NCBI GenBank assembly: GCA_963658575.1
Contig: CAVKQB010000005.1
Span: forward strand, 179 to 64,178
DNA length: 64,000 nucleotides
DNA from: Leyella stercorea
GTDB taxonomy: Bacteria > Bacteroidota > Bacteroidia > Bacteroidales > Paludibacteraceae
Reading direction: 5' to 3'
The position numbers were made by a program, and so were the translations under genes. The notes beneath the pieces were generated by a model. It worked only from the letters and a program-made list of their open reading frames with translations, had not been told where the DNA came from and did no database searches. Below are positions 1 through 64,000 of this stretch, in pieces (position 1 is the first letter of the stretch; every line of letters begins with the position of its first letter).

Positions 1-847
1 TTTCTTTGAGTACAATCAATCCGTAGAGGAACGCAATGAGCGTCCCTCCTCTTCGTATGGTCGATACGACGGATATGAGCGAATCCGTGTCGCTCAATGC
101 CAGCATATAGACATAGTCGCTCAACACGAGGAAGACGGAGATACCCGCAATCGCCCAAGTCCAGCGGAGCGGAGAGGCGGGGGTGTCTTTCCGTCGCTCT
201 ATTCCTTTGGTGATAATGAGTGCCACCGCCATTATCACGGTTTGGTAGAAAGTGTAATACACCTGTACGGCGTTGTGGTCAAAGTGCCGCATCATGTACT
301 TGTCGTACAGTCCGCTCCCCGCCCCAATCAGTATGGCAAGCGCGAGGAAGACATAGTATTTTCCCCGCCCTGCGGGCAGTTCATCTGTGGCTTTCCCTAC
401 CTTATGCTCCACGAGCGAGAGGGCGAATATGCTCCCTAGGGCGCAGACGATGCCCGCCCATTGCCAGCCGTTCAGCACCTCGCCGAAGAGTACCATCGCA
501 CCGAGCAGCGTCCACATCGGGCGGGTGGCTTGCATGGGAGAAACAATAGACAGCGGCAGGTATTTAATGGCGATGTAGGCGCACACCCACGAACTGAGTA
601 CGATGCACGATTTGAGCAGTATCAGCAAGTGCGCTTTCGTGCCAATAAGAGGCACATAGAACAGGGTTTTCTGCATCATATCGGGCGCACAGCGGGACAG
701 TACGAGCGGCACACAGAGTATGGCGGACGAGACAAGCAAACTGAAAGTCAGCACATTCAGCACACCGTTCTGTTGCAATGCCCGTTTCTTGCTTATATCA
801 TAGAAGCCCAAGCAAATGGCCGACAGTACGCTTAATAGCACCCACAT
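1..847 (-). CDS. EamA/DMT-family transporter, partial (3' end runs off the left edge)
   Basis: Manual minus-strand translation from the ATG at 847-845 gives MWVLLSVLSAICLGFYDISKKRALQQNGVLNVLTFSLLVSS... This is an uninterrupted, multi-TM hydrophobic frame down to position 1. It is missing from the ORF track only because no stop codon lies in the window. The plus-strand ORFs at 220-835 are overlapping antisense artefacts. Confidence 0.6.
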   Translation of the reverse strand, partial: MWVLLSVLSAICLGFYDISKKRALQQNGVLNVLTFSLLVSSAILCVPLVLSRCAPDMMQKTLFYVPLIGTKAHLLILLKSCIVLSSWVCAYIAIKYLPLSIVSPMQATRPMWTLLGAMVLFGEVLNGWQWAGIVCALGSIFALSLVEHKVGKATDELPAGRGKYYVFLALAILIGAGSGLYDKYMMRHFDHNAVQVYYTFYQTVIMAVALIITKGIERRKDTPASPLRWTWAIAGISVFLVLSDYVYMLALSDTDSLISVVSTIRRGGTLIAFLYGLIVLKE

Positions 848-865
848 AATAGATCCAGTGTTCAA

Positions 866-1735
866 TTAGTCCTTGCTATGGTAGCGGCGATACTTGGCTG
901 GCCATGCGGCGATGCGCTGGGGAACTTTGATAATCCAACGCACACATTTGTCGGCGGCGAAATGGAGCGTATCGTACCAGTGCTCCTGCGGTAATACAAC
1001 CTCGCCGCCACGCTGCGCTGCCGATTCGTGTATCAATGCGTCGATACGCGCTTTCTGCTTGCCTGCGGAGTGTTGGAACAGGCGCACAACGACAGACGGC
1101 ACAGAATAAAAGCGCGACAGCCACGAATGGGCGCAAAGTTGCCGCCCTTGCAGGTCGTACAACAGCGTGGAAGTGCCGTCGCTGTGGCGTTTGGGCATCA
1201 GGTAGAGCGTCCGGAAATTGGCAGCCAACCAAAGAAAAAACTGATAGTACGGTTCGATGATTTCGGGGCGGTCGAATGTGTAGTTTTTGCCCAACGAATC
1301 GACATCGTACGCCGCTATCATCGCCGCCTTGTGTTCAGCGTAACGGAACGCCTTTACCGCCTCGCGCGAAAATTTTGTGCGGATAAGCCGCAAATCGAAA
1401 ACATTGAAAAACGGATTGGTAACCAACGGATTACCACTACGCAACGACTCTCGGCCGCCATCGGGACAGCCCGCATTGGCATAGCCGTTTGCAACCACAT
1501 AATCGACCAAATCAAACACCGCCTGCGGGTCGGTGATGAAACAATCTTCATCGACATTGATGGCAATATCGCAGTCGGTATCGGCAAGCATGGTATAGAA
1601 ATAGCCGTCCGCCGATTGGTCGGTAAGGCGCACGCAGGGATAGCCCAATTCCTCGTAAAAAGCCTTGGAAAGGCGATAAAGCCGCAGGTCGAACGAGCGG
1701 CAGAAAAATTTGATACGGAGCAAATTATCTCTCAT
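866..1735 (-). CDS. hypothetical protein, possibly a nucleotide-sugar transferase-like accessory of the neighbouring glycosyltransferase
   Basis: 289-aa ORF that overlaps the upstream GT4 gene by 11 nt, which suggests an operon. It has an acidic DxD-like motif (INVDEDCF). No family was recognised with certainty. Confidence 0.45.
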   Translation of the reverse strand: MRDNLLRIKFFCRSFDLRLYRLSKAFYEELGYPCVRLTDQSADGYFYTMLADTDCDIAINVDEDCFITDPQAVFDLVDYVVANGYANAGCPDGGRESLRSGNPLVTNPFFNVFDLRLIRTKFSREAVKAFRYAEHKAAMIAAYDVDSLGKNYTFDRPEIIEPYYQFFLWLAANFRTLYLMPKRHSDGTSTLLYDLQGRQLCAHSWLSRFYSVPSVVVRLFQHSAGKQKARIDALIHESAAQRGGEVVLPQEHWYDTLHFAADKCVRWIIKVPQRIAAWPAKYRRYHSKD

Positions 1736-2825
1736 GGGGTGTGTCGATTAGCGATTGAAACGTTTTCTGCACTGCCTCGTAGGAGTAATGGTCGAGATAG
1801 ACCTGACGGGAGTAGGCATTGAAGCGGGGACGGGGTTGAGAGGCAAAGCGATTGAGGCAAGCGATGAATTCCTCTGCCGTATTGCACAAGCCGCCCACGC
1901 GGTCGTAGTCTGCTGTATAGCCCTCGAACGCCTCTTGCGTGCCGATGATATTCTTGCCGTACATCAGTGCTTCACAAGTCTTTACTTTCATACCACTGCC
2001 GGAGAAGATAGGCAGCACCACAATGTCCGCCTGCTCGATGTAGGATTGCAGGTCGGGCGCATCGCTAATGACCTCGATGTCTTTTAGGAGCGGGGACTCG
2101 GCTTTGAGTTTTGCCATACCCTTGCCCACGATACGGAGGTCGATATTCGCATAAGGTAGTACATGCTCCACAAACCACAGGATACCTTGATTATTCGGCG
2201 TGAAATATGCCCCAAAGAAGAGGCATTGCAGACGGGGATGAGTGAGTTCGGCAGTTGGAGTATAAGTCATGCGGTCGGACAGGGCAATGGGAATGAGCGT
2301 GTCGGGACGGCGACCATAGCGTTGCGCTATCTGGTCAGCATCCCGCTCGTTGAGCGCAATGACACGGTCTGCATATTGGCACGAATAGCGGTCGTTGCGG
2401 TCGGCGGTACGGATAATGATATTGCGCCCCGGCAGGTGGGGCAGTTTGGCATCGAAATAGACCGCCTCTACATTATGGAAATAGACCAGAATCTGCCCCT
2501 TATAGCCGCTCTGCTTGAGGCGCTTGGCTACAATACCGAACAGGCTGCGGTCGATAAAGACATAGTCGTAGGACTGCGCCTGCTGCACAAGGTGGCGCAC
2601 ACGCCGGGGCGTAAGACCGTAATAGTAGTGGAACAGGAAAAAGAAAGCCCCGCGAACATAGCCCCACAGTGTCTTGCGGGCGTACTCGTCGTGAACATAA
2701 TAGGAGTCGATGTTCTCGTCGCCGACGAGGCGGCGGAGCATATCATAGTTCTTTTGGCTGCCCTGACCGCCTCCTTCGAGGATGCCACGGGAACGCTTGT
2801 ACCAGATGAAAAGAATAGTGGACAT
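1725..2825 (-). CDS. glycosyltransferase family 4 (GT-B, 'glycosyl transferase group 1')
   Basis: 366 aa. The C-terminal region (...VVLPIFSGSGMKVKTCEALMYGKNIIGTQEAFEGY...) is typical of GT1/GT4 nucleotide-sugar binding domains. Confidence 0.8.
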   Translation of the reverse strand: MSTILFIWYKRSRGILEGGGQGSQKNYDMLRRLVGDENIDSYYVHDEYARKTLWGYVRGAFFFLFHYYYGLTPRRVRHLVQQAQSYDYVFIDRSLFGIVAKRLKQSGYKGQILVYFHNVEAVYFDAKLPHLPGRNIIIRTADRNDRYSCQYADRVIALNERDADQIAQRYGRRPDTLIPIALSDRMTYTPTAELTHPRLQCLFFGAYFTPNNQGILWFVEHVLPYANIDLRIVGKGMAKLKAESPLLKDIEVISDAPDLQSYIEQADIVVLPIFSGSGMKVKTCEALMYGKNIIGTQEAFEGYTADYDRVGGLCNTAEEFIACLNRFASQPRPRFNAYSRQVYLDHYSYEAVQKTFQSLIDTPHER

Positions 2826-2842
2826 AATTTAGGGGTGGGGAA

Positions 2843-3937
2843 TTATTTGTGGGTGATGGTTTGGATAGTATCTATTATCTCCATAGCGGTCTTACGAGGA
2901 ATACGAATGGACTGCGCTGCTGCCAACATATCGGCGGTGGTAGGGTTGCCTTTGCCCATCACCGATGTGGCATGCTCGCCATTATATCCCTGTTTGCAAC
3001 GGGTCAAATCGTACGCCGGTGCTAATGCCCATTTGTCCTCGTGGCAGATAAAACTAAAGTTCTTGGCGTGGTCGTCCTTATTGCCGATAATGACATTGAA
3101 CACCATACGACGGAACATCTGCTCCACCTGCTTGGGGTCTTGGGTTATATAGCCGGTCAGAGCCAACAGCGTCTTATAGTCTGTCTTGGGCGGATAGATG
3201 GATTCGCTGAGCAACGCAGCGGCAGTGGCAATATGCAGCCGTTGCCCATCGGAAGTGAGGTCGAAACGCCGAGAAGCGAAGAACTCACCGTCTATCAGTT
3301 GAAAATCTGGCACATCTATTCCACATTGGCGGGCAAGGCAGTTGTAATGATACTCCTCACGCCCCATATCTTGCGGGTCGTAGGTATGGCGGAACTTCAC
3401 CAACCAATGCCCCGTTTCGTTGGTCAACAAGCATTTAGGGCGACAGCCTCCACTGTTACCGCTATTGAAATACAGCACATCGGCATCTTGTGTGTTCCGC
3501 TCTTGAAACACATCCAATGCCAACTGCTGCAAGGCATGCAGTTCGGGCAAGACACGATTGCCGCTTAGGGTTTGCTCGGGGACATAGCAAAGTGCGCCCA
3601 TACCCGTGCTGCCGACAATACTGAGCCTCTGCAAAGGCGTGAGCGACATATCGTCCACACCTTGATTGCGCAACATACGGTTCAGTAAATAGCGTCCGTA
3701 GCCGTCAGGAAGACTGTCTTCGAAGATACCAAAATTACCGTAGAAAGGTGTAGGCGGCGCGATGAACAAGTCCGGCTTAAGTGGCAAGTCCAGCGGGGAA
3801 ATGGAGAACCCGTCGTGCAGCCACTCCTTGCTGTACTGAAATGTACACCGCCGACCGTCGGCTGCCATTGAGAGCGTGCCGACACAGCGGTCGTGGTACA
3901 ACACCGACAATTTATTGATTGAACTGATTGCGACCAT
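2843..3937 (-). CDS. hipA: HipA-family type II toxin (Ser/Thr kinase)
   Basis: 364 aa. The N-terminus (KLSVLYHDRCVGTLS...FQYSKEWL) resembles the HipA N-terminal coupling region. The C-terminal kinase core contains GNKDDHAKNFSF, matching the HipA catalytic loop. It is paired with an upstream HTH gene. Confidence 0.85.
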   Translation of the reverse strand: MVAISSINKLSVLYHDRCVGTLSMAADGRRCTFQYSKEWLHDGFSISPLDLPLKPDLFIAPPTPFYGNFGIFEDSLPDGYGRYLLNRMLRNQGVDDMSLTPLQRLSIVGSTGMGALCYVPEQTLSGNRVLPELHALQQLALDVFQERNTQDADVLYFNSGNSGGCRPKCLLTNETGHWLVKFRHTYDPQDMGREEYHYNCLARQCGIDVPDFQLIDGEFFASRRFDLTSDGQRLHIATAAALLSESIYPPKTDYKTLLALTGYITQDPKQVEQMFRRMVFNVIIGNKDDHAKNFSFICHEDKWALAPAYDLTRCKQGYNGEHATSVMGKGNPTTADMLAAAQSIRIPRKTAMEIIDTIQTITHK

Positions 3938-4238
3938 GCTTACGGTTCTTATTGCTATTGATGGTTTCCAACTCCTCCATGGTCTTATAGATCGGCTCTG
4001 CCATGACTTGTTTCAACGACTCCTTGTAGCCCAACGCCTTGCAGAGTGCGGCATACTGACGCAGGGAAATGGTGTACTGCGTTTCGAACTTGGCAATGGT
4101 CGGCACAGGCACGCCGCTCATCATCGAAAGCGCCTCCCGTGAAAGTGTGCGCTCCAAACGCCGATGACGCAACTGCTCCGCCAGATATTGCAGTATATCC
4201 TGCTCGGATTCGGTATCGAAAGTGTATAATAAATTCAT
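3912..4238 (-). CDS. hipB: XRE-family helix-turn-helix antitoxin (HipB-like)
   Basis: 108 aa with the HTH segment LSREALSMMSGVPVPTIAKFETQ. Its stop overlaps the annotated hipA start by 26 nt. A TTG lying immediately after the hipB stop would be an alternative hipA start. Confidence 0.75.
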   Translation of the reverse strand: MNLLYTFDTESEQDILQYLAEQLRHRRLERTLSREALSMMSGVPVPTIAKFETQYTISLRQYAALCKALGYKESLKQVMAEPIYKTMEELETINSNKNRKHGRNQFNQ

Positions 4239-4300
4239 ACTATTGTATCTATTATATTACAAATCGCCACATTACTAATACTATTGTATTTGTTATACAA
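4239..4300. promoter_or_regulatory. candidate HipB operator region (two palindromes plus a direct repeat)
   Basis: ACTATTGTAT occurs twice (4239-4248 and 4280-4289). Palindromes: TTGTA-N10-TACAA (4243-4262) and TTGTAT-N5-ATACAA (4284-4300). All lie directly upstream of the hipB start codon. Confidence 0.4.
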
Positions 4301-4570
4301 AATTCATGCCATAAGAGAATAGGGAAGATTCTAAATACATAGGCGGGGCTTTCTGTTGGCGAAAAATTTTCAAATGTTCGGAGAAAAATCTGCGATTCTC
4401 GAATGGAACGGGTGGTATTATTGGTGTATTATAGATCTGTTTCTAAAGCGCGGGCGATGATGTCGTCCTTGTCATACGAGCGCATGCGCAATGCTTTCAC
4501 AAAAGTAGAGATAATTTTCGAATTGCACAACAACGCCGTGGCACGCAAGCCGCACATCGCCACGCCACAA

Positions 4571-4606
4571 ACAAAATTTGCCCCACCTTTTGGGCAGGGC
4601 AAATCG
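4571..4606 (-). terminator. rho-independent terminator of the frd operon
   Basis: On the minus strand, ATTTGCCC...GGGGCAAAT forms a stem (plus-strand 4576-4604) followed by TTTGTTTG. It sits about 25 nt after the frdB stop. Confidence 0.6.
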
Positions 4607-4627
4607 TTCGGTTTATTCCAAGCAAAA

Positions 4628-5383
4628 TCAGTCTTTCAGTTTTGCGCAGATAAATTCACGGTTCAAACGAGCGATGTGCGTCAGCGAAACGCCTTTGGGG
4701 CATTCGGCGGCGCAGGCACCTGTGTTGGTGCAGTTGCCAAAACCGAGTTCGTCCATCTTCGAGAGCATGGCTTTGGCGCGCGCGGCGGCCTCTACTCTGC
4801 CCTGCGGCAACAACGCCAACTGGCTCACTTTGGCGGCTACGAACAACATGGCCGAGCCGTTTTTGCACGCAGCAGCGCACGCACCGCAACCGATACACGA
4901 GGCAGCGTCCATCGCTTCGTCGGCTTTGGCTTTCGGAATCGGAATGGCATTGGCATCGGTGCTGACACCCGTATTCACCGAGATGTAGCCACCGGCCTGC
5001 ATTATCTTGTCGTAGGCACCACGGTCGACCATCAAATCTTTGATGACGGGGAAAGCGTGCGAACGCCACGGCTCCACGGTGATGGTTTCGCCGTCGTGGA
5101 ATTTGCGCATGTGCAGTTGGCAGGTTGTTACGCCGCTGTCGGGTCCGTGCGGATGCCCGTTGATGTAGAGCGAACACATGCCACAGATGCCTTCGCGGCA
5201 GTCGTGATCAAAGGCGATAGGCTCTTTGCGCTCGCTGATGAGTTGTTCGTTCAACACATCGAGCATTTCGAGAAACGAGCTGTCGGTCGAGATGTTTTTC
5301 AGTTCGTACACTTCGAACGAGCCCTTGGCTTTCGGGCCGGCCTGACGCCAAACTTTTACTTTGATATTTATTGTCTTTTCCAT
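4628..5383 (-). CDS. frdB: fumarate reductase/succinate dehydrogenase iron-sulfur subunit
   Basis: 251 aa with Cys clusters [20 protein letters not shown] and [14 protein letters not shown], consistent with 2Fe-2S, 4Fe-4S and 3Fe-4S centres. It is the last gene of the frdCAB arrangement. Confidence 0.95.
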
Positions 5384-5389
5384 TGCCGC

Positions 5390-7522
5390 TTAATTTTTAT
5401 AGTTTCTGGTCTTTCTTTCGGTAAATTCGTAGTCGAGCCGTTCTTTGAGCAGCTTCGGTTCCTGATTTTCGCCCATGTATTTCCAGCAGGCGACATACGA
5501 GAATTTGTCGTCTTGGCGCAAGGCCTCGCCTTCGGGCGTTTGGTACTCTTCGCGGAAATGTCCGCCGCACGATTCTTCGCGGTTCAATGCGTCGCGCGCC
5601 ATCAGTTCGCCTATCTCCAAGAAGTCAGACAGGCGCAAGGCTTTTTCGAGTTCGACGTTCAAGTCGTTGCGCGAGCAGGGGATATAGACTTCGGTCCAGA
5701 ACACTTTTTTCAACGCTTTGATTTTTTCGAGAGCGGTTTTCAAGCCTTCGGCGGTGCGTCCCATGCCTACAAATTCCCACATCACCAAACCGAGTTCGCG
5801 GTGAATGCTGTCTACCGAACGGTGCCCTTGAATGGCCATCAGACGGTCGATTTTAGCGTTCACGGCCTTTTCGGCTTCGACAAATTCGGGCAGTTCGACG
5901 CTCATGCGCGGCACTTGAATCTGGTCGGCCAAATAGTTCTGAATGGTGTAAGGCAGCACGAAATAGCCGTCGGCCAAGCCCTGCATCAGAGCCGATGCGC
6001 CCAAACGGTTGGCGCCGTGGTCGGAGAAGTTGGCTTCGCCTATGCAGAACAAGCCTTTGATGGAGGTTTGCAGTTCGTAATCGACCCAAATGCCGCCCAT
6101 TGTGTAGTGAATGGCGGGGAAAATCATCATCGGCGTTTCGTACGGATTCTCATCGACGATTTTTTCGTACATCTGGAACAGATTGCCGTATTTCTGCTCG
6201 ACAACCTTTTTGCCAAGGCGATCGATGGCGTATTTGAAATCGAGATAAACGGCCAAACCGGTCGAATTTACGCCAAAACCGGCATCGCAGCGTTCTTTGG
6301 CGGCACGCGAAGCCACGTCGCGCGGCACCAAGTTGCCAAACGCCGGATAGCGACGTTCCAAGTAGAAGTCGCGGTCTTCGTCGGGAATATCGGTCGGTTT
6401 CAGTTTGCCAGCGCGTATGGCTTCGGCATCTTCTTTCTTTTTCGGCACCCAGATGCGGCCGTCGTTGCGCAACGATTCCGACATCAGCGTCAGTTTCGAT
6501 TGGAATTCGCCATGCTTCGGAATGCAGGTCGGGTGAATCTGCGCAAAGCACGGATTGGCAAAATAGGCACCTTTGCGGTACATCTGCATGGCCGCCGAAC
6601 CGTTCGAGGCCATGGCGTTGGTCGAGAGGAAGAACGTGTTGCCGTAGCCACCCGAACCAACCACTACTGCGTGAGCAAAGAAGCGTTCGATTTTGCCGGT
6701 AATCAGGTTGCGGGCGATGATGCCGCGGGCGCGACCGTCGATAATCACTACATCGAGCATCTCGTGGCGCGTGTACATCTTCACCGTGCCTTTTTTAATC
6801 TGGCGACTCAATGCCGAATAGGCTCCGAGCAACAGTTGTTGGCCGGTTTGACCTTTGGCGTAGAATGTGCGCGACACTTGTGCGCCGCCAAACGAGCGGT
6901 TGTCGAGCAAGCCGCCGTATTCACGGGCGAAAGGCACGCCTTGCGCCACACATTGGTCGATGATATTGTTCGACACTTCGGCCAAACGGTAGACGTTGGC
7001 TTCGCGAGCGCGGTAGTCGCCGCCTTTGATGGTGTCGTAGTAGAGGCGATATATCGAGTCGCCGTCGTTTTGGTAGTTTTTGGCTGCGTTGATACCGCCT
7101 TGCGCAGCGATGGAGTGTGCGCGGCGCGGCGAGTCCTGAATGCAGAAGTTCAGCACGTTGAATCCGAGTTCGCCCAGCGAGGCAGCCGCCGATGCACCAG
7201 CCAATCCCGTGCCCACCACGATGATGTCGAGGCGGCGTTTGTTGGCGGGGTTCACCAATTTCTGATGGGCTTTGTAGTTCGTCCATTTTTCGGCCAGAGG
7301 GCCTTCGGGTATTTTAGCGGTAACATAGTCGCCTTCGACGGCCGTTTCGACGGCTTTTTTGGCGGCGTGAACCACCTTTTCGGCAGCAACTTTGGTCGCT
7401 TTCACAGCCTCTTGCGTGGCATCGTCGGCAACGACTTCGGCCACTTTTTTGCGCACGGTCTTCACCACCTTTTCGGCAGCGGCCTTGGCGGTTTCGATAG
7501 CAGTTTCTTTCTTGTTTGCCAT
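5390..7522 (-). CDS. frdA: fumarate reductase/succinate dehydrogenase flavoprotein subunit with an unusual ~60-aa Lys/Ala-rich N-terminal extension
   Basis: 710 aa. FAD-binding motif [22 protein letters not shown], plus the conserved [28 protein letters not shown] segment that normally lies at the N-terminus of Bacteroides FrdA. Confidence 0.95.
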
Positions 7523-7549
7523 ATCTCTGTCAAGTTTTATGCGTTAAAA

Positions 7550-8224
7550 TTAAAGGGCACAGCATGCGCCGAGCGAATAACCGAAATAGTAAACCACCAC
7601 GGCAGCAAACATCAGCACGATGAGCGTAGCCACAATGTTGCCAATGCACTTGATGCGCGGCATCCACACGTCGTTGTTCCAACCCAATGTGTGTAGCGCG
7701 CTCCACACGCCGTGCGTCAGGTGATACCACAGCGCACCGAGCCACAGCAGATAGAGTACCACATAGTACCACTGCGAGAAGGTGTACTTAATCAGTTCCA
7801 CACCGCTTGCGGGCTCGTGGCCGAGAATTTCGACCAACTGCATCTTAGCCCAAAAGTTGAACAGGTGCAACGCCAAACCGCAGAGAATGATGAAGCCAAG
7901 CACCAACATGTTTTTCGATGCCCACTCCACCTGCTCCTGACGGGCGGTAACGGCGTAACGTTCGCGACCACGGGCGCGGTAATTCTGCACCGTCAGCACA
8001 AAGGCGTAGCAAATGTGCACCACGGCCAAAAACGCCAGCCCCAGCGTGCCTACCAAGGCATACCAGTTCGCACCCAGAAATTCGCAAATCGCATCGTAGC
8101 CCGATTCGGAAATGATGGCCACGAGATTCATCGTGCCGTGAAAAAGCAGAAACAGCACCAAACAGGCACCCGTTACGCTCATCACGACTTTTCTTCCGAT
8201 GGAAGAGTTTGTCAACCAAGTCAT
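7550..8224 (-). CDS. frdC: fumarate reductase/succinate dehydrogenase cytochrome b subunit
   Basis: 224-aa polytopic membrane protein with conserved His residues. It is the first gene of the operon and ends 27 nt upstream of frdA. Confidence 0.9.
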   Translation of the reverse strand: MTWLTNSSIGRKVVMSVTGACLVLFLLFHGTMNLVAIISESGYDAICEFLGANWYALVGTLGLAFLAVVHICYAFVLTVQNYRARGRERYAVTARQEQVEWASKNMLVLGFIILCGLALHLFNFWAKMQLVEILGHEPASGVELIKYTFSQWYYVVLYLLWLGALWYHLTHGVWSALHTLGWNNDVWMPRIKCIGNIVATLIVLMFAAVVVYYFGYSLGACCAL

Positions 8225-8311
8225 AAAAAGTTTGTTTTAAGTATAAGTAATTAGTAGTTAAAGAATTATCGCGCTTCGCATTGCCGCACACGACAATATC
8301 GAAACAAAATA

Positions 8312-8319
8312 CAAAGATA
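8312..8319 (-). promoter_or_regulatory. Bacteroidetes-type -7 box (TATCTTTG) for frdCAB
   Basis: Plus-strand CAAAGATA equals minus-strand TATCTTTG and matches TAnnTTTG. A TTTG (-33-like; plus-strand CAAA at 8340-8343) lies 20 nt upstream, which is the canonical spacing. Confidence 0.5.
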
Positions 8320-8401
8320 GTCGATTTTCGGCAAATGCGCAAACTAAACCGAAAAAAAATATTTTTTTGCTCCACCATTTGGCACTCTCGAAAGAAAAGC
8401 G

Positions 8402-8409
8402 TACCTTTG
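8402..8409 (+). promoter_or_regulatory. Bacteroidetes-type -7 box (TACCTTTG) for the zapA-rny gene string
   Basis: TACCTTTG matches TAnnTTTG, and a TTTG at 8378-8381 lies 20 nt upstream. This implies that the ATG at 8433, not the ORF-track start at 8367, is the first translatable start. Confidence 0.5.
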
Positions 8410-8432
8410 TACGAATATTTACAGTTCGACCG

Positions 8433-8726
8433 ATGAACCGCGAACATCAGCAAGCGACCGACGAATTTGAGGCAAAATTGGAGAGGCTCATATTCCTGTT
8501 CGAGAACGCCCAAAGCCGCGCCGATAAGTTGCAAAACGCGCTCGACGAGGCCAACGGCAAACTGATGGACGCACATCGGGAAATAGTCGAACTCCGCACG
8601 AAATACGAAAACCTGAAAATGGCACGCATGGTCGGATTCTCGGAAGAAGACAAGAAAAAAGCCTACCGACGCGTGTCGGGTTTTATGCGGAAAATTGACA
8701 GTTGTTTGGAATTGCTTAACGATTGA
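8433..8726 (+). CDS. small coiled-coil protein conserved upstream of zapA (cell-division context)
   Basis: 97 aa from the internal ATG (MNREHQQATDEFEAKLERL...). Heptad-like charged sequence. The start was chosen downstream of the predicted promoter. Confidence 0.6.
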   Translation: MNREHQQATDEFEAKLERLIFLFENAQSRADKLQNALDEANGKLMDAHREIVELRTKYENLKMARMVGFSEEDKKKAYRRVSGFMRKIDSCLELLND

Positions 8727-8734
8727 CGCACTCC

Positions 8735-9031
8735 ATGACGCACACAGACAAACTTCAGATAACGCTATCGATAGCAGGCCGGCGCCTACACCTGACGATA
8801 GACCGCGACGAAGAATTCGTCTTCCGCGAGGCAGCGCGAAAATTGAGCAACCGAATAGATTATTTGTACAAAGCATACCCAAAGGCCGACTACGCCTCGA
8901 TTCTCACCGTAGCAGCACTCGAAAAAGCCATCGACTGCGAAAAAGGAATCGGCAACCACGAAAGCATGCCTTTGCGAAGCAAAATAAACGAGTGGTCGGC
9001 ACTTATCGACCGCGTACTCGCCAACGAATAA
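8735..9031 (+). CDS. zapA: cell division protein ZapA
   Basis: The sequence MTHTDKLQITLSIAGRRLHLTIDRDEEFVFREAARKLSNRIDYL fits the ZapA family. The ORF-track start at 8723 is a TTG, and the first ATG is at 8735. Confidence 0.75.
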   Translation: MTHTDKLQITLSIAGRRLHLTIDRDEEFVFREAARKLSNRIDYLYKAYPKADYASILTVAALEKAIDCEKGIGNHESMPLRSKINEWSALIDRVLANE

Positions 9032-9182
9032 TCGCCCTGCCTTCGGGCAATCCTGCCATTTTCCACACATAAGCCACCCAAAAAGGCCGACCATTTCGCC
9101 GCGAAAAGTATTCGACGACGCACCCTATTTTATGCACAAAAACAGAGAAAAAACATACGAACACTAAAAAACACGAAAAATT

Positions 9183-10766
9183 ATGAACATCACACTATTT
9201 ATTATCATCGCCGTAGCGGCACTTGCTGGCGGCGGCGCACTCGGCTGGCTCATCACGCACATCAGCGTGAAAGGACGCGTGCAAAAAACACTGAAACAGG
9301 CCGAAAAAGATGCCGAAGAGTTGAAGCGCAACAAGATGCTCGAAGCCAAAGAAAAATTCCTGAACCTGAAATCGGACTTCGAAAAAGAGGTGGCCGACCG
9401 CAACGCCAAAGTGCAAGAGATGGAAAACCGCGCCAAACAGGCCGAATCGCGCATACAACAACGCGAACAAAGCCTGAACCAACGCCAAAACGAGCTGAAT
9501 CAACGCCAAGGCGAACTGCAACGGCGCAACAACGAAATCGACGCCATCAAAGAGAACCTCGACAAGCAACTGCAACTCGTCGACGAGAAAAAACAGGAAC
9601 TCGAACGGCTGCACTTCCAAGCCACCGAAAAACTGTCGGCCATATCGGGACTTTCGGTCGAACAGGCCAAAGCGCAACTCGTCGAAAACATCAAAGACGA
9701 AGCCAAAACCGATGCCATGGCATACGTGAACGAAATGATGGAAGAGGCCAAAATGACGGCCAACAAAGAGGCTAAACGCATCATCATACAAACGATACAA
9801 CGCGTAGCCACCGAAACCGCCATCGAAAACTCGGTTACCGTGTTCCACCTCGAATCGGACGAAGTGAAAGGCCGCATTATCGGCCGCGAAGGGCGCAACA
9901 TACGCGCACTCGAAGCCGCCACTGGCGTGGAAATCATCGTCGACGACACACCCGATGCCATCGTACTTTCGGGCTTCGACCCCGTGCGCCGCGAGATAGC
10001 ACGCTTGGCTCTGCACCAATTGGTTCAAGACGGACGCATACACCCTGCACGCATCGAAGAGGTGGTAGCCAAAACACGCAAACAGGTCGAAGAGGAGATT
10101 GCCGAAGTGGGCAAACGCACCACCATCGACCTCGGCATACACGGCCTGCACCCCGACCTTATCCGCCTAATCGGCAAGATGAAATACCGCTCGTCGTACG
10201 GACAAAACCTGCTGCAACACGCACGCGAAACCGCCAACCTCTGCGCCGTGATGGCCGCCGAACTCGGACTGAATCCGCAGAAAGCCAAACGCGCCGGCCT
10301 GCTGCACGACATAGGCAAAGTGCCCGACGACCAACCCGAACTGCCACACGCCATCTTGGGCATGAACTTGGCCGAAAAGTACAAGGAGAAACCCGACATC
10401 TGCAACGCCATCGGCGCACACCACGACGAGGTGGAGATGACCTCGCTCATCGCGCCCATCGTGCAAATATGCGATGCCATATCGGGCGCACGCCCTGGCG
10501 CACGCCGCGAGATAGTGGAGGCCTACATCAAACGCTTGAACGACCTCGAAAAACTTGCGCTCTCCTACCCCGGCGTGGTGAAAACCTATGCCATACAAGC
10601 CGGCCGCGAACTGCGCGTCATCGTGGGTGCCGACCGCGTGGACGACAAAGCCGTGGAGACACTCTCGTACGACATCGCCAAGAAGATTCAGGACGAGATG
10701 ACCTACCCCGGCCAAGTGAAAATCACCGTGATACGCGAAACACGCGCCGTAAGTTACGCCAAATAA
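9183..10766 (+). CDS. rny: ribonuclease Y
   Basis: 527 aa with an N-terminal TM helix, a long coiled coil, a KH domain ([19 protein letters not shown]) and an HD domain (LLHDIGK...GAHHDE). Confidence 0.95.
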
Positions 10767-10787
10767 AAACGCTGACAAAAAAACGGA

Positions 10788-10819
10788 ATCGGGCTGCAAA
10801 CATTGCAGCCCGATTTTTT
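10788..10819 (+). terminator. rho-independent terminator after rny (possibly bidirectional)
   Basis: Perfect 12-bp stem ATCGGGCTGCAA / TTGCAGCCCGAT with a 3-nt loop, followed by TTTTT. An A-run upstream means it could also stop the convergent dnd operon. Confidence 0.8.
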
Positions 10820-10842
10820 CACGCGCATCTTCGCGCATCGTT

Positions 10843-12426
10843 TTATTGCCATTGACCTTTCTGCCAATATTGATTTACACAAAACAATTCTCCTTTGGGA
10901 AACTCCTTAATATTGGATATTGCTTGTCCTTTCTGTATTTTTTCCAAACTACGATAAGCCTTGGCACCATCTTTATCCGTCAGCCCCAAGAATCTATTTA
11001 TTGGCCTCACATTATTTTTATCCTTTATATCAAGCAAAAAAGCAATTTCGCACATTGATGAAAAGTCGAACCCTTTTTGATTATATTCCTCTATACCTTG
11101 GGACAACAACACAATGGAAACCCCTTTTGAACGTATCTCACGCAGCATTTTTTCCAATATTTCCTCATATCTCTTTTCCTTGAACAATACATGCGCCTCA
11201 TCAATCAATATCACATAGCGCAATGCCTTGATATTGTCTTCAGTAGGAGTATTATCCATATTCATAAACACATTGTACATATAGTTGATAATCAAAAATA
11301 AAGACGTGAAGCGCACAGGGATGGGAAGATCGCCCGACAAAGAAAGATACAAATTTTTATTCAGAAAGTTCGATTCGTTTTTTTTGTCGTCTACAAAAAT
11401 TTTATAACGGCTCAAGTCATCCATTATTTCGGTCAGGCTATCCTGCTTGTCATATATTTCCAATAACCTTTCGTTAATTTGCGAAATTGTAGGATAAACG
11501 CCGCCACGCGCTTCCATAAAAGCGGCAGCAGTAGCATCCCGAAGCCTTCCCTTTTGTTTTGGCCCCAAATTCAGCGAACATTTGCAGACAATATCCACAA
11601 ATTTGTCGATGCCCATATTTTTGTTTTGCTCATTCACATTATCAATGAAAGTGAGTGGATTTATCGGAAACGGCGTATTAGGTACATCAATAAACTCGGT
11701 TTTCGTGTCATTGAAAAATTTTTCATAGGTCATCACATCATCCTGCTTCAACCCCTTAAAATCCAAATAAATATAGTTTACATGCCCATTCGACTTCTCA
11801 TAGATTTGCGAAATAACGTCTTTGGCGAATTCAGTTTTTCCAGTTCCCGAATTTCCGGCGACAGCAATATGGCAATTATTATATAGCGTACTGTCATTCA
11901 TGCTTAAATAAACAGGGGCGTTGTTTCCAATGGTTCGACCAACCTCCAATTTGATAAGGTTTGAAAAATAGGCTTTTTTAACATTTTGATTGTTGTTTCT
12001 CACATGGCCATTCGGAACATCCACATCAACCAAATGTTGGATACCCTTTTCTATATACTCGTTCAAGAAATCAAAGAAAGTATATTCGTTGCTTTCGAAA
12101 ATTTTATCCAACAATGACAAACCATCGTCAATGTGCATTTTAATGTATTTCGGGATGCTGTCGTCCGTTTTGTAAACGCCATAATATTGACATATCAATG
12201 CGATATAAAAATCTCGATATTGTGGGTCAAATAATATATGTTCCTTGTATTCCTTGCCCTTGGAATCCGCCGCATCATTGACATTGAACTTTTTCCCCTG
12301 TTGCAAAGAATAGGCCAACGCTATGCGGGCGATCACATTCTCTGCTATATTTTCTCCCAATTTTGGAGTAAGGCGACGGATTATTTCCTGACTCGCTTCT
12401 GACGTTTTGATGTTAATTTGCGCCAT
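10843..12426 (-). CDS. DndE-like N-terminal domain fused to a HerA/FtsK/VirB4-type P-loop ATPase
   Basis: 527 aa. The N-terminal ~110 aa (KTSEASQEIIRRLTPKLGENIAENVIARIALAYSLQ) resemble DndE. Walker A is AVAGNSGTGKTEF. Walker B/DEAH-like is VILIDEAHVLF, followed by RSKGVSIVLLSQG. It overlaps the dndD stop by 14 nt. Confidence 0.65.
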   Translation of the reverse strand: MAQINIKTSEASQEIIRRLTPKLGENIAENVIARIALAYSLQQGKKFNVNDAADSKGKEYKEHILFDPQYRDFYIALICQYYGVYKTDDSIPKYIKMHIDDGLSLLDKIFESNEYTFFDFLNEYIEKGIQHLVDVDVPNGHVRNNNQNVKKAYFSNLIKLEVGRTIGNNAPVYLSMNDSTLYNNCHIAVAGNSGTGKTEFAKDVISQIYEKSNGHVNYIYLDFKGLKQDDVMTYEKFFNDTKTEFIDVPNTPFPINPLTFIDNVNEQNKNMGIDKFVDIVCKCSLNLGPKQKGRLRDATAAAFMEARGGVYPTISQINERLLEIYDKQDSLTEIMDDLSRYKIFVDDKKNESNFLNKNLYLSLSGDLPIPVRFTSLFLIINYMYNVFMNMDNTPTEDNIKALRYVILIDEAHVLFKEKRYEEILEKMLREIRSKGVSIVLLSQGIEEYNQKGFDFSSMCEIAFLLDIKDKNNVRPINRFLGLTDKDGAKAYRSLEKIQKGQAISNIKEFPKGELFCVNQYWQKGQWQ

Positions 12427-14527
12427 GACTAATTTGATTGTATGTTGTGAATAAATTTGACGGTTCCGTTTCCATAAATTCAGAACTATCTGTTGTTGTA
12501 TTGTTAATTAAAAATGCCCGACAAACCTTTGGTTGGAGCAACCGATATTCTTCTTCCGTTAATTCCTTATATAATAATGGCAAAATGACCACTTGTTTGG
12601 CAACGTTAGGATAGAAATGCCTAATGATATTCTCTGCATGTTGTTTGTCAAACTTCTGCATAGGAGAGTCAATAAATACAGGAAAATCTATTTCAGATTC
12701 GGACACCAACGAATTTAACAAAGCCGAGGCATATAGTTGCCTTTCGCCCATAGATAAACCACTTTTGTTTATTTCTTCATCATTTGCTCCATACAAAACA
12801 ATATCGATGTCTTCGCTTGACATTATATCTACATCTATGCGTTGAACAAAATCCTTCTTATGCAATAATTGCGTAAGGGATTCTAACATTTTTGCCTGCA
12901 GCGACTCTTTCTTTTGATTCTTGAACTTCGTAATAAACTCGGCAAGTATATCAATAAGTTCTTTCGTTTTTTGTGCCTTTTCCGAATATTGCGTCGAATC
13001 GTCGATTTTTTTACGAATGGCCGTTTGCTCTTGACGAAGTTTCTTCAAATTTTCTTTCAATTCGTCGATTTTTCGATTTAGACTTCCTATTTTCTCTGCC
13101 TCTTCTCTAATTAAGCCATCAAAACTATCTTTTTGATCTCTCAAATCCTTTATACGGCCATCTTGTGCATTCCGCTCGGCATCGCGGATTTTGCGGCTGA
13201 TGACTGCAAGTTGGTTTCTTATGCCCATATATTCCGTATTAAGTTTTTCAAATCTGTATTTGAAGTCATTTTTAATTGACGATACAAGTTGATTGAAGTC
13301 ATGGATTTGATTTTCAGAAAAGTCGTGCAAAACTTTCAAATTTTCATCTATTTCTATGGCATCTGAGAAATATTTGATGATTGCCTCTCTAATTTGTTCG
13401 CGATAGAAATCGGCGACCTTAACATCTACCGTAAAGTTTCGGCGGCATCTTTCGTCGTCAATATCTTGTCTGATTCTGTCAATCTTTTCCCCTATATCCT
13501 CTTGTTTGAATTTTTGTTCGGACAAAATTCGCTCATTTTCAAGTTGTTCCGTGACATTCGCCAAGATTTCACCCGTCAAAGCAAACGGGATGTAATTAAA
13601 GCTTTCTTTTAATGCATTTTGTATATCCTTCTTTTGCTGTTCCAATTTGTTCTTTTCATCATTAAGTTGGCGCAATTCTTCTACACTCATTTTATCTCCA
13701 GCCCTTACAAGCCTTATTGAAAGTTCGTCCGAAATGTGCCTGTGCCGAGAAATTTGTTCATCTAATTTTTCAATTTCTTGGTCGGTTTCCTGAATTTCCA
13801 ATTCCGTATTTTTAATATCGGTTTCTAACTGGTTAAGTTGTCGTTTGTCATTTGTTTGCGCCGATTTCTTACGATATTCATCCTGTTTTTCCTCAAGATT
13901 ATCCTTAAGTATTTCGTATTTCTGTATTCCCAACACTTCCGAATAGGCTTGGCTTAATTGTTGCCGTTGTTCTTTTTGATTGTTGTTTGCGGCCAAGGCG
14001 GTTATTTTCTCCGCATCAAAAAAGAAAAATTTAGCGATGGCAATAGGCAAAATATAATCTCGGATAAAAATCTCTTCTCCTTTTTTGTTATCTTGTGAAA
14101 GATTATCTATCAATTCTTGCGCATAACCATCCAACAACACTTCAATTTTATCAGAAGTTCCTGTTATCGTATCGTAACTGCGTTTTATGGAAACATCACA
14201 GAGAACACCCTGTATATTAACTTCTGAGAACAGAATCTTTACATAGAAGTTGTGCTCTCCTTCCGCAGCTGCCTTACGGTTCATGCAGTCTGCTATATAG
14301 CGCGTATAGTTGCCTTGTTCGGTGATTTCGTTTTTATATATAGCATCGACTTGCTCCATGTTTTTGCCATACAAACACCAAACCAGCGACATAAGGAATG
14401 TTGTTTTCCCAAAACCGTTTTGCCCACTTAAAATAACAATGTTTTTATCGTTCTCGGGCATCAACGAAATTCGATTAACGCCCTTATAAATGCGAAAGTT
14501 GTTTAGTTCTATTTCTTTGATACGCAT
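12413..14527 (-). CDS. dndD: DNA sulfur modification protein DndD (SMC/ABC-like ATPase)
   Basis: 704 aa. N-terminus MRIKEIELNNFRIYKG...ILSGQNGFGKTTFL (Walker A), a long central coiled coil, and a C-terminal ABC signature/Walker B region (LSMGERQLYA...VFIDSP). Confidence 0.85.
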   Translation of the reverse strand: MRIKEIELNNFRIYKGVNRISLMPENDKNIVILSGQNGFGKTTFLMSLVWCLYGKNMEQVDAIYKNEITEQGNYTRYIADCMNRKAAAEGEHNFYVKILFSEVNIQGVLCDVSIKRSYDTITGTSDKIEVLLDGYAQELIDNLSQDNKKGEEIFIRDYILPIAIAKFFFFDAEKITALAANNNQKEQRQQLSQAYSEVLGIQKYEILKDNLEEKQDEYRKKSAQTNDKRQLNQLETDIKNTELEIQETDQEIEKLDEQISRHRHISDELSIRLVRAGDKMSVEELRQLNDEKNKLEQQKKDIQNALKESFNYIPFALTGEILANVTEQLENERILSEQKFKQEDIGEKIDRIRQDIDDERCRRNFTVDVKVADFYREQIREAIIKYFSDAIEIDENLKVLHDFSENQIHDFNQLVSSIKNDFKYRFEKLNTEYMGIRNQLAVISRKIRDAERNAQDGRIKDLRDQKDSFDGLIREEAEKIGSLNRKIDELKENLKKLRQEQTAIRKKIDDSTQYSEKAQKTKELIDILAEFITKFKNQKKESLQAKMLESLTQLLHKKDFVQRIDVDIMSSEDIDIVLYGANDEEINKSGLSMGERQLYASALLNSLVSESEIDFPVFIDSPMQKFDKQHAENIIRHFYPNVAKQVVILPLLYKELTEEEYRLLQPKVCRAFLINNTTTDSSEFMETEPSNLFTTYNQISHGAN

Positions 14528-14544
14528 TACGTTTCCTCCCCTTA

Positions 14545-15897
14545 TTATAAGTATTTTTCTATAACCTGTTCCATCTCATCCTTTAGACCGCGTTTGCGAT
14601 TCAGAAGTGCTTTTTGTTTCTGTAATTCAAGCAGTGCTTGAATCAAGTCAAAATCTTGACCATCCGCAGGACAAACGGATTTCAACAATTCGGTTTCTTT
14701 TTGCAATTTTTCCGTTAAGTTTTTCATGTCCAATTCTTTATTATAAACATTATTGTAAATTTCCGAAACGGTTTGGTAGTTCAATAATTCTCTACCCTTT
14801 TTACTTGACATCGCCAAATCACGCCTCCAAATCACTTGAATGGCAATAAGTTCTTGATTACTTATCAACTCGACACTGGAATGCGTTTGCTGAATGGCGT
14901 ATTGAGCCATCAATAACTGTTTAAGCAATCGTTCCCGATATTCGTGCGTGTAATTTCCTTGGTTGTGTCCATCTTCTGTAACAGCCTTTTGCCCGTTACG
15001 GCGTGTCTGCATACGATTATTTGACACATTACGCTCCTCAAACATACTCTGCCGCAAATCCAATAATGGCTTTAACCATTCCTGTCCCCTTTCGACCAAA
15101 GCCGTTAATGATTTATCCTCGTTCACTACCGTACATGTCCAACAGCCAAAGCGACTTTGTCCACATGATCCATGGCTCTTGTCTGTAACCATAGTCGGAC
15201 ACTCATAATCATCTGCACTTGCATCTAAATAGATTTGGAATAATTTAGAATTATCCGCACCCCACGGCGAAGTCATTGCATTTATGATATACCAAACTTC
15301 TTCCAGCATCAAATCTTTAATCGGTGCGTAAACAAATGTATTGTAATGATGGGGATGTTTGGAAAGCCGTTTTCCTCTGATTTCGTGTTTTTTGATAGAC
15401 CTTGCCCTTGTTGCACTCTCTGCGCTCCGTGTACCAATTAAAATAATGGCCTCTCCATTGGCCGTTACTTGTTCAACAATAAAACGGGAAGTCGGTTTTA
15501 TTTTCATCTTATCGGTACACCAACGAAACGTATTGTTTGGTACGGGATAGCCTCTGCCAATAACATTAACCCAAAAACTATCATCCAAACAAGGAATAGT
15601 CATATGCACCGTTACAGGCATATTCTGCTGTACCGCCGCACCTTCAATTTTTTTCAACACATCCTTCACATATCCCTGAATAACAGGATTTTCAACAAGT
15701 GTGTCGTTACAGACGACATGTATTTCTCGTTTACGCATCTCCGAAGGGATTTCGCTTACTGCGAGCCAAACCAATTGTAACAAGGCTGTAGAATCCTTGC
15801 CTCCGCTAAACCCAACAATCCAAGGTCGCCAATTATCATCAATCAAGTATTGATCTTTTATTTCTGAAATAATATAACTTATTCGTGTCATAAGCAT
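14545..15897 (-). CDS. dndC: DNA phosphorothioation sulfurtransferase DndC (PAPS-reductase/PP-loop fold)
   Basis: 450 aa with the PP-loop IVGFSGGKDSTALLQL and a Cys-rich segment (CPTM...SCGQSRFGCWTC) typical of the DndC Fe-S site. Confidence 0.85.
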   Translation of the reverse strand: MLMTRISYIISEIKDQYLIDDNWRPWIVGFSGGKDSTALLQLVWLAVSEIPSEMRKREIHVVCNDTLVENPVIQGYVKDVLKKIEGAAVQQNMPVTVHMTIPCLDDSFWVNVIGRGYPVPNNTFRWCTDKMKIKPTSRFIVEQVTANGEAIILIGTRSAESATRARSIKKHEIRGKRLSKHPHHYNTFVYAPIKDLMLEEVWYIINAMTSPWGADNSKLFQIYLDASADDYECPTMVTDKSHGSCGQSRFGCWTCTVVNEDKSLTALVERGQEWLKPLLDLRQSMFEERNVSNNRMQTRRNGQKAVTEDGHNQGNYTHEYRERLLKQLLMAQYAIQQTHSSVELISNQELIAIQVIWRRDLAMSSKKGRELLNYQTVSEIYNNVYNKELDMKNLTEKLQKETELLKSVCPADGQDFDLIQALLELQKQKALLNRKRGLKDEMEQVIEKYL

Positions 15898-15921
15898 CTA
15901 ATTTTGATTCAAAATTTTAAC

Positions 15922-16126
15922 CAACAAAAAAGGCATTCACTATTTTGTTCGTTACTTATTTAAGAAAGAAAGGTTCCGCCAAGAACCGCCGACGATAAAT
16001 AAGTACAAAATAGTTCATGCCACAATAGCGTGAACCTTTGCATGCTTATTCTCTCGTCATAAAACTTGGCGGATTTATCTTTCTGAGAATAAGAGCGTAA
16101 AGCCCAAATTATGAATATGTTAGTTT
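15922..16126 (-). ncRNA. candidate structured 5' leader / cassette-junction element, copy A (paralog of 46019-46217)
   Basis: The reverse complement aligns colinearly with the region upstream of the Type III mod gene. This includes a 20/21-identical block GCTTTACGCTCTTATTCTCA (16103-16084) and two helices with compensatory changes. See findings. Confidence 0.45.
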
Positions 16127-16190
16127 AGTTTTTCGTTTTTTCTGCTATTCTGTTGATTTATTGTTTTACAAAAAATGCGTGCATTATCGG

Positions 16191-17012
16191 TTACTGCAAC
16201 ACCATATTATATAGTTGGCAGCCGGCAAAGGCATCAGGAGTGCAGGCGGGCGGCTCGGCGTCGGGGGCGAACAGGCCGTAGATGGTGCTTCCGCTACCCG
16301 ACATGGCGGCATACGCTGCACCGCTGTCGTACAAACGCTGCTTGATGTCGGCCAGCACAGGGTGCCGCGCAAAGACATTCGCTTCGAAATCGTTGAATAC
16401 GCCATTGCGCCATTCGGCCACGGGGCGTTGCAAGGCCTCGCGCAGCGGCACCGCCCAACGTTTGCAGGCAATGTGCGCATAGGCTTCGGCCGTAGCGACA
16501 TGCACATCGGGTTTCACCAGCCAAATGTGCCAACCTGCCAACGGAAGCGCGATATCGGAAAAGCGGTCGCCGATGCCTTCGGCAAAAACGGGTTTGTTGC
16601 GCACGAAAAATGCGCAATCGGCACCCAACTGCGCGGCGTAACGTTCGAGGCGGTCGTCCGTAAGCCCCAGACCGAACTGCGCATTGAGCAGTTTGAGCAT
16701 GAAAGCCGCATCGCTCGAGCCGCCGCCCAAGCCAGCCCCCATCGGGATTTTTTTGAGCAACGCAATGGTCGCGTTCGGCAGGTCGAAATCGCGCTGCAGC
16801 AGACGGAACGCGCGCACAACCAGATTGTCGTCGCACGCGCCAGCGACAGGCGTGCCATAGGTGCGCAACGCAAGCGCATCGGCCGGCACAACTTCGAGTG
16901 CATCGCACAAGGCGATGGGATAGAACACCGTCTCGATGTCGTGGTAACCGTCGGCACGGCGCGCCACCACGTTCAAACCCAAGTTGATTTTAGCATTCGG
17001 AAAAACGACCAT
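16191..17012 (-). CDS. ispE: 4-(cytidine 5'-diphospho)-2-C-methyl-D-erythritol kinase
   Basis: 273 aa. The N-terminus FPNAKINLGLNVVARRADGYHDIETVF and the GHMP kinase motif PMGAGLGGGSSDAA match IspE. Confidence 0.92.
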   Translation of the reverse strand: MVVFPNAKINLGLNVVARRADGYHDIETVFYPIALCDALEVVPADALALRTYGTPVAGACDDNLVVRAFRLLQRDFDLPNATIALLKKIPMGAGLGGGSSDAAFMLKLLNAQFGLGLTDDRLERYAAQLGADCAFFVRNKPVFAEGIGDRFSDIALPLAGWHIWLVKPDVHVATAEAYAHIACKRWAVPLREALQRPVAEWRNGVFNDFEANVFARHPVLADIKQRLYDSGAAYAAMSGSGSTIYGLFAPDAEPPACTPDAFAGCQLYNMVLQ

Positions 17013-17137
17013 CGTTCCGCCACATTACATGTGCAAAGATAGTGTTTTTGTTGATAACTTCCGCCCATTTTATCGCAAAAAATTCGCAGATAAAGTGTAA
17101 TTTTGTGGTTTCGGACACCAACCGTCCGCCCAAAGAG

Positions 17138-18286
17138 ATGGATTTTCAGCAACTATTTTTGCAAACCACGCCCGTAGAATGGATTTTGATAGCGTTGCTT
17201 TTCGCGATTTTTTGCGTGCAATTGTTCATCTACGTCCACTACTACACGGGCATCGTCAGGCACAACCGAGAGGAACGCCCCACTGCCCACACACAGCCGC
17301 CCGTGTCGGTGATTATCTGCGCACGCGACGAGACAGAAAATCTGGAACAGTTTCTGCCGCTGATTTTGGAGCAGGACTATCCCGACTACGAAGTGATAGT
17401 GGTGAACGACGGCGAATCGGAAGCCACCGAGATGCTGCTCGCGCAGTTGGAGCACACCTATCCGCACCTGCGCCACACCTACACGCCCGAACAGACCGAC
17501 ATCATCTCGCGCAAAAAATTGGGACTGACCATCGGCATCAAAGCCGCTCGAAACGAGATTTTGCTCTTCACCGATGCCGATTGCCGCCCCGTCTCATCGC
17601 GCTGGATAGCCGCGATGACCGCTCGCTTCGACGACAGCACCGAATTTGTGTTGGGCTACGGCGGCTACATACCCGAAAACACGCTCTTGAGCCGCCTCAT
17701 CTCGTACGACACGATGACCATCGCCATGCAATACCTCGGTTTCGCCTACCGCGGCAAACCCTACATGGGCGTAGGGCGCAACTTGGCCTACCGGCGCAGT
17801 TCGTTTTTCGAGCATAAAGGCTTTGCTGGACTGCTCCACATCGCCTCGGGCGACGACGACCTGCTGATAAACAAATTCGCCAACGGCGCGAACACACGCT
17901 TTGTCGCCACAGCCGAAAGCATCACGCAATCCACGCCCAAACCGACATTCGTGCAGTGGTGCCGACAAAAAGCGCGCCACCTGACCGCCGCACCGCTCTA
18001 CAGTCCCGAAAGCCAACGCATGGTAGCACTCGAGCCCACCACACGCGGCCTGTTCTACGCTTTGGCAGTGGCTATATGCTGCATTGGAGGCTGGCTGACC
18101 ATCGGTTGCGCACTGGTGCTGTGTCTGTTTCGGTACATTTTTCAGGCCATCGTCATCAACACGACCGCAACGCAACTCGGCGAGCGACACTTCTACCTCA
18201 CCATTCCGCTGTTCGATATTTTTCTACCGATTATCACGCTGTTTTTGCTCATTTTCGGACGAAAAAAGGGCATAAAATGGAAATAA
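17138..18286 (+). CDS. glycosyltransferase family 2, membrane-anchored
   Basis: VSVIICARDETENLEQFLPLILEQDYPDYEVIVVNDGS-like GT2 signature, with TM helices at both ends. The start was moved to the ATG at 17138 (MDFQQLF...). Confidence 0.8.
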   Translation: MDFQQLFLQTTPVEWILIALLFAIFCVQLFIYVHYYTGIVRHNREERPTAHTQPPVSVIICARDETENLEQFLPLILEQDYPDYEVIVVNDGESEATEMLLAQLEHTYPHLRHTYTPEQTDIISRKKLGLTIGIKAARNEILLFTDADCRPVSSRWIAAMTARFDDSTEFVLGYGGYIPENTLLSRLISYDTMTIAMQYLGFAYRGKPYMGVGRNLAYRRSSFFEHKGFAGLLHIASGDDDLLINKFANGANTRFVATAESITQSTPKPTFVQWCRQKARHLTAAPLYSPESQRMVALEPTTRGLFYALAVAICCIGGWLTIGCALVLCLFRYIFQAIVINTTATQLGERHFYLTIPLFDIFLPIITLFLLIFGRKKGIKWK

Positions 18287-18423
18287 GCACGGCAAAAAAC
18301 GCACAAACAGCCACATTTTCGCTTTTTTATTTGGAACATTCGAGAAAAAGTTACTACATTTGTAAAAATTTTCTCATGCGGAGTTCGTGTGCACACACGT
18401 CCGCGTAACTTTTTGGAACAACT

Positions 18424-20166
18424 ATGGAAGAACCGGAAGTAAACAAAGCAGCCGAACAGCCTGCCGCCGAAAAATTGGCCGAAGTCATCGGAACCGTGGC
18501 ACAGCACGCCAACAAATTCTACAACCTCACACGCGAGGAGACGATAGAAAAACTGCGCGAGTTGTTGAAAACCAAGCCGATAACCGATGTCAAAGAGCAA
18601 GTCGAAAGCCTCAAACAGAACTTCTACCGCAGACTGAAAGCCGACATGGAAGCCCAATTGAGCGAAAACGCCGACAGCGAAGCGCAATCCGAAGCCGAGC
18701 ACCCAGAGGTCGACAAGTCGGAGGCGACATTCAAAGAACTGCTCGCCCAATACCGCGAGTTGAAAGCCGCCGAAAACGCCGCCACCGAAGCCGAGCACGA
18801 AGCCAACCTCGCCGCCAAGCAGCGCATTCTCGACGAATTGGAGAAGCTCACCAACTCGTCGGACGACCTTTCGTCGGTCATTCCGGCCTTCCGCAAACTG
18901 CAGCAGGATTGGAAAGCCATCGGGCAAGTGCCTGCGCCCAAAGTTACCGAACTCTGGAAGGCATACAGCGCATACCAAGAGAAATTCTACGACCTGATAA
19001 AGATAAACAACGACCTGCGCGACTACGACTTCAAGAAAAACCTCGAAGCCAAAACCGCTCTCTGCGAGCAAGCCGAGCAGTTGGCCGAAAAGGACGATGC
19101 CGTAGAAGCCTTCAAACGGCTGCAAAAACTGCACGAAGAGTGGCGCGAAATAGGTCCTGTGGCACGCGAAATGCGCGAAGAGATTTGGAACCGCTTCAAA
19201 GCCGCCTCGACCGCCGTCAACAAACGCCACCAAGCCTATTTCGAGAGCATCAAAGAGGAAGAAGAGAAATTCGTAGCCGAAAAAGCCGCCCTCTGCGAAC
19301 TCATCGAAAACATCGACTATGCCGCGCTGAAAACCTTCAAACAGTGGGAAGAGAAAACCAAGGAAGTAATTGATATTCAGGCGAAATGGAAGGCCATCGG
19401 CGGTGTGCCGTCGTACAAAGCCGCCGTCAAAGCCTTCAAACGCTTCCGCGCCGCCTGCGACAAATTTTTCAACGAGAAAAAAGCCTTCTACAAAAACGTG
19501 AAAGGCGAACTCACCAAAAACCTCGATGCCAAAAAAGCCCTCTGCGAACAAGCCGAAGCCCTGAAAGACAGCACCGAATGGAAAGAGACCGCCGAAAAAT
19601 TGACCGAACTGCAAAAAGAGTGGAAAAAACTCGGCCCGACGGCACGCAAACAATCCGATGCCATCTGGAAACGCTTCGTCGGTGCGTGCGACTATTTCTT
19701 CGAACAGAAAGCCGCCAATTGCAACGACAAATACGCCGAAGAGATTGCACACCTGAAGGCCAAAAAAGCCATCATCGAAAAAATCGCTGCCTACGAGCCG
19801 ACAGGCGACAACAAGCAGGACGCCGCCGCCATCAACGTCTTGGTCGAAGAATACAACAAGATAGGCTTTGTGCCCTACCGCGAGAAGGACAAACTGCAGA
19901 AAGCCTTCAAAGCCGCCACCGACAAATACGCCGAACTGCTGCACAGCAAACGCGACGGCAAGCCGTCGAACGAGCGCGCCAAACTGCTCAAAGAGTACGA
20001 CCGTCTGAAATCGGAAATCGCGACCTACGAAAACAATATCGGATTTTTTGCCAACACAAAAACCGCCAATTCGATGATCGAACAGATGAACAAAAAAATC
20101 GACCAATTGAAAAAGCAATACGAAAACGTGATGGCACAAATCAAAGCGTTCGACCAAGAGCAATAA
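18424..20166 (+). CDS. DUF349 repeat protein
   Basis: 580 aa, Lys/Glu-rich, with repeated ...W(K/R)xIGxVP... units (QQDWKAIGQVP, EEWREIGPVA, QAKWKAIGGVP, QKEWKKLGPTA) characteristic of DUF349. Confidence 0.8.
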   Translation: MEEPEVNKAAEQPAAEKLAEVIGTVAQHANKFYNLTREETIEKLRELLKTKPITDVKEQVESLKQNFYRRLKADMEAQLSENADSEAQSEAEHPEVDKSEATFKELLAQYRELKAAENAATEAEHEANLAAKQRILDELEKLTNSSDDLSSVIPAFRKLQQDWKAIGQVPAPKVTELWKAYSAYQEKFYDLIKINNDLRDYDFKKNLEAKTALCEQAEQLAEKDDAVEAFKRLQKLHEEWREIGPVAREMREEIWNRFKAASTAVNKRHQAYFESIKEEEEKFVAEKAALCELIENIDYAALKTFKQWEEKTKEVIDIQAKWKAIGGVPSYKAAVKAFKRFRAACDKFFNEKKAFYKNVKGELTKNLDAKKALCEQAEALKDSTEWKETAEKLTELQKEWKKLGPTARKQSDAIWKRFVGACDYFFEQKAANCNDKYAEEIAHLKAKKAIIEKIAAYEPTGDNKQDAAAINVLVEEYNKIGFVPYREKDKLQKAFKAATDKYAELLHSKRDGKPSNERAKLLKEYDRLKSEIATYENNIGFFANTKTANSMIEQMNKKIDQLKKQYENVMAQIKAFDQEQ

Positions 20167-20193
20167 TCGGCAAACGCAGCCCGAAAAACAAAC

Positions 20194-20221
20194 GAATGGC
20201 GCATCAACACGTGTGCCATTC
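20194..20221 (+). terminator. hairpin terminator after the DUF349 gene
   Basis: GAATGGCGCA-N8-TGTGCCATTC forms a 10-bp stem with one G.U pair, followed by TGTTT. Confidence 0.45.
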
Positions 20222-20524
20222 TGTTTAGTTAGTAGTTAGTAGTTAGTAATGAGGAGTGAGGAGTGAGGAGTGAGGAGTGAGGAGTGAGAAGTTAGAAGTT
20301 AGAAATTGTTGGGCGCGAGCCTGTCCCCTTTGCAAGGGGACGAGAAAAACGGAACGTTTTTCGGGTGGGGTTGATTTTAATTAAGAATTAAGAATGAATA
20401 ATTAAGAATTATTCGCGTCCAAGTTGTCCTTGTTCTTTATTCTATGTTCTTTGTTCTAAAAAATTGCGATAGCAATTTTGAGAAACAATTAAAAAACAGC
20501 AATTCTACAAATTGAAATAAGAAA
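20222..20524. repeat. intergenic repeat mosaic M1 (heptad tract plus shared modules)
   Basis: 92 nt with no C (20222-20313). This tract contains AGTTAGT x3, GAGGAGT x5 (20251-20285) and GAAGTTA units. It is followed by GTTGGGCGCG, the hairpin GTCCCCTT-TGC-AAGGGGAC (20323-20341), TTAAGAA repeats, and the module GTTGTCCTTGTTCTTTATTCTATGTTCTTTGTTCTAAAAAATTGC, which is shared with 39961-40007. Confidence 0.85.
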
Positions 20525-21346
20525 ATGTCAGTACACACACCCGAAGATGCACGCAAAGTTACCACTCGCCGTTTGTGCGAGATGAAACAGCGCGGCGAAA
20601 AGATAAGCATGCTCACCTCGTACGACTACACGATGGCCGAAATCGTGGACAAGGCGGGCATCGACGTGATACTCGTGGGCGACTCCGCCTCGAACGTAGT
20701 GGCCGGCAACGTAACCACGCTGCCCATCACACTCGACCAGATGATATACCACGGCAAATCGGTTGTTCGCGCCGTGAAACGCGCGCTCGTCGTAGTGGAT
20801 ATGCCATTCGGCACCTACCAAACCAGCGACGTGGAGGCCGTGCAGAACGCCATCAAAGTGATGAAGATAACCCACGCCGACGCGCTGAAACTCGAAGGCG
20901 GCGTGGAAATCATCGATGCTGTGAAAAAAATTCTCGCCGCTGGCATTCCCATCATGGGGCACCTCGGACTGATGCCGCAATCGATAAACAAATACGGCAC
21001 CTACACCGTGCGCGCCAAAGACGAAGAAGAGGCCGAAAAACTCGTGTCCGATGCCAAACTGCTCGAAGAGGCGGGCTGTTTTGCGCTTGTGCTCGAAAAA
21101 ATCCCCGCCAAATTGGCTGCACGCGTGGCGCAAGCACTCACCATTCCCGTCATCGGCATCGGAGCGGGCGGAGCGGTCGATGGACAGGTGCTCGTGCTGC
21201 ACGACATGCTCGGACTCACGCAGGGATTCACACCGCGTTTCCTGCGCCGCTACGCCGACCTCAACGCCGTGATGACCGATGCCGTGCACCACTACATTAG
21301 CGACGTGAAATCGTGCGATTTCCCGAATGAGCAGGAGCAGTATTAA
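20525..21346 (+). CDS. panB: 3-methyl-2-oxobutanoate hydroxymethyltransferase
   Basis: 273 aa. The sequence [36 protein letters not shown]...LKLEGG matches the PanB family. Confidence 0.93.
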
Positions 21347-21452
21347 AAAGTGAAAAGTAGAAAGTGAAAAGTGGGAAGAAAATAGACGACGGATTTATCT
21401 GTTCGTCAAAATAGACGATACTTTCACACGCCCCAAAAAAACGCAAACAACC

Positions 21453-21761
21453 ATGGAAGAAAAGAAAAAACAACTCGAGATTGCGCTTTCGCCCGACGTA
21501 GCCGAAGGCACCTACTCCAATTTGGCCATCATCTCGCATTCCAATTCGGAGTTCATCATCGACTTCGTGCGCATCATGCCTGGCACGCCCAAAGCCAACG
21601 TCAAATCGCGCATCATACTCACGCCCGAACACGCCAAACGGCTGCTTGGTGCCTTGCAGGACAACATCGCCAAATACGAGCAACAACACGGTGCCATAAA
21701 AACCGATAACGGCGGCACATTCGTACCGCCCATACCCATGTTCGGCGGCGGGCAAGCCTAA
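21453..21761 (+). CDS. DUF3467 domain protein
   Basis: 102 aa. The sequence EGTYSNLAIISHSNSEFIIDFVRIMPG is typical of DUF3467. Confidence 0.7.
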   Translation: MEEKKKQLEIALSPDVAEGTYSNLAIISHSNSEFIIDFVRIMPGTPKANVKSRIILTPEHAKRLLGALQDNIAKYEQQHGAIKTDNGGTFVPPIPMFGGGQA

Positions 21762-21808
21762 ACAGACCGCACATACATAATCCAGCGAAAACCAGCCCTT
21801 CGACCTGC

Positions 21809-23134
21809 ATGAAACAGACCGTCGCAGCATACATGCGTGCGCAAAAAATGCCGGCGGCACCCGCCAAAATCCTTGTTGCCGTGAGCGGCGGCATCGATTC
21901 GATAGTGCTGCTCGATGTGCTTGTGAGGCTGGGTTTTCAATGCGTCGTGGCGCACTGCAACTTCCATCTGCGTGGCGACGACTCCGACGGCGACGCACAA
22001 TTCGTCGAAACGCTGGCGCAAAAATACGGCATCCCGTTCCGCCGTGCCGATTTCGACACAAAAAAAGTGGCCGAACAGCGCAAAATATCCATCGAAATGG
22101 CAGCACGCGACCTGCGTTACACTTGGTTTGCCCAAGTGCGCAACGCGGAGCAATGCGTAGCCACCGCCGTGGCACACAACGCCAACGACTGCGCCGAAAC
22201 CATGCTGCTCAACATCGCACGCGGCACGGGCATCGACGGGCTGCACGGCATTCGGGCGGTGAACGGCGACATCGTGCGCCCGCTGCTCTGCGTTACGCGC
22301 CAAGAGATCGACGACTACGCCCTGCGCCACGGCCTGCAGCACCGTTTCGACAAGACAAACAACGACACCGACATTCGCCGCAACTTCGTGCGCCACAAAC
22401 TGATTCCGCTCTTCGAGCAGATAAATTCCGCCTTCGTATCGACCATGCGCAGCAATGCGCAAAACCTGACCGACGTGGCCGCCATCTACCACGACCACAT
22501 AGCGCAAGCCGAGCGCGAAACGTGCCACACCGCTACCAACGGACGCATCGAAATAGACGTAACGAAACTGCTCCGCCAAGCGGCACCGCGCACCATTTTG
22601 TTCGAACTGCTGAAACCGTACCACGTCAATAGCGACATGGCCAGCGACATTTTCGACAGTCTCGAGCGCTTCAGCGGCAAAACATTCTGCACAAGCAGCC
22701 ACCGTCTGCTCGTCGATCGGGGAAAAATCGTCGTTGCCACGCACGACACACCCGACCACGGCACCTACCACATTCAGAGCGACCAAGCCAAAATCGTGTC
22801 GCCCATTCGCCTGAAAATCGACCGTATCGACCACGCGCCAGAACGCTTCGAGCGCAACGCCGACATCGCCTATTTCGATGCCGACAAGGTGAAATTTCCG
22901 CTCACGCTGCGCCGTTGGCAAACGGGCGATGCGTTTTTTCCTTTCGGCATGAAGGGGCGCAAAAAGGTGAGCGACCTATTCGTCGATTGCAAACTCAGCC
23001 GTTTCGACAAAGAGAACGCTTGGGTTTTGACCTCCGACGGCCAAATAATCTGGGTCGTAGGCGTGCGCTCCGACAACCGTTTTCGCCTGACAAAATCGAC
23101 GAAACAGGCACTAAAACTGACATATTACAAGTAA
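21809..23134 (+). CDS. tilS: tRNA(Ile)-lysidine synthetase
   Basis: 441 aa with the PP-loop ILVAVSGGIDSIVLLDVL, then HCNFHLRG, consistent with the TilS N-type ATP pyrophosphatase. Confidence 0.9.
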   Translation: MKQTVAAYMRAQKMPAAPAKILVAVSGGIDSIVLLDVLVRLGFQCVVAHCNFHLRGDDSDGDAQFVETLAQKYGIPFRRADFDTKKVAEQRKISIEMAARDLRYTWFAQVRNAEQCVATAVAHNANDCAETMLLNIARGTGIDGLHGIRAVNGDIVRPLLCVTRQEIDDYALRHGLQHRFDKTNNDTDIRRNFVRHKLIPLFEQINSAFVSTMRSNAQNLTDVAAIYHDHIAQAERETCHTATNGRIEIDVTKLLRQAAPRTILFELLKPYHVNSDMASDIFDSLERFSGKTFCTSSHRLLVDRGKIVVATHDTPDHGTYHIQSDQAKIVSPIRLKIDRIDHAPERFERNADIAYFDADKVKFPLTLRRWQTGDAFFPFGMKGRKKVSDLFVDCKLSRFDKENAWVLTSDGQIIWVVGVRSDNRFRLTKSTKQALKLTYYK

Positions 23135-23170
23135 ATCAGCCCTTTAATCGAAAAAAAAACGTACCTTTGC

Positions 23171-23662
23171 ATGTCTAAAACCATGAACGCTATGAAACAT
23201 TGTGTCATCAAACTCGTTGCAGGCATGTTGAGTGTCGCTGGTGCGCTGTGCGTGTGCGGCTGCGGCACGCAAAAAGCCGCCAACAACGCCGCTCGCCACG
23301 CTTCCATCGTAGGCGAATTGCCGGAAAACATCGACTTTTCGAACTCGTTCAGAATGTTTTGGGACGCTTTCGTGCAGGACACCAAGCGCGTGCGTTCGCT
23401 CGACAAGTACACGCCATCGGACAAACTGCTGGAAAACGCTGCCGTGTCGGAGCAAGAGGGCGAATATGTCGTTTCGGGCTTCGTAACCATCGACAACACC
23501 TTCGACGAAGCCGCCTTTGCCGCACTTGGTGGCACGCTGAACCGCATCGACGACACAACGGCCACGTTCCAAATGCCGCTGAAACGGCTGCCCGACATGT
23601 GGCAAGTGCGCGGCATCGTATCGGTTGAAGCGGCGCAAAAAGTCTATCTGCGCAAACGCTAA
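23171..23662 (+). CDS. hypothetical lipoprotein (true start probably 23183 or 23192)
   Basis: Signal peptide with a lipobox-like sequence (LSVAGALCVCGCG). A TACCTTTG -7 box at 23162-23169 abuts the first ATG, so a downstream ATG is more likely the real start. Confidence 0.55.
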   Translation: MSKTMNAMKHCVIKLVAGMLSVAGALCVCGCGTQKAANNAARHASIVGELPENIDFSNSFRMFWDAFVQDTKRVRSLDKYTPSDKLLENAAVSEQEGEYVVSGFVTIDNTFDEAAFAALGGTLNRIDDTTATFQMPLKRLPDMWQVRGIVSVEAAQKVYLRKR

Positions 23663-23693
23663 ACAAGAAAACAAACACAAAAAAACAAATATC

Positions 23694-25844
23694 ATGAAAA
23701 GAACCAACCTTATCGCCGCATTGCTGTGCTTGGCCATCGCGGCATTTGCACAAGAGTCGAAACTATCGAACTACTCGCGCGCATTCATCGACGCAAACAA
23801 AAAGGCGCAAACCATCGAACAGCGCACCAAACTGCGCAAAAACTTTGCATTGAGAGTGGCCGAAAACGAGCAGGAATACGTCGCCGCATTCGTGCATTTC
23901 TATAGCGACGATGCCGACAAATCGGTGATTACGAACTACGGCGCACTGATAAACAACGACTTCGGCGATTTCGTAACTGCACAGATTCCCGTCGATAACC
24001 TCGAAGCCCTGTCGCAGGACGAAAACATCAAACTGGTGGAGATTGGCACACCCATACGCCCCAAAATGGACAAAGCGCGTACCGCTGCCAATGTGGACAA
24101 AGTACAGGCCGGCACGGGACTTTCGCAGCCGTTTTTGGGCACTGGCGTCATCGTGGGCGTGGTCGATGCTGGATTCCAATACAACCACATCAACTTCTAC
24201 GATGCAAACAACGCGTCGGAACTGCGTGTGAAACGCGTGTTGCGGCAATACAGTTCGAATCGGGCTACTAGTTATAGAACGAGAAAAGAATATACGACAC
24301 AAGCAGCCATTGAATCGGCCAAATACGACGATTCGGCCGACACCGACGGCCACGCCTCGCACGTTACGGGCATTGCGGCTGGCAGTTACAGCGGCAACGA
24401 CTACTACGGCGTAGCCAAAGATGCCGACATCGTGATGGTGAGCTACGGAACGGGCAACACCGATGTCGCCGACGGTGTGAAATACATATTCGACTACGCC
24501 ACCGAAGTGGGCAAACCCGCCGTGGTAAACCTGAGTCTCGGCACGCACATCGGGCCGCACGACGGCACCTCTACGTTCGACCGCACACTCGATGCCATGG
24601 TTGGCGCAGGACGCATCGTCTGCGGTGCCGCCGGCAACGAAGGCGATGCAGCACTATACATGGAACAATCGCTCACAGAGGGAAGCACAGCCACACAAGC
24701 ATTAACGCTTACCCACAACTATTCGTATGGCAGCAGTTACTATCTGCTAGATATCGATATTTGGGGCGAAGCCAACAAAAACTACTCCATTCAAGTGGTC
24801 ATAACAAAAAGCGGATCCGAAGTCTGGACAAGCGATGTTTTGGCAGCGAACACGACAAAAAGTAAAAGTTACACTTCGTTCACTGGAGCATCGGGCGGTT
24901 TGAACATATACACAGGAAAAAATAGTGTAAACAACAAAGGCAACGTCTCCATCACTTATGATTCGTATGACGGATTCACGCTCAAAAGTGGCTATACGCT
25001 CAACGTGCGTTTCATAGGGACCGAAGCCTGCACCGTGCAAGCGTGGGCCGACGGCTACGAAAGCAAATGGAAAAAAGGTAACACCTCGCACACCGCAGGC
25101 GAAATCGGCGGCACAGCCAACAACATCATCAGCGTAGGCGCGTGGACAAGCAATGTCAACTATTATTCTTCAGGGAAAACGAAAGGCGCAATCGCTCCAT
25201 TTTCGAGTTTGGGCCCCACAGCCGACGGCCGCCTGAAACCCGAAATATCAGCCCCTGGCGACGTTATCAGGTCGTCGATCCCAGACTTGAGCGATGTAAC
25301 CACTAATGCTTATAGCCCAACAAAAGAAACGGTGAACAACACGACCTACTATTGGGCTTATATGAGCGGCACCTCCATGGCCACGCCGTTCGTTACGGGC
25401 GTAGTAGCCACATGGCTGCAAGCCAACCCAAGCCTCACACCCGAACAGATTAAAAACGTCTTTGCACAAACGGCTATCACCGACTCGTACACAGGCACCT
25501 GCCCGAACAACACATGGGGCTACGGCAAAATCGACGCTTACGCCGGCCTGCTGTATGTGCTCAACCAAACCGACGTGAAAAACCTCGAAGGGTTGCCCGA
25601 AGCCATCATGCTCTACCCCAATCCGAGCGACGGCGCATTCAAACTCTTCTTCACGCAAAACGATGCCAACGTCAGCGTGCGTGTGTATGCCGCCAACGGA
25701 CAGCAAGTTTACACGCGCCACATCGGCAACGTCGATGCACAGCAGACGCTCGACATCAACCTCGACGGTGTGCAAGCCGGTGCCTACATCGTGAAAATCG
25801 CCGGCAACGGCTTCGACCAAACCTGCCGACTAATGGTGAAATAA
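23694..25844 (+). CDS. S8 (subtilisin-like) serine peptidase with T9SS C-terminal sorting domain
   Basis: Catalytic triad contexts: VGVVDAGF (Asp), DGHASHVTGIAAG (His), MSGTSMATPFVTG (Ser). N-terminal signal peptide MKRTNLIAALLCLAIAAFAQ. C-terminal ~80 aa (LYPNPSDGAFKLFF...YIVKIAG...) resemble a Por secretion tail. The start was moved to 23694. Confidence 0.9.
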   Translation: MKRTNLIAALLCLAIAAFAQESKLSNYSRAFIDANKKAQTIEQRTKLRKNFALRVAENEQEYVAAFVHFYSDDADKSVITNYGALINNDFGDFVTAQIPVDNLEALSQDENIKLVEIGTPIRPKMDKARTAANVDKVQAGTGLSQPFLGTGVIVGVVDAGFQYNHINFYDANNASELRVKRVLRQYSSNRATSYRTRKEYTTQAAIESAKYDDSADTDGHASHVTGIAAGSYSGNDYYGVAKDADIVMVSYGTGNTDVADGVKYIFDYATEVGKPAVVNLSLGTHIGPHDGTSTFDRTLDAMVGAGRIVCGAAGNEGDAALYMEQSLTEGSTATQALTLTHNYSYGSSYYLLDIDIWGEANKNYSIQVVITKSGSEVWTSDVLAANTTKSKSYTSFTGASGGLNIYTGKNSVNNKGNVSITYDSYDGFTLKSGYTLNVRFIGTEACTVQAWADGYESKWKKGNTSHTAGEIGGTANNIISVGAWTSNVNYYSSGKTKGAIAPFSSLGPTADGRLKPEISAPGDVIRSSIPDLSDVTTNAYSPTKETVNNTTYYWAYMSGTSMATPFVTGVVATWLQANPSLTPEQIKNVFAQTAITDSYTGTCPNNTWGYGKIDAYAGLLYVLNQTDVKNLEGLPEAIMLYPNPSDGAFKLFFTQNDANVSVRVYAANGQQVYTRHIGNVDAQQTLDINLDGVQAGAYIVKIAGNGFDQTCRLMVK

Positions 25845-25853
25845 TTGACAATG

Positions 25854-25886
25854 GAAGTGCGGCCAACGGCCGCGCTTCTTTTTTTG
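25854..25886 (+). terminator. rho-independent terminator after the S8 peptidase gene
   Basis: GAAGTGCGGCC-AAC-GGCCGCGCTTC forms an 11-bp stem with one G.U pair, followed by a T-run. Confidence 0.75.
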
Positions 25887-26192
25887 TTTTTCGTTCATTT
25901 CTTTTGACGACCAAAAGAAACGAACCAAAGAAAAGTCGCCAGCTGGGGCGCGAGCGTTGCCAAAAATTGGCGGTTTTGGTTTCGGCGGCGCCAAAACTCG
26001 CTTCGCTCAGACACTGCCGCCGCTTCTCGAAACACAAAACCTGATTTTTGACACTCGCCGCCCAATGCTGGAATCCCTTTTATCATCAAAATTTGTCAAT
26101 TGCGCCCAACAACTCCTCACTCCTCATTCCTAATTCCTCACTACTAATTAACTTTCTCACTTTCAAACTTTCACACTAATTTCATCTTGCTA
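25887..26192. repeat. intergenic repeat mosaic M3
   Basis: Contains the hairpin GTTCATTTCTTTTG...CAAAAGAAACGAAC. GCGCCCAACAACTCCTCACTCC is the reverse complement of GGAGTGAGGAGTTGTTGGGCGC. An 84-nt tract with no G on the plus strand (26105-26188) has a 7-nt period and reads as a TAG-initiated, C-free heptad tract downstream of the minus-strand gene that ends at 26193. Confidence 0.8.
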
Positions 26193-26693
26193 CTACTCAA
26201 CGTGTTTCGGCATCTCCACCACTTCGAGATTTTGGATTTTGTCGCCATCGATTTCGAAGCGTAGCAGCGTGCGCACTTGGTGAAAGCCGTAGATGCCGGC
26301 CGCTCCGGGGTTCATGGTCAGCATATCGCGTTGCTTGTCGTACTGCACCTTCAGAATGTGCGAATGGCCGCACACAAACAGTCGCGGCTTGTCGGACACG
26401 ATGTGTCGGTAGGCTTGCGGGCTGTAGTGGCCGGGGTAGCCGCCTATGTGTGTCATCAGCACATCGACCGCCTCGCAGCGAAACGCCAGAAATTCGGGGT
26501 AGGTGTAGCGCACAAATCCGCCGTCGACATTGCCATGCACGGCGCGAAGCGGCTTGAATTCGGCCAGACGGCGCGCCACCTCGTCGCTGCCGATGTCGCC
26601 GCAGTGCCAAATCTCGTCGCAATCGGCAAAGTGCGTCAGATAGCGTTCGTCGAAATAGCCGTGTGTGTCCGAAAGCAGACCGATGCGTGTCAT
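26193..26693 (-). CDS. metallophosphoesterase (YfcE/MJ0936 family)
   Basis: 166 aa with motifs LSDTHG, GDIGS, GNVD and CGHSH. Confidence 0.85.
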   Translation of the reverse strand: MTRIGLLSDTHGYFDERYLTHFADCDEIWHCGDIGSDEVARRLAEFKPLRAVHGNVDGGFVRYTYPEFLAFRCEAVDVLMTHIGGYPGHYSPQAYRHIVSDKPRLFVCGHSHILKVQYDKQRDMLTMNPGAAGIYGFHQVRTLLRFEIDGDKIQNLEVVEMPKHVE

Positions 26694-26814
26694 TCTAAAT
26701 CTTCAAATTGAGTTAATCGAGATAACGATTTTTTGTCGCTTCATTGGGCGGTGAATTTGTTGAACCGCCAATCTTCAAATTTTCAAATCTTTCAAATCTT
26801 CAAATGAAGAAATC
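26694..26814. repeat. intergenic spacer with ATCTTCAAAT-type 8-9-nt repeats and a hairpin
   Basis: CTTCAAAT variants occur four times at 26771-26805. GGCGGT-N11-ACCGCC hairpin at 26748-26770. The same repeat word occurs at 35637-35664. Confidence 0.7.
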
Positions 26815-27888
26815 TCATTTCTTCACCAAGATTCCCATGGCATCGAGCACTTTGTCGCGGAAATCGATGTTTTGCTGCACGCCGGCGAAGCGTTCGGCAC
26901 CTGGGCCAAAGGCAAACACAGGCACAGGCACGCCGCTGTGGTCGGGCTTGTTGAATTTGCATTCGACGTGGCCAGTGGCAAAATCGCCGTTGATGATGGA
27001 GAGTGCGCCAGTTTCGTGGTCGGCGGTAATCACCACGAGCGTGTTGCCGTCCTTGCGTGCAAAGTCGAGCACCTTGCCGATGGCGCGGTCGAAATCGAGC
27101 ATTTCGCGAATCATCTCTTCGCCGTTGTTGTTGTGGCATTGGTAGTCGATTTGCGAGCCTTCGACCATGAGGAAGAATCCGTTGGTGTCGCGCGCCAGCA
27201 CTTCGATGGCCTTTTCGACGGCCGATGGCAGGTAGTCGCCGCGCTCGGAGGCTATCGGCATATCGATGTCGGCCAGCGGAGCGAGTATTTTCGGGCTGTT
27301 CGACTTCAGCAGGTCGGCTTCGGTATAGACCACGTCGTAGCCTTTGTCGGCAAATTGGCGCGAGAGGTTTTGTCCGTCGGCACGCTGTTCGAGGTTTTGG
27401 CGGCCGCCGCCAATCAGCACGTCGATGTCGGCAGCGAGCATGTCGAGCGCGATTTCGTCGTACATTTTGCGCGAAATTTGGTGCGCGTAGAAGTCGGCCG
27501 GTGTGGCGTGGGTGAGCGGACACGTTACGACGATGCCCGTGGCTTTGCCGTTTTGGCCGGCGTAGTAGAGCGACGAGTAGAGCGGCGTGATGCTGTCGGG
27601 GGCAAGTCCGACCATGTTGTTGCGTGTTTTGCTGCCCGTGGCCAACGCTGTGCCGCCGGCCGCGCTATCGGTGATGTAGTTGTTGGCCGAGTAGGTTTTG
27701 CTGAATCCGGTGATGGGGCACTGCTCGATGTTGAGCGAGCCGCCATTGGCGGTGAGTGCGGCGTAGATTTGGTTGATTCCCATGCCGTCGCCAATCATGA
27801 ACACGACGTTTTTGACTTTTGGCTGCGCCAGAAGCGACGAGCAGCAGAGTGCTAATAATACTCCACAGAGAAATTTTTTAGTTTGCAT
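26815..27888 (-). CDS. alkaline phosphatase (PhoA family), secreted
   Basis: 357 aa with a signal peptide, VVFMIGDGMGINQ and DSAAGGTALATG (active-site Ser context). Confidence 0.9.
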   Translation of the reverse strand: MQTKKFLCGVLLALCCSSLLAQPKVKNVVFMIGDGMGINQIYAALTANGGSLNIEQCPITGFSKTYSANNYITDSAAGGTALATGSKTRNNMVGLAPDSITPLYSSLYYAGQNGKATGIVVTCPLTHATPADFYAHQISRKMYDEIALDMLAADIDVLIGGGRQNLEQRADGQNLSRQFADKGYDVVYTEADLLKSNSPKILAPLADIDMPIASERGDYLPSAVEKAIEVLARDTNGFFLMVEGSQIDYQCHNNNGEEMIREMLDFDRAIGKVLDFARKDGNTLVVITADHETGALSIINGDFATGHVECKFNKPDHSGVPVPVFAFGPGAERFAGVQQNIDFRDKVLDAMGILVKK

Positions 27889-28924
27889 ATTCGTATTGTA
27901 AATTTTTGAAAATATAATCTACAGGCGGGGTAAAGATATCTCCCTTTATGAGGCTCAATTTGTTTTTAGTGGCTGTAATAGCCAAATCCGATTGGTCGAT
28001 GCCAATCCATTTTCGTCCATTTCTTTGGGCAGCCGCCAACGTGGTACCGCTCCCACAGAAACAGTCCATCACAATACTGTCTTCATTGGAAGAGGTCTTG
28101 ATAATTAAATCCAACATCTCGGCATTTTTCTCGGTTGGGTAATTAGGATATTGTGGGTCTTTATATTCCCAAATATCCTGAACCCTTTTTCCGTCGCGCT
28201 CGTCGGCATAGATGATTTTGCGTGGATTGCCGTTCGACGACCATTCTATCAAACCGACCTTGTCCCATCTTTCCAATGTGGCGACATCTGTCCGCCAATG
28301 CCGCCCTTGCGGCGGGTAAATTCCCTTGAATGGCTGGTTGGATTTCCCGTTTTCGGTTTCGCCAGGGGCGTGAATGGGAACAGTTGTATAGCGTCGGCCG
28401 TTTCGGTCTATTTTCGGGAATAGTTTTTCCACATCTTTTTCCGTGTATTTTTCCCGTGGCTCGTTCCAAATAGGGAAAGATGTTTTGGTATAAAAAAGTA
28501 TCAAATCTTTTATATTGCCGTAACCGATTCTTTCAAAATTTTTCGGATTGCACTTTATGCGTGTAATGTCATTCCTAAAATTTTCGATGCCAAACACTTC
28601 GTCCATCATCACTTTTACATAATGGCCGATTTTGTAGTCGATATGCAGATAAACAGAGCCTTGGTCAGACAACAATTCCCGAATAAGAATCAAACGATTC
28701 CGCAAAAAATCGATAAAATCGCTCCCTTTTAACGTATCGGCATAGGCAATCTCTCCGTTGCGTGAATTGCTAATGGTCGAGGCGCGTCCGTTTGTGATAG
28801 TAAAATTGCCTCCTGTTGCAAAGGGAGGGTCGATATATACCAAATCAATCTTCCCGCCATATCCCTGTTCCAACAGATAGTTCAGCCCTGTAATGTTTTC
28901 ACTATGTATCAGTAGGTTTTTCAT
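27878..28924 (-). CDS. Type II DNA methyltransferase, beta-class (probable N6-adenine)
   Basis: 348 aa. Motif IV (IDPPFATGGNF) is near the N-terminus and motif I (DCFCGSGTTLAAA) near the C-terminus. AT-rich relative to flanking DNA. Its ATG overlaps the upstream endonuclease stop (TAATG). Confidence 0.85.
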   Translation of the reverse strand: MKNLLIHSENITGLNYLLEQGYGGKIDLVYIDPPFATGGNFTITNGRASTISNSRNGEIAYADTLKGSDFIDFLRNRLILIRELLSDQGSVYLHIDYKIGHYVKVMMDEVFGIENFRNDITRIKCNPKNFERIGYGNIKDLILFYTKTSFPIWNEPREKYTEKDVEKLFPKIDRNGRRYTTVPIHAPGETENGKSNQPFKGIYPPQGRHWRTDVATLERWDKVGLIEWSSNGNPRKIIYADERDGKRVQDIWEYKDPQYPNYPTEKNAEMLDLIIKTSSNEDSIVMDCFCGSGTTLAAAQRNGRKWIGIDQSDLAITATKNKLSLIKGDIFTPPVDYIFKNLQYEYAN

Positions 28925-29706
28925 TACAATTGATATAAAAATTCACGCAAAACCAAGGCACTCATAATATTGTATGACTTGTACGTTTCCGTTATTTCCC
29001 GATACATTTTGTTGTTGCCTTTTATGTAGAGTACACCATCGAGAATCGCTATTTTTTCCGCTTTTACACGTTTTGTTTCGACGGTCGAAATAGCATCGTT
29101 GAATTGAGCGTTTTGATGCCCTCCAAAATCAGTCAAAAACTTGGCTTCTCCAATCACATATTTTCCGTTGAAACGACCTACGAAATCAAGTCCCTTGTCT
29201 CTGTCATATCCCAACTCCTCTTTCGCAAAATCCATCATCAATTTATCGTTTCCATCGAGGATGGCATTCCCTTTTGATGAAAGGAACTTTTCCAGCCCTA
29301 CAGGTTTTATTCCTAAAGCCTTTGATTTGAGCCACTCCTTAAACATGGGACCAATTTGCCGATTGGTTTCTTTGGGTTCGCTGCAGCGTTCGTACAATTT
29401 TGACAATCCTAATTCATAAATTCTACCACAAAGACGGTTGATTGTTTCTGGATTCCTTTCGATGGCCGATTTATCTCTCTTTAAGTAAGCAACATAACTA
29501 TCTTTTATGGGAAACAAATCCAATTCCAATAGGGAGCGTATCAGTTGAACATTGTTTTTTTGTTTGAACGCTTTTTCCACATTTCCCCAAACATTACCGT
29601 TTATATCCCTTATCCCTTCTGGAATGGTAGGATATACGCGGAATAGGTCGTCCAAATAAGAACGTTGATTGGCGTATTCGATGCTGAGTTTTGTCCACTT
29701 TTTCAT
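28924..29706 (-). CDS. putative Type II restriction endonuclease (PD-(D/E)xK-like)
   Basis: 260 aa from the ATG at 29706 (MKKWTKLSIEY...). It has a candidate D...E-x-K motif (LDFVGRF...VIGEAKF), is translationally coupled to the methylase, and has AT-rich composition. The family was not identified. Confidence 0.6.
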   Translation of the reverse strand: MKKWTKLSIEYANQRSYLDDLFRVYPTIPEGIRDINGNVWGNVEKAFKQKNNVQLIRSLLELDLFPIKDSYVAYLKRDKSAIERNPETINRLCGRIYELGLSKLYERCSEPKETNRQIGPMFKEWLKSKALGIKPVGLEKFLSSKGNAILDGNDKLMMDFAKEELGYDRDKGLDFVGRFNGKYVIGEAKFLTDFGGHQNAQFNDAISTVETKRVKAEKIAILDGVLYIKGNNKMYREITETYKSYNIMSALVLREFLYQL

Positions 29707-29726
29707 ATCGTTCAAGTTTTTTTGGA

Positions 29727-30077
29727 TTATTCTATTACGACCTCTTCGTCGAAGGCATCGTTGTCGTTGAGTTCGTGGCGGAAGTCGGCGAGTTCGCGGC
29801 GCAGTGCTTCGAGCGTGTCGCGCAGTTTTTGTTTGCGTTCCACATCGCTTTTGTTTGTAGCGAGCCGCTCTTTTGCGCCCGAAATGGTCAGTTTTTGGTC
29901 GTTCAGCAGAAATTGAATCAGTTTCACCGTTTCGATATCGGCGGGACTGTAGTAGCGGCGGCCGTTGGTGCGCTTGGGGTTGAGTTGCGAAAATTCCTTT
30001 TCCCAATAGCGCAAAGTCGAGGCGTTCACGCCGAACTGCTCGGCCACTTCGTTGATGGAGTAATAGGCTTTTTCCAT
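29727..30077 (-). CDS. MerR-family transcriptional regulator
   Basis: The sequence YSINEVAEQFGVNASTLRYWEKEF...RTNGRRYYSPADI is a MerR HTH, followed by a C-terminal coiled coil. The start was taken at MEKAYYS. Composition matches the host. Confidence 0.8.
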   Translation of the reverse strand: MEKAYYSINEVAEQFGVNASTLRYWEKEFSQLNPKRTNGRRYYSPADIETVKLIQFLLNDQKLTISGAKERLATNKSDVERKQKLRDTLEALRRELADFRHELNDNDAFDEEVVIE

Positions 30078-30126
30078 GGATTTTTTTAATTCCCCGATAG
30101 GGAAACGCAACTTTCACATTTTTTAC

Positions 30127-31383
30127 TTATCTGTAGATTTTCAGGCGTTGTCCGATGCGAATCATCGAGCCGCGCAGACCGTTCCAGCGTTTTATTTGGT
30201 TCACGGTGCAGTGGTAGCGTGCTGCGATGCCGCCGAGCGTGTCGCCCGAACGCACTTTGTAGTAGATCAGTCGGCCGTCGCCCGATGGGTTGTAGGAGGC
30301 AGGCTGCACTTGTGCGCGGTTGGCCACCAGTTCGGCTGCGCGATGCAGCGGTATGGTGTCGCTATTGGCTATGTAATTGCCGATTTGGTTGAGCGGCAGC
30401 ACCAGCGGATAGGGTTTGATGTTGCCCGGCACGATGTCTTGTCGGTATTGCGGATTCATAAAACGCAGTTCTTCCATCGGTATCGACAGAATGTCGGAAA
30501 CCTGTTGCAGATTGATGCGTTTGTTCACCATGATTGTGTCGGTGGCTACCGTTATTGTCGGCTCCACGGGGCACATGTTGTGCCGATTGTAGTAGTTCAT
30601 CACATAGTTGGCCGCGATGAAAATGGGTACGTAGCCCCGCGTTTCGCTCGGCAGGTAGGGATAGATTTGCCAATAGTCTTTTTTGCCGCCGCCGGCGTAG
30701 CGTGTTGCTTTGGCCACGTTGCCTGGGCCGCAGTTGTAGGCGGCTATCACCAGATGCCAATCGTGATAAAGGTCGTAGAGGTCGCGCAGATAGCGTGCGG
30801 CTGCATCGGACGATTTCAGCGGGTCGCGCCGTTCGTCGACGAGGCTGTTCACTTCGAGTCCGTAGAGTCGGCCTGTGGCCACCATGAACTGCCACAATCC
30901 GGCGGCTCCGGCGCGCGATGTGGCGCGTGCATTCAGTGCCGATTCGATGACGGGCAGATATTTCAGTTCCAGCGGCACGCCGTAGCGTTCGAGCGCGGCT
31001 TCGAATATCGGGAAATAGTACGTTTCGCCCAATCCGAGCATATATTCCACTTTTTCGGGGCGTTGCAGGTAGTGTTCGATGGAGCGTTTCACGATGTCGT
31101 TGAACGGCATCTCCATGATGTAAGGCAATTTTTGCAGCCGTTCGATGTACTCTTCGTTGCTGGCCAAGACGAGGCCTGTGTCTTTGTGGCACTCGCCCAT
31201 TTTGGCGTTTTGCAGATACCAATTGTGTACTATTTCGTCGAGTTCTTCGTCGAAATCGGAGGGAATGACGATGGTGGTATCCTGCGTAGTGGCCGTGCGC
31301 ACCGAGTCGGTCGGTGTTTCGCCGGCAAACGCCACGGCGCAAGGCAACGCCGCCATTAGAATCGCTAAAATTTTACTATTCAT
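30127..31383 (-). CDS. lytic transglycosylase (MltD-like) with C-terminal LysM domain
   Basis: Signal peptide, SLT catalytic region (ESALNARATSRAGAAGLWQFM) and a LysM domain (YYKVRSGDTLGGIAARYHCTVNQIKRWNGL). Confidence 0.85.
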   Translation of the reverse strand: MNSKILAILMAALPCAVAFAGETPTDSVRTATTQDTTIVIPSDFDEELDEIVHNWYLQNAKMGECHKDTGLVLASNEEYIERLQKLPYIMEMPFNDIVKRSIEHYLQRPEKVEYMLGLGETYYFPIFEAALERYGVPLELKYLPVIESALNARATSRAGAAGLWQFMVATGRLYGLEVNSLVDERRDPLKSSDAAARYLRDLYDLYHDWHLVIAAYNCGPGNVAKATRYAGGGKKDYWQIYPYLPSETRGYVPIFIAANYVMNYYNRHNMCPVEPTITVATDTIMVNKRINLQQVSDILSIPMEELRFMNPQYRQDIVPGNIKPYPLVLPLNQIGNYIANSDTIPLHRAAELVANRAQVQPASYNPSGDGRLIYYKVRSGDTLGGIAARYHCTVNQIKRWNGLRGSMIRIGQRLKIYR

Positions 31384-31514
31384 TCGTTTTCAGTGGATTT
31401 CGATGAATGGCTTTGTAGTGAATTTTGACTGAACGAAAGCGTACACAAGTATTCAGAAATCCGTCATTTGTTAAATTTATTACGAAACGGGAATTTTGGA
31501 AATCCCTTATCTTT

Positions 31515-32564
31515 TTACAAACTCATTTCGCCACGCAATGGTGTGCGCATCAACTCTTTGATGCGATTGCCGTCGGTCTGTTGCCCGAGCAGATACATCA
31601 GTTTGGCGACGGCGGCTTCGGTTGTCATGTCGTTGCCGCTCACTACGCCAGCGCGTTGCAGGTTGAGGCTTGTCTCGTATCGCCCCATCTCTACGCTGCC
31701 GGCGCGGCACTGCGTGATGTTCACCACCACAATGCCTCGGTCTGTCGCCTTTTTGAGCAGCAGATAGAGCCATTCGCCGCTTGGGGCGTTGCCTGCGCCG
31801 AAACTTTCGAGCACCACGGCGCGCAGCCCGTCGATAGACAGAATGGCATCGACTGTCGCTGGGCTGATGCCTGGAAACAGTTTGAGTATGGCGATGTGCG
31901 TGTCGAGCGTGGTTTGTATGCCGAACTTTTGCGGCGTGTTTGCGCGGTGAATGGCGTTGGCGGCATAGCGAATGTGAACGCCCGTCTTGGCCAGTTCGGG
32001 ATAGTTGAACGAGGCGAAGGCGTTGAATTCTTCGGTATTGCGTTTTGTGGTGCGGTTGCCGCGCATCAGTTTGTCTTCGAAAAAGAGGCAGACCTCTGGC
32101 ACGCACGCGCGTCCGTGCTCGTCCTTGGCGGCGGCAAGTTCGATGGAGGTAATCAGATTTTCTTTGGCATCGCTGCGCAAAACGCCCACAGGCAGTTGCG
32201 CGCCGGTGAAGATGACGGGCTTGGTCAGATGTTCGAGCATGAAACTGAGTGCCGATGCCGAGTAAGCCATCGTATCGGTGCCGTGTAGCACGACGAAGCC
32301 GTCGAAGCGGTCGTAGTTGTCGCGTATGGTTTCGGCTATGCGCACCCACGCATCGGGCTGCATGTCCGACGAGTCGATGAGCGGGCAGAACGACACCGAC
32401 GAAATATCGACGTGCAACATCTTCAGTTCTGGAATCAGGCTCAATATGCGGTCGCTGTCGAGCGGTGCGAGTGCCTGCGTCGACGGATTTTCGCCCATGC
32501 TGATGGTGCCGCCCGTGAAAATCAGCAGGACGGCACTGTGTGCGCTATCGTTCGTTGGAGTCAT
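31515..32564 (-). CDS. ansA: L-asparaginase, type I
   Basis: Motifs VLLIFTGGTISM and VVLHGTDTM. The start is the ATG that overlaps the glmS stop (ATGA). The 388-aa ORF-track version is over-extended. Confidence 0.85.
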   Translation of the reverse strand: MTPTNDSAHSAVLLIFTGGTISMGENPSTQALAPLDSDRILSLIPELKMLHVDISSVSFCPLIDSSDMQPDAWVRIAETIRDNYDRFDGFVVLHGTDTMAYSASALSFMLEHLTKPVIFTGAQLPVGVLRSDAKENLITSIELAAAKDEHGRACVPEVCLFFEDKLMRGNRTTKRNTEEFNAFASFNYPELAKTGVHIRYAANAIHRANTPQKFGIQTTLDTHIAILKLFPGISPATVDAILSIDGLRAVVLESFGAGNAPSGEWLYLLLKKATDRGIVVVNITQCRAGSVEMGRYETSLNLQRAGVVSGNDMTTEAAVAKLMYLLGQQTDGNRIKELMRTPLRGEMSL

Positions 32565-34405
32565 TCTACGGTTACAGATTTTGCCAAATTGCGCGGTTGG
32601 TCTACGTCGCAGCCCTTGACTACCGCAATGTGGTAGGCCAACAATTGCAACGGCACCACGGCCAATAGCGGCGCAAGGCACTCTTCGGTTTTCGGAATGG
32701 TGATGGTGTAGTCCGACATCTTTTTCACAATCTCGTCGCCTTCGGTAACGATGGAGATGATGCGACCTTTGCGCGCTTTCACCTCTTGAATGTTGCTCAC
32801 CACCTTCTCGTAAGTGCTGCAGTGCGGCGCGATGACCACCACGGGCATCTCTTGCGAAATGAGTGCGATGGGACCGTGTTTCATCTCGGCGGCGGGATAG
32901 CCTTCGGCGTGTATGTAACTGATTTCCTTCAGTTTGAGTGCGCCTTCCAACGCCACGGGATAGTTGTAGCCACGCCCAAGGTAGATGAAGTTTTGCGCAT
33001 AGGTGAACGTCTTGGCAAACTCGGCGATGTGGTCGTTTTGTTTCAAGATTTCGGCGATTTTATCGGGGATTTTGCTGAGTTCCGACACTATTTGCAGGTA
33101 GCGCGCCTCGTCGAGTGTGCCTTTGGCGCGACCAATCATCAGTGCAAGCATGGTGAGCACCGTAACTTGCGCCGTAAACGCCTTGGTCGATGCCACGCCA
33201 ATTTCGGGGCCGACGTGCGTGTAGCAGCCGCTGTGCGCTGCCCGTGGAATGCTGGCACCAACCACATTGCAGATGCCAAAAATGAATGCGCCGTACGATT
33301 TTGCCAACTCGATGGCGGCCAGCGTGTCGGCGGTTTCACCCGATTGCGAGATGGCAATCACCACATCGTCCTTGCTGATGACGGGCTTGCGGTAGCGGAA
33401 CTCCGACGAGTATTCCACCTCCACCGGAATGCGCGCAAACTCTTCGATGGCATACATGCCGATGAGTCCGGCATGCCACGAGGTGCCGCACGCTGTGATG
33501 ATGATGCGCTTGGCGTTGAGAAAACGCTCTTTGTTGTCGATGAATCCAGCGATGGTTACGTTGTTTCTGTCCACATTTACACGACCGCGCATACTTGCAG
33601 CCAGCGTGGTGGGCTGTTCGAAAATCTCTTTGAGCATGAAGTGCGGATAGCCGCCCTTTTCGAGTTGCGAAAGCGTCAGTTCGAGCCGTTTGATTTCGGG
33701 CGTTTTCTGCACGTTGCCAATGGTGGTGATGTCGAGTTTTTTGCCGCGCTCGATGGCAACCACCTCTTCGTCGTCGATATAGACCACTTTGTCGGTATAC
33801 TCCACGATGGGCGTAGCGTCGGAAGCGAGAAAATACTCATCGTCGCCGATGCCAACTACCAGCGGACTGCCTTTGCGCGCCGCCACGATGATGTTGGGAT
33901 TTGAGCGGTCGAGCACAGCGATGGCATACGCTCCCACAACCTGATTCAGCGCGAGTTGAACGGCGGTTTTCAGACTTACATTGTCGGTGCGTTTGGTGTA
34001 TTCTATCAGTTGCACAAGCACTTCGGTGTCGGTGTCGCTCTTGAACGTGTAGCCGTGTTGCTGCAAGCCTTGTTTCAGTACGGCATAATTTTCGATGATG
34101 CCGTTGTGTATAATCGCCAACTCTTCCGATTCGGAGTAGTGCGGGTGTGCGTTCACGGTGTTCGGCTCGCCGTGCGTAGCCCAGCGCGTGTGCGCTATGC
34201 CGATGGTGCCGCTCACATCTTTGTCGGCGGCGAACGCCTCCAAATCCGCCACTTTTCCTTTGGTTTTGTACACACTCAGTTTCCCTTGCGGATTGATGAG
34301 CGCCACGCCGGCACTGTCGTAGCCGCGGTATTCGAGGCGGTGCAAGCCTTTGATAAGAACTGGGTAAGCATCGCGCTTACCGACATAACCAACTATTCCA
34401 CACAT
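32561..34405 (-). CDS. glmS: glutamine--fructose-6-phosphate aminotransferase
   Basis: 614 aa. It starts MCGIVGYVG (N-terminal nucleophile Cys), contains two SIS domains, and ends ...KSVTVE. Confidence 0.97.
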   Translation of the reverse strand: MCGIVGYVGKRDAYPVLIKGLHRLEYRGYDSAGVALINPQGKLSVYKTKGKVADLEAFAADKDVSGTIGIAHTRWATHGEPNTVNAHPHYSESEELAIIHNGIIENYAVLKQGLQQHGYTFKSDTDTEVLVQLIEYTKRTDNVSLKTAVQLALNQVVGAYAIAVLDRSNPNIIVAARKGSPLVVGIGDDEYFLASDATPIVEYTDKVVYIDDEEVVAIERGKKLDITTIGNVQKTPEIKRLELTLSQLEKGGYPHFMLKEIFEQPTTLAASMRGRVNVDRNNVTIAGFIDNKERFLNAKRIIITACGTSWHAGLIGMYAIEEFARIPVEVEYSSEFRYRKPVISKDDVVIAISQSGETADTLAAIELAKSYGAFIFGICNVVGASIPRAAHSGCYTHVGPEIGVASTKAFTAQVTVLTMLALMIGRAKGTLDEARYLQIVSELSKIPDKIAEILKQNDHIAEFAKTFTYAQNFIYLGRGYNYPVALEGALKLKEISYIHAEGYPAAEMKHGPIALISQEMPVVVIAPHCSTYEKVVSNIQEVKARKGRIISIVTEGDEIVKKMSDYTITIPKTEECLAPLLAVVPLQLLAYHIAVVKGCDVDQPRNLAKSVTVE

Positions 34406-34531
34406 AGTTTTGTCAGTTTTTTAGTGTATTTTTAACGTGCAAAGTTCGCACTTTTTCGTCAAAAAAGCAATATGTTGTGCGCAGTTTTCGCTTTTTTCGC
34501 ATCGATGGCGCAACATTCGCAAAAGTTTGAG

Positions 34532-34539
34532 TAATTTTG
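34532..34539 (+). promoter_or_regulatory. candidate -7 box (TAATTTTG) for ribD
   Basis: Exact TAnnTTTG match 22 nt upstream of the ribD ATG. No convincing -33 element was seen. Confidence 0.35.
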
Positions 34540-34561
34540 TCCGACTTTTTATCGTTCCGAA

Positions 34562-35608
34562 ATGCCCAACGACGAACTCTACATGCGCCGCTGCCTGCAA
34601 TTAGCGCAACAAGCCGAAGGCGAAACTGCCCCCAACCCGATGGTCGGCGCGGTTTTGGTGTGCGACGGCACAATCATTGGCGAGGGCTACCACCACCGTT
34701 GTGGGCTGCCCCATGCCGAGGTGAACGCCATCGCATCGGTACAAAAGCCCGAACTGCTGCCGCAATCGACGCTCTACGTCAATCTCGAGCCCTGTTCGCA
34801 CTACGGCAAAACGCCGCCATGCGCCAAACTCATCATCGAAAAGGGCATTCCGCGCGTGGTGGTGGGCATGGGCGACCCCAACGAAAAAGTGAACGGACGC
34901 GGCATCGCCATGTTGCGCGAGGCTGGCATCGAGGTAACGGAACACGTTTTGGAGAGCGAATGTCGCTGGTTGAATCGGCGTTTCGTAACGTTTCACACGC
35001 AAAAAAGGCCGTATATTCTGCTCAAATGGGCGCAAACGGCCGACGGTTTCATCGACACAATCCGAGAGAATGCCGACACGCCGCCGCTGCGCATCTCGAA
35101 CGAAGTTACCAAAACGCTCAATCATCAAATTCGCTCGGTAGAATCGGCTATTTTGGTGGGTACCAACACCGTTTTGCTCGACAATCCACACCTCACGTCG
35201 CGCAAGTGGAGCACCCGAAATCCTGTGCGCATGGCCATCGACCGCCAACGGCGCATTCCGGCCAACTACAAACTGCTCGACGACAGCACGAAAACCGTGA
35301 TTTTTACCGATGAAAACGCCCAAATCGGACAAAATACCACGTTCGTGAAAATCTATTTTTCGCACGACATTGTGCCGCAGATTTTGGACTATCTCTACCA
35401 AAACGAACTGCAATCGGTGATAGTCGAAGGCGGCCGGCAATTGCTGCAAGCCTTTATCGACGACGACCTGTGGGACGAGGCGCGCGTCGAAACGTCGCCC
35501 AGCGTCATCGGTTGCGGCGTGAATGCTCCAAAATTCCCGATGAAACCGTGCAAAACCGAATTTTTCGGACAAAATAAAATGGAGCACTTTTTTCGTAAAA
35601 CGAATTAG
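34562..35608 (+). CDS. ribD: bifunctional riboflavin biosynthesis deaminase/reductase RibD
   Basis: 348 aa with the CMP/dCMP deaminase zinc motifs (GLPHAEVNAI...LEPCSHYGKTPPC), followed by the reductase domain. Confidence 0.92.
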   Translation: MPNDELYMRRCLQLAQQAEGETAPNPMVGAVLVCDGTIIGEGYHHRCGLPHAEVNAIASVQKPELLPQSTLYVNLEPCSHYGKTPPCAKLIIEKGIPRVVVGMGDPNEKVNGRGIAMLREAGIEVTEHVLESECRWLNRRFVTFHTQKRPYILLKWAQTADGFIDTIRENADTPPLRISNEVTKTLNHQIRSVESAILVGTNTVLLDNPHLTSRKWSTRNPVRMAIDRQRRIPANYKLLDDSTKTVIFTDENAQIGQNTTFVKIYFSHDIVPQILDYLYQNELQSVIVEGGRQLLQAFIDDDLWDEARVETSPSVIGCGVNAPKFPMKPCKTEFFGQNKMEHFFRKTN

Positions 35609-35669
35609 TCGTAAGCCGTAAATAACACACTAAATAATCTTCAAATTTTCAAATCTTCAAACAATCACC

Positions 35670-36434
35670 ATGCTATTCCCCGAACCCGTTTTTGGACCGA
35701 TACATAGCCGCCGTTTGGGCGCGTCGCTGGGCGTGAATCTGTTGCCTCCCAACGCCAAAGTCTGTTCGTTCGAGTGTGTCTATTGCGAGTGCGGTTTTGC
35801 CACAGCACACGGCGAAGCGCGCATTCCGTCGCGGCACGACATACGCGAAAAACTCGAAGCAAAACTGCGCGATTTGGCCGCTGCCAATGCGCCCGTCGAT
35901 GTTATCACGTTTGCGGGCAACGGCGAACCGACTCTGCACCCACATTTCGGCGAAATAATCGACGATACCATCGCTCTGCGCAACCGCTACTATCCGTCGG
36001 CCAAGGTGAGCGTGCTGTCGAATGCCACGCGTATACACCGTCCCAGCGTGCGTGCAGCGTTGCTCAAGGTGGACAACAACATTCTGAAACTCGATTCGGC
36101 CATCGAAGCCACCGCGCAACTGATAAACCAACCGCGTAATCCCGATTTTTCGATAGCGAAAATCGTCGATGAAATCGCGACTTTCGACAATGCCGTGGTG
36201 CAAACGCTGTTCTTCACAGGCGACTACAAAGGGCAGCACATCGACAACACGACAGAGCCCGAAATTGCGGCTTGGCTCGATGCGTTGCGCAAAATCAATC
36301 CGCGGCAAGTGATGATTTACTCGCTCGACCGCGCCACGCCCGTCGAAAATCTGAAAAAAGCCTCTCAAGCGACCCTCGATGCCATCGCTGCGCGCGTGCA
36401 GGCGTTGGGCTACGACACGCTGGTGGCGCAATAA
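35670..36434 (+). CDS. radical SAM protein
   Basis: 254 aa with the CxxxCxxC cluster CSFECVYCECG near the N-terminus. Confidence 0.75.
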   Translation: MLFPEPVFGPIHSRRLGASLGVNLLPPNAKVCSFECVYCECGFATAHGEARIPSRHDIREKLEAKLRDLAAANAPVDVITFAGNGEPTLHPHFGEIIDDTIALRNRYYPSAKVSVLSNATRIHRPSVRAALLKVDNNILKLDSAIEATAQLINQPRNPDFSIAKIVDEIATFDNAVVQTLFFTGDYKGQHIDNTTEPEIAAWLDALRKINPRQVMIYSLDRATPVENLKKASQATLDAIAARVQALGYDTLVAQ

Positions 36435-36445
36435 ACGCAAACAGA

Positions 36446-37444
36446 ATGAACGCGCTGCTGCCCAAAGCCATCGCCCAAGTCAAAGGCAACCGCATTTTGG
36501 TTTGCCCGCTCGATTGGGGGTTGGGACACGCTACGCGTTGTGTGCCGATAATCAACGAGTTGATGGCGGCGGGCAAGCAGGTGATTTTGGCTGCCGATGG
36601 CGCAGCGTACCAGTTTTTGCAGTGCGAATTTCCCGATGTGCCGCTCGTGCGCTTTGCTGGACTCACGGTGCGCTATTCCGCTTCGCGCTCGCAGGTGTGG
36701 GCGATGTTGGCGCAGTTGCCGAAATTTGTCGTTCAGATAGCCCGCGAACACCGTAAGTTGCAGAAAATCACTGCGATGCACAACATCGACGCGGTCATTT
36801 CCGACAACCGTTTTGGGCTTTGGACACGGCGCGCGCAGTGCATCTACATCACGCACCAACTGATGGTGAAGATGCCGCCGCATGGGCGTTTTTGGGAGAA
36901 AACCGTTTGGCGAATCCACCGGAGAATCATTCAAAAGTACGATTTTTGCTGGATTCCCGACAGCGACACCGAGCGGCTGGCTGGCGATTTGGTGCACAAA
37001 TACAAATTGCCAAAAAATGGCGTTTTCATCGGCATAATTTCACGTTTCGATGCATCAGAAAAGAGCGCAGAACCGGCGGTTTTTGCAGCCGTTGGCATCG
37101 CATCGGGACCCGAACCGCAACGCACGCGCTTCGAGGAGCAGTTGGTGCGCCTTTTGGCGGCCGAAAAGGGGCGTTGTCTTGTTGTGCGCGGCCTGCCAAA
37201 CGCGCCACACACGCCGCCAGATGTGGGCGACATCGTCTTTCGCAACCACCTGACAACCAGCGAGATGCAGCGGATTTTACAAACCACGCCACGCATCGTT
37301 TGCCGTTCGGGCTACTCCACACTGATGGATCTGCACACGCTCGGCCGCACCGCCACGCTGGTGCCAACGCCCGGGCAGACCGAGCAGGAGTATTTGGCGC
37401 AATATGCCACACGGTTTGGCTTCGACACGCTCGCCCAAGACTAA
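36446..37444 (+). CDS. glycosyltransferase (GT28/MurG-like fold)
   Basis: 332 aa from the ATG at 36446. The sequence RILVCPLDWGLGHATRCVPIINELMAAGKQVILAADG resembles the GT-B N-terminal glycine-rich region. The C-terminus has CRSGYSTLMDL...PTPGQTEQEYLA. Confidence 0.65.
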   Translation: MNALLPKAIAQVKGNRILVCPLDWGLGHATRCVPIINELMAAGKQVILAADGAAYQFLQCEFPDVPLVRFAGLTVRYSASRSQVWAMLAQLPKFVVQIAREHRKLQKITAMHNIDAVISDNRFGLWTRRAQCIYITHQLMVKMPPHGRFWEKTVWRIHRRIIQKYDFCWIPDSDTERLAGDLVHKYKLPKNGVFIGIISRFDASEKSAEPAVFAAVGIASGPEPQRTRFEEQLVRLLAAEKGRCLVVRGLPNAPHTPPDVGDIVFRNHLTTSEMQRILQTTPRIVCRSGYSTLMDLHTLGRTATLVPTPGQTEQEYLAQYATRFGFDTLAQD

Positions 37445-37648
37445 AATTTCGGAAAGTAAAAAAGTGGCGTTTTCATCGGCATTTTTTGCATATACACGTG
37501 TGCAAAATTTGGGTGAAAACGAAAAAAGTGTGCCGAAGATACTCGTTCGTCCAAAAAAATGCCTACATTTGTAGTTTGAATCGGCAGGCAAAAAACTGCG
37601 GTAAAACGGAGAGAAATTTATTTTTTTGCCGCCGCTGCTGCAAAATTT

Positions 37649-38683
37649 GTGGACGCTATGAGAGTGCTTATCATCTGTTTTTCGGGCATCAGCAACGTGG
37701 CATCTGTTGTGCCACCGCTCGATGCGCTCGACAGGCGGTATCCTCAGCACGAATTTACGGTGTTGAGCAGGCACTTTTTGCAGCCGCTGTTCGCACATTT
37801 TGCGCACGTTACGTTTGTGGGAGCCGACATTCGCCGCAAGCACAAAGGGCTGCGTGGTGCGCTCAAACTCTTCGGCGAATTGCGCCGCCAGCGGTTCGAT
37901 GTGGTAGTCGATTTGCAAGATGCGCCGCGCACACGGCTATTGCGCCGGCTTTTTCGCCTTTTTGGTGCAAAAGTGGTAGTGGTCGACAAGCAGCGCGCCG
38001 AACGTCGCCGGTTGATACGCCGTGGAGCGTTGCGCTACAAGCCGCTGAAAACCATTTTCGAGCGTTACAGCGAAGCCTTCGGGCAGATAGGGCTGCAAAC
38101 CGACGACCAATTTGTGCGTATTCCGCCCGCTTCGGACGAAAAACGGCAGAAGGTGGTCGAAATATACGGCGAAAAACGCGGACATTGGATTGGCATCGCC
38201 CCACTGTCGATAGCGCGCGGCAAAACGTTGCCGTTTCGGAAGACAAAAAACGTCATCCGCCACTTCGACAGCCAGCCCGACACCAAGATATTTCTGTTTG
38301 GCGCAGGCGAGATGGAAAACGAACTCTTGGGCGATTGGCAGACCGTGTTCACCAACGTGTATGCCGTGCATACATCGCTCAAACTCGACGAAGAGTTGGC
38401 GCTGATGGAGCAGTTGGACGTGATGGTAACGATGGATTCGGGCAACATGCACTTGGCTGCGCTCACCGCCACGCCTGTGGTGAGCATTTGGGGAGCCACG
38501 CACCCGTATGCGGGCTTTGGCGGCTGGCGACAACCGGCCGAAAACCAAGTGGGCGTCGATTTCTCGTGCCGGCCATGCACCGCACACGAAGCCAAACGGT
38601 GCAAATACGGCGACTACCGCTGCCTCGAAAGCATTCCGTCGGAAAAGATAATCGGCACCATCGAACGAGTTATAAATAGTTAG
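37649..38683 (+). CDS. glycosyltransferase family 9 (heptosyltransferase-like)
   Basis: 344 aa. VTMDSGNMHLAAL resembles the GT9 DSGPMHLAAA motif, and the overall layout fits. The stop TAG is the first triplet of the downstream heptad tract. Confidence 0.75.
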   Translation: MDAMRVLIICFSGISNVASVVPPLDALDRRYPQHEFTVLSRHFLQPLFAHFAHVTFVGADIRRKHKGLRGALKLFGELRRQRFDVVVDLQDAPRTRLLRRLFRLFGAKVVVVDKQRAERRRLIRRGALRYKPLKTIFERYSEAFGQIGLQTDDQFVRIPPASDEKRQKVVEIYGEKRGHWIGIAPLSIARGKTLPFRKTKNVIRHFDSQPDTKIFLFGAGEMENELLGDWQTVFTNVYAVHTSLKLDEELALMEQLDVMVTMDSGNMHLAALTATPVVSIWGATHPYAGFGGWRQPAENQVGVDFSCRPCTAHEAKRCKYGDYRCLESIPSEKIIGTIERVINS

Positions 38684-39056
38684 TAGTGAGAAGTGAGTAA
38701 TTAGTAGTGAGGAGTGAGGAATGAGATTAGAAATGAGAAATTAGGAGTGAGGAATTAGGAGTTGTTGGGCGCGATTCTGTCCCTCTGCTTGGAGCGAAGC
38801 GGAAAGATAGGGGGACGAGGAGCGATAGCGACGGAGGGGGTTCTTTCCTAATTAAGAATTATGAATTAAGAATTTTTTCGGTAAGCGAGAGCAGAGTCAA
38901 ACTTGTTTGAACTATGCCGAGCGGAGAAAAAAAGCGCGTAGCGAATGAATAATAATCCTCAAATAACCAAATAACCAAATCCACAGAAACTTAGAAACGC
39001 GCGTAGCGCAATCAAATAACCAAATCCACAGAAATTTAGAAACAATACGAAAAACT
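38681..39056. repeat. intergenic repeat mosaic M6
   Basis: 89-nt C-free heptad tract (38681-38769). GTTGGGCGCG. A ~215-nt module (38775-38990) recurs at 41945-42150. Two copies of AAATAACCAAATCCACAGAAAnTTAGAAAC. GCGC-GTA-GCGC hairpin at 38999-39009. Confidence 0.85.
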
Positions 39057-39815
39057 ATGGGTAAAATAATTGCAATTGCCAACCAAAAAGGCGGTGTAGG
39101 CAAAACCACCACAAGCATCAATTTGGCGGCCTCGCTTGCGCACTACGGCAAGAAAGTGCTGCTCGTAGATGCCGACCCACAGGCCAACGCCTCGACGGGG
39201 CTCGGGTTCGACATCAAAAACCAAGACAAAACCATCTACCAAAGCCTCATCGGCAAAATAGAGATGCGCGAAGCCGTGCGCCACACCGAAGTCGAAAACC
39301 TCGACCTCGTTACGTCCGACATCAATCTGGTGGGCGTAGAGGTGGAACTGTACGAAGTGGCCGACCGCGAACTCTACATGCGCCGCGCGCTGAATCAGGT
39401 GAAAGACGACTACGACTACATACTGATAGACTGCTCGCCGTCGCTCGGACTGATTACGCTCAATGCGCTCACCGCCGCCAATTCAGTGATCATACCCGTG
39501 CAGAGCGAATACTTTGCGCTCGAAGGCATCGGCAAACTGCTGCACACCATCAAACTGCTGAAAGGCCAATTGAATCCGTCGCTCAAAATCGAAGGCTTCG
39601 TGCTGACCATGTTCGACGCACGCTTGCGCCACGCCAACCAAGTGGCCACCGAAGTGAAGAGCCATTTTGGCGATATGGTGTTCAACACTATGATTCAGCG
39701 CAACGTGAAACTGAGCGAAGCCGCCAGTTACGGGCAGCCAGTGCTGCAATACGACCCCGAATCGCGCGGCGCCATCAACTATCTCGATTTGGCCAAAGAA
39801 CTTATTAACCGTTAG
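39057..39815 (+). CDS. parA: chromosome partitioning ATPase ParA/Soj
   Basis: 252 aa starting MGKIIAIANQKGGVGKTTTSINLAASLA (deviant Walker A). Confidence 0.95.
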   Translation: MGKIIAIANQKGGVGKTTTSINLAASLAHYGKKVLLVDADPQANASTGLGFDIKNQDKTIYQSLIGKIEMREAVRHTEVENLDLVTSDINLVGVEVELYEVADRELYMRRALNQVKDDYDYILIDCSPSLGLITLNALTAANSVIIPVQSEYFALEGIGKLLHTIKLLKGQLNPSLKIEGFVLTMFDARLRHANQVATEVKSHFGDMVFNTMIQRNVKLSEAASYGQPVLQYDPESRGAINYLDLAKELINR

Positions 39816-40182
39816 TCGCAAGATATGAGTAGCAAGACACAAGACAATTAGAACAAAGAGCAATTGAATTAGTAGCAAGATATGAGTAGCAAGTAGCAAG
39901 AAAATTTTAGAAATGAGGAGTTAGGAGTGAGAAGTGAGGAATGCATAATTGTTCGCACCAAGTTGTCCTTGCTCTTTATTCTATGTTCTTTGTTCTAAAA
40001 AATTGCAAATCCCGCGCAACCAAATAACCAAAAACCTAAAAACAAAAATTGCGGTAGCAATTTTGAGAAACCTAGAAACGTGCGAAGCACGAGAAACTTA
40101 GAAACAGCGCGAAGCGCAAAAAACTTAGAAACCTAGAAACGTGCGTAGCACGAAAACAATCAACCAAAGATTTCAAAAACCA
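39813..40182. repeat. intergenic repeat mosaic M7 separating parA from parB
   Basis: Starts at the parA stop TAG. Contains 7-nt periodic TAGCAAG/TGAGGAG units, a shared ~50-nt module (39961-40007), and three GC-clamped GNA-triloop hairpins (40079-40091, 40107-40117, 40140-40152) interleaved with (C/T)TAGAAAC words. Confidence 0.85.
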
Positions 40183-41058
40183 ATGGCAAAACAACCCGCT
40201 TTGGGGCGCGGACTTAGTGCCCTGATTCAAGACATCGAAATAGATGCGCAGCCGCAAGGAGGCTCGTCGATAAACGAAATAGCGATGGCGCAGATAGAAG
40301 CCAATCCCGCCCAACCACGCACCACGTTCGACGACGATGCGCTGGCCGAATTGGCCGACTCGATACGCGCTTTTGGCGTGATTTCGCCCATCACACTGCG
40401 CAAAATCGACGACGAACACTACCAGATTATCGCCGGCGAACGGCGTTGGCGCGCTGCAAAATTGGCTGGGCTCGACCGCATTCCAGCCTACATCAAAACC
40501 GCCGACGACGAAAAACAGGTGCAGTTGATGGCACTCATCGAAAACATACAGCGCGAAGACCTGAACGCCATCGAAATAGCGCTGAGTTACCACAAATTGA
40601 TGAACGACTACAACCTGACACAAGAGGCACTCAGCAAGCAAGTGGGCAAAAAACGCGCCACCATAGCCAACTATGTGCGGCTGCTCAAACTGCCCGCCGA
40701 AGTACAACTCGGCATCAAAGACGGCAAAATAGATATGGGACATGCACGCGCATTGGCGGGCATCGAAAACGCCGCCGACCAAATAGCCGTGTACGAGCGC
40801 ATATTGGACGAAAACTTGCCCGTGCGCGCGGTGGAAGAGTTGGTGAAAAACTCGACAGAAATCGCCTCGGGCACCCAAAAGCGACCATCGGTCAAAACGA
40901 CCAAGCACGCCGAACTGGCCGAACGCATAGCGCACATCGTAGGCGCACCGACGCAAATAACCACCGCCGAAAACGGCAGCGGCAAACTGACCATCAAATT
41001 TGGGTCGGCCGACGAACTGAACAGACTTGTAGAAACACTCCAAAAACTGGCAAACTGA
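40183..41058 (+). CDS. parB: chromosome partitioning protein ParB/Spo0J
   Basis: Starts MAKQPALGRGLSALI. Contains the ParB box (IIAGERRWRAAKLAGL) and an HTH (TQEALSKQVGKKRATIANYVRLL). Confidence 0.95.
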   Translation: MAKQPALGRGLSALIQDIEIDAQPQGGSSINEIAMAQIEANPAQPRTTFDDDALAELADSIRAFGVISPITLRKIDDEHYQIIAGERRWRAAKLAGLDRIPAYIKTADDEKQVQLMALIENIQREDLNAIEIALSYHKLMNDYNLTQEALSKQVGKKRATIANYVRLLKLPAEVQLGIKDGKIDMGHARALAGIENAADQIAVYERILDENLPVRAVEELVKNSTEIASGTQKRPSVKTTKHAELAERIAHIVGAPTQITTAENGSGKLTIKFGSADELNRLVETLQKLAN

Positions 41059-41063
41059 CCACA

Positions 41064-41738
41064 ATGACCAAACGTCTTGCTCTCGCAATCGGTATTTTGG
41101 CGGCAAGCCTCGCAGGTTTGCACGCACAGACACCCGCAGACGGCTTCGCCCCACAAGTGCAAGCCGACGAGCAAGTGTTCACCGTGTCCGACACGGCCGT
41201 ATTTTTCACCGAAGCGCGGCCGGCACCCGTCCAACGCCACTACGACCACGAAGTGTGGCTGCCCGACCCCAAGAAATCGCTTTGGTACGCATTCATATTC
41301 CCCGGTTTGGGGCAAATATACAACCGCAGTTATTGGAAATTGCCGATAGTTTACGGCGGCACCATCGGGTTTGTCTATGGCATAACGTGGAACAACCGCT
41401 ACTACCAAGAGTACTCGCGCGCCTACCGCGATGTGATGGGCAGCAACCCCACGGGGCGCAGTTACGACAATCTGCTGCCGCCCGGCACCGACCCAACATC
41501 GGATTACGCCAAAAATTTGCTCAAAAGCCAGCACAACACCTACCGCCGCTACCGCGACTTGTGCATCGTGGGAGCCGTGGCGTTTTATGCGCTCACCATC
41601 GTCGAGGCCTATGTCGATGCGCAATTGGCCGACTTCGACATCAGTCCCGACCTGTCGATGCATGTGCGCCCCACCGTCTTTCTCACCGAAAACAACCAAA
41701 ACCCAAATTTCGGTGTGGGCGTGGGGATTAAATTTTAG
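41064..41738 (+). CDS. DUF5683 domain protein (conserved downstream of parB in Bacteroidetes)
   Basis: 224 aa with a signal peptide, then SLWYAFIFPGLGQIYNRSYWKLPIVYGG. It lies in frame inside the over-extended ORF 40446-41738. Confidence 0.75.
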   Translation: MTKRLALAIGILAASLAGLHAQTPADGFAPQVQADEQVFTVSDTAVFFTEARPAPVQRHYDHEVWLPDPKKSLWYAFIFPGLGQIYNRSYWKLPIVYGGTIGFVYGITWNNRYYQEYSRAYRDVMGSNPTGRSYDNLLPPGTDPTSDYAKNLLKSQHNTYRRYRDLCIVGAVAFYALTIVEAYVDAQLADFDISPDLSMHVRPTVFLTENNQNPNFGVGVGIKF

Positions 41739-42170
41739 TTAGCAGTTAGTAGTGAGCAGTGAGGAGTTAGGAATGAGGAGTGGTGCGGCGAAGCCGCAAT
41801 TTCAAGAACAAAGAATATAGAACATAGAGCAAAGACTTTTTAATTATCTAATTATTTAATTTCCAATTATTTAATCAATTTTAGATTTCGAATTGACAGA
41901 TTGAGGATTCAATGATTCAATAAATCAATAAGTCAATGATTCATTTCTGTCCCTCTGCCGAGCGCAGCGAGGATAGGGGGACGAGGAGCGACAGCGACGG
42001 AGGGGGTTGAAACCAATTAAGAATTAAGAATTTTTTCGGTAAGCGAGAGCAGAGTCAAACTTGTTTGAACTATGCCGAGCGGAGAAAAAATGCGCGCAGC
42101 GAATTAAGAATGAATAATAATCTCCAAATAATCAAATAACCAAATCTCCAAAAGCCAAAAAAACTTTCCT
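41736..42170. repeat. intergenic repeat mosaic M8
   Basis: TAG-initiated heptad tract, TGCGGC-GAA-GCCGCA hairpin (41784-41798), AT-rich word repeats (AATTATTTAAT, TCAATGATTCA), and the second copy of the ~215-nt module (41945-42150). Confidence 0.85.
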
Positions 42171-43124
42171 GTGAATCGCTTTCTGTTTTTTTCGCGTGGC
42201 CAGCAAATCGGCATCATCGTGCTGTTGGTGCTGATAGCGGCGGTGGTGGCACTCGACGTGTTGCTGCCACGCTTGGTGGCTCCACACGACGACACGTACG
42301 AGAGCGATTCGGTGTTTGTGGCGCAAGTGGCCGCCTTCGAGCAGTCGCTGCGCGACAAACCCAAACCTGTTTGGCAATCGCCTTTCGAGGCGCGCCACAA
42401 AGAACCGAAGCAGACCGATTTTGACGCGCCCACACGCCTCGCGCCATTCGATTTCGACCCGAACACGCTCGATTCGGCCGAATTTGTGCGCATGGGCTTC
42501 AAACCTTACGACGTGCGCCGCATCATGTCGTTCAGGCGGAAAGGCAAGCAGTTTCGCACCGCCGAATTTTTTGTGGAGTTTTGCCGGCTCGAACCCGAAG
42601 AGGCCGAAAAACTGTTGCCGCACGTGCTTATTGCCGCAGTGGCGCCAGCCAAAACCGACACCACCGCACAGAAGCCACGCAAAGCGTATGTGCATATAGA
42701 ACTGAACGCCGCCGACACCGCCGAACTGCAACGCATGCCGGGCATCGGCAGCGGACGCGCCAAACAGATAGTGGGTTACCGTCGCCAATTGGGCGGTTTT
42801 GCCCACGTCGGGCAGTTGCTCGAAATCAACAATTTTCCGCAGGAGGTATTCGACAAAACTGCGCCATATCTATCTGTAAACCAAACACTTATCGAGAAAA
42901 TACAGATAAACAAAGCCAGCGTCGAACGGCTGAAAAAGCACCCGTACATCGATTTTTACCAAGCGAAAGCCATCTACGAACTGCGGCGCATGCGAGGCAC
43001 GCTGCACAACATCGACGAACTGAAAACGCTGAAAGAGAGGAAAGAGTTCGACGGCTACGATTTCGACCGACTTGCGCCATATCTCGATTTCAGCGAAATA
43101 AAATACGACTACAAACGAAAATAA
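42171..43124 (+). CDS. ComEA-like helix-hairpin-helix DNA-binding protein (GTG start)
   Basis: 317 aa with an N-terminal TM helix and two HhH units (AELQRMPGIGSGRAKQIVGYRRQLGGF and ERLKKHPYIDFYQAKAIYELR). Confidence 0.7.
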   Translation: MNRFLFFSRGQQIGIIVLLVLIAAVVALDVLLPRLVAPHDDTYESDSVFVAQVAAFEQSLRDKPKPVWQSPFEARHKEPKQTDFDAPTRLAPFDFDPNTLDSAEFVRMGFKPYDVRRIMSFRRKGKQFRTAEFFVEFCRLEPEEAEKLLPHVLIAAVAPAKTDTTAQKPRKAYVHIELNAADTAELQRMPGIGSGRAKQIVGYRRQLGGFAHVGQLLEINNFPQEVFDKTAPYLSVNQTLIEKIQINKASVERLKKHPYIDFYQAKAIYELRRMRGTLHNIDELKTLKERKEFDGYDFDRLAPYLDFSEIKYDYKRK

Positions 43125-43152
43125 AAGTCCCGTTTATCCGTTACAATAATAG

Positions 43153-44187
43153 ATGAAAAAACGTCTGTACATACTTGCCCTCTGTAGCGTTTGTGCTTTG
43201 GCGGCATTTGCCCAAGCGGGGCGCGACACCTACCAATTCCTCAATTTGCCGACATCCGCCCGATTGGCATCGTTTGGCGGTGCTAACGTGTCGATAAACG
43301 ACGGCGACCTGAACATGGCGTTCCAAAATCCGGCACTGATGAGCGGCAGCACGCACAATGTGCTGACATTCAACTACATGTACTACATTTCGGACATCAA
43401 TCTGGCATCGGTGGCCTACGGACGCTCGTTCGGGCAAGACAACCACATGCTGTTCGGCATACAGTATATCGACTACGGCAAATTTACCGAAACCTCCGCC
43501 ACCGACGTCGAACTTGGCACATTCACCGCCAAGGATTTTGCCCTCTATGTGGGCTACGCACGCACCTTGCCGCTCGGATTCACCGTGGCCGCCACCTGCA
43601 AACCCATCTATTCGGTTTACGAACGCTACCAGAGTTTCGGTTTGGCGTTCGATATCGGCGCGCACTACCAAAACGACACGCTCGGACTCTCCGTCGGACT
43701 CACGCTGCGCAATGCTGGCTGGCAATTCACCGGCTACTACTCCATCGACGGTAAGCAACACCGCGAAACCTTGCCGCTCGACCTCGAACTTGGCATCTCC
43801 GAACGGTTTCAACACGCGCCCATACGCCTGTCGCTCACCATACACAATATGCAACACTGGAACCTCGGCTACGAACGCGCCAGCAAAGTGCTCGAAGCCG
43901 AAAGCACCACCGACAACGTGAAATGGTACGACATGATGTTCCGCCACACCATTTGGACAGTGGAGATACTACCCACGAAAAATCTCTTCTTCGCCGTGAG
44001 CTACAACCACCGCCGCCGCGCCGAACTATCGACCAAAGATTGGAAAACCGCCGCCGGATTTACCTTCGGAGCGGGCATCAAAATAAAAATGTTCAACGTC
44101 GGATTTTCGCTGGTGCCGTACCAAGTGGGCAACCTCTCGTACCACGCCACGCTGGGAGTCAATCTGGCCGAATTCGGCGTGAAATAG
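43153..44187 (+). CDS. porQ: type IX secretion system protein PorQ
   Basis: 344 aa with a signal peptide and an N-terminus ([21 protein letters not shown]) characteristic of PorQ. The rest is a beta-barrel-like alternating sequence. Confidence 0.8.
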
Positions 44188-44210
44188 CGCAACAAAACGA
44201 ACCACTGCCT

Positions 44211-44894
44211 ATGAAACGAATCATTGTGGCGATAGACGGCTACTCGTCGTGCGGCAAAAGCACCATGGCCAAGGAGTTGGCGCGCCGCGTGGGCTACGTC
44301 TATGTCGATACGGGAGCCATGTACCGCGCTGTGTCGCTCTATGCGCTGCGCCACGGCATCATCACCGATAGCGACATCGACGAAAAACGCTTGCAGGAAG
44401 CCCTCGGCGACATCGACATCAATTTCCGCACCAACGCTGCCGGCAAGCAGGAGACCTACCTGAACGGCGAAAACGTGGAGCAGGCCATACGCACGCTCGA
44501 AGTGGCCAACGGTGCAAGCCGCGTAAGCACCATCGGTTTCGTGCGCCGCGAACTGGTGCGCCAACAACAACGCATGGGCGCGCAAAAAGGCATCGTGATG
44601 GATGGGCGCGACATTGGCACCGTCGTCTTTCCCGAAGCCGAACTGAAACTTTTTCTCACCGCCTCGCCCGAAGTGCGCGCGCAACGCCGCTACGACGAGA
44701 TGCGCGCCAAAGGCGAAGCCGCCGACTACGCCCAAGTGCTGGCCAATGTGAAAGAGCGCGACTACCGCGACACGCACCGAGCCGAAAGTCCGCTGCGCCA
44801 AGCCGCCGACGCCGTGCTGATCGACAACTCGCACATGACACCCGCCGAACAAAACGCACTGCTGCAACGCCTTTTCGACGAACGCACACGATAA
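44211..44894 (+). CDS. cmk: cytidylate kinase
   Basis: Starts [40 protein letters not shown]. The true start lies inside the over-extended ORF 43923-44894. Confidence 0.93.
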
Positions 44895-44897
44895 AAC

Positions 44898-45989
44898 ATG
44901 GCAGCACACGATACAAATATCGACCTAAACGAGTACATGCGCCAAACCGAGCCGCAAAAAAACGACAAGGTAAAAGCATGGCAGGTAGCCATCGGCCTAC
45001 AAGCCGTCGATGGTTTGACCACGTCCGACTATTTGCTATCGACCGCCAAAAGACACATCGACGGCGACCTATCCATTGCCGAAGTGCAGGATTTGATTGG
45101 GCAATACTACACAACACAAGAAGGGCGCGCCCTCAACGAGGCAAAAAGAACCGAAGAGGCCGACAAAGTGGCGGCAAACATCACCGAAATACTCGGACAA
45201 AACACATTCACTTTTTCTCCAGCAGGATTTGCGGCAATTCACCGGCGGCTTTTCACGGGCATACTGCACCACGCAGGGCAATACCGCACCTACAACATCA
45301 CAAAACAAGAGTGGGTTTTGCGTGGCGACAGCGTTATCTACACCGACTACAGCATGATAGCCGACACCCTTGCCTTCGATTTCGAGCAAGAAAATCCATC
45401 GGCCTATACGCAGATGGACATGCCAACACTGATTCACCACATTTGCAAGTTCATTGCTGGCATTTGGCAGATACACCCATTCGAAGAGGGCAACACGCGC
45501 ACAACGGCCATTTTTACCATCAAATACCTGCGGAGTCTGGGGTTGAACGTGGACAATTCCGCCTTTTCCGAACACTCATGGTATTTCCGGAACGCGCTGG
45601 TACGCGCCAACTACCACAATTACCAAAAAGGCATTGCCGACACAAACGAATTTCTCGAACTCTTCTTCAGAAACCTACTGCTCGGAGAGCATAACAGCCT
45701 GAAAAACAGGTATATGCTCGTCGGTGCAACATGGCAACACCAGCAAAAAGTACCGGCAAAAGTACCGAGAAAAAGTACCGAGAAAAGTACCGAGAAAAGT
45801 ACCGAGAAAAGTACCGAGAAAATTTTGGCGCTCATGAAGCGCAAGCCCAGCATCACCATCAAGGAACTGTGCGCCGCCCTGCCTATGTCTGACAAAGGTG
45901 TGCGCAAAAACATAAACAAACTGAAAGAACAAGGCCGTTTGCGCCGCATTGGCCCCGACAAAGGCGGCTCGTGGCAAGTAACCGGCTGA
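44898..45989 (+). CDS. Fic/DOC-family protein with C-terminal winged-helix domain
   Basis: 363 aa with the Fic motif HPFEEGNTRTTAIF, a (STEK)4 linker repeat, and a C-terminal HTH-like region (ITIKELCAALPMSDKGVRKNINKLKEQGRLRRIG). Confidence 0.85.
   Translation: MAAHDTNIDLNEYMRQTEPQKNDKVKAWQVAIGLQAVDGLTTSDYLLSTAKRHIDGDLSIAEVQDLIGQYYTTQEGRALNEAKRTEEADKVAANITEILGQNTFTFSPAGFAAIHRRLFTGILHHAGQYRTYNITKQEWVLRGDSVIYTDYSMIADTLAFDFEQENPSAYTQMDMPTLIHHICKFIAGIWQIHPFEEGNTRTTAIFTIKYLRSLGLNVDNSAFSEHSWYFRNALVRANYHNYQKGIADTNEFLELFFRNLLLGEHNSLKNRYMLVGATWQHQQKVPAKVPRKSTEKSTEKSTEKSTEKILALMKRKPSITIKELCAALPMSDKGVRKNINKLKEQGRLRRIGPDKGGSWQVTG
45746..45823 (+). repeat. tandem AAAGTACCG(R)(S)A repeats inside the Fic gene
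   Basis: Four perfect 12-nt units AGTACCGAGAAA (45774-45821) are preceded by two degenerate units. A 13-nt unit shifts the reading frame of the repeat, from KVP to STE. Confidence 0.9.
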
Positions 45990-46018
45990 CAAAACCGAAA
46001 AAAACGACAAAAAATAGT

Positions 46019-46217
46019 TAACTAACATAACCACAGAGCTTTACGCTCTTATTCTCACAAATCGGAATCTAGACAATTTCAATGCGTATGGGAATAAGTG
46101 AGCGAAGGTTCATGCTTTCGGGCGTGAACTGTTTCGTGCTTATTTACGCATAGGGAAGTCTAGACCCTCGATTTGAATAAGCAAACAAAACGAGCAGTTC
46201 ATAGCCTTTTTTGTTGC
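46019..46217 (+). ncRNA. candidate structured 5' leader / cassette-junction element, copy B (paralog of 15922-16126)
   Basis: Colinear with the reverse complement of the dndC upstream region. Helices are conserved with compensatory substitutions. It ends about 40 nt before the mod ATG. Confidence 0.45.
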
Positions 46218-46255
46218 TGTCAGGATAAGGGCGATAGGCGAAAAAGCAATATGCC

Positions 46256-47908
46256 ATGCCCACACTCAATTGGATTGGAAAAGAGAAAGTCGTTACTCAC
46301 GCCGACCATGTCCCCTACCGTGTATTAGACCACAAGTACGACTATGGCGAGCCGACGGATAGCCCTGCGGCGGGCGAGGACGGAGGCAATATGATTATTC
46401 ACGGCGACAATCTCGAAGCCCTGAAAGCCCTGCTGCCAAAGTACGAGAACAAGGTGGACTGCATCTACATCGACCCGCCGTACAACACGGGCAACGAGGG
46501 TTGGGTGTACAACGACAATGTGAACGACCCGCATATTCGCAAGTGGTTGGGCGAGGTGGTAGGCAAAGAAGCCGAAGACCTCACCCGCCACGACAAGTGG
46601 CTATGCATGATGTACCCCCGTTTGGTGCTGCTGCAAAAACTCCTTTCTCCCACAGGGGCTATCTTTATCTCCATAGACGACAACGAACAAGCCAACCTCA
46701 AACTCATCTGCGACGAGATTTTCGGCGCAGGGAACTTTGTGGCTTGTTACTTGTGGAATAAAACATCCACGCCACCAGCTTTATCCAAGAAGGTTAGACG
46801 AACGCACGAATATATTCTTTGTTACAATAAAAACAATGATGGTTCTCAAAAATATATAGGATTGGTCAACGATGGAGGCGATGCTCCAATTCTAAACGAA
46901 ATAAACAAAGAGATTACCCTTTCTTTTCCGGCAAATTATGTTGTTACAACCTTACCTGATGGGATTTACAATGCTGGTGATAGGGAACGGGTATGTTTAC
47001 TTAATGATGTTGTTGTTTCTAATGGAATAATAAAATCTCCCTTTCAGTTGAAAGGGCATTTTCGATGGACACAAAGTACGCTTGACTATGAAATCAGTCA
47101 AAAGTGTCGCTTGATAATCAAGAGTAATAAATTTGCAATAAGGTATTGCCGACAAGAAGACAGAACTGTAGCACCTCCTAACTTTATCACAGAGCGTTTT
47201 TATTTAGGAACGGCTATTGATAAAGAAACGAATGTAGATACCAATGATAAGGCGGGTGAAGAATTGAAATGTATTTTTGGTTCTAAGGTTTTTGAGTTCC
47301 CTAAACCACACTCACTAATTGAATACCTTATAGGCTTCTTAGGCAATCCCAACGCCCTTATCCTCGACTCCTTTGCGGGTAGCGGCACAACCGCCCACGC
47401 TGTCTTGAATCTCAACAAGCAGGACGGGGGACACCGCCGCTTTATCTTGGTCGAGATGTGCGACTATGCCGAGACCATTACCGCCGAGCGGGTGCGGCGT
47501 GTCATTAGTGGCTACGGCGAGGGCAGCAAAGCCGTGGAGGGGACGGGCGGCACATTCTCCTACTACGAACTGGGCGAGACCCTGTTTCATGGCGAAAACC
47601 TAAACGAAAACGTCGGCACCGAAAAACTGCGCGAATACATCTGGTACTGCGAGACACGCACGCCCTACGCCAAAAACGGAGCGGCAAGCGCAAATGCCTA
47701 TCATTTGGGCAATTACAATAATGTAGGCTATTACTTCTACTACGAACGGGACAAAACGACCACATTGGACAAAGCGTTTTTGAACACCATTGCCGCACGC
47801 GCCGACCAATACATCGTCTATGCCGACAATTGCCTGTTGAGCGTCGAATTTATGCAAGCCAACCATATCATTTTCAAAAAGATACCGCGCGACATACGCA
47901 GATTTTAA
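46256..47908 (+). CDS. mod: Type III restriction-modification methyltransferase (Mod), N6-adenine
   Basis: 550 aa. Motif IV is CIYIDPPYNTGNEGW and motif I is LDSFAGSGTTAHAV. A central AT-rich target-recognition region lies between them. A Res gene follows. Confidence 0.9.
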   Translation: MPTLNWIGKEKVVTHADHVPYRVLDHKYDYGEPTDSPAAGEDGGNMIIHGDNLEALKALLPKYENKVDCIYIDPPYNTGNEGWVYNDNVNDPHIRKWLGEVVGKEAEDLTRHDKWLCMMYPRLVLLQKLLSPTGAIFISIDDNEQANLKLICDEIFGAGNFVACYLWNKTSTPPALSKKVRRTHEYILCYNKNNDGSQKYIGLVNDGGDAPILNEINKEITLSFPANYVVTTLPDGIYNAGDRERVCLLNDVVVSNGIIKSPFQLKGHFRWTQSTLDYEISQKCRLIIKSNKFAIRYCRQEDRTVAPPNFITERFYLGTAIDKETNVDTNDKAGEELKCIFGSKVFEFPKPHSLIEYLIGFLGNPNALILDSFAGSGTTAHAVLNLNKQDGGHRRFILVEMCDYAETITAERVRRVISGYGEGSKAVEGTGGTFSYYELGETLFHGENLNENVGTEKLREYIWYCETRTPYAKNGAASANAYHLGNYNNVGYYFYYERDKTTTLDKAFLNTIAARADQYIVYADNCLLSVEFMQANHIIFKKIPRDIRRF

Positions 47909-47919
47909 CCCGTAGAGCC

Positions 47920-50565
47920 ATGGAACTGAAACCCTATCAGCAACAAATAATAGACGACCTGCGCCGTTTCATGCTTTGTGTGCAGGAGAAGAAAAACATC
48001 GGCGATGCGTTCAACGCCTTTTGGGTTGGTCATCTGCGCACGCCGCTCACTCCATTCCCTGGCGAGGCGGTGGAGCCGTACAAAAACAACGTGAAAAATG
48101 CGCCTCACGTTTGCATAAAAGTGCCCACGGGCGGCGGCAAAACCTTTATCGCCTCGGCAGCGTTGAAGACCATTTTCGACGCATTTGATGCGACGCGTTT
48201 CCGTGCCGTGGTTTGGCTGGTTCCGTCCATCACCATTTTGGAGCAAACGCTGCGCAACTTGCGCAACCCCAGCCATCCGTACAGGCAGCGCATCAATGCC
48301 GATTTTGCCAATCGTGTCGAGGTTTTCGGCAAAGATCAAGCCTTGCAAGGCGCGGGTTTTTCGCTACCAGTAGCCAAAGAGAACCTGTGCATACTTGTGA
48401 TGAGTTTCGACAGTCTGCGCGCTAAAAAGAAAGAAGACCGCAAAGTGTATCAGGAAAATGGCAACCTGCAATCGTTCGAAACACTTGTGAGCAAAGACGA
48501 AAACGGCGACCCCGAATTGCAGTTGATGAAGGTGTTGCAAGCCATGAATCCCGTAGTGGTAGTGGACGAAAGCCACAATGCCGAAAGCGATTTGAGCGTG
48601 GAAATGCTGCAAAACCTGAATCCGAGTTTTGTGCTCGACCTCACGGCCACACCACGCCGGCACAGCAACATCATCAGTTTCACCGATGCCTACGAGTTGA
48701 AGAGAGAAAGCATGGTGAAGTTGCCCGTAATCGTCTACAACCACCAAAGCCGCAACGATGTGATTTCGTCGGCGTTGGAACTGCAGCGCCGCTTGGAAAA
48801 CGAGGCCAACAAGGCGCAAGCAGACGGAGGCCGCTACATTCGCCCCATCGTGCTGTTTCAGGCGCAACCACGCACCGACGATGAGAACGTTACCTTCGAA
48901 AAAATCAAACGGACACTGCTCGAACTGAAAATTCCCGAAAACCAAATCCGTATCAAAACCGCCGACCGCAACGAGATAAAAGACGTGGATTTGCTTTCGC
49001 CCGACTGCGAAGTGCGTTACATCATCACAGTGAACGCCCTGAAAGAGGGTTGGGATTGTCCGTTTGCCTACATTTTGGCATCGTTGGCCGACAAGAGTTC
49101 GCCGGTAGATGTGGAACAGATTTTAGGCCGTGTGCTACGCATGCCTTGGGTGCGGAGCAGCAAAAATGCCATGCTCAATATGAGTTATGTGCTGACCGCC
49201 TCGCCCAAATTTCTCGATACGCTCGACAACATCGTCAAAGGGTTGAATCGTGCCGGATTTAGCGATAAGGATTACAAAATTGCGGAACCCGAAAAGCCGA
49301 AAGAAGCGACCGCCGCAGAACCGGCGCAAACCATGGGCTCTCTGTTCGCGCCTCGAGGTGCCGCGCCAGCAACAGACAAACCAGACACCGACGAATTTGA
49401 TGCGGGGAAAATTCATTTTTCGCTGCAGCCGACAGAGGACGATACGAAATCGGCAACCATCAACAGCGATGTAGACAAAATAGAAGAACAAGCGAAAGCC
49501 GAAGCAGAAAAAGCAGCACAGCACGAAAAACAGGACAACAACGGAACCGATAACGTTCCGACAGCATTGGAAAATCAAGTGAAAAAGTACAAAATGAAGG
49601 AGATTTTCAGCGAATCGGCCAAATCGCTGAAACTGCCGCAATTTATGAGCAATAACGGGCAAAAACTTACCAATTGCCTATTCGTGGACTTGCCACAAAC
49701 GGCCATTTTTGAATCCGAGGAACTGTTGCGCGACTTCAAATTGGGCAACGAAAACTCGGAAATAAACTTCGACAGCGTCGAAACATCGATGTATCGCGTA
49801 GATTTGGACGAAACGAACGACTACAAGCCAACCTATCTGAAAGTAGAGGGCGGCGTTCACGAAAAAATTGTGGATTACCTACTCGACCCCAAACAAAAAG
49901 GGAAGCGCGTCGAAAACTGCACGTTTCGTCTGAAAAACATCATCGGCAAAATGTATCCTATCCCCGACAAGGAAATAGAACTTTACATTTCCCGTGTATT
50001 AGAGCGGTTTTCCGACGAGCAATTCTCCGACCTGCTGAATCACGAATACTCGTATGCCGATAAAATCAAAGCAAAAATCAAGCAGTTGAGCGAGGCTTAT
50101 AAGGAACGGCAATTTTTCGATATGGTCGATAGAGACCTGATTTTTACAGCAGAAACCTATCGTTTGCCCGCGGAAATTATTCCTACAAAAGTCATTTCGG
50201 GCTTACCAAAATCGCTCTACGACAAGGAAGGAGACATTGACGATTTCGAAAGAGAGGTGATTAACGATGTAGCCAATCTCGAAAATGTGGAATTTTGGAC
50301 ACGCAACCTTGAGCGCGGCAAAGGATTTCACATAAACGGTTTCATCAACCATTATCCCGATTTTATCATCAAAACGAAAAAGGGGAAAATCGTTCTGCTC
50401 GAGACCAAAGGCGACCATTTGGATGCCGAAAAAAGAATAAAACTCGGAAATTTGTGGGCAACCAAGGCTGGGAACGATTACAAATACTGCTTGGTCTATA
50501 ATATCCGCCAAGTGGACGGTGCTTACACCAAAGACCGTTTCATCGACTTGCTCCGAAATTGGTGA
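47920..50565 (+). CDS. res: Type III restriction enzyme Res subunit (SF2 helicase-nuclease)
   Basis: 881 aa from MELKPYQQQIIDDL. Motif I is VPTGGGKTFIA and motif II is VVVDESHNA. The start was moved from 47830 to 47920. Confidence 0.9.
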   Translation: MELKPYQQQIIDDLRRFMLCVQEKKNIGDAFNAFWVGHLRTPLTPFPGEAVEPYKNNVKNAPHVCIKVPTGGGKTFIASAALKTIFDAFDATRFRAVVWLVPSITILEQTLRNLRNPSHPYRQRINADFANRVEVFGKDQALQGAGFSLPVAKENLCILVMSFDSLRAKKKEDRKVYQENGNLQSFETLVSKDENGDPELQLMKVLQAMNPVVVVDESHNAESDLSVEMLQNLNPSFVLDLTATPRRHSNIISFTDAYELKRESMVKLPVIVYNHQSRNDVISSALELQRRLENEANKAQADGGRYIRPIVLFQAQPRTDDENVTFEKIKRTLLELKIPENQIRIKTADRNEIKDVDLLSPDCEVRYIITVNALKEGWDCPFAYILASLADKSSPVDVEQILGRVLRMPWVRSSKNAMLNMSYVLTASPKFLDTLDNIVKGLNRAGFSDKDYKIAEPEKPKEATAAEPAQTMGSLFAPRGAAPATDKPDTDEFDAGKIHFSLQPTEDDTKSATINSDVDKIEEQAKAEAEKAAQHEKQDNNGTDNVPTALENQVKKYKMKEIFSESAKSLKLPQFMSNNGQKLTNCLFVDLPQTAIFESEELLRDFKLGNENSEINFDSVETSMYRVDLDETNDYKPTYLKVEGGVHEKIVDYLLDPKQKGKRVENCTFRLKNIIGKMYPIPDKEIELYISRVLERFSDEQFSDLLNHEYSYADKIKAKIKQLSEAYKERQFFDMVDRDLIFTAETYRLPAEIIPTKVISGLPKSLYDKEGDIDDFEREVINDVANLENVEFWTRNLERGKGFHINGFINHYPDFIIKTKKGKIVLLETKGDHLDAEKRIKLGNLWATKAGNDYKYCLVYNIRQVDGAYTKDRFIDLLRNW

Positions 50566-50695
50566 GAACAGAACAACGTCAGATAGCACGAAATGTGCAA
50601 CAAAACCAAAAAGCGCAGCCGTTGTAGGTTGCGCTTTGGTTGTTGGGGACGAACGGTTTTTACATCAATTTCACAACTTTTGCGGCGAAAAAACG

Positions 50696-50729
50696 CTCTA
50701 TTCTCCGCAAATTTGCGGAGAATAGAGCC
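50696..50729. terminator. perfect 34-nt palindrome, probable bidirectional terminator between convergent res and the giant gene
   Basis: GCTCTATTCTCCGCAAA|TTTGCGGAGAATAGAGC is a 17+17 perfect palindrome. It is flanked by an A-run on the left (a T-run for the minus-strand transcript) and by AAATTTT on the right. Confidence 0.7.
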
Positions 50730-50748
50730 AAATTTTCCATCTAACGTT

Positions 50749-53700
50749 CTATTTCACCAGCACTTTTTGGTGGCCGATGGCGGCAGATTGCAGCCGGACA
50801 TATACCAGCGCGATGCCCGACGGGGCTGTGAGCGTGCAGACCGATGTGCCTACGGTGGGTGCGGCACTTGTCAGTAGCCGCCCGACAAGGTCGTAGACGC
50901 GTATCTCGGCAATGTCGCTCGAAGCCACCACCACGATGCTTTCCTGCGCGTTGGAGAAGGCGGTTATCTGCTCTACTCCATCTGTATCGATGGCTGGTAT
51001 GGCGTTGTCGGTCGGCGTGTCGTTGGGATTATCGGGAGTATCGGCCTCGCCTTGCAGATAGTAGCGTATCTCGTGGTTGGCCGGCGTAGCGATGCGGACA
51101 CAGATGTCGTTGTAGAGGCGCGTTTTTTCGCCCGTTTTGCTGTCGCAGAGGTAGCACTCTTCGCTCCAGTTGGTGCTGGTGTGGAAGTAGAGCGTCAGGC
51201 TGTCGGAGCGGAAATCGCTGTGCAGCACAAAGCCGAGCGGCACGGTTTTCATCTCCGGTCGCAAGTCGGCGGCTAGCGGCTGGTTGTCGGCCAGCGTGTA
51301 GATGTTCACGGGCGTGGTGAGTGTGTTGTCGTTCACGCCGTACTCCACACCAGAGGAGATTAAGCGTACATCTTCGTTGCTGTCGTAGCCGTTGGAGGTG
51401 AAATCCATCAGTGCCAACTGCGTTTCGCCGCGCTGGTATTGCCAATCGCCGTCTTTATCTTGTCCGCCGGAGAGTGCGGTTATCTTCATCAGTTCGGGGC
51501 GCAGGGTGCGACCTTGAGCGCGTGCGTGAGCCGAAGCCTGCCTTGTCGTGGTGCGGTTGCGCGGCACGAGGCTCAGGTGTTCGGGTTTGAGGCTTACCTC
51601 CACCGTGCGGATATCTCCCGTAACATCTTGGCTCGCCACCATAGCCGACTGCATCGGGCGGAGGAACAGGTCGGTGGTCGTTACATCGCGCTTGATGGTT
51701 TCCCACTTGCCATCGACCTCCACTTGATAAGAGCCAATGTTGAGTACGTTTTGGTTGTCGTCGAGGAATTTCGCCATATTGATGTACGCCATGGTCGGGT
51801 TGCCAAAGAGGAAACCTTGTTGCCCTGCGATGGGCGTGGCAGAGCCGTCGGTCTTTTGGTTGAGGATAGTCAGCGTGATGTGCATCGCCCCGTCGCTTGC
51901 TGGCACAAAACCGAGTCGGTATGCCGAGTCGCGGTCGAGAGTTTCCACCATGCCATTCGGTTGGAGCGTAACGGAGTCGTAGTATTCGTACTCGGTATCG
52001 GGTTTGGGTAGTTTGATTGTGAGCGACTGCGTGTCGTCGGTCGGTCCGAAGCCCGCCACGGCAAATCCCTGTCCGGGTTCGAGTTTCTTGCCCATCGTAT
52101 TCGACTCGATGAAGTCGGCCGTCGTGCTGTAGCGATAGTCCCACCCTGTGGGAGTTACCACGGTTACATTTTGGTTGTAGTACGAAGCCCATACGGCGTA
52201 GGCGGCATACTTGGTGCGTTCGCCTTGGAAGCCGTTCACCTCGAAGTCGGCACTGCTCTCGGTCGAGGCACCTGCGCTGTATTTGCCCGTGTGCGGCACA
52301 AATAGGTCGCCCGAATAGGTTGCTTGCATAGGCGATGCCACGGTGTACCAATCGTTGGCGGGCAGGGTAGCATTGACATACGCTTCGTTGTAGGCGAGAT
52401 ACTCTTGTCCGATGATTTTCGCGCCCGAACGGAACTGCACTTTTTTGCAGACATTGGTGTGATAGTGTACATCTTCGGGGTAGAGGATATACGGGTCGCA
52501 GTCGGGCTGAATGGTCGGGTACTTCATCTCGTCGAGGAAGTCGGCGTTATGCTCCGGCAGGATTACCATCGTGTTTTTGAGCGGCGCGTAGCCGTGGTCG
52601 AGCACTTTGCCGTCCACTATGCCGCGCCAGTTGCGGTCGTCACCCCAGAGGTAGAGGCTGTCGCCCGTCATGGCGGTCGGTGTCCAGATGACGGTATCTG
52701 GCACAACCACCACATTGATGTACGAGTAGCCCAGCAGACAGCCGCTGTCGCCGTCGTCCATTTCGGCGGTGGTGCCGCGCACTTTCATCTGCAGGCGGAG
52801 TGTGTATTCGTAGCCAGCGCGCATCGGGTGCGAGTTCACAACCCAGAGCCCGGGGTGCCCCTCTTTCCAGCCCGATTGGTTGTTGTGCACCCATTTCATC
52901 GAATCCACATGGTCTTGGTCGATGTAGTGGAAGACGATGCTGTCGCCCACGTCGTAGTAATTGGCCGAAGCACCGTCGTAGCCGTTGAACTTGTCTTGCG
53001 AGAAGTGCATCGAGAAGCCCGGAGTTCCAATCAGTGGGCTGACCACGGGGTCGGTGCTGAGCACCACTTGGGTACTGTCGTAGCAGATGGCCACATTTTT
53101 TCCTATCTCCTTAATCGGCACATAGAATTGGTTGTGTGCGTTGTGTTCCGAGATGCGCACGCGGGGCACATCGTTGCCCGTGATGTCGGCGGTCGCCTTG
53201 TTGCTCAGGTTCAGCACATAGTCGCTCTTCACGCTGAAAACCATGATGTAGGTCGGGTTGGCGCATTCGTTCAGAATGTAGGTATTGCCGTTGTACACAG
53301 TTTTGGCCGTACCGGCAATCGGGTATATCCAGTAGCGGCAGGTATCCTCGGAGCGCATGTATATCTGTTGGCGTTCCTGCCAGAGAACGAGTTTTTTCTG
53401 TTCCACGAGGGTTTTGATTATCTCGTAGTGGCTTTGGTCGTCCCAATACTCTGTGTTGGCGTTCACCTTGCTCAAGTCGGTGGCAAGGTAGTTCGATTTT
53501 TGGTTTATGGTGTCGCGGCGCAGGTCGGCTATGGCGGCATCTACTTGCTCGCGGGTGTAGCCGTATGCCGCCTCGAATGCAGCGTTGCATTGTGTTTCAC
53601 GCTCCGTCGTCATCTCTTGGTAGGCGACGTCCTCGTCGGGGTCGAGGTAGGAGTAGTACCACGCGTCGTCGCTATCTATGCCCAAAAGCCAGTCGCCCTT

Positions 53701-56700
53701 GGCGTATGCCTGCAGATGAATGAGTTTGTCGCCATCGGTGAGCGTGTCGGTTACGAGAATCTCCAGCGGATAGAGGCCGTTGGCGCACTGTCCGGCGGCG
53801 GGATAGGTTTCGCCGTTGAATACGAATGCCGTCTTCTCGAATACGGGAAGTTTGGTACGCATGGCGCAGGCGGCTTCGCTCAGTTCGTCTTTCGCGTAGG
53901 CGGTGCGCACTTCGTAATTCTTCTTGGCAGAGAGTGGGCTTTGGTGTACCAATTGCGCCAGATAGATTATCCAGCGTTCCTTGCCCGACTCGTAGTTGCG
54001 AATGTAGCGCAGCAGCGTGGTATCGCTATCGTATTGCGCAATCGAGTCCAACAGGGCTTTGGCCGAAACGGCAGTTTCCGCTTCCGTGGGCGTGAAATCT
54101 TTTGCCGGAGTAACCAGATAGCCGTAGTCGGCCGATACGGACTTGCCGTCTTGATAGTAGTTGGTTTTTATGGCCTTGCCTTTCGACACGTCGTAGATGT
54201 CGTAGAAGAGTTGTGTGTTGTATTTATCCACGCCAGTGAATTGCGTGTAATCCGCTTTGATGATGGTTACCATCTGGTCGCCTTTGGCGTTGCGGCTGCA
54301 GTCGGTGCTGGCTTGGAACGATTCGAGTGGCGTAGGCGAAGCGTAGAGGTAGATGTCGTCCAACAGGAAGTCGTTGCCGTCGTTGTCGGAGGCGTAGTTC
54401 ATCACGCTGATGCGCGTCTCGTCGTAGTTTTGTGCGCCTACCAGCGGGAAGTTCACCTGCTGCCAATTGACGCTGCCGTCGAGCGGACCCGTGCAGAATG
54501 CGCCTATCGACTCCCATTCGCCGCCCGCAACGCGCCCTTCGATGTCGAATTGCAGAATCGGCTGTGTCTTGTTGTTGTAGTTGGCGTTGGCCACCCAAGC
54601 GGCGCAGTAGAGTTGCTGTCCCGAGCAGATGGTGGCGTTGGTGGAGAGGGTTACGACCTTGCCAGGCAACTGCGCGCCGTCCACATAGAGGCAGTAGCCG
54701 TTTTCGGCTCCGCCGTGTTGCGCAATGTTTTTGCCCCAATAGGCGTATTGTCCCTGTTCGCTCGGACAATTCGTGCCTATCGCATTCACTATGGCATATT
54801 CGCCGTAGAACGGGAATGGAATTTGGTCGCCGCTTCCACTCATGCTTCGTGTGCCACGGAACGACTGTCCTTGCGTTACCGAATAGGGATAGCAGTAGCC
54901 AAAACTGCTCTCTTGGGCACCGAGCGGTTTGGGATAGATGACGCAGTTGGTGGTGCCGGGTTTGTCGTAGTCGAAGTTCTGCTCGGCAAGCAGCACATAG
55001 TTGCGCTCGATGTCCTCTTTGGTGATGAGCGCAGTGGTCGATGGGCCGTAGTCCGAGGCGACGGCGAAATGTATCGTCCAGCGGGCAAGCAGGAGCGTAT
55101 CGGCCAGACTGATGCCGTTGTATTTGTCCCATATCGTCTTGCCAAACGAGCCGCCGTAGGTGCCGTTGGCAGCAGGCTCGATGCGGTATTCATAGACTAC
55201 CGAATCTGGTATTGCCCGCTGTACGGTGCGGAAATCGTAGCGCGAGCCAAGCGTGTTGCGCGCTTGTGGATAATCGGTTCCGTCCGCCACTTGCATGGCT
55301 GGAGTCTGCAACACGCCGTTTTTGTAGAAGCGCACCTCTACCGAGTCCAAGTTCGCGCTCATCGAGAGGCGCAACAGGGTGTCGCGCGGCGTGCCGAGGG
55401 TGTTTATCTTCACGGGAACGAAGTAGCAGAGGTCGCTCGGGCGGTCCATCGTGGCATTGTCGTTGTAGGGATAGGCCGAGGCGTATTTGGTGCGGAGAAT
55501 GACATTCTTGCCGACAGGCGCAGTGATGGTGTAATCCTCGAAATAGTTGCCACTCTTGGCGGTGAATTTCGAGAGCGAGTCGGCCATTTGGCTTGCGGGG
55601 CGCAGGTGGAATATCTGGCGGTAACTGATAGTCGGCTCTTGCACCTGTTTGGCAGAGGCGAGGTCTATCTTGTAGTCCGTGTAGTTGCTCATATCCACGG
55701 CGATATCGCGCTCCGCGGGCAGGTCGTTGCCGGTGGTGTCCCAGCCAAGCACGACGGGAATGACCATGTTCGACAGGGCGGCTTCTTGCTCGTTCAGCGA
55801 GCCAGCCTCGTCGAGCCCAGCCCACATCCAGCCTCTGCCCTTCTCCATGGCGTAGTACAAGCCCTGCGAGGTGGACGGCGTGCTGTTGATGGAGTCGTAG
55901 AGCCAAAGGCTCACGCCGTTGTCGTTGATGTTTTTGGCGGGCGGCCGTTGGTAGAAATCGCTTTGAGTCTTGTAAGTGCCGTCCTTGCGGCTGCGGTAGA
56001 AGCGCGGGTCTGCGCCTGTGTTGTAGTCGTACCAGCGTTGCCAGCCGAAGAAGTTACGCTCGCGGGGACGCAGTTCCACCTTTTCGCCAGGGTAATAGTA
56101 GATGGTGGTCTCGTGGGTATGCACGCTCTGCCGTCCCTCGTCATCGACGGTGGTGTAGCCCCAGCCGCCTTGTGGAACAAAATCTATTTCGCCTGCCGAG
56201 GCGTGGTTCAACTGCTCGATGGGAATGACGCGCGTGTAGGTCGTCTTCATCTCTTTGTTTTTGAAATAGTGCAGCAGCACGTTCGAGCGGTTAACGTTCA
56301 GCGGGTTGGCTTCGGCGGTAAGCGTAATGCTCGTGCCGCCTTCGTCGAACTCTTTGTCCGCCGTAATGGTCAGCCAACTGCAAGGGTCTTCCTCCAACTT
56401 GGCAGAGTGTTCCACGCGGTCGAGCAGTTCCTCCGAGCCAGGAGTAAGTTTCTCCCGCCCAAGCTCGATGGCGGCCTTCTCTACGCGCTCTTTGGTGTAG
56501 AGTTTGATGGTGTTCTCCACCACGAGCGAGTCGTAGGTAACCTCCACCGACCCTCCATCGGCGGGGAAAATAATTTGGCTTTGGCTCAGATAAGGCACGA
56601 GTTTCTGCTCGTGGTAGTAGTGGTACGACTCACGGATAATAGGCTGCTTGTAGTAGTACACCTCTTGCCCGTTCTTGGTAATGGCAAAACGCAGCGTATC

Positions 56701-58032
56701 GGTGAAGTCCGCCCAATAGGCACCGTCGGGACGGGAATAGTAGGTGCCTGTTACGTAGTTGAGCGGGCTGCGGCCTTTGGGGAAGAACTGAACGACAAAC
56801 CACTGCATCTTAAACGGGTCGGGGTCGTCGTCCGTACCCCAGTCCAAACTGTCTTTCATCACGCGGTAGTCTATCATCAGACGGGCGGTGTCGCGGTACT
56901 GCATGCCCCACTCTGCCCCGGGTTGGTTGTAGATGCCAGGAGCGGTGATGTCGCTATACCACTTGTAGACGGGCAAACTCTTGCCGCCGTCGTTTATCAA
57001 AGAGCAGGTGTGACCGTAGCCGCGTTTCTGCATCTTACGGAAATCCAGCGTGAGTGTATTTTCGGAGTATAGCCATTCGGTGTCGTAGCCGTCCTGCACG
57101 CCCGCTACGGAGTAGTAGCCCGACCAGATGGTCATCTGCGGGTAGATATAGAGCATGGCGGTGCTGTCTGCCTCTGCCTTGGCACTGTCTGGCTCGTAGG
57201 CGTAGTAGGTGTCCGAGCACCAAGTGGTGGCTATCAGGCTGTCTTGGTCTTCGGCATACGACCACTTCTCGTAGTAGGCGGGGTGAATGGTGGTGGTGCT
57301 GGGGTCGGAGGTGTAAGCCCAGCGGTCGTTTTTCTTGTCGAAATAGAGGTAGTATTCCGTGCCGGCTCCGTCCGACACAAGCGGGTATGCCAAGGTGCGC
57401 AGGTGCGTTTTGTAGTCCAGCACGCGCGTCCATTGGTGGTCGATGGCCGACGAATTTTCGTATGCGTCAACAAGGGTTATCGTTACCGTGCCGTCGGTGC
57501 CGACCTCGGTGCGCACCCATTGACCGGTAGCAAGATTTTGGTAGCGGCGGTAGTTGGTGCCGTCGTTGTCGCCTTGTACCACGCGCCAGAGATTGACGGT
57601 AGAAGCGTCGGTGGGCAATACGGTGGCCGAAGCGGCTATGGTGGTGCCATCAGCACTGATGGTCATATAGACGAATTTCACCTCTTCGCGGTAGTAGTGT
57701 ACGGTCTGCGTGCCGTCCGTCGCCGTGATGGTGTCGGAGTAGTAGAAGAGCGAACGCCCGTAGGCCGTCTTCTTGCCCGTGTATTCTCGCTTCGAAATTT
57801 CTGTGATAGAGGTGCTTACGGGATAACCAAATAGGCAGGTGTCGCCTGCTGCGATGGGATTGCTACCCGAAGCGGAGCGGGTGTTGTCGTCGTAAGTGTC
57901 GATGACCAATCCTGCCATGTTCGCCATGTGCAGATTGCTCCACAAATTGCCGGCCTGCAGGCCTCCTACGGCGATGACCGCCGCTATCGCTATTGCGCCA
58001 CTTACTACACCCAACTGGATACGCTTTTTCAT
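50749..58032 (-). CDS. giant (2427 aa) secreted protein with T9SS C-terminal sorting domain; function unknown
   Basis: N-terminal signal/anchor (MKKRIQLGVVSGAIAIAAVIAVGG). The last ~80 aa (ITAFSNAQESIVVVASSDIAEIRVYDLVGRLL...VYVRLQ...KVLVK) resemble a Por secretion tail. Rich in Tyr, Trp, Asp and Thr, with no obvious internal tandem repeats. Confidence 0.8.
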   Translation of the reverse strand: MKKRIQLGVVSGAIAIAAVIAVGGLQAGNLWSNLHMANMAGLVIDTYDDNTRSASGSNPIAAGDTCLFGYPVSTSITEISKREYTGKKTAYGRSLFYYSDTITATDGTQTVHYYREEVKFVYMTISADGTTIAASATVLPTDASTVNLWRVVQGDNDGTNYRRYQNLATGQWVRTEVGTDGTVTITLVDAYENSSAIDHQWTRVLDYKTHLRTLAYPLVSDGAGTEYYLYFDKKNDRWAYTSDPSTTTIHPAYYEKWSYAEDQDSLIATTWCSDTYYAYEPDSAKAEADSTAMLYIYPQMTIWSGYYSVAGVQDGYDTEWLYSENTLTLDFRKMQKRGYGHTCSLINDGGKSLPVYKWYSDITAPGIYNQPGAEWGMQYRDTARLMIDYRVMKDSLDWGTDDDPDPFKMQWFVVQFFPKGRSPLNYVTGTYYSRPDGAYWADFTDTLRFAITKNGQEVYYYKQPIIRESYHYYHEQKLVPYLSQSQIIFPADGGSVEVTYDSLVVENTIKLYTKERVEKAAIELGREKLTPGSEELLDRVEHSAKLEEDPCSWLTITADKEFDEGGTSITLTAEANPLNVNRSNVLLHYFKNKEMKTTYTRVIPIEQLNHASAGEIDFVPQGGWGYTTVDDEGRQSVHTHETTIYYYPGEKVELRPRERNFFGWQRWYDYNTGADPRFYRSRKDGTYKTQSDFYQRPPAKNINDNGVSLWLYDSINSTPSTSQGLYYAMEKGRGWMWAGLDEAGSLNEQEAALSNMVIPVVLGWDTTGNDLPAERDIAVDMSNYTDYKIDLASAKQVQEPTISYRQIFHLRPASQMADSLSKFTAKSGNYFEDYTITAPVGKNVILRTKYASAYPYNDNATMDRPSDLCYFVPVKINTLGTPRDTLLRLSMSANLDSVEVRFYKNGVLQTPAMQVADGTDYPQARNTLGSRYDFRTVQRAIPDSVVYEYRIEPAANGTYGGSFGKTIWDKYNGISLADTLLLARWTIHFAVASDYGPSTTALITKEDIERNYVLLAEQNFDYDKPGTTNCVIYPKPLGAQESSFGYCYPYSVTQGQSFRGTRSMSGSGDQIPFPFYGEYAIVNAIGTNCPSEQGQYAYWGKNIAQHGGAENGYCLYVDGAQLPGKVVTLSTNATICSGQQLYCAAWVANANYNNKTQPILQFDIEGRVAGGEWESIGAFCTGPLDGSVNWQQVNFPLVGAQNYDETRISVMNYASDNDGNDFLLDDIYLYASPTPLESFQASTDCSRNAKGDQMVTIIKADYTQFTGVDKYNTQLFYDIYDVSKGKAIKTNYYQDGKSVSADYGYLVTPAKDFTPTEAETAVSAKALLDSIAQYDSDTTLLRYIRNYESGKERWIIYLAQLVHQSPLSAKKNYEVRTAYAKDELSEAACAMRTKLPVFEKTAFVFNGETYPAAGQCANGLYPLEILVTDTLTDGDKLIHLQAYAKGDWLLGIDSDDAWYYSYLDPDEDVAYQEMTTERETQCNAAFEAAYGYTREQVDAAIADLRRDTINQKSNYLATDLSKVNANTEYWDDQSHYEIIKTLVEQKKLVLWQERQQIYMRSEDTCRYWIYPIAGTAKTVYNGNTYILNECANPTYIMVFSVKSDYVLNLSNKATADITGNDVPRVRISEHNAHNQFYVPIKEIGKNVAICYDSTQVVLSTDPVVSPLIGTPGFSMHFSQDKFNGYDGASANYYDVGDSIVFHYIDQDHVDSMKWVHNNQSGWKEGHPGLWVVNSHPMRAGYEYTLRLQMKVRGTTAEMDDGDSGCLLGYSYINVVVVPDTVIWTPTAMTGDSLYLWGDDRNWRGIVDGKVLDHGYAPLKNTMVILPEHNADFLDEMKYPTIQPDCDPYILYPEDVHYHTNVCKKVQFRSGAKIIGQEYLAYNEAYVNATLPANDWYTVASPMQATYSGDLFVPHTGKYSAGASTESSADFEVNGFQGERTKYAAYAVWASYYNQNVTVVTPTGWDYRYSTTADFIESNTMGKKLEPGQGFAVAGFGPTDDTQSLTIKLPKPDTEYEYYDSVTLQPNGMVETLDRDSAYRLGFVPASDGAMHITLTILNQKTDGSATPIAGQQGFLFGNPTMAYINMAKFLDDNQNVLNIGSYQVEVDGKWETIKRDVTTTDLFLRPMQSAMVASQDVTGDIRTVEVSLKPEHLSLVPRNRTTTRQASAHARAQGRTLRPELMKITALSGGQDKDGDWQYQRGETQLALMDFTSNGYDSNEDVRLISSGVEYGVNDNTLTTPVNIYTLADNQPLAADLRPEMKTVPLGFVLHSDFRSDSLTLYFHTSTNWSEECYLCDSKTGEKTRLYNDICVRIATPANHEIRYYLQGEADTPDNPNDTPTDNAIPAIDTDGVEQITAFSNAQESIVVVASSDIAEIRVYDLVGRLLTSAAPTVGTSVCTLTAPSGIALVYVRLQSAAIGHQKVLVK

Positions 58033-58059
58033 CTTGCTGTGTCTTGGATTTATGTTAAT

Positions 58060-58692
58060 CTATAATATCAATTCGTAATTCTTATTTCTCTTCAGGCGCG
58101 TACGCTTGAAAAGGCAGTAGCCCGCTGCGAAAAACAGCAGGGATATCACCGCATCGCCTACGGGTGCTTGTGGCGGCACCTCTCCGACGGGGTCGGAGCC
58201 AGGACGTTTGATGCGTAAAAATTTATTGCTGTGATCTATGGAACTCATCTCGTCGAAAACGTCGCCTGCACCAGCATCCATGTCGCTGAACAGTTTGGCG
58301 GATCTGACGGTAGAAAAACCCCAATCGTTGGTGCTGAACGGTGCGCTCATCTCGGCGGTGCGGGTTATGCGCGACGTGCGTGTCGACGAGAACGACCGAT
58401 AGCCGTTCTTGCCGCCTCCAAAGTCTACGCCAGGCGTTCCAGCCGATGTGCCAGGCAGGCGTTTGGCCGCATTGATGCCGAGCGCATTGCGGCGGCAAGT
58501 GGCCACCGACGAGCTGGGCTGTTGCGCAAAACGCGTGGCGAAATCATTCACTAATCCCACATTTTTTGCCCTGCCGCAACCGTATGCCGCTTGGTCGGCC
58601 GAAACCCATGTCGAAAAAAAGTCCTCTGCAGAAACACTTTCGATGCCCCATAGGAGCATCGCGTAAATCAGAAATTTATAGTGGATAGACAT
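58060..58692 (-). CDS. small secreted protein with C-terminal TM anchor plus basic tail (sorting-signal-like)
   Basis: 210 aa with a signal peptide (LIYAMLLWGIESVSAEDF). The C-terminus is ...PPQAPVGDAVISLLFFAAGYCLFKRTRLKRNK. It ends 27 nt upstream of the giant gene on the same strand. Confidence 0.55.
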   Translation of the reverse strand: MSIHYKFLIYAMLLWGIESVSAEDFFSTWVSADQAAYGCGRAKNVGLVNDFATRFAQQPSSSVATCRRNALGINAAKRLPGTSAGTPGVDFGGGKNGYRSFSSTRTSRITRTAEMSAPFSTNDWGFSTVRSAKLFSDMDAGAGDVFDEMSSIDHSNKFLRIKRPGSDPVGEVPPQAPVGDAVISLLFFAAGYCLFKRTRLKRNKNYELIL

Positions 58693-58829
58693 CTCTTCCT
58701 CTTTTTAGTCAAAAAAAGTTCTCTTCTCCAAAATTGGCGGCAAAAGTAGAACTTTTTTCTAATGCAACCAAACTTTTCGCTCGTTGGCAGTTCACTTTTT
58801 TGCGCATTCTACGCCACCAACAGAGCCTA

Positions 58830-59308
58830 AGTTGCTGACTATTTGAGGATTTGAGGATTATTATTCATTGTTAATTATTCATTCTTAATTCTTAATTAGT
58901 CTTTAACCCCCTCCGTCGCTACGCTCCTCGTCCCCCTATCCTCGCTGCGCTCGGCAGAGGGACAGAATTGAATCATTGAATCACTGAATTATTGAATGAT
59001 TGAATTTTGGGGCGCATTCTCTCCCCCTGCTGCGCAGCAGATAGGGGGAGTACCCACGCAGTGGGGGTAGGGGTTTTATGTCAATTGACAATTGATAATG
59101 AACAATGAATAATTGTTTGCGCCCAAAATCATCTTTGCTCTATGTTCTAAAAAAAGCACGGGATTACAAATCCCGTGCGACCAAAAAATTGAATCATTGA
59201 CTTATTGAATTCTCAATTTGTAAATTTTTCATTATCAATTATCCATTGTCAATTAAACAACTCCTCACTCCTCATTTCTCACTACTAACTGCTAACTCCT
59301 CACTCCTA
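58830..59308. repeat. intergenic repeat mosaic M9
   Basis: Inverted partial copy of the M6/M8 module (58905-58967). Hairpins CTGCTGC/GCAGCAG, CCCAC-GCA-GTGGG (59053-59065) and GCACGGGAT-TACAA-ATCCCGTGC. AT-rich word repeats. G-poor heptad tract (59248-59316), which on the minus strand begins with the TAG stop of the gene ending at 59306. Confidence 0.85.
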
Positions 59309-61228
59309 ATTTTTTTGAAATGTTCCGAGCAATTGGTTCATGGCCGCCACAAATTCGCGCGGATTGCCGGTGCGGTGCTGCGAGTAGGTGAGCGCATTCG
59401 ACTTGTCGGTGCTTTGGTATTCCAACAGGCTTTTGCCGTACGGCCCCAAGAATATCTCCTTGGTAGTGCCGTTCATCTCGATGAAGATAGATGTGTCGCG
59501 CAAGGCGATGGCGTTGATGTTGCGGTAGAATATCGAATCGGTGTCGCACGGTTCGAGTTCATTCTTGTAGGTGTCCCAATAGTTGTAGTTGATAATCAAC
59601 CGGTCGCGTTGCGGCACGGCCACTACATAGTACACACGGTCGAGCACGTCGTAAGGGTTGTTGGTCCACTGTTTGTCGGGGTCGTCCTTGCGGTACTGCA
59701 CAAAGTAGTTGAGGAACAGAATTTTGCCAGGCACCTCTTTTTCGTCGAATATGCCACAATTTTTCAGCGTTTGGGTTACGGGGTCGCCAAAGGGAATCAC
59801 CTCGTTGCTGCCCGACAGAAATTCGCGGCAAAAGTCGACCATATCGAGCAATTTGGCGCGGTTGTGGTAGATGTCCAACGCGTGTTCGTATTTGTTCTGA
59901 TTTTCGCGCTCTTCGTTGGCTACCTCGCGCCGCTGACGGCTCACACGCGAGAACCGAACTATGGTTTTCAGCAAAAAGATGATGAACGGCAACAGCAGCA
60001 CAAGCACATCTACGGCGATGCGCCAATCTTTGGCCACACCAAAATAACCCGTTACTTTGCCCTGATGCTCTTCGGCCACAACGGAGCCGTTGATGGTTTG
60101 CTTTTGGCCGTTTTCGTCGATGTCGTACGACACCAGTTTGTAGTCAGCCCAGAATATGCTGTCTTTTTCGGCGCGCGCAATGCTGTCGGCACGCAACTTT
60201 TCCTTGATTTCGTTGCGTTCGGCTTTCGATAGTTTTTTGTCCCGATAGAGTGCGTTGTACTCTTGTTGCACGGTTTGCTGCGGATGCGTTTTTATCTCGC
60301 ACACGCCCCAATTCTCCTTGGCTTCGAACAACAGCACAGCGACCATCACGGCCACCGTTGCAACCGCCATGACGATGAGGCGTACAATCATATTGCCGAT
60401 GGGATAACTGGGTTTGTCCAGTTTTTGCGGCTTTTGCGGCTCGTACATGTAGTCGAAAAAGTTCAAGCGTTCTTGCGGGTCGGTCAAGCGTCGCACGGCA
60501 TCGTGCCAATTTTCGGGCAGTTCGTTGTCTCGGTCGCTCGGAATGCTCACGCGGAAACTCTCGAGATACGAGAGGTCGGCTTCGCGCTTGCGGTTTTCCG
60601 CCTGTTTTTCGCCCTTCAGCAGTTGGAGATATTCCACATTTTTCGGGTCGGAAATTTTCACATGCGTCTCAATCTCCGTCAGCTCGTCGGCTTCGGGCAG
60701 CATGGTCTGGATTTTGGCAAAAAGTTCGTCGGGCGTTTCGCCATGCACTTGCAAACCGTTGGCCACGAACGCTCCTTGGCGCAAAATCATTTGCAAAATC
60801 AGATATTTGCGCTTTTTCTGCAGATTTGTAGCGGTGTGCAGCCACTCTTCGATTTTCTCGGCACGGTTAGTGTCGATCATTTTGGGCGATTTCCCCTCGA
60901 AGAGCGACAGCGCGTAGTAGTAGTACATGTCGGGCTCGGTGGGCTGCTGATCGACGGCCATCTTGAAGTTGCGCTGCGCCAATTCGTAGTTTTTCAGCCC
61001 CAGATAGAACAGCCCCATGGCAAAAAGGGCGTTGGTGTCCTTGGGATTGTCGGCGGCCTTTTGCTTGAATGCGTCGATGTATTGTTGCGCCATCTCGTTG
61101 GTCATCTTCAGCGGATCGACCTCCGAGGCTACGAGTTTGTTCACTGCGCCGCATTTCGGACAAACGCTCTGCCCTTCTTTGAGCGGACTGGTGCATTCGC
61201 TACACCGGAGTACTTTTATCAGTGCCAT
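59306..61228 (-). CDS. zinc-ribbon / TPR-like / two-TM membrane protein with unknown C-terminal domain
   Basis: 640 aa. N-terminal CxxC...CxxC (CSECTSPLKEGQSVCPKCG), TPR-like helices (ALFAMGLFYLGLKNYELAQRNFKMAV), and two TM segments (IVRLIVMAVATVAVMVAVLLF and IAVDVLVLLLPFIIFLL). Confidence 0.6.
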   Translation of the reverse strand: MALIKVLRCSECTSPLKEGQSVCPKCGAVNKLVASEVDPLKMTNEMAQQYIDAFKQKAADNPKDTNALFAMGLFYLGLKNYELAQRNFKMAVDQQPTEPDMYYYYALSLFEGKSPKMIDTNRAEKIEEWLHTATNLQKKRKYLILQMILRQGAFVANGLQVHGETPDELFAKIQTMLPEADELTEIETHVKISDPKNVEYLQLLKGEKQAENRKREADLSYLESFRVSIPSDRDNELPENWHDAVRRLTDPQERLNFFDYMYEPQKPQKLDKPSYPIGNMIVRLIVMAVATVAVMVAVLLFEAKENWGVCEIKTHPQQTVQQEYNALYRDKKLSKAERNEIKEKLRADSIARAEKDSIFWADYKLVSYDIDENGQKQTINGSVVAEEHQGKVTGYFGVAKDWRIAVDVLVLLLPFIIFLLKTIVRFSRVSRQRREVANEERENQNKYEHALDIYHNRAKLLDMVDFCREFLSGSNEVIPFGDPVTQTLKNCGIFDEKEVPGKILFLNYFVQYRKDDPDKQWTNNPYDVLDRVYYVVAVPQRDRLIINYNYWDTYKNELEPCDTDSIFYRNINAIALRDTSIFIEMNGTTKEIFLGPYGKSLLEYQSTDKSNALTYSQHRTGNPREFVAAMNQLLGTFQKN

Positions 61229-61270
61229 GTTTTTTCGGGATTATTGGTGATGATTGTGTGTTGCCGATGG

Positions 61271-61942
61271 TCAATTGTTTTTGATGCTCTCGATGTATTG
61301 CGCTATTTTGCCAAAATCGATTTGTCCGCCATCGACACCGCGCTGTAGTTCGTCCAGCACGAGTTGTAGTGTGTGCGCATTGTCGGGTTTTTGCAGGCGT
61401 GCTGGCGGCAGCGACTTCACGTCGCGCACGAGGCGTGCCATCTCCTGTTCGTCGCCGTTGTAGCGTCGGGCGAGTGCCTCTATTTCGCTCACGGCGTTGC
61501 GCACGGTTTGGGTGTTTGCCTCGAGTTTTTGCTGACGCGCCTCGTGGTTCGAGTCGGTTTCGGCCATAAAAATGGCCGGAATGCACCACAAAAGCGTAAT
61601 CACCAGCAGCACCGCGATGTACCATTTGAAATCGATGTCGAGACCTACGCCAGCCGTGAGAACGGCGTAAGCAACCATCACGACGATGCCTGCCAGCAGA
61701 TAAAACAGCCCATACGTGCCAATCGTTACACTCAACCACGGCGAAACGCCTTGGACATCGCAGCGCAAAAACGCCAGCCAGCCAAAGAAAACGGCTTCCA
61801 ACAGGAGCGTGTAGCAAAGGTTGAACCAGAAAAGTGCCGTGGTCTCTTCGGGTTTGAACAGCAAAAACAGTACGAGCGTAACCAACGCTGTTATCGTAGG
61901 CAGCACGATTTGTGCCAATCGGTTGATGTTTTTTGTTGCCAT
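61271..61942 (-). CDS. polytopic membrane protein (4 predicted TM helices) with C-terminal helical domain
   Basis: 223 aa with a hydrophobic N-terminal two-thirds and then a charged helical tail. It is tightly packed between the two neighbouring genes (gaps of 24 and 42 nt). Confidence 0.55.
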   Translation of the reverse strand: MATKNINRLAQIVLPTITALVTLVLFLLFKPEETTALFWFNLCYTLLLEAVFFGWLAFLRCDVQGVSPWLSVTIGTYGLFYLLAGIVVMVAYAVLTAGVGLDIDFKWYIAVLLVITLLWCIPAIFMAETDSNHEARQQKLEANTQTVRNAVSEIEALARRYNGDEQEMARLVRDVKSLPPARLQKPDNAHTLQLVLDELQRGVDGGQIDFGKIAQYIESIKNN

Positions 61943-61966
61943 AGTGTTTTGTTTTTTCTGAAAAAG

Positions 61967-63208
61967 TTAGAGAGTTGGTGGTGGCGGTGGCGGCACTGCG
62001 CCAAACAGCGGCGCCAAATCGGGACGGCTGTTGGCGGCAGCCCATTGTGGCATGCCTGCCGTCCAAACCATTGTGGCGGGCGTGAGCGTGCCTTGTTGCG
62101 CCAGCGTGTGCAGCGTGGTGAGGTCGTACGGACCTTGTTGTGCGCCATTCACCAAAATGTGGTACACGGTGGCGACTGGTGGTGGCGGTGGCGTGGCTGT
62201 GTTTTGTGGTTGCACTGGTTGAGCGTTCATCACGCCAGCCATTTGCCCCATCTGCGCTCCGAATGCGCCTCCCACGCCGAAGCCCATACCCATGCCCATG
62301 CCTGCGCCCATCATCTGACCGGCCGAGCCTTCGTTTTGCGCCGCGCCTTCCATCACGTCGAATTGGCGTTCTTGTTGGTAGGTGTAGCCCTCGCGCGCAC
62401 GCGCTCTTGCTCTGGCGCGCGACTCGAAGTCCGTTTCGCCGCCGGCCGTTTGCGCCGCCACGATGCGTTGGTAGTTTTCGTCCTCTTCGTTTGGATTGAT
62501 GGCTTCTACATCGAAACGGGTTATCTGTATGCCGTACTCTTCGAAATAGGCGTTTATCTCCTTTTTAACATAGTCCGAAACGTCGTTCAAATAGTCGTTG
62601 GCTTCGGTTACCGATATGCGCTGTTGGCTGAAATAGCGCGAGATGAGCGGTTTCACGCGCTGCGCTACGGCACTGGTAAATTCGCCCACAAAGTCAGCGA
62701 GCAGAATCTCGTGCTGCGTGCCAGAATACTCGCGAATGAAGGCGATGGCGTTCGATATGCGAAATTCGTACGAGCCGTACGAGCCTATTTTGATGGTTAC
62801 GCCCTCGTCGCCAAACGAATAATCTTTCACCGTCAGTCCTACGCCCCAGCCATTGTCGTCGGCCACACGCTGACGGGTGGTGTTCAGCACAAACAGCGTG
62901 GTTTTGAAGGCAGAGTTGCCGCCAGTAGCCAGATTTACAATGTTTTGCAAAAATGGCACATTGTTGGTCGATAGTTCGTATCGCCCCGGACGGAACGTGT
63001 CGGAGTACATGCCTTCGCTGCAAAAGACCATCTCCTGACCCTCTTGCACAGTAACTTTGGCTTTGGTCGAGAGGTTGTCGTAGGGATAGCGTTGCAACAG
63101 GCAGCCTTTTTCGAGGTTGTAAAACACGTTGTCGATTATACCCACGCGCTCAGCACCCTGTCCGTCGTAAGTGATGCCGTCGGTACGCTGTTTCGAGAAG
63201 AGTCCCAT
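61967..63208 (-). CDS. SPFH/band-7-like (YdjI/COG4260-type) protein with Gly/Met-rich linker, polyproline tracts and GYF_2-like C-terminal domain
   Basis: 413 aa. The N-terminal ~270 aa resemble the 'virion core protein-like' SPFH branch. Linker is GAGMGMGMGFGVGGAFGAQMGQMAG. TPPPPPV is followed by YHILVNGAQQGPYDLTTLHTLAQQGTLTPATMVWTAGMPQWAAA (GYF_2/DUF4339 pattern). The protein ends PPPPPPTL. Confidence 0.7.
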   Translation of the reverse strand: MGLFSKQRTDGITYDGQGAERVGIIDNVFYNLEKGCLLQRYPYDNLSTKAKVTVQEGQEMVFCSEGMYSDTFRPGRYELSTNNVPFLQNIVNLATGGNSAFKTTLFVLNTTRQRVADDNGWGVGLTVKDYSFGDEGVTIKIGSYGSYEFRISNAIAFIREYSGTQHEILLADFVGEFTSAVAQRVKPLISRYFSQQRISVTEANDYLNDVSDYVKKEINAYFEEYGIQITRFDVEAINPNEEDENYQRIVAAQTAGGETDFESRARARARAREGYTYQQERQFDVMEGAAQNEGSAGQMMGAGMGMGMGFGVGGAFGAQMGQMAGVMNAQPVQPQNTATPPPPPVATVYHILVNGAQQGPYDLTTLHTLAQQGTLTPATMVWTAGMPQWAAANSRPDLAPLFGAVPPPPPPTL

Positions 63209-63239
63209 AGTTTTCGGTTATTTTAGTTCGAGAATCGGA

Positions 63240-64000
63240 TTATTTCACTATCACTTTGTGTGTTTGCGTGCCGCATTTCACGATGTAGATGCCGCTGAGC
63301 GAACCGTTTTGGCGCGTTACATCGAGTCCGAGCACGGTGTAGATGCGCATGTCGTCGGTGCCGTAGATGCGTCCGTCGTGTGCAAAGATGGGTGCGTTCG
63401 TGACCGCCGGCTGCTCTATGGCTGTGGCGTTGCAAAGGGCGGTCAGTGCCACATTTTTAATCTCCCAGCACGAACCTTCGGCAGCCGTGGCGGCTACATA
63501 TTTGAAGGCGAAGTGCATGTTCTTTGCCAAAAATTCGGCGGGAATGGTTATTTCGCCCGAATTGACGAACGTCCAATTGGTGCCCGTGGGATAGTTTGGA
63601 ATGGTTATCTGCGTCCATGTGCCGGTCGATGGGTAGCCATCGACATAGTCGGCCGAAAGCCACAGGGTTTGCATGGTGGTTTTGTTGGCGGCAGTGCCTT
63701 TGTTGGCGGTGTGGTCGAAAGCAAGTACGGCTCGCTGATGTTTCGACAGGTCGAAAGCGGGCGACACCAGCCAATCCTCGTTGTTGTCGGAGCCAGTGCC
63801 GTTCATCCTAGCGTAGTGGTAGTTAGCATCTATAAACCAATCGTTGGTGCCACTCACATTTATCGAGGTGAAATCGCCCAATGTCGAGTAGAAGGTTTCG
63901 GTATAGGTAATGTTGCTGCACACGTCGTCTTCTTTGTCGCCGCTTCCGTCCGATTTCAGTGCCAAACCAATCAGATAGGGGTCGTGGTCGGAGTAGCGAT
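63240..64000 (-). CDS. secreted endonuclease/exonuclease/phosphatase-family protein with choice-of-anchor-J-like and T9SS C-terminal domains, partial (5' end beyond window)
   Basis: The frame stays open upstream of the ORF-track TTG at 63965 up to the window edge (...RYSDHDPYLIGLALKSDG; SDHDP is the EEP C-terminal motif). The DWLVSPAFDL region fits choice-of-anchor J. The C-terminus (IYTVLGLDV...GIYIVKCGTQTHKVIVK) resembles a Por secretion tail. Confidence 0.65.
   Translation of the reverse strand, partial: RYSDHDPYLIGLALKSDGSGDKEDDVCSNITYTETFYSTLGDFTSINVSGTNDWFIDANYHYARMNGTGSDNNEDWLVSPAFDLSKHQRAVLAFDHTANKGTAANKTTMQTLWLSADYVDGYPSTGTWTQITIPNYPTGTNWTFVNSGEITIPAEFLAKNMHFAFKYVAATAAEGSCWEIKNVALTALCNATAIEQPAVTNAPIFAHDGRIYGTDDMRIYTVLGLDVTRQNGSLSGIYIVKCGTQTHKVIVK

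Follow-up and report, generated by a model that had tools for sequence, protein, structure and literature searches.

The window analysed here, a stretch of 64,000 nucleotides of Leyella stercorea DNA, carries two similar leaders in front of two different operons and raises a key question: do these leaders form an RNA switch with two mutually exclusive folds, and what would such a switch do to the genes that follow? One leader (copy B) precedes a type III restriction-modification system (46256-50565, + strand) with mod (N6_N4_Mtase, 46256-47908, +) and res (ResIII, ending at 50565, +; the listed ORF starts at a TTG at 47830 and its first ATG is at 47920). The other (copy A) precedes a dnd-like operon (10843-15897, - strand) with a dndC-like gene (15897-14545, -), a dndD-like gene (14527-12413, -) and a DndE-HerA-like fusion (12426-10843, -). 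The G+C content of the copy B cargo is 48.1% versus 58% for the neighbouring cmk, and that of the copy A cargo is 37.6% versus 56-60% for the flanking ispE and rny. A search of the window with an nhmmer profile revealed exactly these two copies, with E-values of 2e-34 and 7e-32.

Direct reading of the sequence placed the four complementary segments and the outer and apical helices of both copies where the original prediction had put them. In copy B (+ strand), these are S1 CTCTTATTCTC (46046-46056), S2 GGGAATAAG (46090-46098), S3 TGCTTATTTA (46137-46146) and S4 TGAATAAGCA (46174-46183), together with the outer helix TCTAGAC/GTCTAGA (46068-46074 with 46158-46164), which we refer to as P1, and the apical helix (46107-46115 with 46122-46130). 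The S1:S2 pairing indeed has 9 bp and S3:S4 has 10 bp, with one G.U in each, and the apical helix of copy A contains the single C.A mismatch that had been described. A search for a U-tract, proposed together with the two folds, found TTTTTT in both copies (46207-46212, +, in copy B and 15926-15931, -, in copy A).

The folds themselves are larger than had been thought. The minimum free energy (MFE) structure of both copies is Fold I, the 2:3 arrangement (-62.6 and -64.5 kcal/mol; z = -5.0 and -6.3 relative to dinucleotide shuffles, with none of 200 shuffles equalling it), but as first drawn it was incomplete, since it extends into one long hairpin in which S1 also pairs with S4. Fold I therefore consists of the strand 2:strand 3 helix, S1:S4 and three hypervariable helices with massive covariation (P0, P1 and P3). 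Similarly, the two separate hairpins proposed for Fold II contain the right pairings, but each is only the core of a longer helix. With S1:S2 and S3:S4 imposed, the best completion loses the apical hairpin and consists of two long helices, the second of which stops at the U-tract (-55.8 kcal/mol in copy B and -48.9 kcal/mol in copy A). In the corrected Fold II of copy B, strand 1 (46036-46056) pairs with the whole of strand 2 (46090-46115), and strand 3 (46120-46146) pairs with strand 4 (46175-46206). The opposite strand of this long imperfect palindrome folds nearly as well.

On this basis, copy B can be divided into successive elements on the + strand. Strand 1 (GAGCTTTACGCTCTTATTCTC, 46036-46056), delimited by the folds, conservation and pair counts, includes S1; it pairs with strand 2 in Fold II, where its predicted role is that of an anti-antiterminator, and forms a small GAGC/GCTC hairpin in Fold I, with S1 paired to S4. 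It is followed by V1 (46057-46089), defined from the MFE fold and V1:V2 energies, which supplies the 5' arm of each variable helix (P0 46059-46065, P1 46068-46074 and P3 46082-46088). Strand 2, or alpha (46090-46115), comprises S2, GAGCGA and the apical 5' arm AAGGTTCATGC (46105-46115), and its Fold I partner is strand 3, its Fold II partner strand 1. After the apical loop TTTC (46116-46119 in the MFE fold) comes strand 3, or beta (46120-46146), with the apical 3' arm GGGCGTGAACTG, TTTCGT and S3; it pairs with strand 2 as the predicted antiterminator or with strand 4 as the predicted terminator. V2 (46147-46174 in the MFE fold) contains the 3' halves of P3 (46145-46151, overlapping the final two bases of strand 3), P1 (46158-46164) and P0 (approximately 46166-46174), and folds locally into an AGGG...CCCT hairpin within the terminator loop of Fold II. 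Strand 4, or gamma (46175-46206), consists of GAATAAGC (the S4 core), AAACAAAACGAG and CAGTTCATAGCC and provides the 3' side of the predicted terminator helix, immediately 3' of which lies the U-tract.

Copy A repeats this layout on the - strand. Its strand 1 (GGGCTTTACGCTCTTATTCTC, 16085-16105) includes S1 (16095-16085); V1 (16054-16084) carries the 5' halves of P0, P1 (TCCGCCAAG) and P3, all of them unlike the copy B arms and all matched by compensating changes in V2; and strand 2 (alpha, 16028-16053) is composed of GAGAATAAG (S2, 16053-16045), CATGCA and AAGGTTCACGC. Strand 3 (beta, GGCATGAACTATTTTGTACTTATTTA, 15996-16021) includes S3 (16005-15996), V2 (15962-15995) holds the 3' halves of P3, P1 (CTTGGCGGA) and P0 with a possible local hairpin GGTTC...GAACC, and S4 is at 15962-15953. 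Strand 4 (gamma, AAATAAGTAACGAACAAAATAGTGAATGCC, 15932-15961) forms a helix of 5 + 10 + 8 bp with strand 3.

Is this structure peculiar to the two window copies, or does it belong to a broader family? Two independent pattern scans revealed more than 150 homologous leaders among the matches listed, a total that is a lower bound, and the same segments are kept in them; conservation across so many homologues is far beyond chance. The named matches belong to Bacteroidota, mainly Bacteroidales from human and animal gut, rumen and termite gut, and in some cases Flavobacteriales; one cultured carrier is Bacteroides muris NM69_E16B, whose leader lies on contig NZ_SRYZ01000026.1 at 3212-3391 (-). Besides the two copies in the window, three copies were found in each of two metagenome-assembled genomes. 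No match was found in Rfam 15, either for the whole window at the gathering threshold or for positions 45900-46350 on both strands at E <= 10. Keyword searches of the literature on Bacteroides leaders, attenuators and defence yielded nothing relevant, papers containing the conserved sequence strings gave only unrelated primer matches, and the motif was absent from the first 200 of the 408 supplementary files of a human-microbiome catalogue of structured RNAs. Thus, the element is apparently an undescribed, widespread RNA family of Bacteroidota.

To assess whether both folds are maintained in evolution, 127 non-redundant leaders were aligned; the alignment is MAFFT-based and gappy in the strand 4 region. 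Owing to misalignment of the variable helices, RNAalifold applied to the first MAFFT alignment recovered only the originally proposed Fold II and the apical hairpin, so per-sequence constrained folds were mapped to alignment columns and combined with an alignment-free comparison of cognate and non-cognate duplex energies. For Fold I, 90.1% of the cells are paired versus 78.4% after shuffling and 40-45% with slid partners, and double changes affect 887 cells versus 308 in the shuffled sets, in which, as in all our shuffle controls, phylogeny is ignored. The mean V1:V2 duplex energy is -28.3 kcal/mol for cognate and -11.4 kcal/mol for non-cognate partners, and the cognate partner ranks in the top 5% for 126 of the 127 leaders.

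As the strands of Fold II are highly conserved, its covariation is modest in absolute terms: 88.5% of the cells are paired, compared with 85.4% after shuffling and 41-52% after sliding. Even so, 28 of its pairs have changed on both sides versus 20.3 +/- 1.9 in the shuffled sets (none of 500 shuffles reaches 28), double-change cells number 249 versus 103.5, and double changes occur in 11 of the 12 pairs at the base of the predicted terminator. The cognate strand 3:strand 4 duplex is better than the non-cognate one by 4.6 kcal/mol (-26.4 versus -21.8; Wilcoxon p = 1e-20, with relatedness not corrected for), and it beats the partners of other strand 3 classes in 119/127 leaders. Compensatory changes can also be followed through three strands at once: beta GGUGUG occurs with CACACC in both alpha and gamma, and beta GGCGC occurs with alpha UUUGCG and gamma GCGCC, while beta GAGCCG is accompanied by gamma CGGCU, with alpha retaining GGUU by wobble. 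Moreover, strand 4 covaries with a position of strand 3 that has no partner in Fold I (columns 127:222; GC 44, AU 25 and GU 23), and the conserved GG and CC flanking the 3' arm of P1 are paired in Fold II only. Compensatory changes are present in each fold, and both folds are conserved. The two share strands and cannot coexist, and the comparative data support the 1:2/3:4 versus 2:3 logic on which the original prediction was built. The segments with two or three partners (S1-S4, alpha and beta) are nearly invariant, whereas the single-partner helices P0, P1 and P3 vary freely, which is the pattern expected of a switch.

Another important question is whether these structures are formed by RNA or by DNA. 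On the gene strand, G.U pairs outnumber A.C mismatches approximately 6:1 (850:145 in Fold I and 1030:156 in Fold II), indicating an RNA read from that strand; a function in DNA or in RNA of the opposite strand would give parity or the reverse. The same ratio makes it scarcely credible that the element is a DNA-level palindrome, namely a REP/MITE-like repeat, an attC-like site or an invertible promoter, a reading that was already disfavoured. The multi-copy distribution, the position at the 5' edge of low-G+C cassettes and the long, imperfect palindromic form, with an opposite strand that folds almost equally, would suit such a palindrome, but the element keeps a fixed orientation to the downstream ORF, has a positionally conserved U-tract on one strand only and is built of nested covarying helices rather than of two conserved terminal inverted repeats. 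No direct or inverted repeats flank the two window cassettes, no recombinase, integrase, transposase or invertase recurs near the leaders, and blastn of the leaders against plasmid and phage collections (72,556 plasmid records) gave no match. An inverton of the kind found in Bacteroidales was rejected because the nested helices covary between copies and no invertase recurs nearby.

The next point concerns the position of this RNA relative to genes. A U-tract (at least 6 T in 7) is present in 106 of 124 leaders versus 24% of random windows, at a median of 62 nt after S3 (IQR 59-64), and the strand 3:strand 4 helix adjoins it with zero gap in 120/127, a count with some circularity, since the U-tract itself was used to set the end of strand 4. 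Among the matches listed, a same-strand ORF begins within 350 nt in 139 of 154 leaders and within 80 nt in 116. The computational features of the attenuator class are therefore present, namely a stem and U-tract upstream of an ORF and a conserved antiterminator that shares strand 3 with the terminator, and the strand 3:strand 4 helix with its U-tract is a predicted intrinsic terminator. Its stem is unusually long and encloses an insert of 30-40 nt. A simple scan for sigma-70 promoters and short-loop terminators does not cover Bacteroidetes promoters, and the loop of this terminator exceeds its limit. Attenuation by a leader peptide of the trp/his type was dismissed, as a closed ATG ORF of at least 8 codons occurs in only 55 of the 127 leaders and the starts are scattered.

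In approximately 65% of the members, a possible -7 box of the Bacteroidetes type (..TTG) extends into the start of strand 1, so that GAGC may be promoter rather than RNA; a canonical promoter is absent from both window copies, and the sequence upstream of copy B lacks any TTTG. This box just upstream, the predicted terminator at the 3' end and the occurrence of two or three copies per genome could also be read as a free-standing small RNA gene, in which strand 3:strand 4 is its own terminator, the released RNA of ~ 175 nt refolds into the long hairpin and works either as a protein sponge or in trans, and the downstream genes are mere neighbours at insertion hotspots. Such a gene would account for the different cargo found behind one chromosomal site, beside a gene for a GGGtGRT protein. 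We regard it as improbable: the orientation always matches that of the next ORF at the tight spacing described above, the mature hairpin pairs nearly every conserved base and leaves no seed region, and the ground state disfavours the very terminator required for production of the RNA. In addition, the HTH genes that follow many of the leaders begin ~ 8 nt past the U-tract, at which distance there is no room for a separate promoter and read-through would be needed.

We therefore return to attenuation, and with a probability of roughly two in three we suggest that each copy is a cis-acting, four-stranded transcription attenuator leader, thermodynamically biased to read-through and with a predicted termination state. 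In the emerging RNA, strand 1 (S1) would pair with strand 2 (S2 and the apical 5' arm) as an anti-antiterminator; strand 3, on appearing, could displace strand 1 from strand 2 and give the apical helix and S2:S3; and P3, P1 and P0 (V1:V2) would then zip up, with S1 pairing with S4, to give the ~ 140-nt hairpin of Fold I. In that state the last strand would be left unpaired and RNA polymerase would read through into the operon. If strand 1:strand 2 persisted instead, the strand 3:strand 4 helix ending at the U-tract would end transcription upstream of the start codon (Fold II). The same order, from S1:S2 through the apical hairpin to S2:S3, emerged from prefix folding of the two window copies, and the 3' domain folded alone forms this terminator in 126/127 leaders. 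The assumption that strand 3 is the sole possible partner of the bases adjacent to the U-tract had to be softened, since in 68/127 leaders these bases can also pair locally without it.

Read-through would be the default because Fold I is the thermodynamic ground state: it is favoured over Fold II by a mean of 7 kcal/mol, with a gap of 1.1 kcal/mol in copy B and 10.8 kcal/mol in copy A, and Fold II is lower in energy in just 7 of the 127 leaders. Owing to this greater stability, equilibrium folding predicts little termination without a factor. A factor acting in trans might shift the leader to termination, the likeliest candidates being a protein or an RNA that stabilises strand 1:strand 2 or blocks V1:V2; refolding that is slow relative to the speed of the polymerase might do the same. 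No effector factor or linked regulator was found in the leader neighbourhoods or the window, the genes recurring upstream of the leaders include no integrase or regulator (the upstream genes are housekeeping genes), and no obvious physiological theme among the downstream genes points to a signal.

These negative results, together with the heterogeneous cargo, the low-G+C acquired DNA behind both window copies and the wide variation in the energy gap, would also fit a constitutive tuner or insulator with no sensor. In such a leader, kinetic competition between the folds during transcription would fix the fraction of polymerases that terminate, and evolution would adjust this fraction cassette by cassette by balancing V1:V2 strength against that of the terminator. 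Acquired genes would be expressed at a low, insulated level with no effector involved; no aptamer-like core, leader peptide or linked regulator was found. We consider this possible but rather unlikely, as an anti-antiterminator layer conserved across the phylum exceeds the needs of a leaky terminator, and GAAA, UUU, GG and CC beside the loops are conserved beyond the needs of pairing. Equilibrium prefix folding, moreover, leads to nearly full read-through, and useful termination would still require slowed refolding.

The conserved unpaired GAAA and GCC, and UU and GG, that flank P1 would suit a further alternative, a small-molecule riboswitch whose ligand would bind the internal loops beside P1 or the strand 1:strand 2 hairpin and shift the balance. 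The logic of the expression platform would be identical, yet a ligand-binding leader seems very improbable: the alternative helices account for almost all conserved nucleotides, the would-be aptamer region (V1 and V2) is hypervariable, the downstream genes share no metabolic theme, and no Rfam family matches even at E = 10. Like transcriptional OFF riboswitches, the attenuator preferred here has an exclusive terminator and antiterminator, a deciding 5' helix (the analogue of their P1) and a position directly upstream of an ORF, but it lacks a conserved aptamer core, encloses a hypervariable region and has no gene theme suggestive of a ligand.

Among known systems, the Bacillus pyr attenuators, regulated by PyrR, combine an anti-antiterminator, an antiterminator and a terminator, with the antiterminator favoured otherwise. 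They share with the present leaders three nested alternative helices with common strands, of which the 5'-most frees the 3' strand for the terminator. However, there is no sequence or Rfam relation, the cargo here is not pyrimidine genes, and the antiterminator is extended by ~ 25 bp of hypervariable helices that pyr leaders lack. No PyrR binding loop is conserved: the CCAGAG seen in certain P1 arms was dismissed as one, since P1 differs from copy to copy and the cargo is unrelated. The antisense-RNA-driven attenuation systems of plasmid rep genes (pT181 and pIP501/pAMbeta1) also have a four-segment leader in which a long-range 'pre-emptor' pairing blocks a downstream terminator, and they too expose sequence-specific segments, particular to each copy, on small hairpins; in contrast, the elements described here are chromosomal, as judged by their absence from the plasmid records, and V2, the complementary partner, is encoded in cis. 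Multi-copy occurrence, conservation in Bacteroidaceae and an intrinsic terminator at the 3' end, which in the leaders is predicted, are also features of the non-coding FopS/GibS small RNA family of Bacteroides (PMC11697453). FopS carries an unpaired seed upstream of its terminator, targets susC mRNAs in trans and was submitted to Rfam by the authors of that study (PMC11697453). The leaders are a different family, as they have no Rfam match, are almost fully paired and are fixed upstream of ORFs.

What, then, would such a switch control? The cargo of the family is heterogeneous: approximately 40% of the members precede a small Cro/C1-type HTH protein gene (PF13443), and others precede defence genes (restriction-modification types I, II, IIG and III, dnd-like phosphorothioation, DarT, STAND NTPase and GmrSD genes) or surface proteins, including BspA-like proteins. 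The HTH-linked members mostly precede lipoproteins, not restriction-modification genes. The argument that the leader guards operons whose premature expression is dangerous and which lack DndB or a C protein is therefore not general, given the frequency of small HTH genes and the many surface proteins. A likeness to C-protein control exists in that a regulatory device lies 5' of restriction-modification operons and that an HTH gene often follows, but C proteins act on operators in promoter DNA, whereas here an RNA switch is proposed, and the window, including its two operons, contains no homologue of the family's HTH protein.

Taken together with the cargo, the attenuator suggests that the family probably gates the expression of acquired genes, for example restriction and DNA-modification systems. 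More tentatively, and we think this stronger version unlikely, the leader may be a phylum-wide, cargo-agnostic RNA gate for acquired cassettes, in which the four-strand switch decides and V1:V2 is a copy-specific address that would set a cassette-specific threshold or be the target of copy-specific trans RNAs or proteins. If so, individual defence systems, small HTH regulators and surface-protein genes would be open to independent silencing or release. Gut Bacteroidales would then possess a new level of regulation for their defence islands and variable surface genes, in addition to UpxY antitermination and invertible promoters. Provided that the switch works as proposed, it represents a previously unrecognised class of cis-regulatory RNA, with the membership given above, and a natural three-layer switch of anti-antiterminator, antiterminator and terminator. 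The family would offer a concrete and testable handle on how Bacteroidota time or limit the expression of defence systems that they have newly acquired. The leader is a short, modular element whose two states can be predicted, and mutations locking either one can be designed from the alignment. With its invariant multi-partner strands and drifting single-partner helices, it could serve in the development of RNA-structure methods and as a tunable part for Bacteroides synthetic biology.

The surroundings of the leaders were also compared between genomes. At the site beside the GGGtGRT-protein gene, the second and third genes differ between loci, while contigs encoding an identical IspE protein show the same arrangement as the window.

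The two leaders in the window can be aligned over ~185 nt (copy B, 46032-46215, plus strand; copy A, 16109-15926, minus strand), and a search of the 64 kb with the family nhmmer profile returned these copies and no third. Direct reading of both copies confirmed every CTTATT/AATAAG segment (S1-S4) at the positions originally listed. A type III mod/res pair starts 44 nt downstream of copy B, and an operon of dndC-like, dndD-like and DndE-HerA fusion genes starts 29 nt downstream of copy A. The G+C contents of these operons are 48.1 and 37.6%, respectively, compared with 56-60% in ispE, rny and cmk, which puts each leader at the 5' border of an acquired cassette. The phosphorothioation-like operon (10843-15897, minus strand) comprises three genes, the last of which encodes a fusion of a DndE domain (PF08870, E 6e-20) with a HerA/FtsK-like AAA ATPase; dndA and dndB are both absent from it. 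Since the cassette, at 37.6% G+C, is flanked by the richer ispE (60%) and rny (55.7%), it looks like a recent insertion.

How widely is the leader distributed? A pattern built on S2 plus the apical helix, run against a single genome of each species, revealed 36 loci, 33 of which are true homologues, all from Bacteroidota (Tannerella, Bacteroides, Phocaeicola, Prevotellaceae, Dysgonomonadaceae, Ca. Symbiothrix, one Flavobacterium and one Crocinitomicaceae MAG). A second scan, of metagenomes, used a pattern anchored on other segments (S1 and S3) and yielded at least 120 loci. After near-duplicates were dropped, the matches listed by the two scans together left the 127 leaders of the alignment A4. 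The leader occurs in two or three copies in several genomes. Rfam 15 holds no family matching the leader, even at E = 10; the plasmid and phage collections searched gave no leader match, and no counterpart of the family was found in the published literature searched. Partial second copies (E ~4e-12) were detected at two family loci, L078 (1-92) and L136 (5469-5551), each with a full copy on the same contig, and may represent decayed or truncated elements. At L157 (1-1239), a locus from the window's species with contigs in MAG assemblies GCA_963632395.1 and GCA_963619205.1, the product of a neighbouring gene has a Por_Secre_tail (type IX secretion) sorting domain, as would be expected if the window stems from a Bacteroidota genome.

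Constrained folding of each homologue gave one common layout: strand 1, variable region V1, strand 2, loop, strand 3, variable region V2, strand 4 and U-tract. Strand 1 (GAGCUUUUAGCUCUUAUUCUC) includes S1, strand 2 (GAGAAUAAG-N6-AAGGUUCACGC) unites S2 with the 5' arm of the apical helix, strand 3 (GGCGUGAACUGUUCGUGCUUAUUU) consists of the 3' arm of that helix and S3, and strand 4 (AAAUAAGC..ACGA.CAGUUUCACGC) consists of S4 and a tail. In Fold I, strand 2 pairs with strand 3, V1 with V2 (helices P0, P1 and P3) and S1 with S4, while in Fold II strand 1 pairs with the entire strand 2 and strand 3 with the entire strand 4, leaving one small local hairpin within V1 and another within V2. The S1:S2 and S3:S4 hairpins originally proposed as Fold II form the cores of two longer helices: when these pairings alone were enforced in the window copies, the best completion was exactly the extended Fold II, with the apical hairpin melted and the second helix running to the U-tract. 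The proposed Fold I was obtained by folding each copy alone, although in an extended form, as one long interrupted hairpin (z-scores of -5.0 and -6.3 for the two window copies). The opposite strand of each copy folds nearly equally well, and folding energy alone is therefore no guide to the relevant strand.

A further question is whether both folds are maintained in evolution. For Fold I, pairs were counted on the structure-neutral MAFFT alignment of the 127 sequences, with statistics that ignore phylogeny. Standard pairs occupied 90.1% of cells, compared with 78.4% when partners were shuffled and 40-45% when they were slid by 1-3 columns, and 887 double-change cells were observed against 308 expected. 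P0, P1 and P3 keep their complementarity with essentially no sequence conservation. An alignment-free test agrees with this evidence: the V1:V2 duplex energy was -28.3 kcal/mol for cognate and -11.4 kcal/mol for non-cognate pairs, and in 126 of the 127 leaders the cognate partner ranked among the best 5%.

The corresponding counts for Fold II were made on A4, in which the strand 4 region is gappy, again with statistics that ignore phylogeny. Paired cells amounted to 88.5% (85.4% shuffled, 41-52% slid); double changes affected 28 pairs versus 20.3 +/- 1.9 in shuffles, a number matched by 0 of 500, and 249 cells versus 103.5. The 12-bp helix adjoining the U-tract shows both-side changes in 11 pairs. 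The mean energy of the strand 3:strand 4 duplex was -26.4 kcal/mol for cognate and -21.8 kcal/mol for non-cognate partners (Wilcoxon p 1e-20, uncorrected for relatedness), and in 119 of the 127 leaders the cognate duplex was better than those with partners of other strand 3 sequence classes. The most telling cases for Fold II are joint changes at three mutually pairing positions, such as GGUGUG in strand 3 with CACACC in both strands 2 and 4, or GGCGC in strand 3 with UUUGCG in strand 2 and GCGCC in strand 4; where strand 3 has GAGCCG and strand 4 CGGCU, strand 2 fits by wobble. In addition, a strand 3 base without a Fold I partner covaries with strand 4 (GC 44, AU 25, GU 23), and the conserved GG and CC on either side of P1-3' can pair in Fold II only. 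Compensatory changes in each of the two mutually exclusive structures of the original prediction thus indicate that both are conserved across the 127 leaders.

The U-tract, which had been suggested as a feature to look for, is present (at least 6 T in 7) in 106 of 124 leaders compared with 24% of random windows, at a median of 62 nt after S3 (IQR 59-64). The helix extends right up to it in 120/127 leaders, a partly circular figure because strand 4 was defined as ending there. In isolation, the 3' domain folds as the predicted strand 3:strand 4 terminator, which is of atypical length, in 126/127; in 68/127, the bases adjoining the U-tract also have a local pairing option that does not involve strand 3. 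One of the two structures sets a stem against a U-tract shortly upstream of an ORF. Within strand 4, an A-rich internal loop (GCAAACAAA) can base-pair with the U-tract and the bases that follow (UUUGUUGC; in copy B, 46180-46189 with 46210-46218), and many homologues share this complementarity as GCAAUCAA with UUGUUUGC, the Bacteroides HTH subgroup being without it. The U-tract could thus be sequestered in a weak hairpin in the antiterminated state, and such a hairpin is present in the computed MFE fold of copy B. In the Bacteroides/Phocaeicola subgroup (e.g. L013, 3212-3391), strand 4 has at its 3' end UCCGCC, a sequence similar to the P1 5' arm (ACCGCCAA), which gives the P1 3' arm (UUGGCGG) two possible partners and makes a further alternative pairing adjoining the U-tract possible.

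S1-S4 and strands 2 and 3, with two or three alternative partners each, are nearly invariant in sequence, and P0, P1 and P3, helices with a single partner, are free to drift. Any mutation in a multi-partner segment would need several simultaneous compensations; frozen switch strands combined with covarying structural helices are what a true two-state element, not a static hairpin, predicts. In helices of either fold, G.U exceeds A.C about 6:1 (850:145 and 1030:156), which points to an RNA of the same sense as the downstream gene and argues against both a DNA palindrome and an antisense transcript.

Among the full-length matches listed, a same-strand ORF follows within 350 nt in 139 of 154 and within 80 nt in 116. 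At 62 loci among the matches listed, the first gene encodes a 70-110-aa Cro/C1-type HTH protein (PF13443, E 3e-5), whose ATG lies ~8 nt past the U-tract that ends the leader, too close for a separate HTH promoter. Other cargo includes restriction-modification genes (types I, II, IIG and III), an EcoRI-like methylase with GmrSD/HNH, DarT with DUF6939, one STAND NTPase, one vWA-domain protein, surface proteins (BspA-type LRR, Listeria-Bacteroides-repeat), acyltransferases, ECF sigma factors and radical SAM enzymes. Upstream genes showed no recurrence apart from local synteny, and no conserved ORF was found within the leader. Leader and HTH gene recur at one conserved site on the chromosome, downstream of a NifU-like/GGGtGRT protein gene (L013, L035 and L077, and also L059 and L132), with second and third genes unrelated between species, which suggests a cargo-exchange hotspot behind a leader-HTH module. 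Many members of different subgroups (L002, L005, L018, L019, L021, L023, L030, L149 and others) have a second conserved hairpin between U-tract and ATG, GUUUAAGAGUU-loop-AACUCUUAAA, ending 2-6 nt upstream of the start codon; absent from copies A and B, it could be a translational or a processing/stability element coupled to the leader.

When growing transcripts of the two window copies were folded at equilibrium, S1:S2 formed first and then the apical hairpin; S2 moved to S3 once S3 or V2 was out, and the long hairpin was kept to the end. The order of events during transcription would be S1:S2, apical hairpin, S2:S3 and long hairpin. Fold I lies below Fold II by ~7 kcal/mol as a family mean (-57.2 vs -56.1 kcal/mol in copy B, -59.7 vs -48.9 kcal/mol in copy A), so read-through is the default state expected from these energies. 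Termination would follow when something keeps strand 1:strand 2 intact or prevents V1:V2 pairing; candidates are a protein, a trans RNA or a polymerase faster relative to refolding. A metabolite effector is unlikely, given the mixed cargo and the absence of an aptamer-like core. The main rival to such a regulated switch is an effector-less tuner, in which the terminated fraction is fixed per cassette. The regulated switch would share its logic with PyrR-type pyr attenuators and OFF riboswitch expression platforms, and a long-range 'pre-emptor' pairing with pT181-type leaders, but the leader belongs to none of these families. Its distinguishing features are an antiterminator extension that is hypervariable and copy-specific, a multi-copy occurrence across a phylum, and a tie to acquired cassettes, not to a metabolic pathway. 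The switch is open to immediate testing.

In ~65% of members, the (A/G)GC at the start of strand 1 comes immediately after a TTG. This TTG could be part of a Bacteroidetes -7 box, in which case strand 1 might open with bases that belong to the promoter and not to the RNA. Copy B, which is without this TTG, may depend on another promoter or on transcripts reading through from the Fic/HTH gene. Both window copies are preceded by a conserved AACTAACATA (46019-46028 in copy B, 16126-16117 in copy A), a subgroup motif ~10-20 nt before strand 1; a similar TAACATA occurs in L037-L040, L048 and L049, followed in several relatives by a TATAAT-like hexamer, and motifs of this type may represent a non-canonical promoter of the subgroup. 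Elsewhere in the window, a perfect 16-bp hairpin (50695-50729, GCTCTATTCTCCGCAA-ATT-TTGCGGAGAATAGAGC), followed by GTTTTTT on the minus strand, is probably the terminator of a 2427-aa ORF (50749-58032, minus strand). The hairpin stem, GCTCTATTCTC/GAGAATAGAGC, is close to the leader S1/S2 sequence minus one T, a likeness that may be a coincidence or a relic.
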